The translations under genes were made by a program, and so were the position numbers. A DNA stretch of 61,321 bases, counting the filler, from Candidatus Babelota bacterium (GTDB lineage: Bacteria; JAGOBX01): assembly GCA_017999075.1 (NCBI GenBank). It is 6 parts of 6 records of this genome, joined end to end, with 100 filler letters (N's around TTAATTAATTAA, not from the genome) between each part and the next. Parts side by side here need not be neighbours in the genome. Positions count along the whole stretch, not along the records: positions 41,094 to 51,192 come from JAGOBX010000090.1; 5 more parts are not named here. The stretch is one strand, 5' to 3'. Each line of letters begins with the position of its first letter. Within the stretch, counting starts at the first letter, position 1. Below the pieces are notes generated by a model. The model saw only the letters and a list, made by a program, of their open reading frames with translations, was not told the origin of the DNA and ran no database searches. Shown here piece after piece: positions 1-61,321 of the stretch.

Positions 1-148
1 TTATAATATATTATAAAATTTTATTTAAAATAACCAAAAATAATCCCGGATTTTTTTGAAAAAAATATATATATTATTGTTTGTTTATTCTAATTTATTT
101 AATATTTATTGTCAACAAATTTCATTTAAAAATTGTTCTTAAAAAAAC

Positions 149-177
149 TTGATTTCTTAATTTTTAAGATATATCAT
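149..177 (+). promoter_or_regulatory. Putative sigma70 promoter of the amylase gene
   Basis: TTGATT(149-154)-17 nt-TATCAT(172-177); the AT-rich background lowers specificity. Confidence 0.4.
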
Positions 178-243
178 CATTTAAATAATATGAGTTAATC
201 AAAAAATAAAAAAATATTATATCTGATTTTCTCATTTTCACAA

Positions 244-2064
244 TTGCCAAACATGGAAAGTGTTAAATTAATGAAAAAAAAAATCATATTTTTTTATCTG
301 ACCTTAATTATTATTTTAATATTTAATAATTATAATTCAAAACTTTTCGCTTCAGAAATTCTCAATACTGAAATAATATACCAAATTATGATAGACAGAT
401 TCTTTGATGGAAACCCTGAAAATAATTTTAACACTGACAAATCAAATCCTAATGCATATCATGGAGGAGATTTAACAGGAATATCAAAAAAAATTAATTA
501 TTTAAAGGATCTTGGTATAACAGCTTTATTATTATCCCCATTGAACGACAATAGAAACAATCAGTTTTTCGGAGCTTATGGTTTTCACGGATATTGGATT
601 TCTGATTTTTATAAAATTGATGAACATTTCGGAAATGAAAACGATTTAAATTTTCTTGTTTCAGAATTAAAAAAAAATAAAATAAAATTAATTATAGACA
701 TAGTTTTGAATCATATTGAATGGGACGGTGAATTAAAAAAAACGAATCCTGATTGGTTTAACTCAAACGGAGACATTAAAAACTGGAACGACCAAGAAGA
801 AATTGAATCCGGCAATATGGGCGGACTTCCTGATTTTAACCAGAATAATCCCGAAGTATATGATTATTTATTAAACATGACAAAACATTGGATAAAATCA
901 ACTGATTGCGATGGAATCAGGCTTGATGCAGTCAAACATATTCCGAAAAGTTTCTGGACGAAATTCATAAGCGCTATAACAGAATATGCATACAGCATTG
1001 GGAAACGCGAATTTATCATTATAGGCGAAGTTTTGCATGGCGACCCTTTTTATGTGCGAGATTATTTCAAAACCGGAATCCCTGAGCTATTTGATTTTCC
1101 CTTATATTACAAAATAATAGAAACCGTAGCCAAGTCAGGAAATATGTCAATGATTGCAAACCTGATCAACAACGATAAAATATATCCTGAAAATTTTCAT
1201 TCAGCAACATTCATTGATAATCACGATGTTCCAAGATTTTTTTCATCAGCTTCAGAAAACATTGACAAACTCAAGCTTGCTCTCGGTCTAATTTTTTCAA
1301 TACGCGGAACTCCTGTTTTATATTATGGAACTGAATGTCCTTTATCCGGAACAGATGAAAATTCAGGAAGATCTGATATGATTTTCGATATCAATTATAA
1401 ATTATACGAATTTATTAAAAAACTTATTTCTATAAGAAAAAATAACGAATCATTGATTTCAAAAAATTTCATTGAACTTTACAAAACCGACGATGTTCTT
1501 GTTTTTGCAAAAATATCGAAAAATGAAGAATCAATTATTGTCTCAACAAATTCTTCTTACTCAAAAAATATCGAATTTAATTTATTTGAAAATTCGTTAT
1601 TGAAACCAGGCGAAATTCTTATGGATTATTTAACCGGAGAAACAGTTTCTATAATTGGAAAAAAAATTTATATTTCAGATTTAAAACCTTATTCAATAAT
1701 GATTTTCAATAAAAAATACAATTCTCCGGTATTTAAAGATTATATCGTTTCTTTAAATGATAATAAAGGAACATCTAAAGTTTCATTCATAATAAATAAT
1801 GATAAAACAAAATACGGTCAGCAGATTTATATTTCAGGGAATACAGACGAGTTCGGAAATTGGAATCCTGATAAAGCAGCAGGGCCTTTTTCATGTCCTC
1901 ACTGGCCTGAATGGAATTTAGATATAAATTTACCTTTAAATAAATTCTTGGAATATAAATTTATCATTAAAGACGAAAAATCCGTCATTTGGGAATCAGG
2001 AGAAAACCGAACTTTAAAAATTGATAAAAATGAAATTGAAATCAAAACCAAATGGCGTGAATAA
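244..2064 (+). CDS. Secreted GH13 alpha-amylase/CGTase-like enzyme with C-terminal CBM20 starch-binding domain (likely start ATG 271)
   Basis: YQIMIDRFFDG, HGGDLTGI, GFHGYW, DIVLNH, GIRLDAVKH, GEV and FIDNHD conserved regions; MKKK plus hydrophobic signal peptide; C-terminal TKYGQQIYISGNTDEFGNW...LEYKFI...WESGENR CBM20 pattern. Confidence 0.9.
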   Translation: MPNMESVKLMKKKIIFFYLTLIIILIFNNYNSKLFASEILNTEIIYQIMIDRFFDGNPENNFNTDKSNPNAYHGGDLTGISKKINYLKDLGITALLLSPLNDNRNNQFFGAYGFHGYWISDFYKIDEHFGNENDLNFLVSELKKNKIKLIIDIVLNHIEWDGELKKTNPDWFNSNGDIKNWNDQEEIESGNMGGLPDFNQNNPEVYDYLLNMTKHWIKSTDCDGIRLDAVKHIPKSFWTKFISAITEYAYSIGKREFIIIGEVLHGDPFYVRDYFKTGIPELFDFPLYYKIIETVAKSGNMSMIANLINNDKIYPENFHSATFIDNHDVPRFFSSASENIDKLKLALGLIFSIRGTPVLYYGTECPLSGTDENSGRSDMIFDINYKLYEFIKKLISIRKNNESLISKNFIELYKTDDVLVFAKISKNEESIIVSTNSSYSKNIEFNLFENSLLKPGEILMDYLTGETVSIIGKKIYISDLKPYSIMIFNKKYNSPVFKDYIVSLNDNKGTSKVSFIINNDKTKYGQQIYISGNTDEFGNWNPDKAAGPFSCPHWPEWNLDINLPLNKFLEYKFIIKDEKSVIWESGENRTLKIDKNEIEIKTKWRE

Positions 2065-2142
2065 CCATATAAAATAACACCAAAAACATTCGCCTTAAAA
2101 AACAGGACATTTAAAAATAAAAAGTTTTTCTTTAAGTTAACC

Positions 2143-3423
<1,281 letters not shown>

Positions 3424-3438
3424 GACAAAATCTCCATT

Positions 3439-4554
3439 TTATTTTTTAAATAAATATTTTAAAACATCTTCTGTCCGCAAAGACCACCAGTATTCGTTAT
3501 GCCTGCCGCCTTTTATTATACTGAATTTATAATCAATCATATCAGAAGATTTATTTTGATTTTTTATAGCATTTTCTAAAATTTCACAATGTTCAACAGC
3601 ATTTTCATACCATTTCAAAACTCCTGCTTGTTCAAATTCGTCTGTACCTATATCTATCCATAATTTCAATTTATATCCGAGATTTTTGGATTCAATCATA
3701 TTTATTATTTTCAGATCAGACCAGTAAAGCGCAGGAGAAATAATTCCTGCTTTCCCGAATGTTTCCGGATATTCAAAAACAGCATACAAAGATATTAATC
3801 CGCCTAAAGACGAACCGGCAATTCCGGTATAATCTCTGCCGCATTTAGTTCTATAATTTTTGTCAATAAACGGTTTAAGAGTTTCCTTTATGAATTTTAT
3901 ATAACTATCTCCTTTACCTCCGCCCCTTATATCATCAATATATGGCGAATATTCATTTATCCTGTCAGAAGTATTGTAAATACCAACAACAATAATTTTT
4001 TCAATTTCATTCATTTTTATCAATTTTTCTACAGTTTCATCGACCATCCATTCAATCCCTGAAAACGAAGTTTTAGCGTCAAAAATATTATTGCCGTCAT
4101 GCATATACAAAACCTGATATCTGTTTTTTTCATATTCATAATTATCAGGTAAATATATTATAATTGTTCTGTAATTATCCAGCTGCGGTGAATAAAAATT
4201 ATAATGAAATCTTACATTCCCTGTCAAAGTATTGTATCTACCTGAGGAATATGACCAAAGATTCACTTTGTCAAATATTCTGAATTTTTCATCAACTTTT
4301 ATTTTTCTGTTATTAATTTCAGCATTATCATGACCTTTTTCAGAATCTGCCCAGGATCCAAGCAAATATTTATATTCCGTTGTTTTTATTTTACACTCAG
4401 GAATATCAATTTTTTTCGAACAAAAATTTTTCGTTATTCTATCAAGTTTGATTACAGGATTCCAGTTACCCAATTCTTCTATGTTCCCGGATATATAAAC
4501 ATCGGCTGATCGAGGAGTGTTTTCCGGAACAGCAACATTAAATTCTATCAACAA
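3439..4554 (-). CDS. Alpha/beta-hydrolase (putative esterase family) with N-terminal CBM20-like domain
   Basis: N-terminal VYISGNIEELGNWNP...EYKY; YLPDNY, VLYMHDGNN, GSSLGG nucleophile elbow, GGRHNE. Confidence 0.82.
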   Translation of the reverse strand: MLIEFNVAVPENTPRSADVYISGNIEELGNWNPVIKLDRITKNFCSKKIDIPECKIKTTEYKYLLGSWADSEKGHDNAEINNRKIKVDEKFRIFDKVNLWSYSSGRYNTLTGNVRFHYNFYSPQLDNYRTIIIYLPDNYEYEKNRYQVLYMHDGNNIFDAKTSFSGIEWMVDETVEKLIKMNEIEKIIVVGIYNTSDRINEYSPYIDDIRGGGKGDSYIKFIKETLKPFIDKNYRTKCGRDYTGIAGSSLGGLISLYAVFEYPETFGKAGIISPALYWSDLKIINMIESKNLGYKLKLWIDIGTDEFEQAGVLKWYENAVEHCEILENAIKNQNKSSDMIDYKFSIIKGGRHNEYWWSLRTEDVLKYLFKK

Positions 4555-4637
4555 TTTTTCACATCCATAACTGTTTTTTATATTGAAAAAGCGAACTGCG
4601 ATTTTCAGTTTTTCAATTCAAATTTTTCAATCAAGGC

Positions 4638-5279
4638 TCACTCTGATAATTCAATAAAACATTGTTTTATTGTTTCATAATCAAAACCTTTGTTAAATAA
4701 AAACCTCTTTATTTTATCTTTCAAATCATGATCTTCATTCAAAAGTTCAATATTATTATGTGTTTTCTTCAAAATCAATTTTTTACAGGTTTCAAGATCA
4801 GTGTCTAAACAATCACAATTATTTTTCAAATCTGAAACAGCGTTTTCTATAATGTTTCTGTCTATATTTTTCAGTAAAAGTTCATTTTTGATTTTTCTTA
4901 GCGGTTTTTTATTTAATTTAACCTGATCGTTTATATAACTCCTGGAATAATCATTATCGTCAATCAATTTCAAATACTTGTATTTTTCAATAATTGCATC
5001 AATTACTTTCAGGCTTATCTGATTTTTTTTCAATTCGTTGACGATTTCAAATTCTGTACGTTTACGGGATTTTAATTTTCTTATTATTATTTCTTCAGCA
5101 ATCAATTTTTCAATTTTTTCAATTAAAAAATCCGCCTCTGAAAAAGATAATGCCATTCCATTAAATACGCCTGTTTTATTATAAACTTTAACAGGCATAA
5201 TTTTTTCAAAACCATTTGAAAACCTTACAATATTTTTTCCATTAGAAACTTTGCCGCAATATATTTTAACTGTATCCAT
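4638..5279 (-). CDS. recX: Regulatory protein RecX
   Basis: LKSRKRTEFEIVNEL, LIDDNDY and KIKRFLFNKGFDYETI three-helix repeats. Confidence 0.8.
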   Translation of the reverse strand: MDTVKIYCGKVSNGKNIVRFSNGFEKIMPVKVYNKTGVFNGMALSFSEADFLIEKIEKLIAEEIIIRKLKSRKRTEFEIVNELKKNQISLKVIDAIIEKYKYLKLIDDNDYSRSYINDQVKLNKKPLRKIKNELLLKNIDRNIIENAVSDLKNNCDCLDTDLETCKKLILKKTHNNIELLNEDHDLKDKIKRFLFNKGFDYETIKQCFIELSE

Positions 5280-5335
5280 TATTTTTTTAACAAACCGGAT
5301 TGCTCATACGGTTTTCCCCGAAATTTTGAAATAAC

Positions 5336-7417
5336 CTAACCGACGACAGCTCCTGATTCTATATCATGTTCAGGAGTTACTAAAACAAGCTTGCCATTAA
5401 TTTTAGCTGCAAGCAGCATCCCCTGTGAATCTATATTGAATATTTTTGCTGGTTTCAAATTATATACTATCACAATTTTTTTCCCGGTAAGCTGTTCAGG
5501 TTTATAAAATTCAGCTATACCTGCCACAATCTGTCTTTTTTCGTCTCCAATTTTTATTTGTAATCTCACAAGTTTTTTGGATTTAGAAACGTTTTCAGCT
5601 TCCATTATTTCAGCAACTCTAAGCTGAACTTTGCCGAAATGAGCAATATCTATTATGTCAATAACATTTTCATTTTTAGTTGATTTATCCGATTCTGATA
5701 CAGATTTTTTTTCCCCTGAACATTCTGAAACCTGAGAATTTGTTAAATCTGCCAATTTTAAATTTTCTTCTTTAATCTGATTATCTTCTATTTTCACAAA
5801 CAAAATTTCAGGTTCAGAAATTTTATGCCCAGGTTTTAAAAAAATTTCACCTATGCTTGACCATTCCGAATCAGAACATTTTTTTTCTATATTAAGAAAT
5901 TTCCATATTTTTTCCGCTGTAAACGGCATAATAGGAAACATAAGCTGAGCAAGAAATTTAACCAAATTTATCGAAACATATAAACAATTGCCGCATTTTT
6001 CCTTATCATTTTTATAACAATGCCAGGGAGCTGAATCATTAAAATATTTATTGCAGTCTTTTGCAAGAGACATAAAAACCTTGGCGGCTTCTTTAACTTG
6101 AAATTTAGATAATAATTCAGCCATATTATCGCGCGTTTCTTTGACTTTAAGCAAAATTTTTTCAGATGATTCATCAAGGTTAACAGGTTCCTGAACCTCA
6201 AAATTATAAAAATTCTTAATAAAAATAGCTGCCCGATTCACAAAATTTCCGATATTATCAGCAAGTTCATTATTATTTTTTTCCTGAAAATATTCCCAAG
6301 AAAAATCAGTATCTCTTGATTCCGGAGCATTTGCCGCAACAGCGTATCTTAACGAATCAGGATTATATTTTTCAACTACATCATTAACCCAGATCGCAAA
6401 ATTTCTTGAAGTTGAAATTTTCTGGCTGGAAATATTTAAAAATTCATTTGCAGGAATTTCAGACGGAAGCTCTGCATATCCTGAAGCAAGCAGAATTATC
6501 GGCCATACAATAGCATGAAAAACTATATTGTCTTTACCAATAAAATGAATAATTCTGGTATTTTCTCCACGCCAGTATTTTTCCCATTCGTCTTTCTTCC
6601 CTATTTTTTCAGACCATTCTTTTGTGGCCGATATATAGCCTATAGGAGCTTCAAACCAGACGTATAAAACCTTGCCTTCGGCATCTTTCAAAGGAACTTT
6701 TATTCCCCAATTTATATCTCTTGTAATTGCCCGTTCTCCAAGACCTTCGGTAAACCATCCTTTACAAAAATTTTTCACATTATCTTTCCATTTTTTCGAA
6801 TTTATCCATTCTTCAATACGCTTTTGAAATTTATTCATTTGCAGAAACCAGTGTTTTGTCTGTTTTATAACCGGAATTCCTCCGCAGATTTTACATTTTG
6901 GTTGTTTTAAATCAGTGGGTTCAATCCATTTTCCGCATTTTTCACACTGGTCTCCGCGTGCGCCATCACTTCCGCAATGAGGACATATTCCTTCTATATA
7001 TCTGTCAGCAAGAAACATATTGCATTTGTCGCAATAAAACTGTTTAATTTCTTTTTCAACAAGATTATTATTTTCATAAATTTTCAGAAATATCTCCTGA
7101 GCTGTTTTGTGGTGGGTTTCAATACTGGTTCGTGAATAATTATCAAATGAAATACCAAGTTTTTCAAATGTTTTTTTATTCATTTCATGATATCTGTCTA
7201 TGATAACCTGCGGACTTACTTTTTCTTTTTCAGCGGTAATTGTTATAGGTACACCGTGCTCATCAGAACCGCAAATAAAAACAACATCTTTCTTCTGCAT
7301 TCTTGAAAACCTCACAAACACATCAGCCGGAAGATACGCTCCTGCTATATGTCCAATATGCAGCGGCCCGTTTGCATAAGGAAGCGCGCTTGTAACTAAT
7401 ATTTTATTAGAATCCAT
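5336..7417 (-). CDS. metG: Methionine--tRNA ligase with C-terminal tRNA-binding (Trbp111-like) domain
   Basis: TSALPYANGPLHIGH, zinc-knuckle cysteines, YVWFEAP, FIGKDN, KISTS, C-terminal RQIVAGI...NLKPAK...SQGMLL. Confidence 0.97.
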   Translation of the reverse strand: MDSNKILVTSALPYANGPLHIGHIAGAYLPADVFVRFSRMQKKDVVFICGSDEHGVPITITAEKEKVSPQVIIDRYHEMNKKTFEKLGISFDNYSRTSIETHHKTAQEIFLKIYENNNLVEKEIKQFYCDKCNMFLADRYIEGICPHCGSDGARGDQCEKCGKWIEPTDLKQPKCKICGGIPVIKQTKHWFLQMNKFQKRIEEWINSKKWKDNVKNFCKGWFTEGLGERAITRDINWGIKVPLKDAEGKVLYVWFEAPIGYISATKEWSEKIGKKDEWEKYWRGENTRIIHFIGKDNIVFHAIVWPIILLASGYAELPSEIPANEFLNISSQKISTSRNFAIWVNDVVEKYNPDSLRYAVAANAPESRDTDFSWEYFQEKNNNELADNIGNFVNRAAIFIKNFYNFEVQEPVNLDESSEKILLKVKETRDNMAELLSKFQVKEAAKVFMSLAKDCNKYFNDSAPWHCYKNDKEKCGNCLYVSINLVKFLAQLMFPIMPFTAEKIWKFLNIEKKCSDSEWSSIGEIFLKPGHKISEPEILFVKIEDNQIKEENLKLADLTNSQVSECSGEKKSVSESDKSTKNENVIDIIDIAHFGKVQLRVAEIMEAENVSKSKKLVRLQIKIGDEKRQIVAGIAEFYKPEQLTGKKIVIVYNLKPAKIFNIDSQGMLLAAKINGKLVLVTPEHDIESGAVVG

Positions 7418-7575
7418 AAATTTCCAATCACCTCATAATATTTTGCCTAAAATCATATAATATAAAAAAAACGAATATATTCTGAAACAATAAACATAAA
7501 AACATAAATATATGTTTTTTATATTTTCTGTTATAATATGGTTTATATTAAAATTCAAGATAAATAATATTTTAC

Positions 7576-7604
7576 TTGACATAATTCCATTATTTTTTTA
7601 TTAT
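7576..7604 (+). promoter_or_regulatory. Putative sigma70 promoter of fliN
   Basis: TTGACA(7576-7581)-17 nt-TATTAT(7599-7604). Confidence 0.55.
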
Positions 7605-7745
7605 ATATATGCAAATGTTTAATATATTTTGGCAATTTTTTTATAAGACAGATTTAGTTGAATAATTTATAAAAACATTCAACTGAATTTTATTTTTGAT
7701 AAACATCATTTTTCCGGTTTATCCGGTTTTTAGGAGTTGGTATAA

Positions 7746-8246
7746 ATGGCAGATATGTTAACACAAGATGAAATTAACGCATTATTAGCTCAAACCGGCG
7801 GAGATGATTCTTCTGATTCATCTTTTGGAGGACTTGGCACCGGGGCTCCTGCTCCTGACATTTCATCTGTATCAGTATCGGCTCCTGCTCCTGTTATGCA
7901 GCCTGCAGCAGCGCCAATATCTCAACCACAACCCACAATCTCATATACGCCTCCTTCAGTATCAGTTCAAATGCCTGTAAAAGGAGACATGGGATATTTC
8001 GGAGATATTTCCTTAAAAATGTCTGTTTTTCTTGGTAAAACAAAAATGCCTTTAAAAGAAGCTCTCAAACTTGCAAAAGGTTCTGTAGTAGAACTCGAAA
8101 AAATTCAAGGAGAATATGCTGATATTTTTATTAACAACAAACTTTTTGCCAGAGGAGAAATAGTGCTTGTTGATGAAAATTTCGGAATCAGAATAAAAAA
8201 AATAATTGATATAGAAGAACGGGAGCAATTATTAAAACGCCAGTAA
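7746..8246 (+). CDS. fliN: Flagellar motor switch protein FliN (SpoA domain) with N-terminal FliM/FliY-type peptide
   Basis: C-terminal DISLKMSVFLGKTKM...GSVVEL...NNKLFARGEIVLVDENFGIRI; N-terminal LTQDEINALL; Pro/Ser-rich linker; AGGAG RBS. Confidence 0.85.
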   Translation: MADMLTQDEINALLAQTGGDDSSDSSFGGLGTGAPAPDISSVSVSAPAPVMQPAAAPISQPQPTISYTPPSVSVQMPVKGDMGYFGDISLKMSVFLGKTKMPLKEALKLAKGSVVELEKIQGEYADIFINNKLFARGEIVLVDENFGIRIKKIIDIEEREQLLKRQ

Positions 8247-8315
8247 TTTCCGATTACAAATACAATTCATTTTTTCAAATATTGACTATTAGATAAAATT
8301 CGGGGGAACTTGTAA

Positions 8316-9788
8316 ATGCTTCCATTAAACAGTCTTATATTTTTTTTAATATTTGACGCTATACTTATAAATTGCGGAATCATTATTTCCTTTTATTTAA
8401 AATTCAGAGGAAACGTTCCTGATTATAATCTTCAGGGGTATGAAGGATTATATATTTTTTTAACTTTTTCTTATTTTATAGGCATTTTCATAAACGGATT
8501 ATATAAAAAACCAGAAAATATATCTTACTATAAAATCATAAAAAATTCCGTTAAATCCGTAATAATTTCAACTTTATTATCAATGATGTTCGGATATATT
8601 TTACGTTCAGGAAGGGCAAATTCATTTCCTGCATCAGTATTTATTTTATCAATATTTATTAATTCGTTCATTCTGATTATTTCAAGAGCTTTATCAAAAT
8701 CTTTTGTTATAAACGTTAAATTTTACAATAAATTAATTGCGTTCATATTAAACAGAATACCAGAAACATTATTTATAACAGCAGGAATTTATGTTTCTTA
8801 TTTAATAAAATTCAGAACATTAAACATTCCGGAATATAATTTCAGTCCATTCGGGTTCAGTACATTTATAATATGCGTATCATATTATATTTTCATATAC
8901 AAATTCTTATTGTACAAATACAGCAGAGAACAGTCCAATATCTCAGTTTTGTATGTAACGGTAAAAACTACAATAGCTTCTTTTATTACAGGATCAGCGC
9001 TACTTTTCATTTTCCGTGAAAAAGTAATGGGATTCCCGTCATCAGTATATTTTATAAGCTGCATAATCAATTATTTTTCTCTGGCAATATGGCATATTTT
9101 GATAAGGCGCGGTTTTTTAAATGAAATTGAAGTTGATTTGGATGCCGAAGAACCTGAAGATGAAAATTGTGCAGACGCAGGTGAACTGCCCGCAGAACGA
9201 GATGGTTTTTCAACTTATTTCAGGGCATTTCATTCACCAACAAAATTTATTGAAAGTTTCAAAAATTTCGGTTCTGAATTTTTCAATTCATCAGTGATTT
9301 TGTTTTTAATAGGATGGTGGATGATACTTGTTTATATGGTTTTTATGCCTGATTATTTAAAAAATATTATTATACGAAACCCTGACAATTCTGCTGTTAT
9401 TCATAATGGTCCTCTATTTTCAAATATTACTTTTCTTACATTCGCCATAACAGTAGGTTCATTTTATATATTATGGTGTTTATTAAACCATATAATATTA
9501 AAATTTTTCAAGAAAGAAAATATGATAAGATTCTGGGCCGGAAGTTTTTATATATTTTCATTAAACATAGTTCTATATTTAATTTGGATTATATCCGGCA
9601 ATTTTTTTATTAAACCTGTTTCGATATCTGTTGCAGTTATAATATTCGCATGGCTATTTATTCTGAATGCCAAGTTAATATCAAAAATATTTGATGTAGC
9701 ATTTTTTAAATCAATTATTATAAATTTAATTTCATTATTTTTATCATCAGTTATAATAACAGTTATTATATTTTATATAAATAAATAA
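8316..9788 (+). CDS. Polytopic membrane protein: two tandem WcaJ/WbaP-N-terminal-like 4-TM modules plus a Yip1-like C-terminal domain
   Basis: Internal repeat (YLKFRG.NVPDYN...GLYK...FPASVFILS vs YLIKFRTLNIPEYN...LLYK...FPSSVYFIS), acidic linker, then FHSPTKFIESF and about 5 TMs; function unknown. Confidence 0.5.
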   Translation: MLPLNSLIFFLIFDAILINCGIIISFYLKFRGNVPDYNLQGYEGLYIFLTFSYFIGIFINGLYKKPENISYYKIIKNSVKSVIISTLLSMMFGYILRSGRANSFPASVFILSIFINSFILIISRALSKSFVINVKFYNKLIAFILNRIPETLFITAGIYVSYLIKFRTLNIPEYNFSPFGFSTFIICVSYYIFIYKFLLYKYSREQSNISVLYVTVKTTIASFITGSALLFIFREKVMGFPSSVYFISCIINYFSLAIWHILIRRGFLNEIEVDLDAEEPEDENCADAGELPAERDGFSTYFRAFHSPTKFIESFKNFGSEFFNSSVILFLIGWWMILVYMVFMPDYLKNIIIRNPDNSAVIHNGPLFSNITFLTFAITVGSFYILWCLLNHIILKFFKKENMIRFWAGSFYIFSLNIVLYLIWIISGNFFIKPVSISVAVIIFAWLFILNAKLISKIFDVAFFKSIIINLISLFLSSVIITVIIFYINK

Positions 9789-9793
9789 ACAAT

Positions 9794-10232
9794 ATGAACA
9801 TAAATAAATTCGAAGAAATTATACGAAATATACCTGTTTTTTCAAATTTACCTGAAGAACATCTGACACTTCTGCATAAACAATTTGAAAAAAAAAGTTT
9901 TCATAACCAAAGCATAATATTTTCAGAAAAGGATCCAGGACAGGACATGTTTATCATAATAAGCGGAGCAGTTGAGATATTCCAGGAACATAACAATAAG
10001 AAAAAAGTTCTTGCTGTATTAAAAGACGGTGATTTTTTCGGAGAAATATCTGTTCTTACTTCAATTGCCCGCACAGCGTCTGTTATGGCAGTTACAGATG
10101 TTGAAATACTTGTTTTAAACAAACAAAATTTAATAGAATTATTAAAAAAAAATTATAAATTTTCATTAAATATCATAAAAGCGTTATCCGAAAAACTTAT
10201 TAATGCAAATCAGCAGATCAACTGGCTTACTT
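9794..10232 (+). CDS. Crp/Fnr-family cyclic-nucleotide-binding protein, 3'-truncated by contig end
   Basis: IPVFSNL, IFSEKDPG, GDFFGEIS...RTASV phosphate-binding cassette; runs into the linker. Confidence 0.85.
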
Positions 10233-10332
10233 NNNNNNNNNNNNNNNNNNNNNNNNNNNNNNNNNNNNNNNNNNNNTTAATTAATTAANNNNNNNNNNNN
10301 NNNNNNNNNNNNNNNNNNNNNNNNNNNNNNNN
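10233..10332. other. Artificial contig linker
   Basis: 44 N + TTAATTAATTAA (stops in all six frames) + 44 N. Confidence 0.98.
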
Positions 10333-10379
10333 GCTGAAAAAATTTATGATGGATATTTGGATATACAGGATAATTTTAT

Positions 10380-11648
10380 ATGATAATCCAAAACATTAAA
10401 TCTGTAAAAGATTTGATTTTAAAGCGGTTTGAACTTAGTGATGAAACTGTTGTAAAAAAAGTTTCTGAAATATTGAGTGAAGTTAAAAAAAAAGGCGATA
10501 CAGCATTAATTAATTTTACAGAATTGTTTGATAAGGTAAAAATAAAATCAATAAAAGTTTCTGAATATGAAATTGAAGAAGCTGTAAAATCTGTTGATGA
10601 TAATTTTAAAGGGATTATATCTAAAATTATTAAAAATATTGAGAATTATCAGCGCAATACTTTGCCTAAATCATGGATAATTAATGAAAACGGTTCTGTT
10701 CTCGGAGAACTTGTGAATCCGCTTGAAAGCGTTGGACTTTATATTCCGGGCGGCACTGCTCCTTTGATTTCCACTATACTTATGAGCGCAGTTCCTGCGC
10801 GTATTGCAGGAGTTAAAAATATTTATTTATGTACTCCGCCTGATAAAACCGGTGCGGTAAACAAATATATGCTTGCAGCAGCGGCAATGTGTAATGTTAA
10901 CGGGATATTTAAAATTGGCGGAAGTCAGGCTGTAGCTGCTTTGGCGTATGGCACTGAAACTGTTCCCAAAACAGATAAAATAATAGGTCCTGGAAATATA
11001 TATGTAACAATAGCTAAAAAACTTGTTTATGGTGAAGTTAATATTGATATGATAGCAGGACCAAGTGAAATATTGATTTATTGCGATGATTCTGCAAATT
11101 CAGATTATGTTATTGCTGATCTGCTGTCTCAGGCGGAACACGATGTTATGGCTTCATCTTATCTTGTGACTACTTCAAAAAGAATTGCGGAAGAGGTATA
11201 TTCTAATATTTATAAAAAGGCTTCAAAGCTTAAAAGATTTAGTTTTATTGAAGAATCCTTGAAAAAAAACGGCAGGATTTTTTTGACTGAAGAAGAAGAT
11301 ACCGCAATTGAAATAATAAATAAAATTGCGCCTGAACATTTGGAAATTTGCGTTAAACAGCCTGAATACGTGATTCGCCGGATTAAAAATGCCGGCGCGA
11401 TATTTGTTGGTAATTATACTCCTGAACCCATAGGTGATTATTTTGCCGGACCAAGCCATATTTTGCCAACGTCCGGAACTTCAAAATTTTATTCGCCGGT
11501 TTCAGCAGATACTTTTGTAAAAAAAACAAGTTTGATTTCTTATTCAAAAAAAATGTTTATGGATTCTGCTGCAGATATTATTAAATTCGCAGAACTTGAA
11601 GAATTATCCGCTCATGCAGAGTCAATTAAAGAGAGACTGACAGAATAA
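10380..11648 (+). CDS. hisD: Histidinol dehydrogenase
   Basis: GLYIPGG, GPGNIYV, IDMIAGPSE, DLLSQAEHD, APEHLE, GDYFAGPSHILPT. Confidence 0.97.
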   Translation: MIIQNIKSVKDLILKRFELSDETVVKKVSEILSEVKKKGDTALINFTELFDKVKIKSIKVSEYEIEEAVKSVDDNFKGIISKIIKNIENYQRNTLPKSWIINENGSVLGELVNPLESVGLYIPGGTAPLISTILMSAVPARIAGVKNIYLCTPPDKTGAVNKYMLAAAAMCNVNGIFKIGGSQAVAALAYGTETVPKTDKIIGPGNIYVTIAKKLVYGEVNIDMIAGPSEILIYCDDSANSDYVIADLLSQAEHDVMASSYLVTTSKRIAEEVYSNIYKKASKLKRFSFIEESLKKNGRIFLTEEEDTAIEIINKIAPEHLEICVKQPEYVIRRIKNAGAIFVGNYTPEPIGDYFAGPSHILPTSGTSKFYSPVSADTFVKKTSLISYSKKMFMDSAADIIKFAELEELSAHAESIKERLTE

Positions 11649-11737
11649 AAAATTATTTTGAATTATAGTATTGCTTTTTATTATTGATGTTTTATGGAAT
11701 TTAGCTGAGAAAGCCGGATGAAGCGTTTTGATTTTTT

Positions 11738-12613
11738 TTGGAATTGTCCAGCTTGAGGATTGACATAAAATTGGATATAAGAAATATTGATTCTTACAAC
11801 AAATCTTATTTGGAAGGACTTGAACGTTCATCGCAGTTTTCTTATTCTGCCCAATATTTCTGGTGGAAAAAATATTCTGTACTTGAAAAAATTGTAAAAA
11901 AAATTGTGTCTGAAAATTTTTCTAAATCAGATACGGTCAGAATACTGGATATAGGCTGTCAAATAGGACATGATATATTCAAATTATCTGAGGAACTCAG
12001 AGAATATAAAATAGAATGGTACGGATTTGATGTGAACCCTGATTTTTTGAAAATATCAAATCTGCGCAAAGTTATTCATGGTGAACATAAATATTTCTTT
12101 TTTGTTTCCTCGGTAGAACAGACATCAAGTAAAAATCGAAAATTTGATATGATTATATGTTCAGAAGTTCTTGAACATATTAATGAAACAGAGGATTCTG
12201 CAAGCAATTTGAGGAATCTTTTGAAAATAAATTCCTTTTTAATAATTTCAACTCCGAATGTGACAAACTATAGTTTTATTTTGTGTAAAATTATAGCAAA
12301 AAAATTTTTAAAAAAAATTAATACTCAATTTTTAGAGGAATCTAAAAAAGAATTTTTATATAAAACCAAGGTTGAAGTTAAACAAGAAGAAAATCATATT
12401 AACCTTAAAAATATGGATGATTGGAAAAAAATTTTTATAAATTCCGGATTTACAATTCTTGACTGCAGACGGGGTTCAATGTTTTACGGTTCAAAATATA
12501 TTGACAAACATCCGGTTATATTTATTATAATAACATTTTTTGATATAATATTTGATATAATTCCGTGTTTTAAAAAATGGTCTTATAATTTTTTTTTAGT
12601 AATGAAAAATTAA
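11738..12613 (+). CDS. Class I SAM-dependent methyltransferase
   Basis: ILDIGCQIG, FDMIICSEVLEHI, IISTPN; start codon uncertain. Confidence 0.85.
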   Translation: MELSSLRIDIKLDIRNIDSYNKSYLEGLERSSQFSYSAQYFWWKKYSVLEKIVKKIVSENFSKSDTVRILDIGCQIGHDIFKLSEELREYKIEWYGFDVNPDFLKISNLRKVIHGEHKYFFFVSSVEQTSSKNRKFDMIICSEVLEHINETEDSASNLRNLLKINSFLIISTPNVTNYSFILCKIIAKKFLKKINTQFLEESKKEFLYKTKVEVKQEENHINLKNMDDWKKIFINSGFTILDCRRGSMFYGSKYIDKHPVIFIIITFFDIIFDIIPCFKKWSYNFFLVMKN

Positions 12614-12643
12614 TTTGGTAATTATCCGGAGATAAAAATAAAA

Positions 12644-13363
12644 ATGACTGAAAAATTAAAAAAATTAGTAGTTATACCTACATATAATGAAAAAGAAAAT
12701 ATTTACAAATTGATTGATTTGATAGTTAATCTTGATTATGAATTCAATGTTTGTATTGTTGATGATAATTCACCTGACGGAACTTCGGGAATAGTAGAAC
12801 AAATGAAAAAAGAACATTTGAAAAAAGAACAGATCCATTTGATAAAGAGAACCGGAAAACTTGGGCTTGGCACAGCATATAAAACAGGAATTAAATACGG
12901 ATTATCTAATGGGTTTGAAATTATTTTTACAATGGATGCTGATTTTTCGCATCATCCGAAATACCTTCCTGATTTTCTTGTTAAACTTAAAGAAAATGAT
13001 ATAGTTATAGGTTCCAGATATGTTCCTGGCGGAGGTACTGTTAATTGGGGTATGCATAGAAAAATTTTAAGCGGCAGCGCGAATTTATTTGCCAAATTTA
13101 TGCTTGGTTTAAAGAGTAACGATAATACTGCCGGATATAGAGGTTACCATAAAAAAGTTTTTGACAAAGTCAATCTTGATATAATTTTATCAGAAGGATA
13201 TTCTTTTCTGGTGGAAATGATTTTCAGATGCAGTCAGCAGAATTTTCTTATTGGAGAAACTCCTATAATATTTGTTGATAGAGAAAAAGGTTCGTCAAAA
13301 ATCAGCAAACAGGAAATTTTTAAAGCTATAAAAACTATATTCAGATTGAAATTTACAAAATAA
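12644..13363 (+). CDS. Polyprenol monophosphomannose synthase-like GT2 glycosyltransferase
   Basis: IPTYNEKENI, VDDNSPDGT, KLGLGTAY, MDADFSHHP, GSRYVPGG. Confidence 0.9.
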   Translation: MTEKLKKLVVIPTYNEKENIYKLIDLIVNLDYEFNVCIVDDNSPDGTSGIVEQMKKEHLKKEQIHLIKRTGKLGLGTAYKTGIKYGLSNGFEIIFTMDADFSHHPKYLPDFLVKLKENDIVIGSRYVPGGGTVNWGMHRKILSGSANLFAKFMLGLKSNDNTAGYRGYHKKVFDKVNLDIILSEGYSFLVEMIFRCSQQNFLIGETPIIFVDREKGSSKISKQEIFKAIKTIFRLKFTK

Positions 13364-13364
13364 T

Positions 13365-13901
13365 ATGATGAGAAAATTGAAAAAAAAACTTGATTGGAAA
13401 AAAATCAGACTTGTGATTTTGGATGTTGACGGAGTTTTAACTAATGGCCATATTACATATAATTCTGATGGAACTGAAAGTAAAACTTTTAGTGTAAAAG
13501 ACGGCAGAGGTATAATTGAAGCACAATTGTGCGGTATAGAATTCGGAATAATAACGGCTCGTGAATCAAATACTGTTTCGAGGCGGGCTAAAGATTTAAA
13601 TATAAAGTATGTATATCAGAATTCTAAAAACAAACTTGAAGCTTTAAACGAAATTATAAAAAAATACGGTTTTTTTCCTGAAGAAATATTGTATATCGGA
13701 GATGAAGTTATAGATATTCCGGTAATGATTAGAGTAGGAATATCAGCAACAGTGAATGATTGCGCACGTGATGTAATAAAGGCTGCTGATTACAGATCTT
13801 CAAAGAATGGAGGAGACGGCGCAGTTCGTGAAATACTCGAATATTTGCTGAAAAAACAAAATAAATGGGATAAGAATATAAAAAAATATTTTACGAAATA
13901 A
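13365..13901 (+). CDS. kdsC: KDO 8-phosphate phosphatase (HAD IIIA)
   Basis: LDVDGVLT, FSVKDG, YIGDEVID, GGDGAVRE. Confidence 0.85.
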   Translation: MMRKLKKKLDWKKIRLVILDVDGVLTNGHITYNSDGTESKTFSVKDGRGIIEAQLCGIEFGIITARESNTVSRRAKDLNIKYVYQNSKNKLEALNEIIKKYGFFPEEILYIGDEVIDIPVMIRVGISATVNDCARDVIKAADYRSSKNGGDGAVREILEYLLKKQNKWDKNIKKYFTK

Positions 13902-13951
13902 ATTTTATAATACGATTTCTAAACTGAAAATTTAAGTTTTAATATATACCT

Positions 13952-14422
13952 TTAAGTTTTTTTTCTTATATTAACCAATACTCCGCGGACAATTTTTAAA
14001 AATTCTTCTTCGTCATAGGGTTTTACAATATATGCGGTAATTCCCATTTTAAGAAAATCAACAACTGTATGTTTGTCTGAAGTGGAAGTAACCATGATTA
14101 CAGGAATATTTTTTAAAACACCTGCTTCTTTTCCTTTACAATAAAAATCTTTTCCGTTTAAAACAGGCATTTCAATGTCAAGGAAAATCATTTTTATTCC
14201 GGGAAATCTCCCTAACATTACAAAAGCTTCTACTCCGTTATTTGCTTCAATAAAATCGAATAACGGGTTATCTTCGAGTTTGTGAATGATAGTCCGTCTT
14301 GCCATAGGAGAATCATCAACAATAAGTATCTGAATTTTTGGCTGGGCAGAAGCATCAAGATATTCAATTTCTTTTAATATTTTTTCAATCTGCGCATTCA
14401 TAGAATCAATATTATCGCTCAT
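13952..14422 (-). CDS. Single-domain response regulator (CheY-like) with short N-terminal extension
   Basis: ILIVDDS, FLDIEMP (phosphoacceptor Asp), VIMVTS, YIVKP. Confidence 0.88.
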   Translation of the reverse strand: MSDNIDSMNAQIEKILKEIEYLDASAQPKIQILIVDDSPMARRTIIHKLEDNPLFDFIEANNGVEAFVMLGRFPGIKMIFLDIEMPVLNGKDFYCKGKEAGVLKNIPVIMVTSTSDKHTVVDFLKMGITAYIVKPYDEEEFLKIVRGVLVNIRKKT

Positions 14423-14474
14423 AAAAATTCCTCCATTATATTGTCTTATATAATAAAATCCAATGTTTCAAAAA

Positions 14475-14807
14475 TTAAAGAGCGTAAAATTTATCTTTCG
14501 GAATGCTTGATGATTTTGTTATTGCAGTCACTGAATCCAATACTGCTTCAAAATCTGCTTGTTCACCTGGTTCTATTAATATTATATCTCCATGAAAAAA
14601 ATCTTTCCCATTAATTCTTATGTGGCCGGAAATAACTGCTATGATTTCGGCGCATACTTGATGATAATGTTTTTCATAATAAGTCCCTGCTTTATCGAAT
14701 TTTACAGCAGATTCGAATTCGGTTGTTTTATAAATTGCTTTTTCAAAATTACCTATATACCAGCCTTTAATGGTATCGCTGAGTTTTTTAGTAATCATAT
14801 AATACAC
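14475..14807 (-). CDS. Cupin-domain protein
   Basis: GWYIGNF, HYHQVCAEI...ISG...GDIILIEPGE cupin motifs. Confidence 0.7.
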   Translation of the reverse strand: MYYMITKKLSDTIKGWYIGNFEKAIYKTTEFESAVKFDKAGTYYEKHYHQVCAEIIAVISGHIRINGKDFFHGDIILIEPGEQADFEAVLDSVTAITKSSSIPKDKFYAL

Positions 14808-14905
14808 TTAATTCAAATATTTTTTTTTGAAAATATCAAATCGGAAAATTAATTTATTTTTAAACATAATTGTTAATTTGTTTAAAGTTTGTTGACTGTA
14901 TTCAG

Positions 14906-16243
14906 TTATTTTCTGGCTAATCTGAATAATCCGTCATCAGTTCCAATCCATATATAATAAGGATCTAAAAACAATTCTGTGAAATGAGTAAAATCTGTTC
15001 TGAATTTATCGTTTAAATCTTTTTTGTCGTTTATAACCCATTTGCGGCTTAAAGAATCATATTCGAGAAAACCTGTTTCTGTTGAAATCCAGATTTTATT
15101 ATTATCTTTAGCAAGGGAATATACTGTGTTTAAATAATTTTCGCTGTTTCTGTTTTTAGCAGGAAAATTAGATTTCTTGTGTATTTCCCAGTAATCCGTA
15201 TGTCTGTTATAATAACTTATTTCATCAATATTTTCAATTAGAAAATTGTTGAATTCGTCTATTAAAACTTTTTTTATAATTTTGTTGCCGAGATAATTTG
15301 CCAAATCAAATTCATACCATTCGCTGTTTAATTTTTTATACTGCCAGATGCCGACATCGCTTTTAAACCACACATAAGTATCATCATTGGAAACTAAACT
15401 CATATAATTGCAGGAAAAATCATTGGGTTTCCAGGTTTTCCAGATATCTCTTAGTTTATCATAAATTATTATATTGCAATTAAATGTTATGAACCATACA
15501 TAATCAGGATAAACAATTATTTCAGCGATTTCTGATGTTTCAAAAACATTAGATGAAGCGCGTTCAGAATAAGGTTCAGACCATATTTCTCGTTTCATAT
15601 CGAATTTTTTTATTTTGTCTGAGAATCCGAACCATATTTCCTGATGTTCTTCGTCTGCATTAATACACAAAATATTAGTGTCCTGAATTTCTTCTTTAAA
15701 AGTAGAATATAACCACGTAAAAACAGGTTTATTGAATTTATATAACCGTATTTTATCAAAATCAATTTTTTTAAAATAGTAATATTCTTTCTTATTATAC
15801 TTAGGAGATAACTCCTGAATTAAATCCATGTCAAAATAAGTTCGAAGCGATTTTTTTACGGATTTGTCTTTATAATTGAAAATATACCATCCGGAATCAT
15901 AAAATTTTCTTGTTTCTTCGAGATATATCCAGAGATTGTCGTCAACGATTTTCATAATCCCGACGTTTGCATTAGGAATGAATAATTCGAAATCTGAAAA
16001 AATTGTATTAATTTTTATTGTTTCATCAGATATGATATTAAGATTATCCGCAATTTTTTTCTGAGGAGTGATTTTATCACTGAAAAATACTGGTGTTTTT
16101 TTTGGCTGATTTACTTTTATTTCAACTTCTTTCTGGCCTCCGATAACTATCGGTGATTTAAAATCCTGATCAGTAGTTTTACATGATTGAAAAAAAATCA
16201 GGACTGAAAATACTGCAATTACCTTTAAATATATTGATTTCAT
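14906..16243 (-). CDS. Putative lipoprotein with beta-propeller-like repeats
   Basis: Signal ending FFQSC (lipobox-like); recurring D-x-x-x-(V/I)W(F/I) blades ending YIWIGTDDGLFR. Confidence 0.55.
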   Translation of the reverse strand: MKSIYLKVIAVFSVLIFFQSCKTTDQDFKSPIVIGGQKEVEIKVNQPKKTPVFFSDKITPQKKIADNLNIISDETIKINTIFSDFELFIPNANVGIMKIVDDNLWIYLEETRKFYDSGWYIFNYKDKSVKKSLRTYFDMDLIQELSPKYNKKEYYYFKKIDFDKIRLYKFNKPVFTWLYSTFKEEIQDTNILCINADEEHQEIWFGFSDKIKKFDMKREIWSEPYSERASSNVFETSEIAEIIVYPDYVWFITFNCNIIIYDKLRDIWKTWKPNDFSCNYMSLVSNDDTYVWFKSDVGIWQYKKLNSEWYEFDLANYLGNKIIKKVLIDEFNNFLIENIDEISYYNRHTDYWEIHKKSNFPAKNRNSENYLNTVYSLAKDNNKIWISTETGFLEYDSLSRKWVINDKKDLNDKFRTDFTHFTELFLDPYYIWIGTDDGLFRLARK

Positions 16244-16245
16244 AA

Positions 16246-17349
16246 TTATTCGTCCTTCAAATAATGTGTGATAGTATTTTTAAAATTTTGTTCGTCTTCA
16301 ATTTCCATATCAATTACAGTATATAATATGTTATTAAAATAATCAAACTTATCTTTTAGTTTGACCGCATCTTTATACGTTGTTATTACAAAATCGGAAA
16401 TTTTACAGAATAATTGAATACGTTTAATATCAACCGGATTATAATTATGGTGATCAGGAAATTTTATAAAATTAATTGATTTAGGATTGAAACTGGATTT
16501 TACCATATCTTTGAATTTTTTTATATTACCTATTCCTGCAAACAATGTTATGGTTTTATGTTCAATCTCTGAAAAATCTACTTTCATATCGTCTGATAGC
16601 CTGTGAAGTGATGATAACTTGTAATTACTGAAAAAAATAGGAACACTGTTATTATAGAATCTGATTAAATCAATAAGATGTTTATTTACCTCTGCTGATT
16701 CGATCTTATTAATGACGCAAATGTCTGCTTTATTAATTGATTCAGGCATGTCTCTTAGAATTCCTGCTGGAAACAATCTGTATAATTTTAAATCTACTGT
16801 TCCGTCAAACATAAGTATTTCAATATCTTTATGAAGATTAATCCGCTGAAATCCGTCATCAAGCAGAATAGTTTCTGGTTCGAAAAGTTTAATGGCCGCT
16901 TTAATTGCCTTAATTCTGTTTTTGTTTACTATGATAGGTATCTTGCGCAATTTAAGCGCAAGCATATAAGGCTCATCTCCGGCTTCAACTTGTTTAATAA
17001 GCAAATCTCTGCCGTTAGTAACAATTCTGACTCTGTTATCATCTTTGGTTTTGCTTCCGTACCCGCGCGATACAATAGAAGTTTTGATATTCAAATCAGT
17101 CATTAATTTTGACAAATATTCAACCATCGGAGTTTTTCCTGTGCCTCCGACAGTTATATTACCAACACTGATTATACGGCAATTTTCAAATTTTTTTACA
17201 GGTATTATCTTATATTCCGCTGATTTATTTCTTATAAATATAATTAAATAATACGCCGCTGAAAATATTTTCAGTATAAAATATATAAAACCTGATTGCG
17301 CGGATATGTGTTTTTGCCAGATAAACTCGAGTTTACGGGAATTTTTCAT
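16246..17349 (-). CDS. lpxK: Tetraacyldisaccharide 4'-kinase
   Basis: ISVGNITVGGTGKTP, SRGYG, GDEP, LLDDGFQ, PAGILR, FPDHH, TTYKDAVK. Confidence 0.95.
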   Translation of the reverse strand: MKNSRKLEFIWQKHISAQSGFIYFILKIFSAAYYLIIFIRNKSAEYKIIPVKKFENCRIISVGNITVGGTGKTPMVEYLSKLMTDLNIKTSIVSRGYGSKTKDDNRVRIVTNGRDLLIKQVEAGDEPYMLALKLRKIPIIVNKNRIKAIKAAIKLFEPETILLDDGFQRINLHKDIEILMFDGTVDLKLYRLFPAGILRDMPESINKADICVINKIESAEVNKHLIDLIRFYNNSVPIFFSNYKLSSLHRLSDDMKVDFSEIEHKTITLFAGIGNIKKFKDMVKSSFNPKSINFIKFPDHHNYNPVDIKRIQLFCKISDFVITTYKDAVKLKDKFDYFNNILYTVIDMEIEDEQNFKNTITHYLKDE

Positions 17350-17350
17350 T

Positions 17351-18340
17351 TTAAAATTTTATTTTTTGAATATCGCTTTTTATTTTACCCCATATTTCTC
17401 CATTCATTTTTGCTCCGAGAACTTCCACAACATATCCTGAAGTTATTGCTCCGAGTTCAGCGCATTTGTCAAATGGATAATTGTTTATATAACCATATAA
17501 AAATCCTGAAGCAAATAAATCGCCTGCGCCTGTAGTGTCAATAGCGTTTGCTGCTCTTATGCCGGCTTTGAATATATCATTGCCTTTTTTTACCATTGAA
17601 CCATTCTTTCCGATTTTAACAACAGCTATATCAACCATTTCTCCGAGAATGTTCAGAGCCTGTTCCGGAGAAGCTCCGGTAATGGATTTTGATTCTTCTT
17701 CATTGGCAAAAATTATGTTTATATATTTATCGATAATGCCTTCGAGAAATTTTTTATTGTCGTTGACTACATTATAACTGGCAAGATCTATACAAACTTC
17801 GCATCCTGCGTCAGCTGCAAGTTTGCAGGCGGTTTCAATCAATTTATGGTTTTGAACAAGATAACCTTCTATATAACATATATCATACCATTTAAACAAA
17901 TCAATTTTCAAATCTTCAGCGCATAATTCTATGGAAGCGCCAAGATATGTCGCAAAAGTACGTTCGCTGTCAGGTGTGATTAATGCCGCCACTCTGCCAG
18001 ACTCTGAAGAATTGCTGTAGAATAATTTTTCTTCAACGCTGTTTGACTGTAAATCACTTTTGAAAAAATTTCCGGTTTCGTCTTTTCCGATTTTTCCGAT
18101 GAAAGCTGTTTTTACACCAAGCTGGGCAAGACCGCATACAGTATTTGCCGCTGATCCGCCTGCTGCTTTTTGGGAAATAAATTTACCGGTTTCATTAAGT
18201 ATCATGTTGCTTGTATTGATATCGACAAGGTTCATACTTCCTTTTGGCAGATTAAATTTTGATAAATACGTTTCATCAGGTATTCGAATCATCATATCAA
18301 CCAGTGAATTCCCGATTCCTAAAATTTTTGTCATATTCAT
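17351..18340 (-). CDS. PfkB-family adenosine/sugar kinase
   Basis: GIGNSLVD, GGSAANT, ERTFATYLGA, FANEEE, DTTGAGDLFASG. Confidence 0.9.
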   Translation of the reverse strand: MNMTKILGIGNSLVDMMIRIPDETYLSKFNLPKGSMNLVDINTSNMILNETGKFISQKAAGGSAANTVCGLAQLGVKTAFIGKIGKDETGNFFKSDLQSNSVEEKLFYSNSSESGRVAALITPDSERTFATYLGASIELCAEDLKIDLFKWYDICYIEGYLVQNHKLIETACKLAADAGCEVCIDLASYNVVNDNKKFLEGIIDKYINIIFANEEESKSITGASPEQALNILGEMVDIAVVKIGKNGSMVKKGNDIFKAGIRAANAIDTTGAGDLFASGFLYGYINNYPFDKCAELGAITSGYVVEVLGAKMNGEIWGKIKSDIQKIKF

Positions 18341-18410
18341 TTGATCACCTCTATAAAATTAATCTAATCATTTCAAATCACAATATATTTTACCTGAATA
18401 ATTGCATAAT

Positions 18411-19736
18411 TCAACTTATTTCTTCAATTGTTTTTGCCAGGCTGCCTGCCAGCGATTTTCTTGAAAAAAAGTTCAGAATTTCCGGATTTCCATTGAACTT
18501 GATTTTTTTTTCTGAAAAAAGATTGTAAATATTTTGCAGTTTTTCTGCAATGTTTTTTGCCGAATCAGTGTCTGCAGTAAATCCGAGATTATATTTTTTT
18601 ATAAGATTATATGCTTCTCCTCCGGGAGGAACTATTCCGAAAATATTTTTTTTTGCGCCTATATATTCGAAAAGTTTTCCTGTTAAAACTTCTTTTCCTT
18701 CAAGTTTTCCAATTAAAAGAAGCAATATATCTGCTTCTGCCAGCCGTTTTATACTTTCTCTATGATTTTCCATAGGTATAATATCAAAAATATTTTCCAA
18801 TCCGTTTTTTTTTATATTTTCCGTATCTCTGTAAGTAATATGGCCGCATAATTTGATTTTTATTTTTTTTACATCGATTGTTTTTGACGATATTAATTTT
18901 TTTAACGCTTCAATAAGATTATCCAGATTTCTCCAGTCGTTCAAAGAACCGGAATATAAAATTTTTAAAATGTCATCTGGTTTATATATAGAAGAATTTT
19001 TGTCAGAAATAATGGATTCATAATCTTCAGGATCAAAACCGTTTGTTATAACCTTGAACTTTGATTTGTTTATATCCTTGTATTTTTCAGTGAATTTTAA
19101 TACTATACTTTCGGTCGCGCATATAATTTTATCTGAATTTTTTAGAACTCTATACTCCATAAATTCTTCTATTTTTTTTACATAACTGAACGGATAAGTA
19201 TAAACTTCATAGTCTGTCCATAAATCACGGAAATCGGATATTATTTTTATATCTGAAAAAATTTTTTTTAAAATTATACCGGCAAGCTGAACCGAATGAG
19301 GCGGTGATGAAATTAATATGTTTTTTATATTATATTTTTTGATTATTCTTATTGCGTAAAATATGCAGAACGGCAGCCAGAGCACTTTTAAATCAGGAAT
19401 AAAAAAACTTGCAGATAAATTGTCAAAGAAACGGGTTATATAAGATTTTCTATCCACTCCAAAGATTTCTTTTACTGTATTCGATTTTTTTTTCGATTTT
19501 AGGATATTATAATAATATTTTAAATCTATTACCGGAGTCCTGATTATTTTAATTTTAGTTTTATATTCATTCAATAAAGTTTTATCTTTGGATAAGTAAT
19601 ATTCGTCTTTTACGGTAAGTACTATAGGTTCGATTCCGAATTCAGGCAAATACTTCACATATTTGTGGGCGCGCATTACTCCGCCGCCGGCAAAAGGCGG
19701 AAAATCATAAACAATAACAAGGCATTTGAGGTTCAT
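18411..19736 (-). CDS. Glycosyltransferase family 4
   Basis: FPPFAGGGVMR, SSPPHS, DFRDLW, ITNGFD, GKLFEYIG. Confidence 0.88.
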   Translation of the reverse strand: MNLKCLVIVYDFPPFAGGGVMRAHKYVKYLPEFGIEPIVLTVKDEYYLSKDKTLLNEYKTKIKIIRTPVIDLKYYYNILKSKKKSNTVKEIFGVDRKSYITRFFDNLSASFFIPDLKVLWLPFCIFYAIRIIKKYNIKNILISSPPHSVQLAGIILKKIFSDIKIISDFRDLWTDYEVYTYPFSYVKKIEEFMEYRVLKNSDKIICATESIVLKFTEKYKDINKSKFKVITNGFDPEDYESIISDKNSSIYKPDDILKILYSGSLNDWRNLDNLIEALKKLISSKTIDVKKIKIKLCGHITYRDTENIKKNGLENIFDIIPMENHRESIKRLAEADILLLLIGKLEGKEVLTGKLFEYIGAKKNIFGIVPPGGEAYNLIKKYNLGFTADTDSAKNIAEKLQNIYNLFSEKKIKFNGNPEILNFFSRKSLAGSLAKTIEEIS

Positions 19737-20429
19737 TTATTTTTTGATGAGTTTTTTTACTTTTTCTGAGATGGAAGAATAATGTTTTTTTATGTCTTCT
19801 ATATTTGGAGATAGTTTTATGGCTTTAGTTATGGCAAGCGCCGCAGTTTTAATGTTGTCAAGCAGAAAACTGCTCCATGCCACGCTGTCGAGTATAGCGG
19901 GATTTTCCGGTTTTTTATCTAAAGCTTTCCTGCATAGTTCGGCAGCTTTTTTTAGATCTCCATTGTTTATCATCATTAAATAACCGTAATTGTTCATTAC
20001 TTTAGGATTATCCGGAGATATATTGTATGCCTGTTCATAAAATTCCATAGCTTTTTGATAATTTTCGGTTTTGAAATAATAATAAGCTATTCCTGAAATG
20101 GCCATTTGATTTTTATCATCAAATTCAAGGATCTGCTTGAACGTAGATAAGGCTTCATCATATTTTTCCTGCTGGAATAATATATATCCTTTCAAATAAT
20201 ATAATTGAAGTTTAGCTTCAAATTCGAGATCTTCGTTAAGAGCAAGAGATATTTCTTCAATCGTCTCCTTGTAATACTTTAAATTAGCGTAACAAACAGC
20301 AAGATAATAATGCATTTTTGAATCAATATAATTTTTTTCGAGAGCTTCAGAAAATGATACTATAGCCAGAGTATATTCTTTATTATTAAGATATTCAATT
20401 GCCTGAAAATAAATTTTTTCCGCATCCAT
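19737..20429 (-). CDS. Tetratricopeptide repeat protein
   Basis: Multiple TPR units; NNYGY...A...P.NPAILDSVAW. Confidence 0.85.
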   Translation of the reverse strand: MDAEKIYFQAIEYLNNKEYTLAIVSFSEALEKNYIDSKMHYYLAVCYANLKYYKETIEEISLALNEDLEFEAKLQLYYLKGYILFQQEKYDEALSTFKQILEFDDKNQMAISGIAYYYFKTENYQKAMEFYEQAYNISPDNPKVMNNYGYLMMINNGDLKKAAELCRKALDKKPENPAILDSVAWSSFLLDNIKTAALAITKAIKLSPNIEDIKKHYSSISEKVKKLIKK

Positions 20430-20472
20430 AATTTATATATAATATTAAAAACAAAAAAAATAAAGAAAAATC

Positions 20473-20500
20473 TTGACAATTTTTATTTTATAAATATATT
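20473..20500 (+). promoter_or_regulatory. Putative sigma70 promoter upstream of the tRNA
   Basis: TTGACA(20473-20478)-16 nt-TATATT(20495-20500). Confidence 0.45.
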
Positions 20501-20539
20501 TTTCTTTAATTTTAGAAATAAAATTTTTCAAAACTTCAG

Positions 20540-20557
20540 GCGGGTGTAGCTCAGATG
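20540..20557 (+). tRNA. 5' fragment of a tRNA gene (acceptor 5' strand and D-arm start), cut by contig end; identity undeterminable
   Basis: GCGGGTG-TA-GCTCAG-ATG fits the canonical tRNA 5' pattern; GC-rich in an AT-rich context, downstream of a promoter; only 18 nt visible. Confidence 0.6.
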
Positions 20558-20657
20558 NNNNNNNNNNNNNNNNNNNNNNNNNNNNNNNNNNNNNNNNNNN
20601 NTTAATTAATTAANNNNNNNNNNNNNNNNNNNNNNNNNNNNNNNNNNNNNNNNNNNN
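20558..20657. other. Artificial contig linker
   Basis: N44-TTAATTAATTAA-N44. Confidence 0.98.
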
Positions 20658-20659
20658 GT

Positions 20660-22264
20660 GTAGTATATGCTGCCCTGATAGATAATCAGAAAAATGCGAT
20701 GTTTTATAAAACTTCTAAGAATTTTTTGGAAAAAAAAGGAAAACCCTCTCAGGAAACACATTTTATAAATTCTGAGTTTGAAGGGAAAAACATTAAAGAT
20801 AACTTGATAAATAATGTTTTTAAATTAAAAAAACAGCAGGGTGAAGATTATTTCGATCCGAAATTTAAAATTAATATTTATAAAATTGCTCAGCCGATTA
20901 TAATTAATGACGAACTGTGGGGAGTAGTTGTTCTCGGGTTTTCTCTTGAAAATTTGTATAAAGAAATTTCTGCCATGCAGGATAATTTTAAAGTTAAAAT
21001 TGTCCAGGAAAAAAATCGTCTTCAGTCTGAATCAATAAAACAGAAGGTTGAAGAAATAGATAAAATAAAGAAAAATCTTACTGTAATTCAGAAAAATATA
21101 AGAAAGGATGTTCGGGAAAATGCTTATTATTATTTTATAGGTTTTTCAATTCCTGGTTTGATACTGGCATTTTTGTTTGGAAAAAATATTGCCAAGCCGA
21201 TAATTTCAATGGTTCCTGTCCTGCAGAAAATCTCTAAAGGTATACTGACAGATAAAATTAAAATGAGGAGAAACGACGAAATTAAAATTCTCGGCGATGG
21301 AATAAATACCATGATAGATGAACTTAATAGTATGATTTCTACGATAAATGGTATTATAAAGTCGATCACATCAGAAAATCAGAACTTATTGAATTTTTCA
21401 AGACATACAACAACCACTATAGATACGATTTCAGGAAACATTAATGAAATAGAAGTGGGCGTATTGAATAATTCTATGGATGTGAATGCTACTGCCGATC
21501 GTTTAAAAAGGTTCGTAGATACTCTAAGCCAGATGACTCAAAACGTCATTACTTTAAATCAGAATGCTGAAACTACTGAAAACGTTTCAAATGAAGGAAA
21601 AGAATCGTTTAATAATCTTCTGTCTAAAATGGAAAATATAGAAGACGGATTCAAACAAACCGATACTCTTGTTACTGAACTAAGTAAATTTTCTTTTGAG
21701 ATAAAAGATATAATTAAAGTCATTGAAGATATTGCAACACGTACAAGAATGCTTGCATACAGCGTAAATGTTATAGCTCAGAAAGGAGGACAGCAGGATA
21801 AATCGATCACAAATATAGCTGTGGAAGTCCGTAATTTGAGCAAGTTTATTTCTGATTATTCATCAAACATAATGAAACTTATGGATAACAACAATGTTTT
21901 GATTGAAAAAATATTTAATTCTACAAAAGCAGGATTAAAGAATATTGAGTCTGGAATTATGACTTCAAATATTTTGATGAATTCAATGAATGAAATAGTT
22001 GAAAAAGTTAATACTGATAAAGTCATGATTAATGATATATCTAATATGATTGCGGATATAGATAAAGAAAGTAAAACTATTTTTGCTTCCACTGAGAATA
22101 TAAGCCAGGTGAGTTCGCAAATGTCGAATTTAATCACATCAACGGCAAAAGCGATTTATGAAGAACGGGAAACTATTAAACAATTAAATTATTCGGTAAA
22201 TAAATTAAAAGATATAGCTGATTCTTTAAGAAATAAAATGAAAGAATTTACAATAAATGAATAA
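20660..22264 (+). CDS. Methyl-accepting chemotaxis-like protein (Cache-like sensor, TM, HAMP, signalling domain), 5'-truncated
   Basis: Frame open back to the contig start; IAQPIIINDELWGVVVLG, TM, HAMP (KPI...GIL...RNDEIKILGDGINTM), heptad signalling domain with divergent tip. Confidence 0.82.
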   Translation, partial: VVYAALIDNQKNAMFYKTSKNFLEKKGKPSQETHFINSEFEGKNIKDNLINNVFKLKKQQGEDYFDPKFKINIYKIAQPIIINDELWGVVVLGFSLENLYKEISAMQDNFKVKIVQEKNRLQSESIKQKVEEIDKIKKNLTVIQKNIRKDVRENAYYYFIGFSIPGLILAFLFGKNIAKPIISMVPVLQKISKGILTDKIKMRRNDEIKILGDGINTMIDELNSMISTINGIIKSITSENQNLLNFSRHTTTTIDTISGNINEIEVGVLNNSMDVNATADRLKRFVDTLSQMTQNVITLNQNAETTENVSNEGKESFNNLLSKMENIEDGFKQTDTLVTELSKFSFEIKDIIKVIEDIATRTRMLAYSVNVIAQKGGQQDKSITNIAVEVRNLSKFISDYSSNIMKLMDNNNVLIEKIFNSTKAGLKNIESGIMTSNILMNSMNEIVEKVNTDKVMINDISNMIADIDKESKTIFASTENISQVSSQMSNLITSTAKAIYEERETIKQLNYSVNKLKDIADSLRNKMKEFTINE

Positions 22265-23876
22265 TTTAAAACAATTTATTACAAATAATTTTCTTAATAA
22301 TATTGATGGGTCAATAGCTTTGCCTGAGGATTTTCAAAAAATTGAAAACATACAAGAGTATTTTATCAGGTGTGCTGAAATTTTTAAATCCGATAATGCT
22401 GAGTTTTTAAATAAATTCCTTATAATATCTTCATTTTTTGAGAATGAGAATAATTATAAAGTTTTGGATTATGATTCATTAGCTTTGCTTTTTCAGGATA
22501 TTGCCGCAGAAATTAATTTAAAACATGATATAGAATCAAAAAATTGGATTATATATTCATATCCTGAATTTATCGAGGAAGCAGACAGATGTTCCGAGAA
22601 AATATACTCATTAACTTATGTTAATTTAAAAAAACACATTTTATCAGTTCAGAAAACTAAAGAATATATTATTTCAAGACAAAAAAAAATTAATGAATTT
22701 ATTAAAATTGACAGCAACATAATTGATCAGCTTGCGGCAATTATTACAGAACTATCAATAAACAAAAACAAACTTTTAAAATTATCCGGAAAAAGCGGGT
22801 TAGACGATTCCCTGACTGAAATTTCAGGAAATATAAGTAATATAGTAAACAGAATAAATAACAGTCTTTCCAAAATTACTTTTATGCCTTTAATACAGGT
22901 TTTCAATAGATTTCCTTCTATAGTTAACGACCTTGCAAATAAATTGGGAAAAAGGATAATTTTCGTGATAAACGATAATAATGTCGTGATAGATAAAAAA
23001 ATTGCCGATACTGTAGGAGAAGTGTTTATTCATTTGATAAAAAATTCTGTTGATCATGGAATCGAAGAACCTGATATAAGAAAACTTCGTAATAAAAACG
23101 ATGTTGGTTCTATTGAAATAAGAGCTCAGCAAACAGGTAATTACGTTGTTATAAAAATGATAGACGACGGCAAAGGTCTGGACTCGGAAAAAATATTGAA
23201 GAAAGCTCTTGAAAAAAAAATTATAGAAGAGCAGCATATAAAAGAAATGACCGATGAAGAAATTTATGGTTTGATATTTATGCCTGGATTTAGCACTGCG
23301 GAAAAAGTCAGTGATACCTCAGGCCGCGGAGTAGGTATGGATGCTGTTAAAAATAATATAGAAAAAATCGGAGGTACGTTAAGTTTAAAATCAGAATTCG
23401 GAAAAGGAACTACTGTAATTATAAGAATCCCGTTTCAGATAATTTTGACGCAGCTGGTGTTTGCGCGTCTTCATAAATACGGCAGCCTTCTGGCATTTAC
23501 CCTTGACTACATTGAAGATATAATTTATTATGATGGCGGCAACTCTGAAAATTTTGAAGTTTCTGCAAATAATGAAATGTTTTTCAGGAATAATGATTTG
23601 AGAATTCCTGTATGGAGATGTTTGGGACATAAATATGAAAATCTGAATGAATATAAGCGTGCTATAATATTTTCAAATAATGTTGATAAAGTCGCAATAC
23701 CTGTTTTTGAGATTATAGAACAGACTGATGCAATAGTTAAAAATTTTACAGATAGAGATTTAAAAAATAAAATGCCGGAATATTTTATAGGGTATACAAT
23801 ATTTGATGATGAACTTACTCCGGTGCTTGAACCTGATTTCAGCGGTTATAATTCTGGAGGAAAAGATAATAGATGA
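22257..23876 (+). CDS. cheA: CheA-like histidine kinase (P3-P4-P5) without a recognisable HPt domain
   Basis: IKID...IDQL dimerisation start, FNRFP, HLIKNSVDHGIE (N box), DDGKGLD, IFMPGFSTA, SGRGVGMD, GKGT, C-terminal CheW-like domain. Confidence 0.85.
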   Translation: MNNLKQFITNNFLNNIDGSIALPEDFQKIENIQEYFIRCAEIFKSDNAEFLNKFLIISSFFENENNYKVLDYDSLALLFQDIAAEINLKHDIESKNWIIYSYPEFIEEADRCSEKIYSLTYVNLKKHILSVQKTKEYIISRQKKINEFIKIDSNIIDQLAAIITELSINKNKLLKLSGKSGLDDSLTEISGNISNIVNRINNSLSKITFMPLIQVFNRFPSIVNDLANKLGKRIIFVINDNNVVIDKKIADTVGEVFIHLIKNSVDHGIEEPDIRKLRNKNDVGSIEIRAQQTGNYVVIKMIDDGKGLDSEKILKKALEKKIIEEQHIKEMTDEEIYGLIFMPGFSTAEKVSDTSGRGVGMDAVKNNIEKIGGTLSLKSEFGKGTTVIIRIPFQIILTQLVFARLHKYGSLLAFTLDYIEDIIYYDGGNSENFEVSANNEMFFRNNDLRIPVWRCLGHKYENLNEYKRAIIFSNNVDKVAIPVFEIIEQTDAIVKNFTDRDLKNKMPEYFIGYTIFDDELTPVLEPDFSGYNSGGKDNR

Positions 23877-25081
23877 TCAACCAGCGGATAAAATTATATT
23901 TATATTTATTTTTAAGCGTACTATCAATATTAGTTAATTTTGCCGGATATTATTATATTTCCATTTATAACCGGAATATATTGAATTTGTTTTTTATAAT
24001 AAGCCCTTTGATTACAATTTTTGTTTTTTTTGTTGGCACAAATTATATATTTGAAAAAATTTTAAAAAATAAATTTCAGATATTTTCGGATGATTATTTT
24101 CAAAATTATTCTTTGAAAAAAACAGAAAGTATTAAGATTTTAAAAACAGAAACTATTGATCAGCTTATGTCTCAGATTTTTTCTGATATAAAAAGAATTA
24201 AATTAGAAAATATTGATGCAAATGAAAAATTGAAGAAATTTATCGTTTTATCAAATGAATTTTCATCAGAACTCGAATCGTTTAAGATTTCAAGTATAAC
24301 TGATTTAAAAAACGGGCAAACCAACTGCGGGTACATACTTAAAAAAACAGGTGAAATTTCAGATTTTTTATTTGAGTCTGAGACAATATTAAAATCAATT
24401 AAAATTAATTTTACAAATTCTATCGGAAAAATAGATGGGAATTTAAAAAATAAAACTAAACTTACTGAACATTTGAATAAATTGATTTTGATTACAAAAG
24501 ATTTTGATAAAATATTTGAAAATATTCAAGAGTTCGGCAGCGACTTTAAATCTAAAGAAGAAACTGTTATTTCAAAAATAACCAATATGATAAATAATGT
24601 TGAACGGCAGTCTATAAATATATTGAACGCTTATATTTTTTCAAATCAGGAAAATCAGTCTGCAACTGTATCAGATCATTCGTCTGAGTTTGAGCGTGAA
24701 GAAAATCTTCAGAATATAAAGAATATGAACGAATCTATAAAAAATGAAATTATGCAGATAAAAAATTCCCTTCTTGTGTTATTCGAATTAACAAAGATTT
24801 TTAAAACTGAGTTTGACAAAAATGCGGATGTTTTCAAACAGCTGAACGGTTATCTGGCTCAGATTCCGCAATATATTTCGAATTTTTTTGAAACCGATGA
24901 TTTGATAAAAAATATTTTGCAGCGCGATTCTTTACAGCTGACAAAAATGTTTGATAAGCTTAATAATGAAACTGAAAATGTGAAAAACATTAATCTTAAA
25001 CTCAATAATTTATCGAAAAGCATTGATGATTTTAATTCTGAGATTATTAAATTGAATTTTGGTGTAACTGAAGAATCCTGA
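23873..25081 (+). CDS. Two-TM coiled-coil protein, probably a degenerate MCP-like protein
   Basis: Two adjacent N-terminal TMs and long heptad repeats; ERQSINILNAYIFS weakly echoes the MCP tip motif; 4-nt overlap with cheA. Confidence 0.45.
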   Translation: MINQRIKLYLYLFLSVLSILVNFAGYYYISIYNRNILNLFFIISPLITIFVFFVGTNYIFEKILKNKFQIFSDDYFQNYSLKKTESIKILKTETIDQLMSQIFSDIKRIKLENIDANEKLKKFIVLSNEFSSELESFKISSITDLKNGQTNCGYILKKTGEISDFLFESETILKSIKINFTNSIGKIDGNLKNKTKLTEHLNKLILITKDFDKIFENIQEFGSDFKSKEETVISKITNMINNVERQSINILNAYIFSNQENQSATVSDHSSEFEREENLQNIKNMNESIKNEIMQIKNSLLVLFELTKIFKTEFDKNADVFKQLNGYLAQIPQYISNFFETDDLIKNILQRDSLQLTKMFDKLNNETENVKNINLKLNNLSKSIDDFNSEIIKLNFGVTEES

Positions 25082-25095
25082 GATTAATGTTTTGT

Positions 25096-26133
25096 TTATT
25101 TTTTTGTACACGCCAGTTGGCCGCATGCCGCATTAATATTTTTACCTTTGCTTCTTCTGATAATTGCCCTGATTTTATTGTAGTTGAGTTTGTCGAAAAA
25201 CAAATTTATAGTATTTTCTTCTGAAGAAACAAATCCGCTGAATTTTGATTCGTTAAACTTGATTAGATTAACTTTGCATTTTACTTTTTTGCATAGTTTG
25301 ATTAGTTCATTTAAACATTCTGCAGTATCATTAATTCCTTTCAGCATAACGTATTCTAAAGTTAAAATGTTTTTGGGTTTCTTTTTTGAATAATAAGCAA
25401 GACTTTCAAATAATTCTTTTATTCCGTATTTTTTATTTACCGGCATAAGTTTTGATCGCAGAACGTCATTGGTGGCGTTTAATGAAACTGCAAGTTCATA
25501 CCGCTTGGGATTGTCGGCGAATTTATAAATTTCAGGAACTATTCCTGCCGTTGAAATTGTTATTCTGTTAGCTCCGAAATGCATTCCGAATTCTGAACTT
25601 AAAATTCCGCATACTTTCATTACATTTTCGTAATTATTAAATGGTTCGCCCATTCCCATAAAAACAATGTTGGTAAGTTTCCCTCCGGAATTTTCCAGTA
25701 GTTTTTTTGAAAATAATATCTGATCCAGGATTTCAAAAGATTCAAGGTTGCGTATGAATTTTATCCCCTGCCCTGTAGCGCAGAATTTACAGTCTAATGC
25801 GCATCCGCATTGAGTGGATACGCATAAAGTAGTTCTTGATTGTTCGGGAATTATGACTGATTCGATAAAATTATTGTCTTTAAGTTTGAATAATAATTTT
25901 TGAGCATTATCGGTTTTATCGTTTTGAATTTCCGATAATTCTATTTTTTCTATGGATACTGTTCCTGATAAATGTTCTCTTAACTGTTTTGATAAATCGG
26001 TCATCGAATCTATTGATTCGGCGTAACGCTGGTAGAGCCATTTGAATATTTGGCGGGATCTGTATTTTTCAGCTCCGGAAATTTTAATTATATTTTCAAG
26101 CTCGTCTAAGGATAATCCTTTGATATTAATCAT
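25096..26133 (-). CDS. rlmN: 23S rRNA (adenine2503-C2) methyltransferase RlmN
   Basis: CVSTQCGCALDCKFCATG, NIVFMGMGEP, ISTAG, LAVSLNA, AACGQL. Confidence 0.95.
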   Translation of the reverse strand: MINIKGLSLDELENIIKISGAEKYRSRQIFKWLYQRYAESIDSMTDLSKQLREHLSGTVSIEKIELSEIQNDKTDNAQKLLFKLKDNNFIESVIIPEQSRTTLCVSTQCGCALDCKFCATGQGIKFIRNLESFEILDQILFSKKLLENSGGKLTNIVFMGMGEPFNNYENVMKVCGILSSEFGMHFGANRITISTAGIVPEIYKFADNPKRYELAVSLNATNDVLRSKLMPVNKKYGIKELFESLAYYSKKKPKNILTLEYVMLKGINDTAECLNELIKLCKKVKCKVNLIKFNESKFSGFVSSEENTINLFFDKLNYNKIRAIIRRSKGKNINAACGQLACTKK

Positions 26134-27322
26134 CTGATATATTCTGTGTTTTAGATGTTGCAGGAATCACGTTTTCATTTTTCGGCAGCGTAAAATAAAA
26201 AGTTGTTCCTTTATCTTGTTCGCTTGCAACCCATATTTTTCCGCCGTGAGATTCTACGATTCCTTTGCATATTGATAAACCGAGTCCGCTGCTTTTTATT
26301 TTTTTCTGAATTTTTATTTTTGAATCAATGTTTGCGAATCTGTCAAAAATATAAGGCAGATCTTCGTTTTTGATGCCGATACCGTTATCTTTCACATAAC
26401 ACTTTATAAAATTTTCATTATGACTTTTTGCGCCGATAATTATTTTCCCGCCTTTTTGAGAAAATTTTACGGCGTTATTAATGAGATTGGTTAATATTTC
26501 GTCAACCTTTTGAATATCAATAAAAACAGTATTTAGATTATCTTCAATTTCAAGAGAAAAATCAAGTTCTTCATAAGTGTATAAAGTTATTATGTCGTGA
26601 TAATACTGCGTTAAAAAATCATTGAAATCTGTTGCCATTATATTCAGTACTAATTTTCCAGACTCGAGTTTTGCAGCATCGATAATATTATCAACCAGGT
26701 TTGATATATTTTTGCTTCGTTTAAGGATTATTTTTAATGACTGCTGGTATTTAGAATCGAGTTTGCCGTATTTCTGCATCAGAATAAGATAACAATGACC
26801 TATTATTCCTGTAAGATTGTTTCTGATATCATGAGATGCTGTTGATAAAAAAATATCTTTTATATCATTAAGCCGTTTCAATTTTTTATTTTGATTTTCG
26901 AGATATTTTTTCATGAACGTGTTTTTTAAAATCATATTAACACGCGCATTGAGTTCTGTTGAGTTGAAAGGTTTTGGAATGTAATCGTCTGCTCCTGATT
27001 TAAATCCTTCCACCCTGTCTTCGCTGTCTGATTTTGCAGTTATCAGTATTATAGGTATATGTTCGGTGTCAGAAGAATTTTTTAATAATTTGCATATCTC
27101 TAATCCGCTGAGATCAGGAAGTATTATATCAAGAAGCACCAAATCAATATCATCGTTATTTTGACAAATATATTCGTAGGCTTCTCTTCCTTCGGTAAAT
27201 GTTATGAATTTAAAATTTTTGTTGTTGCTGCTTAAAACATTTACTATCAGTTGAAGATTGGTGTATACATCATCAACAATAACGATTTTAAATTCATGGC
27301 TTATTAATATTCTATCTACCAT
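26126..27322 (-). CDS. Hybrid response regulator/sensor histidine kinase (REC-HisKA-HATPase)
   Basis: IVDD, LLDIILP, KPF; ASHDIRN; NLINNAVKF, DNGIGI, GLGLSI, GTTFYF. Confidence 0.92.
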   Translation of the reverse strand: MVDRILISHEFKIVIVDDVYTNLQLIVNVLSSNNKNFKFITFTEGREAYEYICQNNDDIDLVLLDIILPDLSGLEICKLLKNSSDTEHIPIILITAKSDSEDRVEGFKSGADDYIPKPFNSTELNARVNMILKNTFMKKYLENQNKKLKRLNDIKDIFLSTASHDIRNNLTGIIGHCYLILMQKYGKLDSKYQQSLKIILKRSKNISNLVDNIIDAAKLESGKLVLNIMATDFNDFLTQYYHDIITLYTYEELDFSLEIEDNLNTVFIDIQKVDEILTNLINNAVKFSQKGGKIIIGAKSHNENFIKCYVKDNGIGIKNEDLPYIFDRFANIDSKIKIQKKIKSSGLGLSICKGIVESHGGKIWVASEQDKGTTFYFTLPKNENVIPATSKTQNISDD

Positions 27323-27367
27323 AAATATTTCCTGATGAAATTAATTTAAAAAAATTATCAAAATTTA

Positions 27368-27784
27368 TTATAATACTGTATATTTCCGGAATAGAAAAAT
27401 TTGAGCGAACTGATTGAAATTTTTAGGAATTTGTCCGGTCATATAAAATCCGATTATAGTAACAAGATAACTTATAAAAATCCACAGTATGAATATCATT
27501 TCCATTTTCGTAATATATATTTTTTCGCCTTTGATGTATCCTATCCAGAAATATACAAGAGGAATAATCAGAATAAAGAATATCATTGGTTCACACCAGA
27601 TTAAAGCGTTTCCCCATAAAAATAATTGTAGAAGAATTAAATGAAGCAAAGTCCGCTGATCAGTATAATCCATATTGTCGGGATCAAAATAAAAATTAAT
27701 TTTGAAAAATAAACAGTAAAGGACATAAGCTGCATTTACTGAATTTATTATTCCCCAAATCCAATGAAAACCAGTGAAACTCAT
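27368..27784 (-). CDS. Hypothetical membrane protein (about 4 TM)
   Basis: Hydrophobic ORF in an operon-like minus-strand run. Confidence 0.55.
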   Translation of the reverse strand: MSFTGFHWIWGIINSVNAAYVLYCLFFKINFYFDPDNMDYTDQRTLLHLILLQLFLWGNALIWCEPMIFFILIIPLVYFWIGYIKGEKIYITKMEMIFILWIFISYLVTIIGFYMTGQIPKNFNQFAQIFLFRKYTVL

Positions 27785-27797
27785 AATTTTTTATACT

Positions 27798-28529
27798 CTA
27801 AAATTTTTCGGCGTTAATTTTTAATTTTTCAAAACCTGATTTGACTGCAGGACCAAGTTTTTCAAAATTGTCAGTCAATTCCGGTTCGTTTAAAAAAGTA
27901 TAGAAAGGAACTTTTATATTATTTATTTCAAAATAATCGCTGTTTGAATAAGTTAAGTTGTCCCAATCATCAACCCTGTAAACTTCCATAACATAATCAG
28001 GAAGCGCATGCTGCAGTATGCTGTCTTTTGCATCAGGGTTGTATCTGCGTCTGTTTTTTCTGCATGATTCATCAAAAGATACTTTAGTATAAAAAACAAC
28101 AGCGCGTTTTAATATATCTTCAGACAGCAATGAGAATGCTGTTTTATATGCATCGATTCCGCCGCGTGAAAATTCAATAAATAAAGTATGAGTATTAAAA
28201 AAATCTTTTTTGTTTGAAAATTTTTTATTGTAAGATGTATTTATTTTTTTTATCAGGAATTTGTATAGAAATTTGTCAGATACAGAATAACCTGTCGGAT
28301 CTTTTTTTGTGTAAAGGCGCTGCCTGCCGAGTTCTTCGAGAATATCATCTTCTTCGCCTTTTTCCCACAAATCAACAAAATCGTCTAAAGTTTCATAATC
28401 CGATATATGCATTTTTTTTATCAATTCGTCTTTTTGTTGTTTTTTTATATAATCAATTACTTCGGATTTGCCTGCTGCGGGTCTTCCTAAAAATATGATT
28501 ATATTGAACGTATTATTGGTTATTCTCAT
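27798..28529 (-). CDS. Uncharacterised P-loop (nucleotide-kinase-like) protein
   Basis: N-terminal IIIFLGRPAAGKSE Walker A; IEFSRG; RKNRRR lid-like segment. Confidence 0.6.
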   Translation of the reverse strand: MRITNNTFNIIIFLGRPAAGKSEVIDYIKKQQKDELIKKMHISDYETLDDFVDLWEKGEEDDILEELGRQRLYTKKDPTGYSVSDKFLYKFLIKKINTSYNKKFSNKKDFFNTHTLFIEFSRGGIDAYKTAFSLLSEDILKRAVVFYTKVSFDESCRKNRRRYNPDAKDSILQHALPDYVMEVYRVDDWDNLTYSNSDYFEINNIKVPFYTFLNEPELTDNFEKLGPAVKSGFEKLKINAEKF

Positions 28530-28648
28530 ATATTTATATTTCCATAAAATATTTTAAAATCTATAGTAACCAGAATTATCTTTTTTATATTACAAACGAT
28601 ATCATAAAAAATCAAGATTAAAATTTTCATATTGTTTTTGAAAACAAC

Positions 28649-28677
28649 TTGACAAAACACACGCTTTTTTATAGCAT
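28649..28677 (+). promoter_or_regulatory. Putative sigma70 promoter
   Basis: TTGACA(28649-28654)-17 nt-TAGCAT(28672-28677). Confidence 0.5.
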
Positions 28678-28760
28678 AACTTTGCAAAAAAATATGCTGA
28701 ATTTTTTATTGCTAATAATTAGAAGACCGATATTTTTCAAATGATTTTATTGAGTTATAT

Positions 28761-30419
28761 ATGAAATGCGTTAATAAAAAAAAATTATATGTTTTTATTT
28801 TAGGATTGATAGTCCTGTTTTCTATTTACATAAGAATTTCAGGGTTAGATAAATATCCCGGAATAAATGCTGATGAATCATGGATGGCAAACAAAGCGTA
28901 TTATATCCATACTACTTCTATTCTGGAAAATCTTGGAGGAATGAATAATTATACAGGTCTTTTGACTCCGGCTTTTATGAATTACTGGGGAAAATTATTC
29001 GGATTTACGCATTACAGCATGAGACTGCTGTCGGTTTTTTTTAGTTTAATAACAATAATTCTAACTTATATCATCTGCTTTTTTTTATTTTCCAAAGCTG
29101 TTTCTGTTATATCCTGTCTGTTATTATCTTCTTCGATATTTTTTATATGCTACAGCAAGATTGCCACTCCGCACGTGTGGATAACTTCGTTTTTATTGAT
29201 TTCATATTTTCTTTTGAATCATTTTATAAATACCGGTAGAACTAAAAAATACATTTTGATTATTATTATTTTGCTTGTAGCTTTTGCCGTACAACTAAAC
29301 CCTGCTCCGATTTTATTTTTTGTTTTTATGTTTTTTGTTTTAATTGACAAACAAAGTATTTTAAAATTTTATAAAAATAAATATTTCCCATTATTCATTA
29401 TAATTTTTATTTTAGGAACATCTTCGATGTTTTTTTATACTTTTAAAATCATAATAAATATAGTGAAAATGAATTATGATTATCTCGCATCGTTAGGTTT
29501 TTATAATGTCGCGGCAAAAATGTTATACAGGATTCCGGTTTATTTTGAAGTTTTATTTCTAACTGTAAGCGGTTGGCGTTCCATTATATATTTTAGCGGG
29601 TTTCCTGCGGAATCATATAAAATAGTATTTTTAATTTCAGGGATTATATTTGTTTCACCTGTGTTTTTTTTATATAAAAGTAAAGATAAAAATGACATGC
29701 TTATATTTTATTATATATTGATACATATTTTGGTTATGCCGTTTTTTCTTGAATTTTTTAATAGAAATATGCATTTTCCTCTGCTTGGCGAAGAACGTTA
29801 TTTTATGGTATTGTATCCTTTTATTATAATCGGTGCGGTTCGGGGTTGGGAGTTTTTTTTTAATAAGTATAATTATAGAAAAATATTTTATATGTCCGCA
29901 GCAGTATATTTTATTATTATATTAATAGTTTTTAAATCAATGTATGCTGATGTGTTTGAAAAAACAGGAGGCGGAGACGGAGAGTCTTTGGTTAGAAAAG
30001 TTTATGCTGTTAATGAAAAGCCTGTAATTGAAGAAGTCTGGCAATACTTGAATGAAAATTACAAAAATGAACTTGACAATTCTGTTTTTATAGCTCCGTC
30101 TTTTTGGACATACCATCCTTTGAAATTTTGTTCACTTGATAAAATTAAAAATTTGTATTTCTGGCCTGAAAAACAGATCCCTGAAATATGGATTACTGAT
30201 AAAAATAAAATGCAGTATAAATTTGCCACTATAGGCTGGTTTGAGTTTTTTAAATATTTTTATAATAAAAACATATATTTGATAACTTTTACTGATTCGA
30301 GTGAAAATTATTATTTAAACCGCTTAAAAGAATTAAGTGTATCGTATGATGTGATAAAAACTTTTTATAAAAAGAATAATGCGGCAATATTAAAACTTTA
30401 CAGAATTAAATCCAATTAA
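28761..30419 (+). CDS. GT-C fold glycosyltransferase (ArnT/PMT-like)
   Basis: IRISGL...NADES loop after TM1, MRLLSV, many TMs, ERYF motif, soluble C-terminal domain. Confidence 0.75.
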   Translation: MKCVNKKKLYVFILGLIVLFSIYIRISGLDKYPGINADESWMANKAYYIHTTSILENLGGMNNYTGLLTPAFMNYWGKLFGFTHYSMRLLSVFFSLITIILTYIICFFLFSKAVSVISCLLLSSSIFFICYSKIATPHVWITSFLLISYFLLNHFINTGRTKKYILIIIILLVAFAVQLNPAPILFFVFMFFVLIDKQSILKFYKNKYFPLFIIIFILGTSSMFFYTFKIIINIVKMNYDYLASLGFYNVAAKMLYRIPVYFEVLFLTVSGWRSIIYFSGFPAESYKIVFLISGIIFVSPVFFLYKSKDKNDMLIFYYILIHILVMPFFLEFFNRNMHFPLLGEERYFMVLYPFIIIGAVRGWEFFFNKYNYRKIFYMSAAVYFIIILIVFKSMYADVFEKTGGGDGESLVRKVYAVNEKPVIEEVWQYLNENYKNELDNSVFIAPSFWTYHPLKFCSLDKIKNLYFWPEKQIPEIWITDKNKMQYKFATIGWFEFFKYFYNKNIYLITFTDSSENYYLNRLKELSVSYDVIKTFYKKNNAAILKLYRIKSN

Positions 30420-30783
30420 TCTTAAAAACGCAATATTTAGTAAATAAAAAGAAAAAAAGAAAAAACAGGAATGAAAAATTTTTATTAACATAAAAAGCAT
30501 TAAGGGAATAAAAGGAAAAAAAGAAAATATGTTGCTTGGATTGAGGGTTCGACAGCTTTATTTTATAGAATTTTTAAATCAAAGGACATATATTTTAAGT
30601 CAGAAATATATAATTTTATAATTCCTAACATTATATTTTAAAACTGCTGGTTCTGATGGTTGCGGATATTTTTAAAGAATAAAAATTAGAATGAAGTATA
30701 TTATAATTGTTAAACAATAAAAATAATGAAAATGTTTGAAAAAAATATTGCAGTTTCGGTATTAAATTTTTTTATTCCTGTTA

Positions 30784-30883
30784 NNNNNNNNNNNNNNNNN
30801 NNNNNNNNNNNNNNNNNNNNNNNNNNNTTAATTAATTAANNNNNNNNNNNNNNNNNNNNNNNNNNNNNNNNNNNNNNNNNNNN
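30784..30883. other. Artificial contig linker
   Basis: N44-TTAATTAATTAA-N44. Confidence 0.98.
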
Positions 30884-31301
30884 AGCATATTCCATCCCAC
30901 ATTTCTATTATCAATTCATAAAATGCCTGTAATCTTCCCGGAATCATTTGAAGATTCTTATAAACTTTTCTTGCAACCAGTATGTGAAAAATTATTATAA
31001 CCCACGCTACTGTGAATGATACTTTATTCAATACCCAGAAATTATAAGGTTCCTCTTTTTCGTCTTCTGATTCTGCTTCGGAATTTTTATTTGACTGGTC
31101 TGCAGCAGCAGCGGATTCTTTTGCTTTTTCTGATTTTTCAGAATTGATTCCGAAAAATTCTTTCAGGTTCAAACGTTCAACTTCGCCTATAACAGGCATT
31201 GGCCTTTTGTCAATCGCAGCAACAAACGCTAAAATCATATGAACAACAAACAGCGTAACCAATATTGTCAATATATGTTTTTTTACAGACACAATTGTCA
31301 A
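30884..31301 (-). CDS. atpB: F0F1 ATP synthase subunit a, 3'-truncated by contig end
   Basis: LQMIPGRLQAFYELII motif typical of subunit a; directly follows an atpI-like gene. Confidence 0.75.
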
Positions 31302-31756
31302 CCCCTATTTTTTTTTTTTATAATAAAATCATAAATATACAAAAAATAAATCGATATCTGAACGCTGAACAATCCAATGATTGTCGTTATTATATTAATT
31401 TCATTTTTTTTAATTGACGCTGCTATCAAAACTCCAGCCATTATCATATAACGCAAAAAATAACTTTTTAAAAGTTCTGCAACTCCGTTGTTTTTATTTT
31501 CGGTTTTTGCATTTGAACTTCCGTTATTTTTTTCCTTTAACTCCGCGCCAATTACATTTTCAGTTTTTCTCGCAAGAAGCTGAAAATTCAGCAAACTTGC
31601 TATGACTCCGCAAAGAAGTCCTTTTAATAATGCCGAAATATTATTTGATTTATAAAAAAAAGTCAATATAAAAATTATTAAAAATACCGAAAAAATTAAA
31701 GTCGTGAATATTATCACATTTTTAAATTTAGGATATGGTAATTCAAATATACTCAT
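31298..31756 (-). CDS. atpI: ATP synthase protein I
   Basis: 4 TMs, GLLCGVIASLLNFQLL, YFLRY, IIGL; upstream of atpB. Confidence 0.75.
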   Translation of the reverse strand: MSIFELPYPKFKNVIIFTTLIFSVFLIIFILTFFYKSNNISALLKGLLCGVIASLLNFQLLARKTENVIGAELKEKNNGSSNAKTENKNNGVAELLKSYFLRYMIMAGVLIAASIKKNEINIITTIIGLFSVQISIYFLYIYDFIIKKKNRG

Positions 31757-31791
31757 TTTCGGTAAAATTTGTATTTACTCATATATTGTTT

Positions 31792-32094
31792 TTATATTTT
31801 TTTTATATACAAAGCAATGTCTTTTGAAGAGTCGATAATATTATCAAGAGGAAATGCTTCTTCAATAAGCATTATGGGAATATCTTCTCTTATCGGATAG
31901 AGATATTTTTTATCATTTCTTATTAATCCGCCGTTAATTTTTTCTGACACTTTATCTCCATTTCGGTTAACTAATTTATTTTCTGAAATCAGATTATTTA
32001 ATTTATTTATCAAATCATCATTAGCGAGAAATACATCTTCCTTAGTTTCTGGGCAGCACAAAATATCAAGCAATTCTTTATCTATCATAATCAA
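31792..32094 (-). CDS. Trm112-family protein
   Basis: IDKELLDILCCPETK...YPIREDIPIMLIEEA. Confidence 0.85.
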   Translation of the reverse strand: MIMIDKELLDILCCPETKEDVFLANDDLINKLNNLISENKLVNRNGDKVSEKINGGLIRNDKKYLYPIREDIPIMLIEEAFPLDNIIDSSKDIALYIKKI

Positions 32095-32164
32095 AATTCC
32101 TCCAGAATAAATTTCTATCTTAAAAAAAATCTGTGATTAGCGGGTTAGCAAATCACAGGTATTG

Positions 32165-32437
32165 TCACAATCTTTTTTTAGCCATTTTAGGATTTGTTTT
32201 CATCTTGTCCCATTTTTTTTCATTTGGGTTATCATTCAGCTTATCTTTGAATTTTGTGCCTCCAACAGTACGGTTTGCGGCTCGTCTTGCTGCAGCTTCT
32301 TTTATTTCCTGTTGTTTGGATATATAATCTTTTTCTACTGCTTTTTTAATAGTCGATTTATTTATAAAGCGCAATATAACCTGAAAAGCAATTATTCCGA
32401 CAACTATTATCGGAACATACAATGCTAAATTATCCAT
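32165..32437 (-). CDS. Hypothetical small membrane-anchored basic protein
   Basis: N-terminal TM then Lys/Arg-rich tail; co-oriented with neighbours. Confidence 0.5.
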   Translation of the reverse strand: MDNLALYVPIIVVGIIAFQVILRFINKSTIKKAVEKDYISKQQEIKEAAARRAANRTVGGTKFKDKLNDNPNEKKWDKMKTNPKMAKKRL

Positions 32438-32459
32438 AAAAAATAACTAAAAACCCGAT

Positions 32460-32774
32460 TTACTCTTTATCTACGCTGTCATCAAGCAAACTTGCCGTAA
32501 ATGATTCGCCTTGTTTTTGGAGTTCTTCATTCAGCTTTTGAATTTTTTTAATTTTTAAAATTCCCCTGACCATTTTTTTTTCAAATTCTTTAACCCATTT
32601 TTCTTCTTCATTTTTACCAAAATCAAAAGTTGAAGTTGCTCCAAATTTAGAATCATCCTGTAAAACATCAATTATCTTATTTAATTCAGTTATCTTGTCT
32701 TCCAATTCAGACTTCATATTTCCAAGATAATCAAGCTGTATTTTTATATTCGATACAATTTTTTCTCTGCTCAT
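32460..32774 (-). CDS. Hypothetical coiled-coil protein (likely start MSREK)
   Basis: GGGGA RBS-like sequence before ATG 32774; heptad pattern. Confidence 0.5.
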   Translation of the reverse strand: MSREKIVSNIKIQLDYLGNMKSELEDKITELNKIIDVLQDDSKFGATSTFDFGKNEEEKWVKEFEKKMVRGILKIKKIQKLNEELQKQGESFTASLLDDSVDKE

Positions 32775-32925
32775 AACAATCCCCTGCCAGCAATCCGCAA
32801 TCACCGTTTAATTTAAATGTCAAAAATAATACTCAATTCAAATGTTCTTATATTACATTTAAATTATTACATATTGTCATTAAAAAATCAATATTTATTT
32901 TTGTTTTACTTTATAAAATCAATTT

Positions 32926-32965
32926 TAAAATTCTATGGTTTTAAAAATAAAACCATAGAATTTTA
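32926..32965 (-). terminator. Hairpin downstream of the dihydropyrimidine dehydrogenase-like gene, probable terminator
   Basis: Perfect 18-bp inverted repeat TAAAATTCTATGGTTTTA / TAAAACCATAGAATTTTA with a 4-nt loop, about 27 nt after the stop codon. Confidence 0.65.
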
Positions 32966-32992
32966 ATTTTCAATCAAAAATTAAATTGGTTT

Positions 32993-35509
32993 TTAATCTT
33001 CTTTCAATGCTTTCAATTCTTCTTTAGTGCGTTTCCTTAAACTCAAAGCATTAGCAAAACATTTCAAAGTACAGATTCCGCAACCTATACATTTTTCAGG
33101 ATCAGTAACAGGGATTTTTTTATCATTCAAACTTATAGCCATATACGGACACCTTGAACAATTTCCGCAATGTTCGCACAAATCCTCATTAACAGCAGAT
33201 ATTTTTTTAACAGGAGTCAATTCCATAAAACCTACTGTATGTTCAGGGAGAATAATACCGATTAATTCTTTCATAGATTTAATTCCGCGCTGTTTCATCA
33301 ATTCGCTCAATCCATTTGCCAAATCCTTATAAATACCATAGCCGTATTTTGTAGCAATAGTGCAGAACTGTACGGTTTTACAGCCAAGAGCAAGGAAATT
33401 TCCGGCCGCTTTATAATCCATAGGTCCGCCATTACCTGAAATATGAAGTTTTAAAGAAGAAATGTTCGCAAGATTAAAATTACTTATCGGAGTTACTCCT
33501 TCGCCGCTCATTCCTATAACAACTCCATCTTCCCAAACCCTGTTTTTTCTATTCTGAAAATCAAGAGTAGGGAAAGTATTAGCTAAAGTAATTCCGGCTT
33601 TCTTTTTAGGATATTTATCAAACACCCGTTTAACAGCTCTTCCTATTACATGTATGGAAGTTACAGCTCCGGTAAGTTTAAAAAGTTTCGGTATTTCAGG
33701 ATCGCTGCATTCCATTACCCAATCAATGATTTTAGCTGTTAATTCAGCGTTTTGAGAAACTATATCGCCTTCTGTTCCATCGCCGCCCTGAGGACACGAC
33801 AAACTGTATTCAATACCCATAACCCCGGCTTTTTCAAGTTTTTTAGTATTTGCCTGCCATCCTTTTTTATCATTAGCGTCATCTCCTGTAACTGGCCCTC
33901 CTGTTGATGCCATCGTCAATCTGTCAGGATATAATTTTATAAGTTTTTTAACCTCAGCGCACACTCTGTCAAGAGAATGCCCTGAAACATTATCACAGTT
34001 GCCGTAAGTATTTTCATTATACACGCACATATATTCAGACGGTATATGTATAGGTATTCCGTCAAACGCAGTTTTCATTATACCGCCTGCCCATCCGTTT
34101 TCATAAGCTTTTTTCATCTGATCAAACCCATCGCTTGTAGGAGCGGCTGACAGCAAAAACGGAGATCTGATTTTTCTGCCGAAGAAATCAGTTTCAAGAG
34201 ATACAGGTTCAGGATTATACCCGTCAATCACAGCAATGCTTTTAACCTTTTTCTCGATTTTAGGAGGTTTTTTTGAACTTAAGAAAGCTTCAACTTCAAC
34301 TCCAGTATTTTTTCCTGCTGCCACAGCTTCTACAACAGTAGTAGGTCCATTATCGCAATCTCCAGAATAAAACAATCCTTTAATTTTATTTTTTTTCAAA
34401 CCAGAATGATTTCCTATTGCAATAATAACAAAATCAATATCATTTCTTACCTGATTAGTATTCGGAATTTCTTTAATATCTCTCAAATTGAATTTAACTC
34501 CTGACGGAAGTTCAACTTTCGCAGTTGATAATCCTGTTATTTTCTTTCCATCAGAACTCAATATTCCCGTAACTTTTATTCTTCCATTAACATCTATTCC
34601 GCTTTCAATCAATTCACGCATTTCCTGAACTGTCAGCGGCATTTCACCGAGAACTTCAAGCGCAAAAATTTCTACGCGTTTAGCTCCTGATTTTTCCGCT
34701 GTGAAAGCGCAATCAGCAGCAGTAGCTCCGCCGCCTATTACAGCAACGCGTTTATTTTTCAAATTATGTTTTTTAAAATCCGACAGATATTCTGTTCCTG
34801 AAACTCCCAAATTTTCATTTAAAATATTCATTTTATAGGATACAGGCAGTCCGGTACATACCACTACAGCATCATATTTTTTTGTCAATCCGGCAAAATC
34901 CTGTTCTTTCACTTCTGTTTTATATTTAACATTTATATTTGACAGCGAATATACAAAATCTATATCGCTTTTCAAAACATTTTTAGGAAGACGAAAATCA
35001 GGAATCAGATTGCAGGCTCCGCCTGATTTATCAGTTTTTTCCAAAATGTCGACCTTATATCCTTTCTGCGACAAATATGCGGCACAGGCAATGCCTGCAG
35101 GACCTGCTCCTACAAGGGCAACTTTTTTACCATTTGGTTTTATTTTTTTAAATTCAGGCATTACTCCAAGTTCTTTTGCTTTCTGAACAAGTTTTGACTG
35201 AATATTAGGGATATCCAATGAAAAATCAAATTCCTTATGAACGCAGCCGCTCATACAATGTTTATCAGGACATACCATCCCGCATATTCCTCCAAGAGGA
35301 TTCAAACTTAATATTTCAGCTGCGGCACGCCTGAAATCAGAAGGATTTCCCAATTTAGCAGCCATTATAAAATCCGCCGGAGAACAATTCGCCGGACATG
35401 CTGTTTTACAGGGTTTTTCTTCACAATATTCACACTTACCAATTTCATTTTTCAATTGACCTTCCGAATAAAAAAATCCTTTATCGCGCAGTTTTTTCAA
35501 TTTAATCAC
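32993..35509 (-). CDS. Single-chain dihydropyrimidine dehydrogenase-like enzyme (PreT-PreA fusion)
   Basis: CEYCEEKPCKTACP, NPLGGICGMVCP, GAGPAG, GGGATAADCA (GltD/PreT); then SPFLLSAAP, GWAGGIMKT, LSCPQG, KLT, ANT, ISGNGG (FMN barrel) and a C-terminal 2x[4Fe-4S] ferredoxin (PreA). Confidence 0.85.
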   Translation of the reverse strand: MIKLKKLRDKGFFYSEGQLKNEIGKCEYCEEKPCKTACPANCSPADFIMAAKLGNPSDFRRAAAEILSLNPLGGICGMVCPDKHCMSGCVHKEFDFSLDIPNIQSKLVQKAKELGVMPEFKKIKPNGKKVALVGAGPAGIACAAYLSQKGYKVDILEKTDKSGGACNLIPDFRLPKNVLKSDIDFVYSLSNINVKYKTEVKEQDFAGLTKKYDAVVVCTGLPVSYKMNILNENLGVSGTEYLSDFKKHNLKNKRVAVIGGGATAADCAFTAEKSGAKRVEIFALEVLGEMPLTVQEMRELIESGIDVNGRIKVTGILSSDGKKITGLSTAKVELPSGVKFNLRDIKEIPNTNQVRNDIDFVIIAIGNHSGLKKNKIKGLFYSGDCDNGPTTVVEAVAAGKNTGVEVEAFLSSKKPPKIEKKVKSIAVIDGYNPEPVSLETDFFGRKIRSPFLLSAAPTSDGFDQMKKAYENGWAGGIMKTAFDGIPIHIPSEYMCVYNENTYGNCDNVSGHSLDRVCAEVKKLIKLYPDRLTMASTGGPVTGDDANDKKGWQANTKKLEKAGVMGIEYSLSCPQGGDGTEGDIVSQNAELTAKIIDWVMECSDPEIPKLFKLTGAVTSIHVIGRAVKRVFDKYPKKKAGITLANTFPTLDFQNRKNRVWEDGVVIGMSGEGVTPISNFNLANISSLKLHISGNGGPMDYKAAGNFLALGCKTVQFCTIATKYGYGIYKDLANGLSELMKQRGIKSMKELIGIILPEHTVGFMELTPVKKISAVNEDLCEHCGNCSRCPYMAISLNDKKIPVTDPEKCIGCGICTLKCFANALSLRKRTKEELKALKED

Positions 35510-35573
35510 CTCAAAATTTCAAAAAATATGTTTAAAATACTACTTTATTTTTTTATATAAATCAACAATAAAT

Positions 35574-37409
35574 TTATTTTTCCATAGATATTATGGTTTC
35601 ATCAGATAAAATTTTTTCTTTTAAAATACAATCATTCAAAAAATCACAGCTTCTGCAGTATTTATTTATAGACGGAGGAAAAATTTCAAGACTTATACTT
35701 TTTTTTAATTTATCAAAATCATTATCTCCGGCATTATTATTTTTTAATTTATTGATTTTTTCTTCGTATAACCTTGTTTTTTCTATAATTATTTCCGATG
35801 TTTTATCAATATCTTCAAGCAGATTTTCTATTCGTTTTATCACCGAAAAAGTCGATATTTTTTTATCAAACTCCATCATAAACAAACTTACATTTTCAAT
35901 TTTAACTCCAAACATATTTTCTGCTGCCCAGAAATATATAGACAACTGATCATCCTCATCTATATCTTCCTGAGTCCTGTCTGTAGGTTCTGTTTTATAA
36001 TCAAGTATTTCAAACATACCGTTTCCCAAATCGTCAATCCTGTCTATATAACCGTTCATATTGACATTTTTACCTATGGGTATTTCAAAATACGCTTCAG
36101 TTATATAAGCAGGTTTAAATTCTTTATCTTTAACAAAAGATTCGTAATATTTTTCAAGCATTTTTTTTCCGTTTTCAAAATATCTTATTTTTTCTTCATC
36201 GCTTGAATATCCCTCTCTAAACTTATCAAAAATAACCGAATAAATTTTCATAAGATAATCATTATTTCTCAATGTTTTATCATATTTGTCATAAAATTTT
36301 TCAAGAGTTTCGTGAACCGAATGCCCCAAATCAAAAAACGGCTGAGGTTTTGACGGAACTCTGTCTATGTATCTCAACTTCCAGCTGTACTGACAATGTT
36401 TAAAACCTGAATATTTAGAATAGCTGAGCTTTAATCTTTTTGAATATTCCGAAAAACTTTCCCCGCATTTATCAAATGGTTTTTTAGTCCAGTAAACACA
36501 TTTAGAATAATAACTGCAATACGCACATCCGCCTGATGGTCTTGCAAGTTCTAGATCATTATTGCATTGTTCTATATAAATCCTGCGTCCCCGGAATATA
36601 TAATTATCCGATAACTTTATTACCTGTTTATTATGATTAACGCTGTATTCCATCACGGAAATATTATAAAGATTTTCTTTTATTCTGCGTTCAAACTCTA
36701 TAATTTCTTTCTGTTCAGGAACAATTTCTATTGTTTCTCCGGAATCAAGATACAGCAATTTCAATTTTATTTTTTTATTCTTGTATGCAGGGTTCTGCAT
36801 CGCTGCCAAAACCGCAGACTGATTTCTCAAATCATTTATTAAAAAAGATTTATTGCCGGGCACAGAACCAACTTTAAAAAAATATAAAATAACATCTGTG
36901 TCACTTATGTCAATTCTATTGATTATATTATAAAAATAATAATTGTTGTATCTCAGCACAAGAAATTCTTTAACAGAAATACCAGTTAGATTCTCAGGCA
37001 AGAATCTTGTATAATACATATCAGCCATTTTCAATGCTTTTGAAAAGGTTTCATCATCAATATTCATATTTTTAATGTTAGCCCTGGTTTTCTCTAAAGA
37101 ATTGAAAAGCATCTTTATATCAGCATCCTGCTTTAAATATATGTTCAAATAAATAATCTGTTTATGAAAATCTATTATTCCCGGTTCTATTAAAGCAAAC
37201 AATTTCAGATAAATGTTTTCACAATCCTGAACAGAATCACGTGCAGAACTGTTATCTCCTTCTTTCAAGTCTGATTTAATCTGAACATTTTTGCAATCAT
37301 ACTCAGCAGTTTCAATAAACCTGTATTTATATGAAAGAGGGCATTTTTCTATAAGTTCAAAATGTTTTCTTGTTAACTTCAAATCATTATAAGGTATAAA
37401 GCTGCTCAT
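35574..37409 (-). CDS. PD-(D/E)XK (RecB/Cas4-like) nuclease with two tandem nuclease domains
   Basis: C-terminal domain LSYS...C, GHSVHETLE, E...GYIDRID...ILDYKT...QLSIY, CRSCDFLNDC; N-terminal domain CPLSYKYRFIE...NRID...CAYCSYYSKC. Confidence 0.82.
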   Translation of the reverse strand: MSSFIPYNDLKLTRKHFELIEKCPLSYKYRFIETAEYDCKNVQIKSDLKEGDNSSARDSVQDCENIYLKLFALIEPGIIDFHKQIIYLNIYLKQDADIKMLFNSLEKTRANIKNMNIDDETFSKALKMADMYYTRFLPENLTGISVKEFLVLRYNNYYFYNIINRIDISDTDVILYFFKVGSVPGNKSFLINDLRNQSAVLAAMQNPAYKNKKIKLKLLYLDSGETIEIVPEQKEIIEFERRIKENLYNISVMEYSVNHNKQVIKLSDNYIFRGRRIYIEQCNNDLELARPSGGCAYCSYYSKCVYWTKKPFDKCGESFSEYSKRLKLSYSKYSGFKHCQYSWKLRYIDRVPSKPQPFFDLGHSVHETLEKFYDKYDKTLRNNDYLMKIYSVIFDKFREGYSSDEEKIRYFENGKKMLEKYYESFVKDKEFKPAYITEAYFEIPIGKNVNMNGYIDRIDDLGNGMFEILDYKTEPTDRTQEDIDEDDQLSIYFWAAENMFGVKIENVSLFMMEFDKKISTFSVIKRIENLLEDIDKTSEIIIEKTRLYEEKINKLKNNNAGDNDFDKLKKSISLEIFPPSINKYCRSCDFLNDCILKEKILSDETIISMEK

Positions 37410-39679
37410 TTTAATTTATCCTGTTTAATAATAAAATTTATGACACTTTTATCCAAATCAACAGCAGATAGATACTGTTTAAATATTTTTTCCGCATTTT
37501 TTTTATCTTCAAGTTCCGCATAAATTTTATACAGCAAACAATAATGCGGAATTTCATAACCTTCTGCAGGTTTATTGTTCAGCAATAATTTGACTGCAAG
37601 ACTTTTTTTATTAATCGAATTTAAATATTTAGAATAAAAATATACTGCTTTCAGCGTCAAATTATGAGATTGAGCATTGTTTATCATTTTTACCAAAAAC
37701 TGCTCGCATAATTCAGGAGAAATTTTATATGCTGTAATAAATTTATTATATAAACAAAAAACATTGTCAGAACTTATTGATTTGAGTTCATATTCAGCTC
37801 TGAAATATTTTTTTGTGTTGATTAACGAATCAATTTTTTTTAATTTCTTATAAATTGATAAATCTATTCCGTCATCAGAATCAGCCATATTTTTCAATTG
37901 AAATGCGGCAGAATCAGCATAATTCAATTTCCCATAAATTTCAGACAACAGGAGTCTTGATTTATTTACGTATTCAGAATTAAATTTGGCGGGTTTTGAA
38001 AGGATTGAATTCAAATAACCTGCAGCATTGTCATATTTCTCGTTCATAAAAAAATCAACGGCTTTATAATAAATCAGTATCTCGTTTTTTTTATCTCCGG
38101 ATAAATTAATATCATCAAGAATTTTAACAAGTTCTCCATATTTTCCCTTATTAAAATATTTTCCTGTCAGCAGATATAAATCAAACGGTCTCAATTCATT
38201 TACAAAATCTCTATGATTTTTATATTCTTCCAATTTTATTTTATTAAAACATTCAGCAATATAATCATAATATTTTTCGTCTCCAATACTATTTTTATTC
38301 CGTTTAACATCATTGAGAGCAATTTCCAGTTTCCCCGACAGAATATTCGATAAAACAGATAATTCTATTGCTCCTGAAATCAGATCTCCCGCACCGCCGG
38401 CTACAGTTATTTTTCCCAAATCAGATGCGCACAAAGAATAATTCCCGTTTATAAACCAGAAAAGGCCGCTTAACAAATTAACTTTCCTGAAATTATCATT
38501 TTCGAAATATTTTTCCGAATACTCATTTTTAAAAATCATAAACTCATTCAAATTATTTTTTCTGAATAATACCGACATTTTTTTATATTCAAGATATTCT
38601 CTGTCAGGAAACCTGTTTTTTTCCAGCTCTTCAATAAAAGAAAGAGATTTATCATATTTCTTCGACCCTATATACACATCAATCAAAATCTTCTGAGCAG
38701 TAACTTTCAATGAAGTTTCAGGATATTGTTTAAAAAATCTTATTATCTCCTGTTCGGCAGAATCATATTTCTGAGTAAAATAATATGATATCGCAACTGC
38801 AAGTTTAAGTTCCGGATAAAAATTGAATTCATCAAAATCTTTCAATTTTCCTATTGCCTGTATAGCCTCGTCAAACTTTAATTGCTGAATAAAAATAAGT
38901 GACTGGAGGTATTTTCTTAAAAACAAAAGTTTTTCAGAAGTTGTCCTTACTTTTTTATTCAATTCAAAAACCGCTTCATCGTAGTATTTCAAATTGAATA
39001 ACGATAATGCTTTTTTATAACTTAAATACGGATCATCTTCATTTTTATATCCTGAACTGTTGTAAAAATCAAGGGCAGTTTTAAATTTGTTCTGATTAAA
39101 ATAAATTTCACCATAAATCAAGTTAAGCGAATTTTTTCTTTCTTCGGAATTTATACGTGTTTTCAAACCGTTTAGAATTTCAACAGCTTTAGTATAATCG
39201 GTTTTTTTATAATAAATCAGCGCCCTGTTATAATCCAGGTACCAGTCATCAGTTATCGAACTAAACTCTTTTTTTATTTTTGCAAGCAATTCTACAAGTT
39301 CGTCATATCTGTCAAAAGCAAGTAAAATAGAAGCTTTGAAAAAATGCGCTGACAGTTCATACTGTTTATCCGGAGTTCCTGAATATATCAGACCATCAAT
39401 TTCATTTTCAGCCGAATTATAGTCTTTTACATTTATATAACACTCTGCAAGAAGCAAATTTATTCTGTATTTAAGCCAAGGTTCTATGTAATTGGATTTT
39501 TTATAAAAATTGATTTCTTTTATGCATTCCGAATATTTTTCATTTTCAAAATAAATTAAAGACTGGACAATTGAGCCCTTGTTATCAGCAAAAATACTAA
39601 CATTCAAAAATAAAAACATTATCATAAAAAATAATGCTTTTATTTTACATAATTTTATTCTGATATGTTTATCTGTCAT
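37406..39679 (-). CDS. Secreted/periplasmic TPR protein
   Basis: Signal-like N-terminus and many helical TPR-like repeats (e.g. FFKQYPETS). Confidence 0.75.
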   Translation of the reverse strand: MTDKHIRIKLCKIKALFFMIMFLFLNVSIFADNKGSIVQSLIYFENEKYSECIKEINFYKKSNYIEPWLKYRINLLLAECYINVKDYNSAENEIDGLIYSGTPDKQYELSAHFFKASILLAFDRYDELVELLAKIKKEFSSITDDWYLDYNRALIYYKKTDYTKAVEILNGLKTRINSEERKNSLNLIYGEIYFNQNKFKTALDFYNSSGYKNEDDPYLSYKKALSLFNLKYYDEAVFELNKKVRTTSEKLLFLRKYLQSLIFIQQLKFDEAIQAIGKLKDFDEFNFYPELKLAVAISYYFTQKYDSAEQEIIRFFKQYPETSLKVTAQKILIDVYIGSKKYDKSLSFIEELEKNRFPDREYLEYKKMSVLFRKNNLNEFMIFKNEYSEKYFENDNFRKVNLLSGLFWFINGNYSLCASDLGKITVAGGAGDLISGAIELSVLSNILSGKLEIALNDVKRNKNSIGDEKYYDYIAECFNKIKLEEYKNHRDFVNELRPFDLYLLTGKYFNKGKYGELVKILDDINLSGDKKNEILIYYKAVDFFMNEKYDNAAGYLNSILSKPAKFNSEYVNKSRLLLSEIYGKLNYADSAAFQLKNMADSDDGIDLSIYKKLKKIDSLINTKKYFRAEYELKSISSDNVFCLYNKFITAYKISPELCEQFLVKMINNAQSHNLTLKAVYFYSKYLNSINKKSLAVKLLLNNKPAEGYEIPHYCLLYKIYAELEDKKNAEKIFKQYLSAVDLDKSVINFIIKQDKLK

Positions 39680-39699
39680 AATAGTTTATTTATCTAACT

Positions 39700-40209
39700 T
39701 CAATTTATTTCATATTTAATTTTAACAGGAACATTTTCAAATCCTTGTTCTGATTCTTCAAATTTCCAATTTTTTACGGATTTAATCAAATAATCATCGA
39801 GTTCATACAATCCTGAACTTTTAATTATTTCTATATTATTGACAATTCCTTTATTATTTATTTCAAGTTTCAAATCAATATCGTATTTTTTTTCATCATC
39901 AAGCCATTCAGGGCAGTCCGGAAGAGGAAAATAAATCATTTTACGAGATAAGTTTTCTTTTATAAAAAAAGTTTTTCCGGTGGGTTTGGAAATTTTAGGA
40001 GTTACTTTAACTATATCTATATCTTTTTCTTCAATAACAGGTACAGTATCTTTTAATTCATTTTTTATTTCGATGTTTTTATCTGATAAAGGAGTTACCT
40101 CCATTTGCAATTGATTTTTTTTTTGAGGACAAAATAATAAAAGAAATACCAATAATAAGCATATTATCAGTAATATGGTAATAATAATATTCTTGGTTTT
40201 ATGCTCCAT
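39700..40209 (-). CDS. Energy transducer TonB-family protein (short)
   Basis: N-terminal TM, C-terminal INNKGIV...IIKSSG...LD...SVKNWKF. Confidence 0.75.
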   Translation of the reverse strand: MEHKTKNIIITILLIICLLLVFLLLFCPQKKNQLQMEVTPLSDKNIEIKNELKDTVPVIEEKDIDIVKVTPKISKPTGKTFFIKENLSRKMIYFPLPDCPEWLDDEKKYDIDLKLEINNKGIVNNIEIIKSSGLYELDDYLIKSVKNWKFEESEQGFENVPVKIKYEIN

Positions 40210-40229
40210 TTAATAAACCATAAACCGGG

Positions 40230-40832
40230 TTAAATAATATTTAATATCCGTTTTATCATATCGCTGAGTTCTTTAATTTTTATAGGCTTAGAAACATATG
40301 AATCTGCCCCTGTCGCATATATTTTTTCAATATCTGAAAGTTTATTTAATCCGGTTAACGCTATAATCGGAATTTTTTTGGTGGATTCGTAGTTTTTAAA
40401 ATATTTTATAGTTTCAAAACCGTCCATTTCAGGCATTACCATATCAAGTAAAATTAAATCGGGTTTAAAATCTACAGCTTTTGTGCCTGCCTCAATACCA
40501 TTTTTAGCGGTTTCCACTCTATAACCCATCGCTTTTAAATTAATTGATAAAGTGTCTAATATATCAGCATCGTCATCAACGCATAAAATACGCTTTTTAA
40601 TATCTTCCCCCATATTCTTCATAAGCATATTATTTTTACGGACAAATTCTTCAAGGTCAACCAGCCGAATCTTATACTGACCTCCTACTGTCTGAAATGC
40701 TTTTAATTCATGCTGCTGAATCCAATTGCGTATAGTTCTTGCGGAAACAAAACATTTTTTCGCCGCTGCCTGCGATGAAATAACAACATCTTCTTTTTTC
40801 AAATTATCATTGCTTTCATTATTATTTTTCAT
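40230..40832 (-). CDS. Response regulator with N-terminal excisionase/MerR-like HTH
   Basis: SSQAAAKKCFVSARTIRNWI...LKAFQTVGGQYKI; REC domain CVDDD, LLDMVMP, SKP. Confidence 0.88.
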   Translation of the reverse strand: MKNNNESNDNLKKEDVVISSQAAAKKCFVSARTIRNWIQQHELKAFQTVGGQYKIRLVDLEEFVRKNNMLMKNMGEDIKKRILCVDDDADILDTLSINLKAMGYRVETAKNGIEAGTKAVDFKPDLILLDMVMPEMDGFETIKYFKNYESTKKIPIIALTGLNKLSDIEKIYATGADSYVSKPIKIKELSDMIKRILNII

Positions 40833-40866
40833 ACAAACACCTTTTTTCTTATATTTCCTTTTTTTC

Positions 40867-40993
40867 CACGATATAATAAATTTATATTATGACAGTCACA
40901 TATCTATTCAAGTGTCCAAACATGAAGGTTTAGGATTAGGATTTTATGAAGCATTAGCAACAGGCACTCCAGTAATATCATTAAATACTCAAC
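40867..40993 (+). pseudogene. Start-less fragment of a GT4 glycosyltransferase at the contig end
   Basis: Translates HDIINLYYDSHISIQVSKHEGLGLGFYEALATGTPVISLN (E-x7-E GT-B motif); no room for its N-terminal half. Confidence 0.55.
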
Positions 40994-41093
40994 NNNNNNN
41001 NNNNNNNNNNNNNNNNNNNNNNNNNNNNNNNNNNNNNTTAATTAATTAANNNNNNNNNNNNNNNNNNNNNNNNNNNNNNNNNNNNNNNNNNNN
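40994..41093. other. Artificial contig linker
   Basis: N44-TTAATTAATTAA-N44. Confidence 0.98.
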
Positions 41094-42375
41094 TAAGGAG
41101 CAATTTTAACTCTGTAATGCTTTTTTGGTGTTTTTTCAAATGAAAATAAGAAGAAGCTTCGAAAAATTTTATATTAAAATATTTTTGGTCATCTGTTAAT
41201 TTTATGATTGAAGATATTTTAAGAACATCGTCGTATTTATTAAGCGTATAATAAGCATAAACTGTTTTTTCAAGTATTTCAAGATTTGAAATTTTGTTTT
41301 TAACGGCAAAATTTTCATAAACATAAATCAAATCGTTTAATTTATCAGCTTTATAAAGCGCGTTTATTGATAAAGCAAGTAAATCTTCCCTTATAATATC
41401 GGGATATTTTTTCAATCCTGTAACAAAATAATTTGAAGCAATATCATATCTTCCTGAATTATAATATATCAGACCAATTCTGTAAGGAACTTCATTCAGA
41501 TAATGAGGCATTCCTGTTGATTCGATTTTTAAAAGGTATTCTATGCTTTTATCCTGATTATTAAGCATATCATAACATTGAGATATTCTAAGAAGAACAA
41601 GATTTATAAAATCAGGTTTAATAGAAAATTTCTCGACAGCAGTTAAATATGATAGAGCTTTTTCATGATTTTTCTTTGCGAAATAAATGTCTCCGGTATA
41701 AAAATAAAATCTCTGCCTGTCCAGATCAGATAATAATCCTGTGTCAGATTGTTCGAAATTGAATTTGTCTGAAATATCCAAGGCTTTGTCATATTGTTTA
41801 TTCAGATAATAAGCTTTAAATAATTTAAAACTTAATGAAATGTCTTCTTTTGAATCGTTTTCATTTTTATATGTTTCTATTGCCTTGTCATATTTCCCGG
41901 TGTTAAAATAACAGTCACCGATATATATTGAAGCTGCGCGCAAGTTTTCCGAGTTCTTCTTTTTTTTTGCAGTTGTTGATGAGGAAATTTTAATATATTT
42001 ATTGAATTGAAATATAGCGTTTTCAAATTCATTTTTATAATAATAACCCAATCCGAGATTGAATACAGCTATGTCAAGGTTATGGTATTTGGGATAATTT
42101 ACTGTTATTACGGAAAATTTTAAAATAGAAGAATCGTATTGCTCAAGAATTTGATAACATTGTCCCAGCCATAAATAAGCGTCTGCAATGCTGCTGCTTC
42201 TGGGATAAGTTGAAATGAATTTTTCGAATTGATCAGCAGCCATAGATGGATCCTGCTGAAACAATTTCAATCCGAATTCAAAATCATCCTGTTCTTTTCC
42301 GGCAAAAACCGAACATATGAATATATTAACTAATAATATTGCTGTTATAAATATTTTTTTATAGAATTTCATCAA
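41094..42375 (-). CDS. Periplasmic TPR protein, 3'-truncated
   Basis: Signal peptide; FISTYPRSS...AYLWLGQCY and NYPK...AVFNLG TPRs. Confidence 0.82.
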
Positions 42376-42438
42376 TAAAACCCAAGTTTAAAATTTTAAT
42401 TAATTATTATAAAATAAAATTTTAATTTTGTAAAGGAT

Positions 42439-43905
42439 TTATTGAACCTGATAAACAACAATAGAATTCGTGACTGCGTTTGTTCCTTTTAATCCGGAAA
42501 GGATTAAGATATACTGACCGGTTTTTGCAAATTTTAAGTTTACTGCTATATTGCTTGCATATTTGACAAAATCATTGAATTTAAATTCTTTGTTTGCAAG
42601 AAAAGGATAAACTCCCCATATCAAATTCATTTGCCTGAGAACAGATTCAGATTTAGTAATTGCAATTATAGGCGCTGCCGGTTTGTCAGCTGCTACAAAA
42701 CGCGCTGTAGAACCTGTTCTTGTCAATACCGCAATGCATCTTATGCTTAAATCTCTTGAAATTTGAGATGTTGCAGCGCTTATGGCATCAAGCATAGGCT
42801 CGAGCTTTTTATTGGTGTCAATATTAAAATTGAATTTTACGCTTGCCCATTGGTTAGATTCTACTTCCCTTAAAATTGAATCCATCATAGCTACTGTTTC
42901 CACGGGAAATTTTCCTACAGCGGTTTCTCCGGACAGCATAACAGCATCGCTCCCGCTCATGCATGCTGCTGCCACGTCTGTAACTTCTGCTCTGGTAGGT
43001 CTTGAATTTTCAATCATGCTTTCCAGCATTTGAGTAGCGACTATGACAGGTTTCCCGAATTTATTTGCAAGTTTAATAAGTTCGTTTTGTATTAAAGGAA
43101 CCTTTTGCTGCGGAAGTTCCACTCCAAGATCGCCTCGGGCAACCATAATGCCGTCTGAAATTTCAATTATTTTATTGATATTTGCAAGAGCTTCAGGTTT
43201 TTCTATTTTTGATATTACAGGAATATTTTTTTTATATCGTTTTAACAAGTTTTTAAGTTCGATAATATCTGATTCTTTTCTGACAAAAGATAACGCAATA
43301 TAATCTACATTGCTTTTAATGCAGTATTTGACGTCTTTTTTATCTTTTTCAGTTAATGCAGAGATTTTTAAATTCGTATCCGGCAGATTCATACCTTTGT
43401 GATCTTTCAATATTCCGCCGCGTATTACAACCGCTTCCAGCTCCGTATTATTAGATTTTTTTATAACTTTAACTTCCATAGCTCCGTCGTTCAGCAATAT
43501 TCTTTGTCCTGTTTTAACTTCTTTTATAAGACCTTTATACTGGGATGGAATAATGTTTTCGGAACCTATTACGGATTTAACGGTTATAATGATTTTTTTT
43601 CCTTCAACAAGGGTTATAAATCCGTTTTTAAATTTTCCTACCCTTATTTTAGGGCCGCATAAATCTGCAAGAACAGCAACGTGTTTATTTAACTTTTTTG
43701 CTGTATCTCTGATTTTTTTTATGTTTTTACAATGTTCTTCAGGATCACCGTGAGAAAAATTTATTCGAAAAACATTGACTCCTTTTTGAATGAGTTTGGA
43801 TAAAATTTCATCAGGAGATGATGCTGGCCCCAAGGTTGCAACAATTTTTGTTCTTCGGAATATCAGATAATGATTTGAAAAATCAATTATATTTTTTTTA
43901 TTCAT
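42439..43905 (-). CDS. pyk: Pyruvate kinase
   Basis: RRTKIVATLGPAS, RINFSHG, DLCGPKIR, KIEK, MVARGDLGVE, ATQMLESM, PTRAE, MLSGETA. Confidence 0.97.
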   Translation of the reverse strand: MNKKNIIDFSNHYLIFRRTKIVATLGPASSPDEILSKLIQKGVNVFRINFSHGDPEEHCKNIKKIRDTAKKLNKHVAVLADLCGPKIRVGKFKNGFITLVEGKKIIITVKSVIGSENIIPSQYKGLIKEVKTGQRILLNDGAMEVKVIKKSNNTELEAVVIRGGILKDHKGMNLPDTNLKISALTEKDKKDVKYCIKSNVDYIALSFVRKESDIIELKNLLKRYKKNIPVISKIEKPEALANINKIIEISDGIMVARGDLGVELPQQKVPLIQNELIKLANKFGKPVIVATQMLESMIENSRPTRAEVTDVAAACMSGSDAVMLSGETAVGKFPVETVAMMDSILREVESNQWASVKFNFNIDTNKKLEPMLDAISAATSQISRDLSIRCIAVLTRTGSTARFVAADKPAAPIIAITKSESVLRQMNLIWGVYPFLANKEFKFNDFVKYASNIAVNLKFAKTGQYILILSGLKGTNAVTNSIVVYQVQ

Positions 43906-44035
43906 ATATGTTTTTATTTATCTCCTGTAAAAATTATAAAAAATATTTTTTCGATTGCTGTTTTTTTTATCATTCAAGACAAAAATAGTAATTTTTATGA
44001 AAATTAAATGCAAAATATAAAATTATCTGAATTGA

Positions 44036-47000
44036 CTAAACCGATATTTTATTATCATAAAAACTGAATAACCCATCTACGATTTCCGATTTGATATTAA
44101 ATAAATTCAAATTACTGAAATTGGAAATCATATCTGATTTTATTTGATCAAGACGCAATTTTGCTTCAAACTGGTTATTGATTTTGTCATTAGAACTGTA
44201 TAGCGAATCAATACGCGAATGACCGTAATCAATAGCTCCGTTTAATAATTCGGAAATTCCTCTTATATTGTTGAGTTCTGTTTCAACAATATTTTTGGCA
44301 TTTGCGTATATCGCATAAACTTCGCGGGGAGTTTTGAATTTTATGTTATCATAATATATTCCCAATTGTTTTGTTGTTAATTGGTTAGGAAGCCCGATAT
44401 CTATTTCGTCCATATTTTCACTGCTTAATATTTTTATATCATTAATTTCTACATTAAAGGAATATTCTCCGGGTTTTATGTTGTTATAAAAATCAGAGTT
44501 AGCACTATCCCATATAACGGAAATAGCAGAATTACCGTTTCCTACAATGTTTTCTCTGCCTTCGTAAATATTAGTTTTAGGTCCTCCATTGAATGAAGCG
44601 ACAGCCTGATGAGATAATTTTAATTGAATCGTATCTCCTGAAGCAAAAACATTATCTGCAGATGCAGGAGCTACTCCGTTAGCATTAACTTTACCGTTAA
44701 TAAAATCATCCCATCCCTGTATAGAAATATCTATTGAAGTTTTTCCGCCGTCTGCTCCTGTTTTAGTGAAAGTATTTGTAGTAGCTCCGTTTTGAGCCAT
44801 TTGTATATAATTATCGGCATTCGGAGCAGTATCATTAGTGAGTTGACCTGACTGATTACTGTAGACTTTCCAATTTCCTGAACCAGCATAAACTAAATAT
44901 ACTGTTTCGTTAGTGTAAGTTGCCTCGTCATTAATTTTTGTGTTGCTGCTGTCGAAAAAATTGTTTGCGGCAGACACATTGTCTTTATCAGAATGGAAAT
45001 CATAACTGAACTGAACTTTCTGAAAATAATTGTCTGTTTGTAAGAAAAAGATTTTATTATCTTCAAAAATTACCGGATTTTTTCCGCTCGGTAAATTTGT
45101 TCCTGTTGTTTTCCATATTTCTGAAACCTGGCTTAAAGAATTACTGTCGTATGATGAATCGAAGTCTATCACTGATTTTGAAAGGTAAATGCTTTTATCA
45201 TCTGATTTTCTGAAAAATAATCCGCCGTATTCATCAGCGTAGGTTAATGAATAATTTGATTTTTGTTCGATTGAAGTTGTTCCTGAAGTATTATCAAAAT
45301 CAGCGTTTTGAACGACAGCATCTTTTATTCTCAAACTAAAACTATCGCCGAAACTATAAGGTTCATTATCAATATTTAATTTTAAAAACGATGAATTGAC
45401 CTGTGAATTTGAAATACTGTAAAAATTATTTTTAGATGAATCATTCAGATGAGCTTCATCTGGATCAATTTCAAGATCCCCGTCAGAAATATCTGTTTGC
45501 GTCGGGTTTACATTTATCCAGAAATTATCGCCTGAAGCCACATTCCCCAGTGAACCGTATTTTTGACTGTTGACTTCCCATATTCCGTTTGTTTCATCTA
45601 TAAGATTGAAAGAAATATAATCTTCAACAATATATTTTCCGAAACTGCCGATATTATCCGCAATAGAATCAATTGATACTTTATCTGAAGTTATATCTCC
45701 GCTTATTATGTCGTCATAAGGTTTAAGATTAATTAAATTGTATCTGTCGCTTAAACTTGTAGAAGGAGAAGAAGAATAATATCTGTAATTTTCTGCAATA
45801 TAGTCATTTGATAAACCGATATTTTTATAAGTATTTCCGCTTATAGAACCCTGCATAACAGTTTTGTTGTTGCTGCTGTCAGCAGGATCAATTTCAGTAA
45901 CAAAATTTGAAATGATCTGATATGAAGATTCTTCGTATAATTTTACAAGAGTATATTTTGAAGTTGCATCAGGAGTTGTTGCCCAATTTGCATCTATGCT
46001 TGCTGTTTTTGTTGTTCCGTCATAATCTGTTATTTTTCTGAATTGGCCTACGCCTGTTCCATCAGTGATAAAAACTCCCCACCCATTAAAATAATCGTCT
46101 ATTCCTGAATATGTATCATCGAAAGTAATGCTGCCTGCGGTTTGCGTTACTGCAGAATGGTTGTTTCCTGTATATTGTTCGGTTGAATCAGTAAGCATTA
46201 CCATAAATTTTGAAGTATTATTTGGAGCAATATCCCAATCGCTTGCAACTGTTGCTGTTCTTGTGCCTCCGGTATATATAGATATATCTTTATATTGTCC
46301 AGCGCCCGGGCCTCCTGTTATAAAGACAGTGTATCCTTTATAAAATGTTGTGAAAGAATCGTTGGTTGTTCCAGGGATATCAGGAAACCTTATTGTTGAT
46401 ATAGAACCGCTTCCTGCCGTGTATTCCGATATAGTTGAACTGAACGGAATCGAATTCGGGAGCTGCATAAGTTTGAATTTTGAATTTAAATCAGGAGTAG
46501 TGGTCCAGTTATCAACTGTCGCTGTTTTAGTAGTTCCGTCATAATCTGTAATTCTTCTGAATTGTCCTGCGCCTGTTCCAGAAGTAATATAAATTCCCCA
46601 ATTATTGTAATAATCGTTTAATGAACTTGACAAAGAAGATGATTTTATAGTGTTTGCGCCTATTGCGGTTATGGTTAAATTATCTGTTCCGTAAAATGTA
46701 TTTTCTATCGTAGCAATTTTAGTAGTTCCGTCATAATCAGTTATGGTATTGTATGTGCCTGCGCCTGTTCCGTTATTTATGTAGAACGCCATACCTGTAT
46801 AAAAATCGTCTTCGCTTGACGATGATTCGTTTAACTGAATTGTATTTTGAGTAGTATTATTGAATTGCAGTAAAGCATTTTCTTCAATAATTCCGCTGTA
46901 TCCTATATAATATTTTCCGTCTGAACTTTTAAGTATTTCCGGATAGCTTGCAGGACTTGATATGCTGTCGGAAAGTTCTGTTATTGAACCTGCATTGCTG

Positions 47001-49477
47001 TAATCCGTGTCAGTTACATCAAAATATTTTATCGGATGATATATATAATATTTGGAAGAAGAGGTCGTACGGCTTAATAAAGGTTCATTTAACCATGCAT
47101 TTTTGTTGACTCCGTCGTATGAAGAAATAGTCCGCACCTGACTTCCTATAGATATCTGCATGCCTGTATAATAATTATCCACGCTGCTTGCAGTTGATTC
47201 GAGTTTGACATACTGGTTTGTAGTTGATTTTACGAAACCTGCTTCGGTTTGTTTGAATACAGCCATTTTTCCGTCTGCATCTATGTAAGAAGAAGATAAA
47301 GTTCCTCCAGGCAATCCTAAATTTTTTATGAATGTATATGTGCTGGCTGCTACAGCAGCAGGATCAGCCCAATTACTGTCAACTGTAGCTGTTTTTGTTA
47401 TTTCATTGTAAGCTGTGACAGTTTTAGATTCATTGTTTACTGTTATTATTGAACCAACATAGGAATTTGCAGTGGCTGAAGCAGTGGCTGCGAGAGTAAT
47501 TGTGTTTGCAGTAGCTCCAGTTGCGGTGCCGCTGTGATTTGCGCTGATTATTGCAGCGTCTTTAAATATATTTGATGTTGTAGCTCCTTCAAAATTGTAA
47601 ATTTTAATTTTTTGCGAATCAATATTGTCGTTATAAACAATAGAATATTTTCCTGATTCGTATTCTGTAATATCATATTTCGAACTTGAATCTCCGCCGG
47701 CTATTTTGACTCCGGTATAATACGGCTTAAGATAATTAGCCGAACTTTCGTTCATATCAAGAGAATATAACCCTGATGAATACAGCTTATATTGGGTAGT
47801 ATTGTCAGGTCTGTTATAATCACTTGTAAAAGTAACCTGGTATACTGAAGAAGCATTAGGTATAATATTGTTTATTACATATTGAGATGTAGTATTTATA
47901 GCTACATCAATTGTGTAATCCTGACCTGTTATTGTGCTGCCGTCTCCGTCTGCCCAGTTACTGTTTACAGTTGCTGTTTTAGTGGCGCCGTTATATGCTG
48001 TAATGGTTTTTATTTCTCCATTAACATTTATTTCAGAACCTGTATATGCATCATTAACAGCAGAAGCTCCTGCGCTGAATGTTATAGTATTTGCAGTTGC
48101 AGCTGCAGAAACACCGCCGTGATTAAGAATTCCCTGTTCGGATATGTTCCAATCCGAATCAACAGTAATTTCATTTGTAGTTGCGTTATAAGCTGTTATA
48201 TTTTTTGTGGAATTTGTTATTCCTGCGGTTAAAGTTACAGAAGCTCCAGAATAATAATTTGTATAAGTTTTTATGTCTCCTGATTCGAGAGCTAAAGTGT
48301 TGGTTCCGCTTCCTGCGCTTGCTGCATTTCCTGTAACGTTAGTATTCCAATCCGTATCTAAAGTTAAAGTATTTGTTCCGTTATTGTAAGCTGAAACAGT
48401 TCTGATTTCTCCTGCAGCAGGTCCTGAAATTATTTTTACTGATGCGCTGGTATAATTTAAGTCGGGAGCGTCATCAGCTAATATTATTGTATCCAAAGCT
48501 GCTCCGTTTTTTGCCTGTGCTTTATGAGTCGTCCAATCGCTGTCAACTGTCGCAGTATAAGTAGATGCATCGTACGCTGAAATTGTTTTAGTTTGAGAAT
48601 AACCGCTGCCTGAAGTGAGAGTTATTGTAGAACCTGCATAAAAATCATTTATATCTTTTCCGATTGGATCAAGATCAGCAGAATTAAATTGTATTGTGTT
48701 ATTTCCTCCGCCTGAACCTGCCGCTGTTCCCGAAGAAGATGTCTGACCTACGAATAATCCAACGTCTCCGGCTTTTTTTAAACCGTACATATTTATTATT
48801 CCATCTACGCTAATTTTTGAACCGATATTTACTTCGTATGCCCCGCCAGATTTGCTTGCTCCGTAAACTTTGCTTAAATCAAATTCAATATTATTTTCAA
48901 ATTCGATTTCCAGATTATTTGCGCCTGCTGAAATTTCGTTGGATGAATAAGAAACGCCGTTTATTGAAAAAGTTTCTGGAACTGATAGTGTTCCTGAAAA
49001 GTTTGAGCCGCTTAAAGTTGTAACATTCGGATCAATAGTTTTTTCTGCTGAAAAGATTTTTTTGTTTGCTAATTCTGTAATGCTCAGATAATCTTCAATT
49101 TTTGAATTGATATCTTTTAATTTTTCAGAAAGCGATGAAATGCTGTTTATGGTTTGTTCACTGTCGTTTAATTTATAATCAAAAAAGTTTGTAAGCACAA
49201 TTTTTGCTTCTTCAAGAAGATTTATAATTTCTTTGTAAGAATTTTCTGAATAATCTATTCCTACTATACCTTCCTGGAGGCTTTTTCTTACTCCATTCAT
49301 AGCATAAGTTAAATTATATATGAAAGAAGGCATAACAGCCTGAAAATTTGCAGATATGGTTTCTCTGTCTAAACCATAAGCATCATCAATTTTTGACAGT
49401 TTTGATTGTAATACATTTGAAATTTTTGTAAATTGCGACTGAATTGCAGAAGAATTGGAAACTTGATTTAAAGACAT
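44036..49477 (-). CDS. Giant flagellin-like protein (1813 aa) with a repeat-rich central insert
   Basis: N-terminal ~145 aa follow the flagellin pattern (KIDDAYGL~DDAAGL; LQEGI..IDYSENSYKEIINLL~QDGISLIQTAEGALNEI..IL; TELANKKIF~TEFNGKKLL); last ~130 aa helical like the flagellin C-terminus; no signal peptide. Confidence 0.68.
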   Translation of the reverse strand: MSLNQVSNSSAIQSQFTKISNVLQSKLSKIDDAYGLDRETISANFQAVMPSFIYNLTYAMNGVRKSLQEGIVGIDYSENSYKEIINLLEEAKIVLTNFFDYKLNDSEQTINSISSLSEKLKDINSKIEDYLSITELANKKIFSAEKTIDPNVTTLSGSNFSGTLSVPETFSINGVSYSSNEISAGANNLEIEFENNIEFDLSKVYGASKSGGAYEVNIGSKISVDGIINMYGLKKAGDVGLFVGQTSSSGTAAGSGGGNNTIQFNSADLDPIGKDINDFYAGSTITLTSGSGYSQTKTISAYDASTYTATVDSDWTTHKAQAKNGAALDTIILADDAPDLNYTSASVKIISGPAAGEIRTVSAYNNGTNTLTLDTDWNTNVTGNAASAGSGTNTLALESGDIKTYTNYYSGASVTLTAGITNSTKNITAYNATTNEITVDSDWNISEQGILNHGGVSAAATANTITFSAGASAVNDAYTGSEINVNGEIKTITAYNGATKTATVNSNWADGDGSTITGQDYTIDVAINTTSQYVINNIIPNASSVYQVTFTSDYNRPDNTTQYKLYSSGLYSLDMNESSANYLKPYYTGVKIAGGDSSSKYDITEYESGKYSIVYNDNIDSQKIKIYNFEGATTSNIFKDAAIISANHSGTATGATANTITLAATASATANSYVGSIITVNNESKTVTAYNEITKTATVDSNWADPAAVAASTYTFIKNLGLPGGTLSSSYIDADGKMAVFKQTEAGFVKSTTNQYVKLESTASSVDNYYTGMQISIGSQVRTISSYDGVNKNAWLNEPLLSRTTSSSKYYIYHPIKYFDVTDTDYSNAGSITELSDSISSPASYPEILKSSDGKYYIGYSGIIEENALLQFNNTTQNTIQLNESSSSEDDFYTGMAFYINNGTGAGTYNTITDYDGTTKIATIENTFYGTDNLTITAIGANTIKSSSLSSSLNDYYNNWGIYITSGTGAGQFRRITDYDGTTKTATVDNWTTTPDLNSKFKLMQLPNSIPFSSTISEYTAGSGSISTIRFPDIPGTTNDSFTTFYKGYTVFITGGPGAGQYKDISIYTGGTRTATVASDWDIAPNNTSKFMVMLTDSTEQYTGNNHSAVTQTAGSITFDDTYSGIDDYFNGWGVFITDGTGVGQFRKITDYDGTTKTASIDANWATTPDATSKYTLVKLYEESSYQIISNFVTEIDPADSSNNKTVMQGSISGNTYKNIGLSNDYIAENYRYYSSSPSTSLSDRYNLINLKPYDDIISGDITSDKVSIDSIADNIGSFGKYIVEDYISFNLIDETNGIWEVNSQKYGSLGNVASGDNFWINVNPTQTDISDGDLEIDPDEAHLNDSSKNNFYSISNSQVNSSFLKLNIDNEPYSFGDSFSLRIKDAVVQNADFDNTSGTTSIEQKSNYSLTYADEYGGLFFRKSDDKSIYLSKSVIDFDSSYDSNSLSQVSEIWKTTGTNLPSGKNPVIFEDNKIFFLQTDNYFQKVQFSYDFHSDKDNVSAANNFFDSSNTKINDEATYTNETVYLVYAGSGNWKVYSNQSGQLTNDTAPNADNYIQMAQNGATTNTFTKTGADGGKTSIDISIQGWDDFINGKVNANGVAPASADNVFASGDTIQLKLSHQAVASFNGGPKTNIYEGRENIVGNGNSAISVIWDSANSDFYNNIKPGEYSFNVEINDIKILSSENMDEIDIGLPNQLTTKQLGIYYDNIKFKTPREVYAIYANAKNIVETELNNIRGISELLNGAIDYGHSRIDSLYSSNDKINNQFEAKLRLDQIKSDMISNFSNLNLFNIKSEIVDGLFSFYDNKISV
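45905..48745 (-). repeat. About 10 copies of a ~70-aa intragenic repeat (NTI.L...S...D.Y.G..I.IT.G.G.GQ.R.IT.YDG.TK.ATVD..W...PD.TS.Y)
   Basis: Seen in the protein (e.g. GTGAGQFRRITDYDGTTKTATVD, GTGVGQFRKITDYDGTTKTASID) and in DNA (GTTCCGTCATAATC near 46014, 46533 and 46725). Confidence 0.9.
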
Positions 49478-49482
49478 TTTTA

Positions 49483-49515
49483 TCCTCCCTGTTGTCTGTA
49501 ATCAAAATCCGTTTG
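49483..49515 (-). promoter_or_regulatory. Candidate CsrA-binding leader and RBS of the flagellin-like gene
   Basis: Minus strand CAAA-CGGAT-TTTG hairpin with GGA in the loop, then CAGGGAGGA Shine-Dalgarno. Confidence 0.45.
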
Positions 49516-49540
49516 TTTATGTAAACCTTATTCTATTATT

Positions 49541-49569
49541 AATATATCAAAATTTTATACTAATGTCAA
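49541..49569 (-). promoter_or_regulatory. Sigma70-type promoter of the flagellin-like gene
   Basis: Minus strand TTGACA(49569-49564)-17 nt-TATATT(49546-49541), with TG extended -10. Confidence 0.6.
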
Positions 49570-49605
49570 TTTTTATTTATTATTTTTTAAATATATAAGA
49601 TTTTG

Positions 49606-49634
49606 TTGACATATCCTGCATTTTAAAATATAAT
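49606..49634 (+). promoter_or_regulatory. Consensus sigma70 promoter of rhomboid-murI
   Basis: TTGACA(49606-49611)-17 nt-TATAAT(49629-49634). Confidence 0.75.
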
Positions 49635-49677
49635 TATTAACAAAATTTAGATATTTTTTCAAGGATTTTATAAAAAT

Positions 49678-50613
49678 ATGAATAGTAATAATAACTTTAG
49701 ATACGAATCTGTTTCTTTTGCCGTTCCTGCGTTTACTACTGTAATAAAAACTATAGTAATTATAAATGCCGCATTGTTTTTTTTAGATAATATTTTTTCT
49801 AATCTCAATATTTCATATTATTTTGTGTGGTCATATAATGCTATAATATATAAATATGAAGTGTGGCGGTTATTTACTTATTCATTTGCTCATTTGAATT
49901 TGCCTGATTTAATTTTAAATATGCTTATACTATGGATGTTTGGTTCTGAATTGGAAAATAAATGGGGAACGAAATTTTTTGTTAAATATTATTTGGTATC
50001 GGTTATAGGTGCAGGAATTTTATCTCTTCCGTTTGCAATAAACAGCAGTATGCCGTTATGGGGTGCAAATGCGGTAATTTTGAGTTTGCTTACTGCATAT
50101 GCCGTGAGTTCCCCTAATAAAATAGTTTATTTTATGATGTTTTTTCCTATGAAAGTAAAATGGCTCGTTGCTGTCATAGGGTGTATAAATTTACTTATGG
50201 TTAAACCGGACGATAGCAGCAGCCTTATGTATTTGCTTCATATTAACGGAATTGCCGCAGGATTTATTTATTTAAAGTATTCTATAATTATTGATATGAT
50301 AAAAAATAAATTCCGCAGAAGAAATATTTTTGTTGATAATTTGAAATATATTAAAAATTCCGGATATAAAAAAAATTACGATAAAATTAATATTTATTCG
50401 TTTAATGATACTAAAACTTCAATAGATTCGCGAAAAACGGGAAAAAATGAAGTTAAATCAGAAATAATAGATTTGGATAAAAAAATTGATGAAGTTCTGG
50501 ATAAGATTAAAAATAACGGAATGGATTCGCTTAATTATGAAGAAAAAATGTTTTTAAAACGCGCCAGTCATTTATTGAAAAATAAATATTCTGAAAATAA
50601 TGTTAAGGATTGA
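49678..50613 (+). CDS. Rhomboid-family membrane protein with small C-terminal domain; catalytic Ser apparently absent
   Basis: VWRLFTYSFAH, NMLILWMFGSELE..WG, HING; C-terminal IDEVLDKIKNNGMDSLNYEEKMFL. Confidence 0.85.
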   Translation: MNSNNNFRYESVSFAVPAFTTVIKTIVIINAALFFLDNIFSNLNISYYFVWSYNAIIYKYEVWRLFTYSFAHLNLPDLILNMLILWMFGSELENKWGTKFFVKYYLVSVIGAGILSLPFAINSSMPLWGANAVILSLLTAYAVSSPNKIVYFMMFFPMKVKWLVAVIGCINLLMVKPDDSSSLMYLLHINGIAAGFIYLKYSIIIDMIKNKFRRRNIFVDNLKYIKNSGYKKNYDKINIYSFNDTKTSIDSRKTGKNEVKSEIIDLDKKIDEVLDKIKNNGMDSLNYEEKMFLKRASHLLKNKYSENNVKD

Positions 50614-50616
50614 TTT

Positions 50617-51192
50617 ATGATTGAAAATATTTGCTGTAATCCTATAGGCGTGTTTGATTCCGGATTAGGAGGGTTAACTGTAGTCCGTGAATTGAGAAAA
50701 CTTCTTCCTTTTGAAAACATAATTTATTACGGCGATACAGCTCGTGTTCCATATGGTTCAAAATCCAAAAAAAAAATAATTGAATTTTCTATTGAAAATG
50801 CGAAATTTCTTTTGCTTCATAATGTTAAGATTATTGTAATCGCCTGCAATACTTCTACTGCAGCAGCTCTTGATGAAATAAAAAAGGTTTCAAAAGTTCC
50901 AGTGGTCGGAGTTATTAATCCTGGTGTTAAAATAGCTGCGTCAAAAACAAATAATAAAAAAATCGGAGTTATCGGAACTTTAGGAACGATAAGCAGCGAA
51001 GCTTACACAAGGCATCTGCTTGATTTGAATGATAATATACATATTTATTCTCAGCCGTGTCCGTTGTTTGTTCCTCTTGTGGAAGAAGGCTGGACAGATA
51101 AACACATTACAGAACTTGTTATTTCCGAATATCTGACGCCGTTAAAAATTGCCGGTATTGACACTCTGATTCTGGGATGCACGCATTATCCT
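50617..51192 (+). CDS. murI: Glutamate racemase, 3'-truncated
   Basis: IGVFDSGLGGLTV, DTARVPYG, IACNT, LGCTHYP. Confidence 0.96.
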
Positions 51193-51292
51193 NNNNNNNN
51201 NNNNNNNNNNNNNNNNNNNNNNNNNNNNNNNNNNNNTTAATTAATTAANNNNNNNNNNNNNNNNNNNNNNNNNNNNNNNNNNNNNNNNNNNN
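51193..51292. other. Artificial contig linker
   Basis: N44-TTAATTAATTAA-N44. Confidence 0.98.
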
Positions 51293-51550
51293 ATTTTCAC
51301 CGTACATCATATCAAGATGCCATTCTTTAGCAATATGATCCCTATATTCTATCATTTCGGCTATTTTATAATGTGTATCTATGTGCACTAAAGGAAATGG
51401 CACGTGTCCAAAAAAAGCCTTTCGCGCAAGCCACAGCATTACAGTACTGTCTTTACCTATTGACCACAACATACATAAATTTTTAAATTCACTGTATGCT
51501 TCTCTTAAAATATATATGCTGTCATTTTCTAATTTTTCAAGATGATTCAT
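51293..51550 (-). CDS. cysD: Sulfate adenylyltransferase subunit 2, 3'-truncated by contig end
   Basis: [42 protein letters not shown]. Confidence 0.9.
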
Positions 51551-51588
51551 AAAAATTTCCCTACAAACAATCCTCTGAATTTATTTTC

Positions 51589-51858
51589 TTATATTATGGG
51601 AATGTATCCAATTATTAAACATAAATTCCATTCAACTGCTTTCTCATCGCGAAATTTTATCATTTCAGGAATTTTATAAGTAGTATCTATATGAATTACA
51701 GGAAACGGGCAATGTCCTAAAAACGCTTTTTTTACAAGCCACAACATAACAGTTGAATCTTTACCTATTGACCACAGCATAGCCGGATTTTTAATTTTAT
51801 TATAAGCCTCACGAATTATATAAATTGATTCATTCTCAAGTTCAGATAAATAATCCAT
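51589..51858 (-). pseudogene. cysD: Truncated second cysD copy (89 aa)
   Basis: [41 protein letters not shown], then a stop; only 38 nt to the next cysD start. Confidence 0.7.
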
Positions 51859-51871
51859 TTTTTCTAAATCC

Positions 51872-52771
51872 TCAAATATTTTTTTTTGAATTCCGTATCA
51901 AATATGCAAGTTCAATTGATTTTCTGCATTCCTCTATCCCAAAACCTTTTCCATTCATAATTTCTTTATAAACAGTTGTATGAAGTTCCGTAAACCCTTC
52001 TGAAAATTCAATTTCTTCTCCATCAATTTTTAATGAACGAAAAGTAGGTTTTCCGCAATTTTCAGGCAGGTCATTTTTATCTATTGATAAACACCATTTA
52101 ACATTAGCATTTTCAAGTTCAATATATCCTTCTGATTTTTTTTCATCCGAGTAACATACCTCCTGTTTTTTTACATCACCGAAAATCCAGATAAGAATAT
52201 CAAAAAAATGTATGCCTATATTGGTTGTCAATCCTCCTGATTTTTCAAGATTTCCTTTCCATGAAAATTGATACCATTTTCCCCGCGAAGTAATATATTT
52301 CAAGTTTATATCATATTTATTTTTTTTATTAGATGTTTCGATTTTTTTCTTTAATTCTATCAGTGCCGGATGACATCTTAATTGTAAAATACAATAAATT
52401 TTTTTACCGGTCTGTTTTTCTATCTGCTGAAGCGCGTCTAAATTCCATGGGTTTAATACCAAAGGTTTTTCACATATCGCATCTGCTCCTATGCGCAAAG
52501 CAAATCTTATATGGGCATCATGAAGATAATTCGGCGAACATATTGTTACATAATCTATTTTATTTCCTGCAAGCAGAAGTTTTTCTATATGCCGGTCAAA
52601 TCTCTCGAATTCGGTAAAAAAATCAACATCATAAAAATATTTATCCAGAATACCTACAGAATCATTTTTATCAAGAGCTGCTATTAAATTGTTTCCTGTA
52701 TCTTTAATCGCCTGCAAATGACGGGGAGCAATATATCCGCCTACTCCTATTATCGCAAAATTTTTTTTCAT
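51872..52771 (-). CDS. wbpB: Gfo/Idh/MocA oxidoreductase, WbpB/WlbA-like (UDP-GlcNAcA 3-dehydrogenase)
   Basis: GVGGYIAPRHL, DSVGILD, ICSPNYLHDAH, CEKPLV, SWKG...SGG...NIGIHFFD; AGGGGA RBS before ATG 52771. Confidence 0.85.
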   Translation of the reverse strand: MKKNFAIIGVGGYIAPRHLQAIKDTGNNLIAALDKNDSVGILDKYFYDVDFFTEFERFDRHIEKLLLAGNKIDYVTICSPNYLHDAHIRFALRIGADAICEKPLVLNPWNLDALQQIEKQTGKKIYCILQLRCHPALIELKKKIETSNKKNKYDINLKYITSRGKWYQFSWKGNLEKSGGLTTNIGIHFFDILIWIFGDVKKQEVCYSDEKKSEGYIELENANVKWCLSIDKNDLPENCGKPTFRSLKIDGEEIEFSEGFTELHTTVYKEIMNGKGFGIEECRKSIELAYLIRNSKKNI

Positions 52772-52831
52772 ATATCCCCTTCTTGTAAAAAATTTTCCGA
52801 ACAAAAAATATATAATAAAAATTAATTATCT

Positions 52832-53413
52832 TTACAGAATCTCCTGAAGCAAACCATCTAACATAAAATATTTTTTTGAACAAATTTTACATTCGAATTC
52901 GGATTCATTTTTTTTAATTAATTTTTCTCCGCACCTGCAAATCCAACTTCTTTGTTTTGCAGGGTTCCCATAAACCATACCAAAATCAGGTATATCTTTA
53001 GTTACAACGCTGCCAGCTCCTACGAACGCATATTTCCCTATTGTGATTCCGCACACTATTGTCGCATTAGCTCCTATTGAAGCTCCTTTTTTAACAAGGG
53101 TTTTCCTGTACGCGGACATATCATTTCTGATAATTTCACAGCGCGGGTTAAAAACATTTGTGAATACCATACTTGGACCGCAGAAAACATTATCTTCCAG
53201 AATAACTCCGTCATAAACCGAAACATTATTCTGAATTTTAACATTATTCCCTATTTGAACTTTCCCGCCGATATAAACATTTTGGCCGAATTTACAGTCT
53301 TCGCCAATTACAGCACCTGAACAAATATGGCTGAAATGCCATATTTTAGTGTTTTTCCCTATAACAGCTCCATTGTCAATAATACTTGTATGATGTGAAA
53401 AATATTCATTCAT
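52832..53413 (-). CDS. wbpD: Hexapeptide N-acetyltransferase, WbpD/WlbB-like
   Basis: TKIWHFSHI, GQNV, KIQNNVSVY, FCGPSMVFTNV.NPR, GNPA...W.CRCG. Confidence 0.85.
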   Translation of the reverse strand: MNEYFSHHTSIIDNGAVIGKNTKIWHFSHICSGAVIGEDCKFGQNVYIGGKVQIGNNVKIQNNVSVYDGVILEDNVFCGPSMVFTNVFNPRCEIIRNDMSAYRKTLVKKGASIGANATIVCGITIGKYAFVGAGSVVTKDIPDFGMVYGNPAKQRSWICRCGEKLIKKNESEFECKICSKKYFMLDGLLQEIL

Positions 53414-53443
53414 TTTATATATCTCCTGTATTGTTCTTTTATA

Positions 53444-55321
53444 CTACATCCTCGCAAAATTTTTTTCTTTCCATAAATGAAAAACTATCAGAGTCCATAA
53501 TTCTTTATAATTATTTTCCTTATTGGATTGATGTTCAAAAATCAGTTTCCGGACATATTCATAATTAAATATTCCGTCACGTGAAATTTTATTTTCGGAT
53601 AAAACATCCTGCATCAAACCGTTCATATCATTTTTTAACCATCTGGCAAGAGGTATTCCGAACCCTTTTTTTTGTCTGTTCAAAATTATATCAGGAATTT
53701 TATTTTTCATAATTTTTTTTAAAATAAGTTTTCTATTATTGCCGTAAATTTTAAATCTGTCAGGCAATCCATTTACAAATTCAGCAAATTCAAAATCTAA
53801 AAAAGGCGCCCTGGTTTCAAGAGAATTCATCATACTCGCCCTGTCTATTTTAGTTAATATATCATTCTGTAAATATAATTTCTGATAACATAACCCTGCT
53901 TTTTTTATTGCATTCAATCCTGAAAATTTTAAATTTTCTATTGGAGAATACAACCTTTCCAGCCCGGCACTATTTTCTGAACTCAATAATTCCATCTGAG
54001 TATTTTTTGAAAAAGAACTCATCCAGACTTCATTACGAATTTCAGAAGAATATGCCAGCCCTTTCAAAGTCTTTTTAATTTTAAAATCCAAACTCATATT
54101 TTCATCAGATACAGGCAAAAATGTTTTTATCATTTTAATTATACGTTTTATAATCCATTCAGGAATTCTGAATTCACGAAAAAAATAATGCGCTGAAAAC
54201 GGATCGTATCCTGCAAACAATTCATCTCCACCATCTCCGCTTAAAGCCACAGTAACAAATTTTCTTGTAAATTTGGATAGTAAATAAGTAGGAATTATGG
54301 ACGGATCTGCAATAGGTTCATCAAGTTTATTAAAAATATCAGGAATTATATCAAACATAACTTTGGGGTTCAATAATTCCTCATTGTGTTCTGTTCCGAA
54401 ATGTTTTGCAATAACTGAAGCATATCCGCTTTCATCAAAACTTTTTTCTTCAAATCCTATTGAAAAAGTCTTAATATTTTTCGGAGACATAAACTCACTC
54501 ATAATAGCTACAACAGAACTTGAATCAATTCCTCCGCTTAAAAAAACGCCAAGCGGCACATCACTTACAAGCCGTGATTCAACAGATTTTTTTAAAAGAT
54601 TAAATAATTCCTTTTCTGTTTCAATGTCATTTTTTTGATTTTCAAATCTGGAATTTGTTTCTAATGCCACATCCCAGTATTGATTAATTTTTATGTTACC
54701 TTTTTCATAAATCAAATAATATCCTGCCGGCAACTTATAAATATCTTCTATAATGCTTAATGGAGCTGGTATATATTCAAAAAATAAATATTTCTGAAGA
54801 CCTTCAAGACTGATTTTTCTGTCTATTAAAGGATGACTGATTAAAGCTGTTAGTTCAGAAGCAAATGCAAACAATCCGTTTTTATTATAATAATATAATG
54901 GTTTTTTCCCAAACCTGTCTCTGCCTGCAAAAACATTTTTATTTTTAATGTCAAATATTACAAATGCAAACATGCCGTTAAATTTCTTTAAACAATCGTA
55001 TCCCCATTTTTTATATGAGTAAAGCAGAACTTCCGTATCTGAACTTGTTTTAAATTTGTAACCGAAACCTGTCAATTCTTTTTTCAATTCTCTGTAATTA
55101 TATATTTCACCGTTAAATGTGACTGCATATTCTCCAGTCTCATCAAACATAGGCTGCTGGCCCGAATACAAATCAATTATTTTAAGGCGGCGGTGACCTA
55201 TACCTATTCCCTCAGAATAATAATATCCTGATTCGTCAGGTCCGCGATGTATCATTGAATCAGTCATTCTTACAATTATTTCTTTATTGCCAGAACCTAT
55301 AAATCCGCAAATTCCACACAT
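53444..55321 (-). CDS. asnB: Asparagine synthase (glutamine-hydrolysing) family amidotransferase, likely glycan-modifying
   Basis: MCGICG, HRGPD, HRRLKIID, FNGEIYNY, LSGGIDSS, SGDGGDE, DRASM, KKGF. Confidence 0.9.
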   Translation of the reverse strand: MCGICGFIGSGNKEIIVRMTDSMIHRGPDESGYYYSEGIGIGHRRLKIIDLYSGQQPMFDETGEYAVTFNGEIYNYRELKKELTGFGYKFKTSSDTEVLLYSYKKWGYDCLKKFNGMFAFVIFDIKNKNVFAGRDRFGKKPLYYYNKNGLFAFASELTALISHPLIDRKISLEGLQKYLFFEYIPAPLSIIEDIYKLPAGYYLIYEKGNIKINQYWDVALETNSRFENQKNDIETEKELFNLLKKSVESRLVSDVPLGVFLSGGIDSSSVVAIMSEFMSPKNIKTFSIGFEEKSFDESGYASVIAKHFGTEHNEELLNPKVMFDIIPDIFNKLDEPIADPSIIPTYLLSKFTRKFVTVALSGDGGDELFAGYDPFSAHYFFREFRIPEWIIKRIIKMIKTFLPVSDENMSLDFKIKKTLKGLAYSSEIRNEVWMSSFSKNTQMELLSSENSAGLERLYSPIENLKFSGLNAIKKAGLCYQKLYLQNDILTKIDRASMMNSLETRAPFLDFEFAEFVNGLPDRFKIYGNNRKLILKKIMKNKIPDIILNRQKKGFGIPLARWLKNDMNGLMQDVLSENKISRDGIFNYEYVRKLIFEHQSNKENNYKELWTLIVFHLWKEKNFARM

Positions 55322-55355
55322 AATTCAAATCCTGATATTCACCGGTTAAACATTA

Positions 55356-56078
55356 TCAAACATCAGCAAATATTACTATTTTTTTATTATTAGTTTCAAT
55401 ATTTTTAATTTGTTCATAAATTTCATACCTGTGAATTAATGAAGTAATTATCACAATGTCAAACCTTATTTTTTCCAAACTATCTGCCGGATAAAATTTA
55501 ATACTTTTATTTTTTGTTTTTAATATTTTATTTTTATCTGCATCAACTATACCTCTGATATTTAACCCTGTTTCTATTTGTAAAATTAATTCTGTTATTT
55601 CATTGGCGCCGTAAAGAATTATCCTTTTGTTGCTGCAATATCCGGCGATTTTATTAAGTTTAATTTGAATTTCATTTTTAATTTCTTTATAAAGAACAAG
55701 AATTTCATTTATAAAATCAAACAGATATTTTTTGCGGAGGCGTTCTCCTTCTTCAGTTAAATAATATCTCGTTTTTTTATGATTATCTCCTGCAACCATA
55801 ATTTTTTTTGATTTCCTGAATTCTGTTATATATCTGTTCACCATAGCAGGAACTATCTTAGAACGTTTTGCAAGTTCAGACTGACTTGTCTTACTATTTT
55901 TAGAAATATGTTCAAGAATCAGATATTTCCTGAATTCAGAAGACGGCTCCAAAAACTTTATATTTTCTATTTTATTTATCAACGGCATTTCTAAATTTTT
56001 AGCAGCATCCACTGTTTCAAAACTTATGAATTTGTTTAATGAACCTATCAAATAATCATTTAATAACATATTAATCAA
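55356..56078 (-). CDS. Winged-helix (MarR-like, polysaccharide-cluster-associated) regulator with C-terminal Rossmann-like domain
   Basis: SQSELAK...VNRYI...YYLTEEG; IILYGA...GIVD...FDIVIITS; start uncertain. Confidence 0.75.
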   Translation of the reverse strand: MINMLLNDYLIGSLNKFISFETVDAAKNLEMPLINKIENIKFLEPSSEFRKYLILEHISKNSKTSQSELAKRSKIVPAMVNRYITEFRKSKKIMVAGDNHKKTRYYLTEEGERLRKKYLFDFINEILVLYKEIKNEIQIKLNKIAGYCSNKRIILYGANEITELILQIETGLNIRGIVDADKNKILKTKNKSIKFYPADSLEKIRFDIVIITSLIHRYEIYEQIKNIETNNKKIVIFADV

Positions 56079-56293
56079 AAATTAAAATAATGGGCAGTTT
56101 TATATTTAATACAAAAATACAGCCTTAAAAATCATCAGAATAGTTCGACTGTAAAAAAATGAATCTGCCTTTTTCAAAGACAAACAACATTTTAAAAAAA
56201 TAATAATATAACTAAACAAATTGATAAAACGCCGAAACAGAATTATCATTCACTTAGTAAACGATAACTATTTTATTAAAATTTTCTCAAATG

Positions 56294-57940
56294 TCAAATT
56301 ATTTTTTTTAATTTCAAAACAAAATCAAATAAGCTGTTAAGCGGACAAATATAACGGCAATAAAACCTGTAATCTATCATTGAATAAACTAACATAATAA
56401 TGGCAAGCAAAAAAAACTTTTCATCATACATTAAAGAAAACAAATAATTAAACGGTTCAATATTTAAATTTATTTTATTCGGCAGAAAATATATTAAAAA
56501 TATCAATAAAATAAAAAATTTTGCATATTTTAAACATTTAATATCGGAAACATAAACCGGAATTTTCATACGTTCAAGGCATTGATGTCCTGCATCGCAT
56601 GAGCCTCCAAAGGGACATAGGTATGCACAATAAATTTTTCCTTTAATCATAAGAAATGTAAATGCAAGAAGCATCAATATAAGTTCCGGAGTCAACCCGT
56701 AAAATTTTATACCTCCTGAAAATATAACTGTTATATCATTTATTGATAAAAATATTCCTGATACAAATCCGAATAATATTATTGAATAAATAATTGTAAA
56801 ATATCTTAAATATATGCTTTTAAAATAAATTGAACAACCGGTTAAAATAATAGCTGTAATTAATATAATGTATTCATAAAATTTATTTGAATGTGATTCT
56901 GATTGATTAAATTTACTGATTTTTAAATACTTTTTTAATGTATAATTTATTCCTTCATTAACAGCATTTGCTGTTACAGTTGCTCCGGTATATCCGTCAA
57001 TATTTTTTTTAAATTCAAAAGTTTCAGTTATTTTACGATTAGCATATTGTTTAAAAAAATTATTTTTATATAATATTTTTATATAATCCTGAGTTTCGTT
57101 ATTTTCAAGCAGTTCCAAAAATTCAATTTTACCTTTACTGTCAAAAAAAATCATTACAGGAACTTTTCCGTTATATCCGCGGATATTTTCCGGAACAAAA
57201 TCATCCGTGAACAGAACAGTTCCTATTAGCGAATTATCTTTACGGCAGATATAATAAGACTTATTTTCCAATTTGATATTATATTCATCTTTAAAAATAT
57301 TTTTCAAAATCTCTAATCTGCCGGCATTCGACGAATCAGCAGGAAAACTATTGTAAATCCCATAAAAAATAAATGTTACTGCAGAAAAATATAACGCAAA
57401 AACAGATATTTTTTTTATAATATGCTTATGTGAATAAAATCCAGGTATAAAAGCAGGCAATAAAATCAGCGATGAAGCAATATAAAATCCTGAAAATAAA
57501 ACAAGGCTGTTAAAAATTCCAGAGTAAATTACAGAAACAGAAAATGCAGTTAAAAAAGGAGCGCACGGCTGAATGCCGCTTAATATCCCGAAAAAAAATG
57601 CATTTATGGATTTAGGAAAACTGTTAGATTCCAAACGGCTGCGGTTTGCAACAAAAAAAAGATACATGCCTGAAATTATAAAAATAATTCTCTTATAATT
57701 CTGCACGTAAGATGAAATTTCATTTCCTATATAACCGGCAGAAAATCCTGCTATCAAATATATTATTGCGCGGCCTGACAAAAATAATATTATTTGACGT
57801 ATAATGTTTGAATGTTTCCGCGCCCCTAAATACCCTGCAACACATATTCCGCAGCTTGACAGGCAATATATGCCCATTGATAGTCCGAGCATAAATCCTG
57901 CATTAAACTGTTTTATTAAAATTTCAAAATTGAAAATCAT
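56294..57940 (-). CDS. Fusion of DsbD/TauE-like membrane domain, FMN-binding (flavinylation) domain and NapH/NosR-like membrane domain
   Basis: YCLSSCG and GIQPCAP; GYNGKV...ENNET...IDGYTGATVT; YCAYLCPFG and YCRYICPL. Confidence 0.78.
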   Translation of the reverse strand: MIFNFEILIKQFNAGFMLGLSMGIYCLSSCGICVAGYLGARKHSNIIRQIILFLSGRAIIYLIAGFSAGYIGNEISSYVQNYKRIIFIISGMYLFFVANRSRLESNSFPKSINAFFFGILSGIQPCAPFLTAFSVSVIYSGIFNSLVLFSGFYIASSLILLPAFIPGFYSHKHIIKKISVFALYFSAVTFIFYGIYNSFPADSSNAGRLEILKNIFKDEYNIKLENKSYYICRKDNSLIGTVLFTDDFVPENIRGYNGKVPVMIFFDSKGKIEFLELLENNETQDYIKILYKNNFFKQYANRKITETFEFKKNIDGYTGATVTANAVNEGINYTLKKYLKISKFNQSESHSNKFYEYIILITAIILTGCSIYFKSIYLRYFTIIYSIILFGFVSGIFLSINDITVIFSGGIKFYGLTPELILMLLAFTFLMIKGKIYCAYLCPFGGSCDAGHQCLERMKIPVYVSDIKCLKYAKFFILLIFLIYFLPNKINLNIEPFNYLFSLMYDEKFFLLAIIMLVYSMIDYRFYCRYICPLNSLFDFVLKLKKII

Positions 57941-60552
57941 TTCATTTTTCTAAAACACATTCCCGGTTTAATTGAAGAATTTAAATTTAATATATTGGCA
58001 GTTGAAGCAGTTCTTGAAGTTTGAAATAATTCAAAATCAAGTCCGCTGAATTTATCATTAGGTTCAATAACTATTTTTTTTCTATCGGTTAATAAAGGAT
58101 AATAACCTATATATTCTCCAGCCGCATCTCCTAAAATATTATTACTGTTTTTATCTGTTCCGGCAACAAGATAATATCTGCCTGCAGGAATATTGGATAT
58201 TGAATATTCAAAATTTTTAAAATAATCCGTTGAGGTTTCTTTCACAGTTTGAAAATTATTGTCAGGATCCATAAGCAGAACATATACTTCGTCCGTCAGA
58301 ATTCTGTTCAACTGATCTGTATGAACAATTACAGTTATTGAATCGTCGCCGCTGTTTGAAGATATAACCGCAAACATTATATAAGAATCAACAGCAGAAG
58401 AAAAATTATTTTTATCTACACTGATTTTTATCTCAATAGGCAATGTCTGCTTAGTTACAGCAGCGGAACATTTAGAATCTGATACTGTTATATTTGTTAT
58501 TGTCAAAGTATCAACGCCAGCATTATATATTTTAATTACCGCAGAATCTTCCGGAAGATATAAGTCAATTTTACTGCTTGATAAAATCATTTTGGCAGCT
58601 GAAGAATTAATCGAATTCGAAGCTGAAACCAGACACTTATAAGAATCCGCAAGACCATAACCATAATAATTGTCTTTACCTGAATCTCCCAAATCCAGAG
58701 CATTTGAATATAATATATTTTTCAATTCTGCCGAAGATATTCCTGGTTTAACAGAAAGTATCAATCCGCATATTCCAGATATATGAGCCGCAGCCTGCGA
58801 AGTTCCCTGATAAACCTGATAATCAGGAGAATTAGAGGGTTCGTTCCAAAACGCGCTTATAATACCATCGGGATAATTATCTTTGTTCAAATCAACAGTC
58901 ATATCTCCGCCAGGAGCGCAAATATCAATATAACTTCCATAATTTGAATAAAACGTTTTTTTATTATCATAATCAACTGCTGCTACAGAAATAACCTGCT
59001 GGTATCCCGCAGGATAAAAATTTAACTGACTGTTTTCATTTCCTCCAGCGCATACTACAGTAATATTCATATCATCAATAGTATCAAGCAATTCTTCAAA
59101 CGCCCTCGAATAAAATTCGCTGCCGAAACTCATATTAATAATTTTAGCCGCTATGACAGGTTTTATTCCTGAAGAATTATCAAGTCCTGCGGCAAACTTT
59201 ACAGATTCCATAACATCAGATGTCAAACCTCCATATCTGCCAAGAGCGCGAATCGGCATTATTTTACAATTATAACTTATTCCTGAAATCCCTTCTGAAT
59301 TATTTGTGTTCGCTGCAATTATTCCTGCAATGTGAGTTCCGTGATAACTGTTTCCTGAAGATGATATGGCATCTCCGCTGTCGTCAGGATCAGGATCTAT
59401 TCCATCCCCGTCATTTCCTGATTCTGGTTCAGAAATAAAATCATATCCCTGCACTATTTTTCCGGTAAATTCCGGATGATCAAATTTTAATCCAGTATCA
59501 ATAACAGCAATTATAACTGTATCCGATCCTGATGATATGTTCCATGAAGACGGAACATTCAGGTTAAACAAATTCCATTGAAATGGAAAATAAATATCGT
59601 TACGTACAGAACATTTTTTTTGAATATAATCAGGTTCTGCATATTCAATATTTTCAGATTTTTTTAAAGTATCAATTAATTTAAGTGTAAATTTTTCTGA
59701 ATGGGTTATAATTTCTCTGAAATTATTTTCAAAATCTTTTTTTCTAATATATTCTATTGAATAAGATTTAGTTCCGGAAGCACAAGATTGATTCGATGCA
59801 ATTTCAAATTTCCCTGAATAAATATTATTAAATATATGCCGTTCACCAGATGCTGTTATTTTCAAGTCAGCAATATTTTCAACAGAAAGAGGCGTCTTTT
59901 TCGCTAAAGTTAATTTTGGAGATAATTCAATTCTGTTGTTTTTATATTTGCATAAAAATTTTCCTGGTGCAATATTATTATTTTTTAAATTATCCGAATT
60001 ATTAAATTGTATCGAACCTGGCGAATAATTCAAACAAGGGGTTAATTTGCCGGATATGCTGCCGTAACCTGAAGTAGAAATTGTTATTTCAAAATCATAA
60101 TTTCCTGTCTCAGAATATGAATAAATTTTTACAGCAAATTCTGTATATTCCAAATTTTCAACAAATGTAAATTCTTCAGGTTCTATTGTGGATTCAGCCG
60201 AACCAAGATAAACATATTCTCTATAAACTGTAAAATCAAAATCTCTTTGCGGACTTTGAAAATCATCGTAACTCAATTTTAATGAAATTTTAGATGGTTT
60301 TAATATTTTAAATGTGTATACATCAAAATCATTGACTGTCTCAATATTTCCCGATATTTTTATAATTGAATTAATTCCATAATTTCCGATATTCTGAGAA
60401 AAAAAAAGGTTGTCGTTATATTCACTTTCATTTATTTCGTAAAAAGTATAATCAGGGTTGGTGGAATTAGTCCCGCAGTTTGTAATAAATGAAAATATAA
60501 TTATTATAAAAACAGAAAATATAATTTTTTGAATTTTTATATTTTTATTCAT
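57937..60552 (-). CDS. S8 subtilisin-like serine protease, probable lipoprotein with accessory beta domains
   Basis: ITNC lipobox-like; YAEPDY propeptide end; triad VIDTG, HGTHIAG, GTSQA; AGGNE oxyanion Asn. Confidence 0.92.
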   Translation of the reverse strand: MNKNIKIQKIIFSVFIIIIFSFITNCGTNSTNPDYTFYEINESEYNDNLFFSQNIGNYGINSIIKISGNIETVNDFDVYTFKILKPSKISLKLSYDDFQSPQRDFDFTVYREYVYLGSAESTIEPEEFTFVENLEYTEFAVKIYSYSETGNYDFEITISTSGYGSISGKLTPCLNYSPGSIQFNNSDNLKNNNIAPGKFLCKYKNNRIELSPKLTLAKKTPLSVENIADLKITASGERHIFNNIYSGKFEIASNQSCASGTKSYSIEYIRKKDFENNFREIITHSEKFTLKLIDTLKKSENIEYAEPDYIQKKCSVRNDIYFPFQWNLFNLNVPSSWNISSGSDTVIIAVIDTGLKFDHPEFTGKIVQGYDFISEPESGNDGDGIDPDPDDSGDAISSSGNSYHGTHIAGIIAANTNNSEGISGISYNCKIMPIRALGRYGGLTSDVMESVKFAAGLDNSSGIKPVIAAKIINMSFGSEFYSRAFEELLDTIDDMNITVVCAGGNENSQLNFYPAGYQQVISVAAVDYDNKKTFYSNYGSYIDICAPGGDMTVDLNKDNYPDGIISAFWNEPSNSPDYQVYQGTSQAAAHISGICGLILSVKPGISSAELKNILYSNALDLGDSGKDNYYGYGLADSYKCLVSASNSINSSAAKMILSSSKIDLYLPEDSAVIKIYNAGVDTLTITNITVSDSKCSAAVTKQTLPIEIKISVDKNNFSSAVDSYIMFAVISSNSGDDSITVIVHTDQLNRILTDEVYVLLMDPDNNFQTVKETSTDYFKNFEYSISNIPAGRYYLVAGTDKNSNNILGDAAGEYIGYYPLLTDRKKIVIEPNDKFSGLDFELFQTSRTASTANILNLNSSIKPGMCFRKMK

Positions 60553-60754
60553 CTTTTTCAGAATTATCTGCTTCTTCTTCGCCGCCTCCAGGAACTAACG
60601 CTTTACCAACAGCAGCAGTTCCCTTGACTGCGGTTTTAGTCACCTTATATCCTGTCTTAACAGCCGTATAAGGTAATTTAACAACAGCGCATCCGAAACC
60701 AAATAAAACCAAAAATAAAAATATTATTTTAATTAATAAAAAGTTAGTTTTCAT
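60545..60754 (-). CDS. Small putative lipoprotein
   Basis: FGFGC lipobox, then AVKTGYKVTKTAVK amphipathic segment. Confidence 0.6.
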   Translation of the reverse strand: MKTNFLLIKIIFLFLVLFGFGCAVVKLPYTAVKTGYKVTKTAVKGTAAVGKALVPGGGEEEADNSEKDE

Positions 60755-60758
60755 TTTT

Positions 60759-61321
60759 TTAACTTCTCAATTCTCTAATTGTAAAACACATTTGTTTGAT
60801 TAAAGCAAGTCCTATAGCACTGTTTTTTTCTAACAAATAAAGGAAATCCTTTTTTTGAATTATAAAAAGTTTAGACGGCGAAACAGTAGTTACTGTATAA
60901 GAATGATTCTTGTCGTCAAGAAGAGACAATTCTCCGAAAAATGAATAATTTTTTATTGTTTCAATAAAAATATTTTTAGACTTATTTTCTTTTTTAAGTT
61001 CCCCGTTAACTACTATATACAATGCTTCACCCGGAGTATTTTCTTTACATATTTCAATATTTTCGGGATAATTTTTTTCTTCAAGTAAATTTGCTATACT
61101 TGTCAATTTTTCAGCTTCAAGCCGTGAAAAAATAGGAATTTTTTTCAAAAAAATAATGCGTTCCATTAAAGGCAGAAGGTCTGATTTTTCAGGCATAATA
61201 AAATCCTCCTCAAATAACAATTTTTTCAATGTTTCAATATTTTGCACAGCTATTTTTATATTTTCACACACCAAAAAGTTTTCATTTATAAAGTTTTGAA
61301 GTTTCTGCTCAGAGCGTTCTG
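60759..61321 (-). CDS. C-terminal cyclic-nucleotide-binding domain of a larger protein (5' part outside the window)
   Basis: Frame open to the window edge; ERIIFLKKIPIFS, GEALYIVVNG, FFGELSLLD. Confidence 0.82.
   Translation of the reverse strand, partial: ERSEQKLQNFINENFLVCENIKIAVQNIETLKKLLFEEDFIMPEKSDLLPLMERIIFLKKIPIFSRLEAEKLTSIANLLEEKNYPENIEICKENTPGEALYIVVNGELKKENKSKNIFIETIKNYSFFGELSLLDDKNHSYTVTTVSPSKLFIIQKKDFLYLLEKNSAIGLALIKQMCFTIRELRS

Follow-up and report, generated by a model that had tools for sequence, protein, structure and literature searches.

Classical flagellins are far better conserved at their termini than in their central region, and substrates of the flagellar type III secretion system (T3SS) are typically devoid of cysteine and of a signal peptide and start with a polar N-terminus, a combination that is not exclusive to them. 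Campylobacter FlaC is a flagellin paralogue that is secreted and not incorporated into the filament; it is small and lacks outer domains. To our knowledge, all described giant flagellins retain a canonical D0/D1 core that is detectable with standard libraries. Giant flagellins of more than 1000 residues, such as that of Bermanella marisrubri, have arisen repeatedly in many phyla and, according to Thomson et al. 2018 (PMC6248924), comprise helical termini around a very large surface-exposed insert. The 1813-residue protein analyzed here, P0001, exhibits this same layout but, in contrast with the known giant flagellins, is devoid of D0/D1 termini that Pfam can detect. The most likely explanation is that it represents a new, strongly diverged form of giant flagellin. 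We consider it probable that P0001 is a giant member of the flagellin superfamily that has drifted far from its relatives and carries, between D0/D1-like ends, an insert with ten phage-type modules.

The P0001 gene lies on the minus strand of the window, that is, the whole stretch of DNA that was analyzed (61,321 nucleotides, filler included). It is a real open reading frame, preceded by a strong promoter and ribosome-binding site, and comprises the following features, the repeat modules being delineated by iterated HMM searches:

49541..49569, minus strand: sigma-70-type promoter read from the sequence, with TTGACA (49569-49564), a 17-nt spacer and the extended -10 TGaTATATT (49549-49541)
49483..49510, minus strand: 5' leader, in which a GGA motif occurs twice, in GGATTTTGATTA (from 49510) and in ACAGGGAGGA, the latter overlapping the Shine-Dalgarno (49492-49483); candidate CsrA sites, kept in the orthologue
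44036..49477, minus strand: coding sequence of P0001, stop codon included (ORF listing and translation; orthologue in G001)
49043..49477, minus strand: N-terminal helical region, residues 1-145, proposed ND0, ND1a and ND1b (low-confidence helices, hhalign, HMM match to the flagellin L036)
48713..49042, minus strand: proximal beta-rich segment, residues 146-255, kept in the orthologue (orthologue comparison and AlphaFold2 model)
48506..48712, minus strand: repeat module 1, residues 256-324
48326..48508, minus strand: repeat module 2, residues 324-384
48119..48313, minus strand: repeat module 3, residues 389-453
47927..48103, minus strand: repeat module 4, residues 459-517
47354..47521, minus strand: repeat module 5, residues 653-708
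47057..47230, minus strand: repeat module 6, residues 750-807
46667..46861, minus strand: repeat module 7, residues 873-937
46484..46666, minus strand: repeat module 8, residues 938-998
46214..46411, minus strand: repeat module 9, residues 1023-1088
45962..46147, minus strand: repeat module 10, residues 1111-1172
44408..45949, minus strand: non-repeat beta-rich region, residues 1177-1690 (~510 residues), common only to P0005, P0006 and the G001 orthologue
44039..44407, minus strand: C-terminal region, residues 1691-1813, with the LGI turn and proposed CD1 and CD0 helices (low-confidence helices, hhalign, HMM match to the flagellin L043)

A sequence-only reading of this DNA had described a giant open frame with a repeat array, and the translation bears it out: every peptide string quoted is present in P0001 (KIDDAYGL at position 29, ANKKIF at 137, EIDIGL at 1691, TTKQLGI at 1701 and AKNIVETELNNIRG at 1727), and the iterated HMM identifies ten solid copies of a ~62-residue module (i-Evalue 4e-21 to 2e-28), together with two doubtful matches. 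Non-repeat segments are scattered among the copies, and hence the array is not strictly tandem. The Thr/Ser/Gly/Asn-rich insert and the missing Sec signal announced by the same reading are also found, these four residues accounting for 33-52 per 100 residues across positions 101-1700 and the first 30 residues being polar and devoid of a hydrophobic signal-peptide core, as read from the translation. Not a single cysteine occurs among the 1813 residues. As is typical of flagellar T3SS substrates, P0001 is thus Cys-free, lacks a cleavable signal peptide and has a polar N-terminus.

AlphaFold2 was run on two pieces of P0001, residues 1-330 and 1111-1813, and returned poor models in both cases (mean pLDDT 37). 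At this low confidence, the first model contains helices at residues 3-33, 38-70, 80-100 and 106-142, and the second at residues 1717-1761, 1769-1787 and 1796-1808. In the modelled parts between the terminal helices, strands predominate. Both ends are therefore helical in these models, as had been proposed, and the helix positions and the lengths of the helical ends are flagellin-like, although bundle packing of the D0/D1 type is not readable from them. Flagellin L043 has a beta domain ahead of its C-terminal helices, and the last ~100 residues of the non-repeat region 1177-1690 can also be aligned with this domain.

General libraries do not assign P0001 to the flagellins. Neither Flagellin_N (PF00669) nor Flagellin_C (PF00700) exceeds the gathering score in P0001, and at E<=10 Pfam reports neither of them, whether the query is full-length P0001, the separate termini of P0001 and its orthologue, or P0006. 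NCBIfam and PHROGs return no match for P0001. PDB sequence searches with single termini, terminal profiles or the repeat region yield chance-level rows or none, the B. subtilis flagellin appearing out of register at E 0.8-3.6. Searching the orthologue's genome, G001, with the family N profile reveals no flagellin at E<=10; the sole weak match besides the orthologue, a helical ORF resembling a membrane protein (E 0.35), was judged to be a chance hit. A search for FlaA, the spirochaete sheath protein, gives no match, but control genomes are also without match.

The relationship is detected with profiles derived from 35 flagellin/FlgL sequences of the phylum (34 for the N profile). In hhalign, both family alignments match their cognate flagellin profiles in register, the N alignment over columns 1-163 versus 1-174 with a score of 28.8 (P 4.4e-4) and the C alignment over columns 2-120 versus 12-132 with a score of 22.0 (P 3.9e-3). 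The non-cognate pairings of this combined profile reach 13.2 and 14.6 (P 0.18 and 0.11), cross-controls as a whole give P 0.06-0.35, none of 200 column shuffles attains the N or the C score (maxima 20.5 and 16.1, respectively), and the reversed N and C queries score 15.4 and 8.6. With flagellin-only profiles, the values are 27.9 for the N-terminus (P 7.9e-4) and 29.5 for the C-terminus (P 1.8e-4). The profile similarity to Flagellin_N/C expected from the sequence alone is thus invisible to Pfam and present at both termini when the profiles come from the phylum. Individual flagellins point in the same direction. The family C-terminal HMM matches the last 125 residues of L043, a 611-residue flagellin (Pfam Flagellin_N 93 bits, Flagellin_C 23.9 bits), at 23.6 bits (E 3.3e-7, Z=114 ORFs, HMM positions 5-116), a score that is reached by none of 1000 shuffles (maximum 9.6) and compares with 1.3 for the reversed sequence. 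The N-terminal HMM matches L036, a flagellin of 1559 residues, at 13.8 bits (E 2.7e-4, positions 46-145 versus 40-137; 0/1000 shuffles). Finally, hhalign reports P 7.9e-4 over 160 columns for A7 against L043.

These hhalign results became significant only after profile enlargement and a lower mact, and therefore some choice of path is involved. Earlier hhalign comparisons with six G001 flagellins were not significant (P 0.13 and 0.21). The HMMs of G001 flagellins give 8-11 bits for the N-terminus and no C signal, non-cognate pairings being about as good against shuffles, the 35-sequence HMM yields only 4.2 and 1.3 bits, hhalign of A5 against L036 gives P 0.031, and BLASTP of P0001 against L043 reports E 0.39. 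As single sequences, the N-terminus of P0001 scores 24.8 against the N profile, just above the best natural decoy (MCP, 21.9), and the C-terminus reaches 10.7 with the C profile, a value that natural decoys (33 in all, maximum 14.1) also attain. An AUC rank test was set aside as non-specific, because it returned 0.88-0.89 for all four pairings, cognate and non-cognate alike. Taken together, both termini display remote homology to flagellin D0/D1, ordered and in register, at modest significance.

The foremost competing explanation, unlikely in our estimate yet the one to be taken most seriously, is that P0001 is a non-flagellar surface or secreted fiber or adhesin, whose ends form a generic coiled-coil stalk or oligomerization element, which uses another export route, and whose flagellin likeness stems from helical composition and chance. 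The silence of the general libraries fits this explanation, as do the HMM and AUC cross-controls, which indicate that helical composition alone yields part of the signal, and the decoy score of the helical MCP N-terminus. The sigma-70 promoter, the absence of flagellar neighbors and the predominance of phage fiber and baseplate proteins among the repeat carriers (5/81 being flagellar) agree with it as well. However, both termini match the cognate flagellin domain over their full length and in register, with non-cognate pairings clearly worse, and the match to the verified flagellin C-terminus of L043 spans the LG turn and both helices. Moreover, no T1SS, T5SS or T9SS signature or partner gene was found in the window. 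The giant, divergent flagellin-like protein put forward by the sequence-only reading is hence supported by the profiles of the phylum.

P0001 could also be another flagellar axial protein, either a junction protein akin to FlgL or a cap variant akin to FliD with display modules, which we regard as improbable. The ~62-residue module is indeed present in four FlgL-like proteins and one FliD, a FlgL-like N HMM matches the N-terminus of the orthologue at 11.0 bits (0/300 shuffles), the family C HMM gives 10.9 bits with the C-terminus of the G001 FliD, and the ending LF(E/Q)YL of P0005 and P0006 resembles the FlgL ending L(M/L)DYL. The FlgL-like alternative, also raised in the first reading, nonetheless fits less well than flagellin proper, since FlgL-only profiles score lower than the flagellin-only ones (N 23.1, out of register; C 13.9). 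P0001 neither has termini nearer to FlgL than to flagellin nor is a single copy beside flgK; in G001, which already possesses canonical FlgK, FlgL and FliD, the copy whose N-terminus is of the FlgL type immediately follows flgK on contig C17. No FliD_N or FliD_C domain is found in P0001, Pfam FliD_N matches staying at chance level (E 0.5-1.1), and the canonical FliD_N match of G001 is on contig C111; of the 14 control genomes, among them archaea, 13 were positive in the FliD_N search.

The orthologue of P0001 in the MAG G001 is 69% identical and split over three contigs. Identity amounts to 64% in the N-terminus, 67% in the middle and 69% in the C-terminus; the termini are therefore no better conserved than the insert, at variance with classical flagellins and consistent with the eroded core that had been suspected. 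P0005 and P0006 are 36-37% identical to P0001 over the last 134 residues and 40-42% over the whole C-terminal 624 residues. The family is small: in a collection of 1.84 billion representatives, only some three clusters at 50% identity were found to belong to it. Near-identical fragments of P0001 occur in other metagenomes: a word-indexed search with the N-terminal 260 residues among shorter proteins returned just one 97%-identical fragment, and scanning metagenomes turned up nothing beyond the same MAG contig and a single 99% fragment. A feature-based Protein Atlas search gave first matches of 0.76-0.80 for the N part, which is chance level, and none for the C part. Among sequencing runs, the gene was found in DNA runs and in no RNA run; these DNA runs are wastewater or activated-sludge metagenomes from three studies. 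In the literature, no description of the P0001 family or of its repeat was found, the search covering articles without their supplements, which may list longer flagellins.

Across the three genomes sampled for the phylum, G001 among them, the family C profile has matches in G001 only. Flagellin_N matches number 13 in G001 and 10 and 8 in the other two genomes, giants included: G001 contains giant Flagellin_N frames of 1120 and 1242 residues, and the other two genomes contain open frames of 1029, 1251 and 1559 residues. In the giants L036 and L038, Pfam identifies both Flagellin_N and Flagellin_C. P0001 is longer than any of the flagellin frames in these related genomes, which extend up to 1559 residues. 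No copy of the ~62-residue module is present in the giant flagellins of G001.

The sequence-only reading had likened the repeat to repeats of phage virion structural proteins, and this likeness is confirmed. Searching with a single unit identifies the module in 22 IMG/VR viral contigs; at two of the three phage loci checked it lies inside baseplate wedge subunits (phrog_438), and it also occurs in many fiber-like proteins. In total, 81 proteins match the repeat profile, from both phages and cells, with phage fiber and baseplate proteins as most of the carriers; the five flagellar ones are four FlgL-like proteins (three with Flagellin_N and Flagellin_C, one with Flagellin_N only) and one FliD, and TcA-like giants are carriers as well. 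The unit found in the wedge subunits (phrog_438, gp8-like) and tail-fiber-like proteins is 40-68% identical to one P0001 unit, but the scaffolds are wholly different and P0001 has no phage context. Similarly, the TcA-like giants P0002 and P0003 (Pfam TcA_TcB_BD, VRP1, ABC_toxin_N, neuraminidase-like) have only the module in common with P0001, at several places and ~30% identity, none of their toxin domains or other regions being shared. The FlgL-like (HAP3) proteins P0009, P0014, P0016 and P0020 and the FliD P0015 harbor, like P0001, several module copies between axial-protein termini. They differ in being 685-1106 residues long with clear Flagellin_N/C or FliD_N/C domains, whereas P0001 possesses ten copies, additional lineage-specific domains, and degenerate termini nearer to flagellin than to FlgL. 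That P0001 instead has nothing to do with flagella and is a domesticated gene derived from a phage tail fiber or baseplate, belonging to a tailocin or an old prophage, is highly improbable despite the spread of the module in IMG/VR contigs, wedge subunits and fiber-like proteins, as no phage gene surrounds it in the window or in G001, PHROGs is silent, and its termini, inspected by eye only, are unlike those of the phage carriers.

The gene does not adjoin flagellar genes either, in the window or in G001. Its TTGACA-N17-TATATT arrangement is also found upstream of the G001 orthologue, and no sigma-28 motif precedes the P0001 gene. Three flagellin genes of G001 have clear sigma-28 promoters (TAAA-N15-GCCGATAT), other flagellin genes of this genome being without the motif. 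A CA[AG]GGA motif overlaps the strong Shine-Dalgarno of the P0001 gene, an arrangement shared with 15 of the phylum's 31 flagellar axial genes. When occurrences no more than 25 nt from the start are counted, these 15/31 axial genes compare with 2/49 genes of the window, P0001 included. With fliW-csrA present in all three phylum genomes, CsrA may bind at the GGA motifs of the leader, judging from their sequence, and translation of P0001 may be under FliW-CsrA control.

Returning to the diverged giant flagellin, the ~145 N-terminal and 120 C-terminal residues would retain the arrangement of helices seen in the D0/D1 core of flagellin, and the ~1,530 residues between them would be surface domains, namely the ten SH3/KOW-like modules of ~62 residues and lineage-specific beta domains. 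We infer that P0001, by means of its polar N-terminus, is exported from the cell through the flagellar type III apparatus, and that it may then enter the filament as a thick minor subunit that displays the modules, or be released like a secreted flagellin paralogue. The comparison with Campylobacter FlaC is relevant here, as both would be flagellin-related proteins with a diverged core, possibly exported by the flagellum with no role in the main filament. Once outside, the modules could attach to a ligand in the surroundings, for instance a particle, a surface glycan or another cell. A more speculative extension, doubtful at present, is that P0001 is a flagellin paralogue freed of filament-core constraints, a giant flagellar-export cargo whose ten phage-type receptor-binding modules would make it an adhesin, either secreted or carried on the flagellum, or else a decoy for ligands recognized by the phages of the community, with the module being exchanged among phage baseplates and fibers, Tc-like toxins and flagellar proteins.

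With the P0001 family, the flagellin superfamily would come to include a form missed by standard annotation, in a barely sampled wastewater phylum whose three genomes hold 8-13 flagellin paralogues each. The family would also link flagellar outer domains to a small module moving among phage baseplates and fibers, TcA-like toxins, FlgL and FliD. If P0001 is exported or built into the filament, it would provide a test case for how much erosion of the flagellin core is tolerable before polymerization or export fails, and for the size of insert that the flagellar export channel and the filament lattice tolerate.

The open reading frame of P0001 is the longest of the window, and all peptide strings quoted in the sequence-only reading are found in its translation. 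The 1813 residues include no cysteine, residues 1-30 are polar, and Thr, Ser, Gly and Asn together make up 33-52% of almost all 100-residue blocks of the interior. An iterated HMM delineates ten solid copies of a ~62-residue unit (consensus ..T.NTI.L....S..ND.Y.G..I.IT.G.G.GQ.KTITAYDG.TKTATVDS.W.), interspersed with other beta-rich segments and followed by a ~510-residue non-repeat region (1177-1690). AlphaFold2 models of residues 1-330 and 1111-1813, each built from a 4-row alignment, have a mean pLDDT of 37, and only their helix positions are usable.

Features of the P0001 gene and protein
44036..49477 (-): P0001 open reading frame
Upstream (-): promoter region, TTGACA, 17-nt spacer, TGaTATATT
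Leader (-): 3' end ACAGGGAGGA, five bases ahead of the ATG
Residues 3-33, 38-70, 80-100, 106-142: N-end helices (AlphaFold2, low confidence)
Residues 256-324, 324-384, 389-453, 459-517, 653-708: repeat copies 1-5 (iterated HMM)
Residues 750-807, 873-937, 938-998, 1023-1088, 1111-1172: repeat copies 6-10 (iterated HMM)
Residues 1717-1761, 1769-1787, 1796-1808: C-end helices (AlphaFold2, low confidence)

The predicted helix layout resembles ND0/ND1a/ND1b and CD1/CD0 of flagellin. Judging by the low-confidence models and a weak Pfam uL24-like match (residues 347-375), the repeat unit may be a small SH3/KOW-type barrel of five strands. Downstream of the gene lie a pyruvate kinase, TPR proteins, a response regulator and a TonB-C protein, and upstream a divergent rhomboid gene and a racemase. 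No flagellar gene occurs among these neighbours, and the remaining window is ordinary chromosome, with one MCP (20699-22264) and a G+C content of ~30% throughout. The response regulator (40230-40832, (-)), flanked by the TPR and TonB-C proteins, carries HTH_17 on the N-terminal side of its receiver domain, an order opposite to the usual one. Elsewhere, an 838-residue fusion protein (32993-35509, (-)) that joins a GltD-like flavoprotein (Fer4_20 + Pyr_redox_2) to a DHO_dh-like barrel and a 4Fe-4S dicluster resembles a single-chain dihydropyrimidine-dehydrogenase-type enzyme, and three ORFs of 402-490 residues remain without a Pfam family at E<=1e-5 (8316-9788 (+), 14906-16243 (-), 23873-25081 (+)).

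Whole P0001 has no meaningful match in Pfam, NCBIfam or PHROGs, and searches of PDB sequences and of the Protein Atlas return chance-level matches only. The flagellin character proposed for the termini from sequence alone finds no echo in Pfam Flagellin_N/C, which do not match the isolated termini even at E<=10. Against six flagellins of G001, the MAG holding the P0001 orthologue, hhalign aligns the family N-terminus co-linearly but with P 0.13, and the C-terminus with P 0.21. HMMs of G001 flagellins give 8-11 bits at the N-terminus and nothing at the C-terminus, non-cognate pairings exceeding shuffles about as often as cognate ones, and the family N profile retrieves no G001 flagellin at E<=10. 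An AUC test is non-specific (0.88-0.89, cognate and non-cognate pairings alike). As single sequences, the C-terminus is indistinguishable from 33 natural decoys and the N-terminus (24.8) stands barely above the top decoy (an MCP, 21.9).

Positive results come from a profile of 35 flagellin/FlgL sequences of the phylum and four FlgL-like proteins. Against its N part, the family N alignment reaches 28.8 (P 4.4e-4, columns 1-163 vs 1-174) and the family C alignment 22.0 against its C part (P 3.9e-3, columns 2-120 vs 12-132), whereas cross-controls reach 13.2 (N vs C profile) and 14.6 (C vs N profile), reversed queries 15.4 (N) and 8.6 (C), and none of 200 column shuffles the observed values (maxima 20.5 and 16.1). 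Flagellin-only profiles yield 27.9 (N) and 29.5 (C, P 1.8e-4), compared with 23.1, out of register, and 13.9 for FlgL-only profiles. The family C-terminal HMM (four sequences) matches the last 125 residues of flagellin L043 with 23.6 bits (E 3.3e-7 among 114 ORFs; shuffles 0/1000, maximum 9.6) over the LG turn and both helices, placing LNGDIELL opposite LGGIQNRF and NDKINN..EA opposite FQDTDYSTE. With hhalign, family alignment A7 against L043 gives P 7.9e-4 and reaches into the beta domain ahead of the C-terminal helices. The N-terminal HMM matches the giant flagellin L036 in register (13.8 bits, E 2.7e-4; shuffles 0/1000), and alignment A5 against L036 gives P 0.031. Weighted for the several profiles tried first, the homology of the P0001 termini to flagellin is read as real but remote.

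Among 1.84 billion representatives, the C-terminal 624 residues have just two relatives, P0005 (1361 residues, 41% identical, N-terminus incomplete) and the fragment P0006. In the species collection the orthologue (64-69% identity) occurs in G001 alone, split across three contigs with breaks at repeats, and metagenome scans add only near-identical fragments; the family is therefore very small. Of the three genomes of the G001 phylum in the collection, only G001 holds the C-terminal family and the repeat. The flagellin survey of these genomes refers to loci L002-L018 and L036-L050. In G001, Flagellin_N matches number 13, among them open frames of 1120 and 1242 residues, besides FlgK, FlgL and a canonical FliD; the central domains of its two giant flagellins are devoid of the P0001 repeat. 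There are 10 matches in G002 and 8 in G003, with frames of 1029, 1251 and 1559 residues, and both Flagellin_N and Flagellin_C are confirmed by Pfam for L036 (1559 residues), L038 (1019) and L043 (611). The C-terminal ends of several paralogues (L036, L038, L041, L042, L043) are very divergent.

A sigma-70-type promoter and a conserved leader are common to P0001 and its orthologue, which does not support late-class regulation. Sigma-28 promoters (TAAA-N15-GCCGATAT) precede three G001 flagellin genes, both giants included, and are missing from further G001 flagellin genes as well; some flagellin genes there show sigma-70-like promoters. Near-identical sigma-28-type promoters (TAAAGTTTT..TTTTTTGCCGATATAT) lie upstream of L013, L014 and L007 (G001) and L036 (G003), far ahead of the giant genes, with leaders of ~130-170 nt. 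The Shine-Dalgarno region of P0001 contains CA[AG]GGA, as do 15 of the 31 axial genes of the phylum; near the start it occurs in 2 of 49 window genes, the other being the divergent rhomboid gene (49678-50613 (+), at -18). It fits CsrA-type control, or merely very strong translation. In all three phylum genomes fliW adjoins csrA.

The repeat profile matches 81 proteins: four FlgL-like (three with Flagellin_N+C, one with Flagellin_N only), one FliD, fourteen with DUF4815, two with Pectate_lyase_3 and one with Phage-Gp8, while most of the remainder read like phage tail fibres. TcA-like giants (P0002, P0003) also contain it. A single unit matches 22 IMG/VR contigs, and of three loci checked, two place it within baseplate wedge subunits; the phage link raised in the sequence-only reading is thus borne out. 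The range of phage, TcA-like, FlgL and FliD carriers points to a mobile surface domain that serves flagellar, phage and toxin scaffolds. The FlgL-like carriers P0009, P0014, P0016 and P0020 (685-919 residues) and the FliD P0015 (1106 residues) share a second recurring segment (..TLTPG.YDG.PG.TL.DLA..I...L...GF..PV.V.ATPDN.L..), which flanks the modules on both sides and is absent from P0001. In P0002 and P0003 (~3110 residues, TcA-type Pfam domains) the module is inserted at several places (in P0002 around 264-445, 950-1078 and 2259-2353), suggesting an extra surface or receptor-binding domain.

The sequence-only observation is confirmed and its main reading supported: P0001 is probably a giant member of the flagellin superfamily, highly divergent, that carries an array of repeats. 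Giant flagellins are already known (PMC6248924; review PMC9254593), and P0001 would be a further variant of this kind. Identity to the G001 orthologue is uniform (N 64%, middle 67%, C 69%), and in P0005 and P0006 the helices are kept no better than the beta domains. This pattern, opposite to that of classical flagellins, argues for relaxed or different constraint on the core and is more in keeping with a minor subunit or secreted paralogue than with a main filament subunit.

Follow-up and report, generated by a model that had tools for sequence, protein, structure and literature searches.

The window, that is, the whole stretch of DNA analysed (61,321 nucleotides), carries on its minus strand an open reading frame (44036..49477) encoding a giant surface-type protein of 1813 amino acids (aa), here P0001. 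The neighboring genes encode pyruvate kinase, TPR proteins, a response regulator, a rhomboid protease and a racemase, which do not make up a flagellar cluster. The region of interest, from residue 245 (window position 48745) to residue 568 (window position 47775), had been described in the initial annotation as a flagellin-like insert. In flagellin and the hook-associated proteins, terminal segments surround a large variable middle, giving an out-and-back domain order, and the nested domains of flagellin are not copies of one another. P0001 resembles these proteins in that helical-looking ends flank a large middle and in that a hydrophobic, signal-peptide-like stretch is absent from its N terminus, as read from the sequence. 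Its termini score 13 to 17 bits in phmmer against six flagellin frames of the same genome, versus less than 5 bits against other frames there, and hhalign aligns residues 57-145 colinearly but weakly with flagellin residues 62-145 (P 0.017, probability 2.6%); the C terminus gave nothing against flagellin in hhalign. P0001 differs from the flagellins, however, in its location outside a flagellar cluster and in matching neither Flagellin_N (PF00669) nor Flagellin_C at E<=10, whether searched whole or as its 140-aa ends; the 14 matches to PF00669 across the genome all lie on other contigs. The label is thus weak: neither Pfam nor the gene neighborhood supports it, which leaves a faint colinear N-terminal similarity to the genome's own flagellins.

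The protein contains a repeat of about 68 aa in 10 to 11 copies. The features considered below are four repeats, termed openers, the four short last-strand segments that follow the fourth of them, termed closers, and one further repeat:

44036..49477, minus strand: whole gene; helical-looking termini and a beta-rich middle of about 1550 aa with 10 to 11 barrel repeat copies
48533..48715, minus strand: opener 1, residues 255-315, strands 1-5 of barrel 1; ends VDSDW (311-315), with no last strand next
48347..48505, minus strand: opener 2, residues 325-377; ends LDTDW (373-377)
48149..48310, minus strand: opener 3, residues 390-443; ends VDSDW (439-443)
47954..48112, minus strand: opener 4, residues 456-508; ends VNSNW; innermost barrel
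47906..47953, minus strand: closer 1, residues 509-524, ADGDGSTITGQDYTID; supplies the last strand of barrel 4 and directly adjoins opener 4
47870..47899, minus strand: closer 2, residues 527-536, INTTSQYVIN; matrix score 7.0; proposed last strand of barrel 3
47831..47860, minus strand: closer 3, residues 540-549, PNASSVYQVT; matrix score 18.5; proposed last strand of barrel 2
47780..47809, minus strand: closer 4, residues 557-566, PDNTTQYKLY; matrix score 18.2; proposed last strand of barrel 1
47582..47770, minus strand: degenerate fifth repeat, residues 570-632, in tandem after the putative nest; weak match to the repeat model, retained in the ortholog

The repeat belongs to a very large family, found in 12,479 representative proteins (E<=1e-3). 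These include phage tail fibres, tailspikes, baseplates, tail sheaths and Tc-toxin-A-like proteins as well as many unnamed proteins, and the family is linked mostly to phage tails and injection systems. We built a family profile of 68 positions from 505 complete repeats, all from other proteins, with the Trp at position 55 and the last strand at 59-67 (consensus AGxAxTITLDAxASATDDxYNGxxIxIxxGTGAGQxRxITxYxGxTKVATVDxxWxTxPDxTSxYxI). The ending that the initial annotation had picked out for complete repeats, W-x3-PD-x-TS-x-Y, is indeed the family ending: W-x3-P-D-x-T-S-x-Y/F-x-I/V/L, with P in 99%, D in 78%, T in 80%, S in 85%, Y/F in 100% and I/V/L in 97% of the 505 repeats. No curated model in Pfam, NCBIfam or PHROGs matches the repeat in P0001, and scans of five single repeats and of 20 family proteins (E<=10) gave nothing above cut-off. 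In a look-up of nearest clusters the repeat came closest to unnamed viral clusters, while the N terminus of P0001 gave no usable match; tblastn with repeats 9-11 against 50,697 phage records yielded a single weak hit, in a baseplate structural protein, with 38% identity across 28% of the query. The analysis brings to attention a barrel family that decorates phage tails, injection-system sheaths and toxin-like proteins and that has no curated model.

P0001 has 10 matches to this outside-built profile, with i-E from 5.8e-7 to 2.4e-26. In repeats 1-4 every match ends at profile position 56-59: repeat 1 (residues 266-318, i-E 2.6e-15) at position 58 of 68, repeat 2 (328-381, 5.1e-11) at 59 of 68 and repeat 3 (391-445, 5.8e-7) at 57 of 68, with repeat 4 matching over 459-509 (2.3e-15). 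Elsewhere in the family, 586 of 668 repeat matches reach the last strand, in plain tandem. In the 16 residues scanned after the Trp of repeats 1, 2 and 3, the best scores for the closer motif were -15.5, -11.2 and -11.7, and neither Tyr nor Phe occurs between these Trp residues and the first strand of the following repeat. The independent profile therefore bears out the claim that repeats 1-3 stop at the Trp and that the next repeat follows without a last-strand motif; the sequence strings on which it was founded, VDSDW, LDTDW, VDSDW and the four closing segments, are all where they had been placed. Profile matches that stop at the Trp are also seen in truly closed repeats with a divergent strand, such as that at 655-706 of P0001.

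The closer motif was scored with a nine-column matrix built from family repeats of other proteins, with a cut-off of >=6. P0001 has six hits, versus 0.17 expected per shuffle (300 shuffles). Three of the six, at residues 527, 540 and 557, have no opener of their own and all lie at most 40 residues past repeat 4, a stretch in which about 0.005 chance matches are expected (P ~1e-8, a hand estimate). These are INTTSQYVI (527-535), PNASSVYQV (540-548) and PDNTTQYKL (557-565), which match P-D-x-T-S-x-Y-x-I; the last two, closers 3 and 4, score level with the closers of complete repeats. Closer 1 (ITGQDYTI, 516-523) has a low matrix score over its GQDYTI and was accepted because a paralogous complete repeat (652-718) and its ortholog end W-[AS]DGDGS..Y.[FI] right after the Trp. 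The proposal of four closing segments in a row after repeat 4 thus holds, its first member by way of the paralog. Successive closers are separated by linkers of 3, 4 and 8 residues. The host sequence is therefore interrupted and resumes after the insert, in that openers 1-3 are unclosed and three orphan closers stand behind the innermost barrel. At the sequence level an inserted domain is itself a host, over at least two levels, given three unclosed openers in series in two orthologs.

The second of these orthologs comes from a different species of the same genus, at 66% identity, and is represented by the fragment P0004 and the full-length P0160 (1839 aa). It keeps the four-opener, four-closer order, and its closers retain the aromatic and I/V/L positions in four of four while the flanking residues vary. 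A word-index search with residues 235-600 gave only P0001 itself at comparable lengths and, at shorter lengths, P0004 and a 95%-identical fragment that covers openers 1-4 and ends before the closers; two of 41 related genomes had a match. A profile of the C-terminal part, used to hunt for orthologs of other nest depth, found only the ortholog's other contig. The genome is a metagenome bin in 594 contigs, several of which the window joins, so that a misassembled repeat region has to be considered. This is extremely improbable, since the same order recurs in a different species, in a full-length protein and in an independent fragment, and the 95%-identical fragment also spans openers 1-4.

The best reading of residues ~255-566, to which we give a probability of about 60%, is a nest in the order 4-3-2-1. 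Four homologous six-stranded beta-barrels of about 65-70 aa each would be joined by recursive self-insertion. Barrels 1, 2 and 3 would each be broken open in a short loop, the one leading from strand 5, which ends in the conserved Trp, to the P-D-x-T-S turn before strand 6, and the next barrel would be inserted into this Trp-to-P-D loop of the preceding one. Barrel 4 would be finished by its own strand 6, after which the chain would deliver the missing sixth strand first to barrel 3, then to barrel 2 and last to barrel 1. The truncation of the openers at the Trp, the equal numbers of unclosed openers and orphan closers, and the conservation of this layout are observed, and barrel 4 pairs with closer 1; closers 2, 3 and 4 would then pair with barrels 3, 2 and 1. 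As to the original suggestion that each domain sits in the last loop of the previous one, the opener-closer grammar, its conservation in the ortholog and its parallels in three other family members speak for it, while its completion in three dimensions is modelled only in part.

Two AlphaFold2 models bear on that completion. In model 1 (residues 245-575; mean pLDDT 72.7, pTM 0.45), closers 1-3 form strands, with closer pLDDT of 58-70. Pairings in this model were read from the first and last aligned residues of structural matches rather than from coordinates. Among 50 rows from a wide search of structures, 17 run contiguously over barrel 4 and closer 1, and 28 span model positions 130-137..292-300 with only 67-85 aligned residues (one outlier, 142), which implies a match to barrel 3 and closer 2 that leaves out barrel 4; a single row spans 81..305 with 65 aligned, that is, barrel 2 plus closer 3. 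A second search divided into barrel 3 plus closer 2 (37/50) and barrel 4 plus closer 1 (13/50). Model 2 (residues 225-645; mean pLDDT 68.8) places closer 1 with barrel 4 at pLDDT ~85, leaves residues 529-600, with closers 2-4, at pLDDT 32-37 without strands, and shows barrels 1-3 as open five-stranded units at pLDDT 80-95; none of 50 rows joins an outer barrel to a distal closer. Neither model places closer 4 (pLDDT <50) or joins it to barrel 1. AlphaFold had been put forward as the check on closure in reverse order, and it delivers this for barrels 4, 3 and, in one row, 2 in model 1, and for closer 1 only in model 2, with closer 4 placed nowhere. A complex prediction of residues 248-385 (openers 1-2) with residues 538-582 (closers 3-4), run without controls, scored 0.06 and 0.01 against a mark of 0.34 and so speaks on neither side.

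Model 2 is exactly what would be expected, open confident barrels and an unstructured tail, if repeats 1-3 were a plain tandem of degenerate five-stranded units and the four C-terminal segments made up either a separate little sheet or a flexible linker. That profile matches can end at the Trp in divergently closed repeats (four of six family candidates, and 655-706) points the same way. We nevertheless consider this arrangement unlikely: both orthologs have as many orphan closers as unclosed openers, the scores of closers 3 and 4 (18.5 and 18.2), on a matrix derived from other proteins, are as high as those of complete-repeat closers, and one family member, P0033, has an unambiguous split barrel.

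In P0033 an outer barrel breaks off at profile position 50, and the 28 residues still missing from it (ATVNSNW..PDSTSTYSI) follow a complete inner barrel. P0104 has two openers followed by two closers, the closers being joined by a 3-residue link, and P0129 is arranged likewise, although its second closer is weaker. These one-in-one nests were sought among the other 149 of the best 150 family hits (12,479 in total), and the family is thus tolerant of self-insertion in three unrelated members. Among the same best 150 of 12,479 family proteins, only P0001 and its ortholog have a deeper nest. Across the family, unclosed openers tabulated against extra closers gave [[363,2],[5,1]] (Fisher p 0.048), a test of low power, since divergent strands in fact close four of the six cases counted as unclosed. 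The one-in-one nests, in proteins of quite different context, also weigh against a scheme in which the orphan closers complement the open barrels of neighboring polymer subunits by donor-strand exchange. Such exchange would agree, indirectly, with termini that weakly resemble filament-forming axial proteins and with a barrel 1 that is modelled confidently without a sixth strand, but P0001 shows no sign of polymerising and closers 1 and 2 pair intramolecularly in model 1, which makes it very unlikely.

If the closers do complete barrels of their own chain, they might do so other than in simple nested order, by interdigitation or domain swapping, with a closer serving, for example, a neighboring barrel. 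We scored the possible orders from sequence in two ways. A covariation potential linking the columns of openers to those of closers, derived from the 505 complete repeats, paired 262 of 469 domains correctly in cross-validation (130 expected; 57 of 130 proteins fully right) and ranks the nested order 6 of 24 in P0001 and 10 of 24 in the ortholog. Nearest-neighbour pairing (131 of 230 correct in cross-validation versus 60 expected) ranks the nested order 20 and 17 of 24 and the same-order pairing 1 and 2. Both scores miss the otherwise secure pair of opener 4 and closer 1, and for this reason we regard them as uninformative, for so divergent a protein, rather than contrary. That they fail to single out the nested order, that closer 4 is placed in neither model, and that recursively inserted domains of Si3 sometimes swap secondary-structure elements, according to PMC11515920, all leave room for interdigitation. 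Against it, links of 3, 4 and 8 residues suit a chain stepping from each barrel to its host, and the pairing in model 1 is the nested one for barrels 4, 3 and (in one row) 2; we hold interdigitation to be improbable.

Si3, an insertion in the beta-prime subunit of cyanobacterial RNA polymerase, is the nearest precedent. In PMC11515920 and PMC13114784 it is described as a recursive insertion of hybrid-motif (HABAS) domains, with a six-level nest reported and single-level insertions dominant. Si3 and P0001 are alike in that small homologous beta domains are inserted into their own copies over several levels, and they differ in that Si3 is of another fold family and lies in the trigger loop of a cytoplasmic enzyme. 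The Si3 nest is backed by cryo-EM, that of P0001 by sequence grammar and one of two AlphaFold2 models. Moreover, all three insertions in P0001 use one loop, from the Trp to the P-D turn, unlike those in Si3. The family proteins with tandem arrays (tail-sheath, tail-fibre-like, baseplate and Tc-toxin-A-like) share the domain by profile, but in plain tandem. In the limited open-access full-text literature, no report was found of a nest like this, either for a flagellin-type protein or for this barrel family. "Rare", as the arrangement had been termed, is fair; given Si3, it is not unprecedented. If real, the P0001 nest would be a second clear case of recursive self-insertion, this time with another fold and in a protein of secreted or surface type, which would make it a recurring evolutionary route and not a one-off of RNA polymerase. 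It is also a useful hard case for structure predictors: the distal strands receive no signal from alignments of tandem relatives, and the two AlphaFold2 models disagree.

The nest may form a rigid projection, with barrel 4 as its outermost domain, and could amount to the extended out-and-back stalk suggested in the initial annotation; the module may serve as surface decoration or as a spacer, because the family occurs in phage tail fibres, tailspikes, baseplates, sheaths and Tc-toxin-A-like proteins. On a more tentative reading, less likely than not, the Trp-to-P-D loop could be a reusable self-insertion site, nest depth evolving shell by shell and projection length being tuned by the gain or loss of matched opener-closer pairs. 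This genus would then have four shells, and were the protein exported unfolded from N to C terminus, its nest would fold inside out as the closers emerge. A distant homolog, P0155 (36-40% identity), whose record starts at the equivalent of opener 4, has three closers, being short of precisely one closer unit, namely the 13 residues of closer 2. It fits a nest only if its record is cut at the N terminus, and shell-by-shell evolution predicts exactly three openers for it; the DNA surrounding P0155 was not found in genome or metagenome collections.

At the level of fold, a Foldseek search against the PDB gave nothing at E<=0.001 and a sequence-profile search of the PDB one chance row only (E=1). 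The barrels resemble the small six-stranded barrels of siphophage tail tips and baseplates and domain 2 of EF-Tu (matches 8rk3_g, 8vjh_D, 8gtc_P, lambda 8iyk_J 490-567, gene-transfer-agent 6tba_7A and EF-Tu domain 2), with middling Z scores of 7.6-8.8 and an rmsd of 2.2-3.8 A over 68-85 aligned residues, whereas their identity to the P0001 barrels is only 6-18% and no sequence or profile link to them was found. Phage_BR0599 (PF09356) has no match in this genome at E<=10 and matches the family member P0005 at 23 bits, right at the cut-off.

The candidate nest lies in a single long ORF, P0001, in which window 48745-47775 encodes residues 245-568. Pfam, NCBIfam and PHROGs hold no family for the 1813-aa product, the sole row being a sub-threshold uL24m-like match (E 0.025). 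A repeat model built from the protein's own five complete copies gives 11 matches in it, and copies 1-4 all terminate at position 59-63 of 72, which is the conserved Trp. A genome scan finds the repeat in this gene alone, with 10 matches on a single contig. Strands 1-5 of the barrel repeat, ending at this Trp, are here called the opener, and segments corresponding to the last strand, strand 6, are called closers.

Window 44036-49477, minus strand: single long ORF (1813 aa) holding the candidate nest
Residues 272-320, 336-382, 394-445 and 459-510, minus strand: repeat copies 1-4, from the within-protein repeat model
Residue 527, minus strand: closer 2, INTTSQYVI, matrix score 7.0
Residue 540, minus strand: closer 3, PNASSVYQV, matrix score 18.5
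Residue 557, minus strand: closer 4, PDNTTQYKL, matrix score 18.2

The five complete copies were made into a profile and run against 1.84 billion representative proteins, of which 12,479 matched at E<=1e-3; the number fell to 5,577 at E<=1e-10 and to 632 at E<=1e-30. Family-level detail is drawn from the best 150 of the 12,479. From these we collected 505 complete repeats, excluding P0001 and its ortholog. Their consensus is AGxAxTITLDAxASATDDxYNGxxIxIxxGTGAGQxRxITxYxGxTKVATVDxxWxTxPDxTSxYxI, with the Trp in 93% and a last-strand motif of P (99%), D (78%), T (80%), S (85%), Y/F (100%) and I/V/L (97%). The resulting 68-position profile has ten matches in P0001, the first four (i-E 2.6e-15, 5.1e-11, 5.8e-7 and 2.3e-15) ending at position 56-59, so that the halt at the Trp, noted for repeats 1-3 in the initial annotation, is borne out by an independent profile. 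Such an ending is the exception, since 586 of 668 repeat matches (151 proteins) reach the last strand.

Closers were sought by scoring P0001 against a nine-column matrix of the last-strand motif (threshold score at least 6, 300 shuffles), which found six matches in P0001 against 0.17 expected per shuffle. Three (995, 1085, 1169) are the ends of complete repeats; the others, at 527, 540 and 557, lie downstream of repeat 4 and have no openers of their own. About 0.005 chance matches are expected in the stretch after repeat 4, and a hand estimate puts three at ~1e-8. Repeats 1-3 score at best -15.5, -11.2 and -11.7 beyond their Trp, and Tyr and Phe are both absent between that Trp and the first strand of the following repeat. 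Closer 1 (ADGDGSTITGQDYTID) is of a divergent type missed by the matrix. An ending of this type directly follows the Trp in a complete repeat of the ortholog that is paralogous to repeat 4 (W-SDGDGSTISGHNYAFIK), and ADGDGSTITGQDYTID is therefore counted as a closer, giving four openers and four closers. The run of four closing segments first described after repeat 4 thus holds, three by matrix and the first through the ortholog's paralogous repeat. All opener and closer coordinates were confirmed by translation.

Matches were found in two of 41 related genomes, the source genome and one of the same genus. The same-genus ortholog (66% identity over 395 residues) keeps the four openers and four closers, with aromatic and I/V/L positions retained in all four closers in a stretch otherwise of below-average conservation. 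A full-length, 1839-aa member of the ortholog's cluster has the same layout and N-terminus, and a 95%-identical fragment spans openers 1-4 and stops ahead of the closers. Because the layout recurs in these three (in the fragment, for openers 1-4), misassembly of the repeat region is excluded. The distant homolog P0155, of the same scaffold, is 36-40% identical across 624 residues at the C-terminus. Over residues 1-100, its record begins at the counterpart of opener 4 and has three closers, exactly the closer-2 unit being missing; as the record is without the entire N-terminal part, P0155 gives the nest a prediction rather than a test.

The best explanation of residues 245-568, from sequence grammar with partial model support, is probably nested barrels (probability roughly 0.6): barrels 1-3 would each be interrupted by the next, and closers 1-4 would complete barrels 4, 3, 2 and 1. 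We examined two AlphaFold2 (AF2) models, with topology deduced from the residue ranges that structural matches align, not from coordinates. In model 1 (residues 245-575, 35-sequence alignment, mean pLDDT 72.7, pTM 0.45) closers 1-3 form strands at model 277-280, 288-292 and 302-305 (block pLDDT 58-70), and closer 4 is below pLDDT 50. Fifty rows were analysed from a structural search of 48,161 chains. Seventeen (204-208 to 279-286, 64-72 aligned residues) correspond to barrel 4 plus closer 1, and 28 run from 130-137 to 292-300, aligning 67-85 residues each apart from an outlier at 142. The 64 residues of opener 3 are too few to account for these 28 matches, which must therefore pass over barrel 4 and include closer 2. 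One row (81 to 305, 65 aligned residues) corresponds to barrel 2 plus closer 3, three cover barrel 1 by itself (1-3 to 76-80), and one covers 136 to 202 alone. In a re-examined Foldseek list, 37 rows were of the spanning type and 13 of the barrel-4 type. Completion of the barrels by the same closers in swapped pairings is quite unlikely.

Model 2 (residues 225-645, 44 sequences, mean pLDDT 68.8) gives its openers higher confidence (80-95) and also places closer 1. Of its 50 matches, 30 are barrel 4 plus closer 1, 18 are barrel 1, and two span 191/192 to 303/306; none links an outer barrel to a distal closer. Residues 529-600 have pLDDT 32-37 and no strands, a picture that matches open five-stranded barrels and a separate tail, a reading which we regard as unlikely. 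Strand exchange between subunits, drawing on the same openers and closers, is very improbable. Nested barrels remain the preferred reading. The closure order 4-3-2-1 proposed in the initial annotation, to be seen by AlphaFold, is upheld in part: the four openers and four closers are present in two orthologs, and model 1 supports the two innermost levels and, weakly, the third, but model 2 supports only closer 1, and neither model bears on the outermost level. This mixed outcome likely reflects tandem homologs in the alignments that are uninformative on distal strands.

Among the other 149 of the best matches, a repeat that seems truncated usually turns out to be closed by a divergent strand (e.g., four of six candidates). 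Three proteins have true one-in-one nests:

P0104: openers 1909-1961 and 1970-2024, then PDNTSDYTI, three residues and PASDTDYQL
P0129: openers 824-879 and 892-946, then PDATSVYAI and immediately NSAYEIR
P0033: outer barrel interrupted at profile position 50 by a complete barrel, then the outer barrel's remaining 28 residues, which include ATVNSNW and PDSTSTYSI

The family thus accepts its own copies in its loops, and the putative four-deep nest of P0001 is the deepest among the best 150 matches. According to PMC13114784, single-level insertions dominate and cyanobacterial RNA polymerase has a six-level recursive nest in its Si3 region, so recursive self-insertion of a domain is a known architecture. 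Compared with Si3, the P0001 nest, grounded in sequence grammar and partial model support, would reuse one loop each time in a different fold family and protein class.

The barrel resembles small six-stranded barrels of siphophage tail-tip/baseplate chains (8rk3_g, 8vjh_D, 8gtc_P, lambda 8iyk_J 490-567, 6tba_7A) and also EF-Tu domain 2, at Z 7.6-8.8 (middling by the tool's rating), rmsd 2.2-3.8 Å, 68-85 aligned residues and 6-18% identity. Foldseek against the PDB gave nothing at E<=0.001; predicted viral structures gave 19 matches at E<=0.001, among them baseplate proteins, tail-fibre proteins and a phage protein of the pectate-lyase superfamily. The domain family is very large and without a Pfam, NCBIfam or PHROGs model. 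Its context among P0002-P0151 is tail-sheath, tail-fibre-like, baseplate and Tc-toxin-A-like proteins, with many three-repeat proteins of 350-700 aa. Among 32 scanned family proteins, tail-sheath domains occur in one and domains of the Tc-toxin A component in one, and in one a borderline Phage_BR0599 match falls within a repeat. P0129 ends in a tail-fibre PHROG.

The protein had been called flagellin-like. Flagellin_N matches number 14 in the genome, 12 of them above cut-off (contigs C342, C352, C537, C334, C272, C412, C270, C248 and C560; loci L009-L016), none on the contig of the 1813-aa gene, and the protein's termini have no flagellin match at E<=10. Adjoining genes are housekeeping; neighbourhood arguments are valid only inside ~41094-51192, the gene's contig, as the window is concatenated contigs (1-10232 is a different one, and the bin has 594). 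Scores for the first 160 residues are 13-17 bits against six same-genome flagellin frames and <5 bits against those loci's other frames, and hhalign places residues 57-145 colinear with flagellin 62-145, weakly (P 0.017, probability 2.6%); the C-terminus gave nothing against flagellin by hhalign. With no Flagellin_N match, housekeeping neighbours and a weak N-terminal likeness, a flagellin-type scaffold is a possibility, not a finding. Open frames of 1175 and 1559 aa, potential giant flagellins, contain some of the Flagellin_N matches, and the short frames have FlaB-like N-termini.

Window 46412-46855 (minus strand, residues 875-1022) possibly holds a second, two-level nest. Repeat 8 (875-928) ends at a Phe in the Trp position; repeat 9 begins 8 residues later and is complete, and its last strand is followed by SSTISEYTA, loosely like a closer, with no P-D and with Ala in the I/V/L position. 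In another reading, repeat 8 is closed directly by DNLTITA (930-936). The repeat 8-9 layout is the same in the ortholog. Another closer-like segment, with no obvious opener of its own, directly follows the last strand of repeat 11, and a short motif, [SD]GK[YM]x[IV]x[YF], plus a strand ending in F, recurs ahead of several later repeats and may be an extra hairpin on the barrel.

Window 45908-45940, residues ~1180-1190, minus strand: LYEESSYQIIS (ortholog equivalent IYQQDTSYQILS)
Residues 608-630, 728-745 and 851-872, minus strand: copies of the short motif

Antisense to the repeat region, at window 47882-48232 (plus strand), is a Cys-rich, low-complexity 116-aa ORF, most likely arising incidentally from the codon pattern of the repeat.
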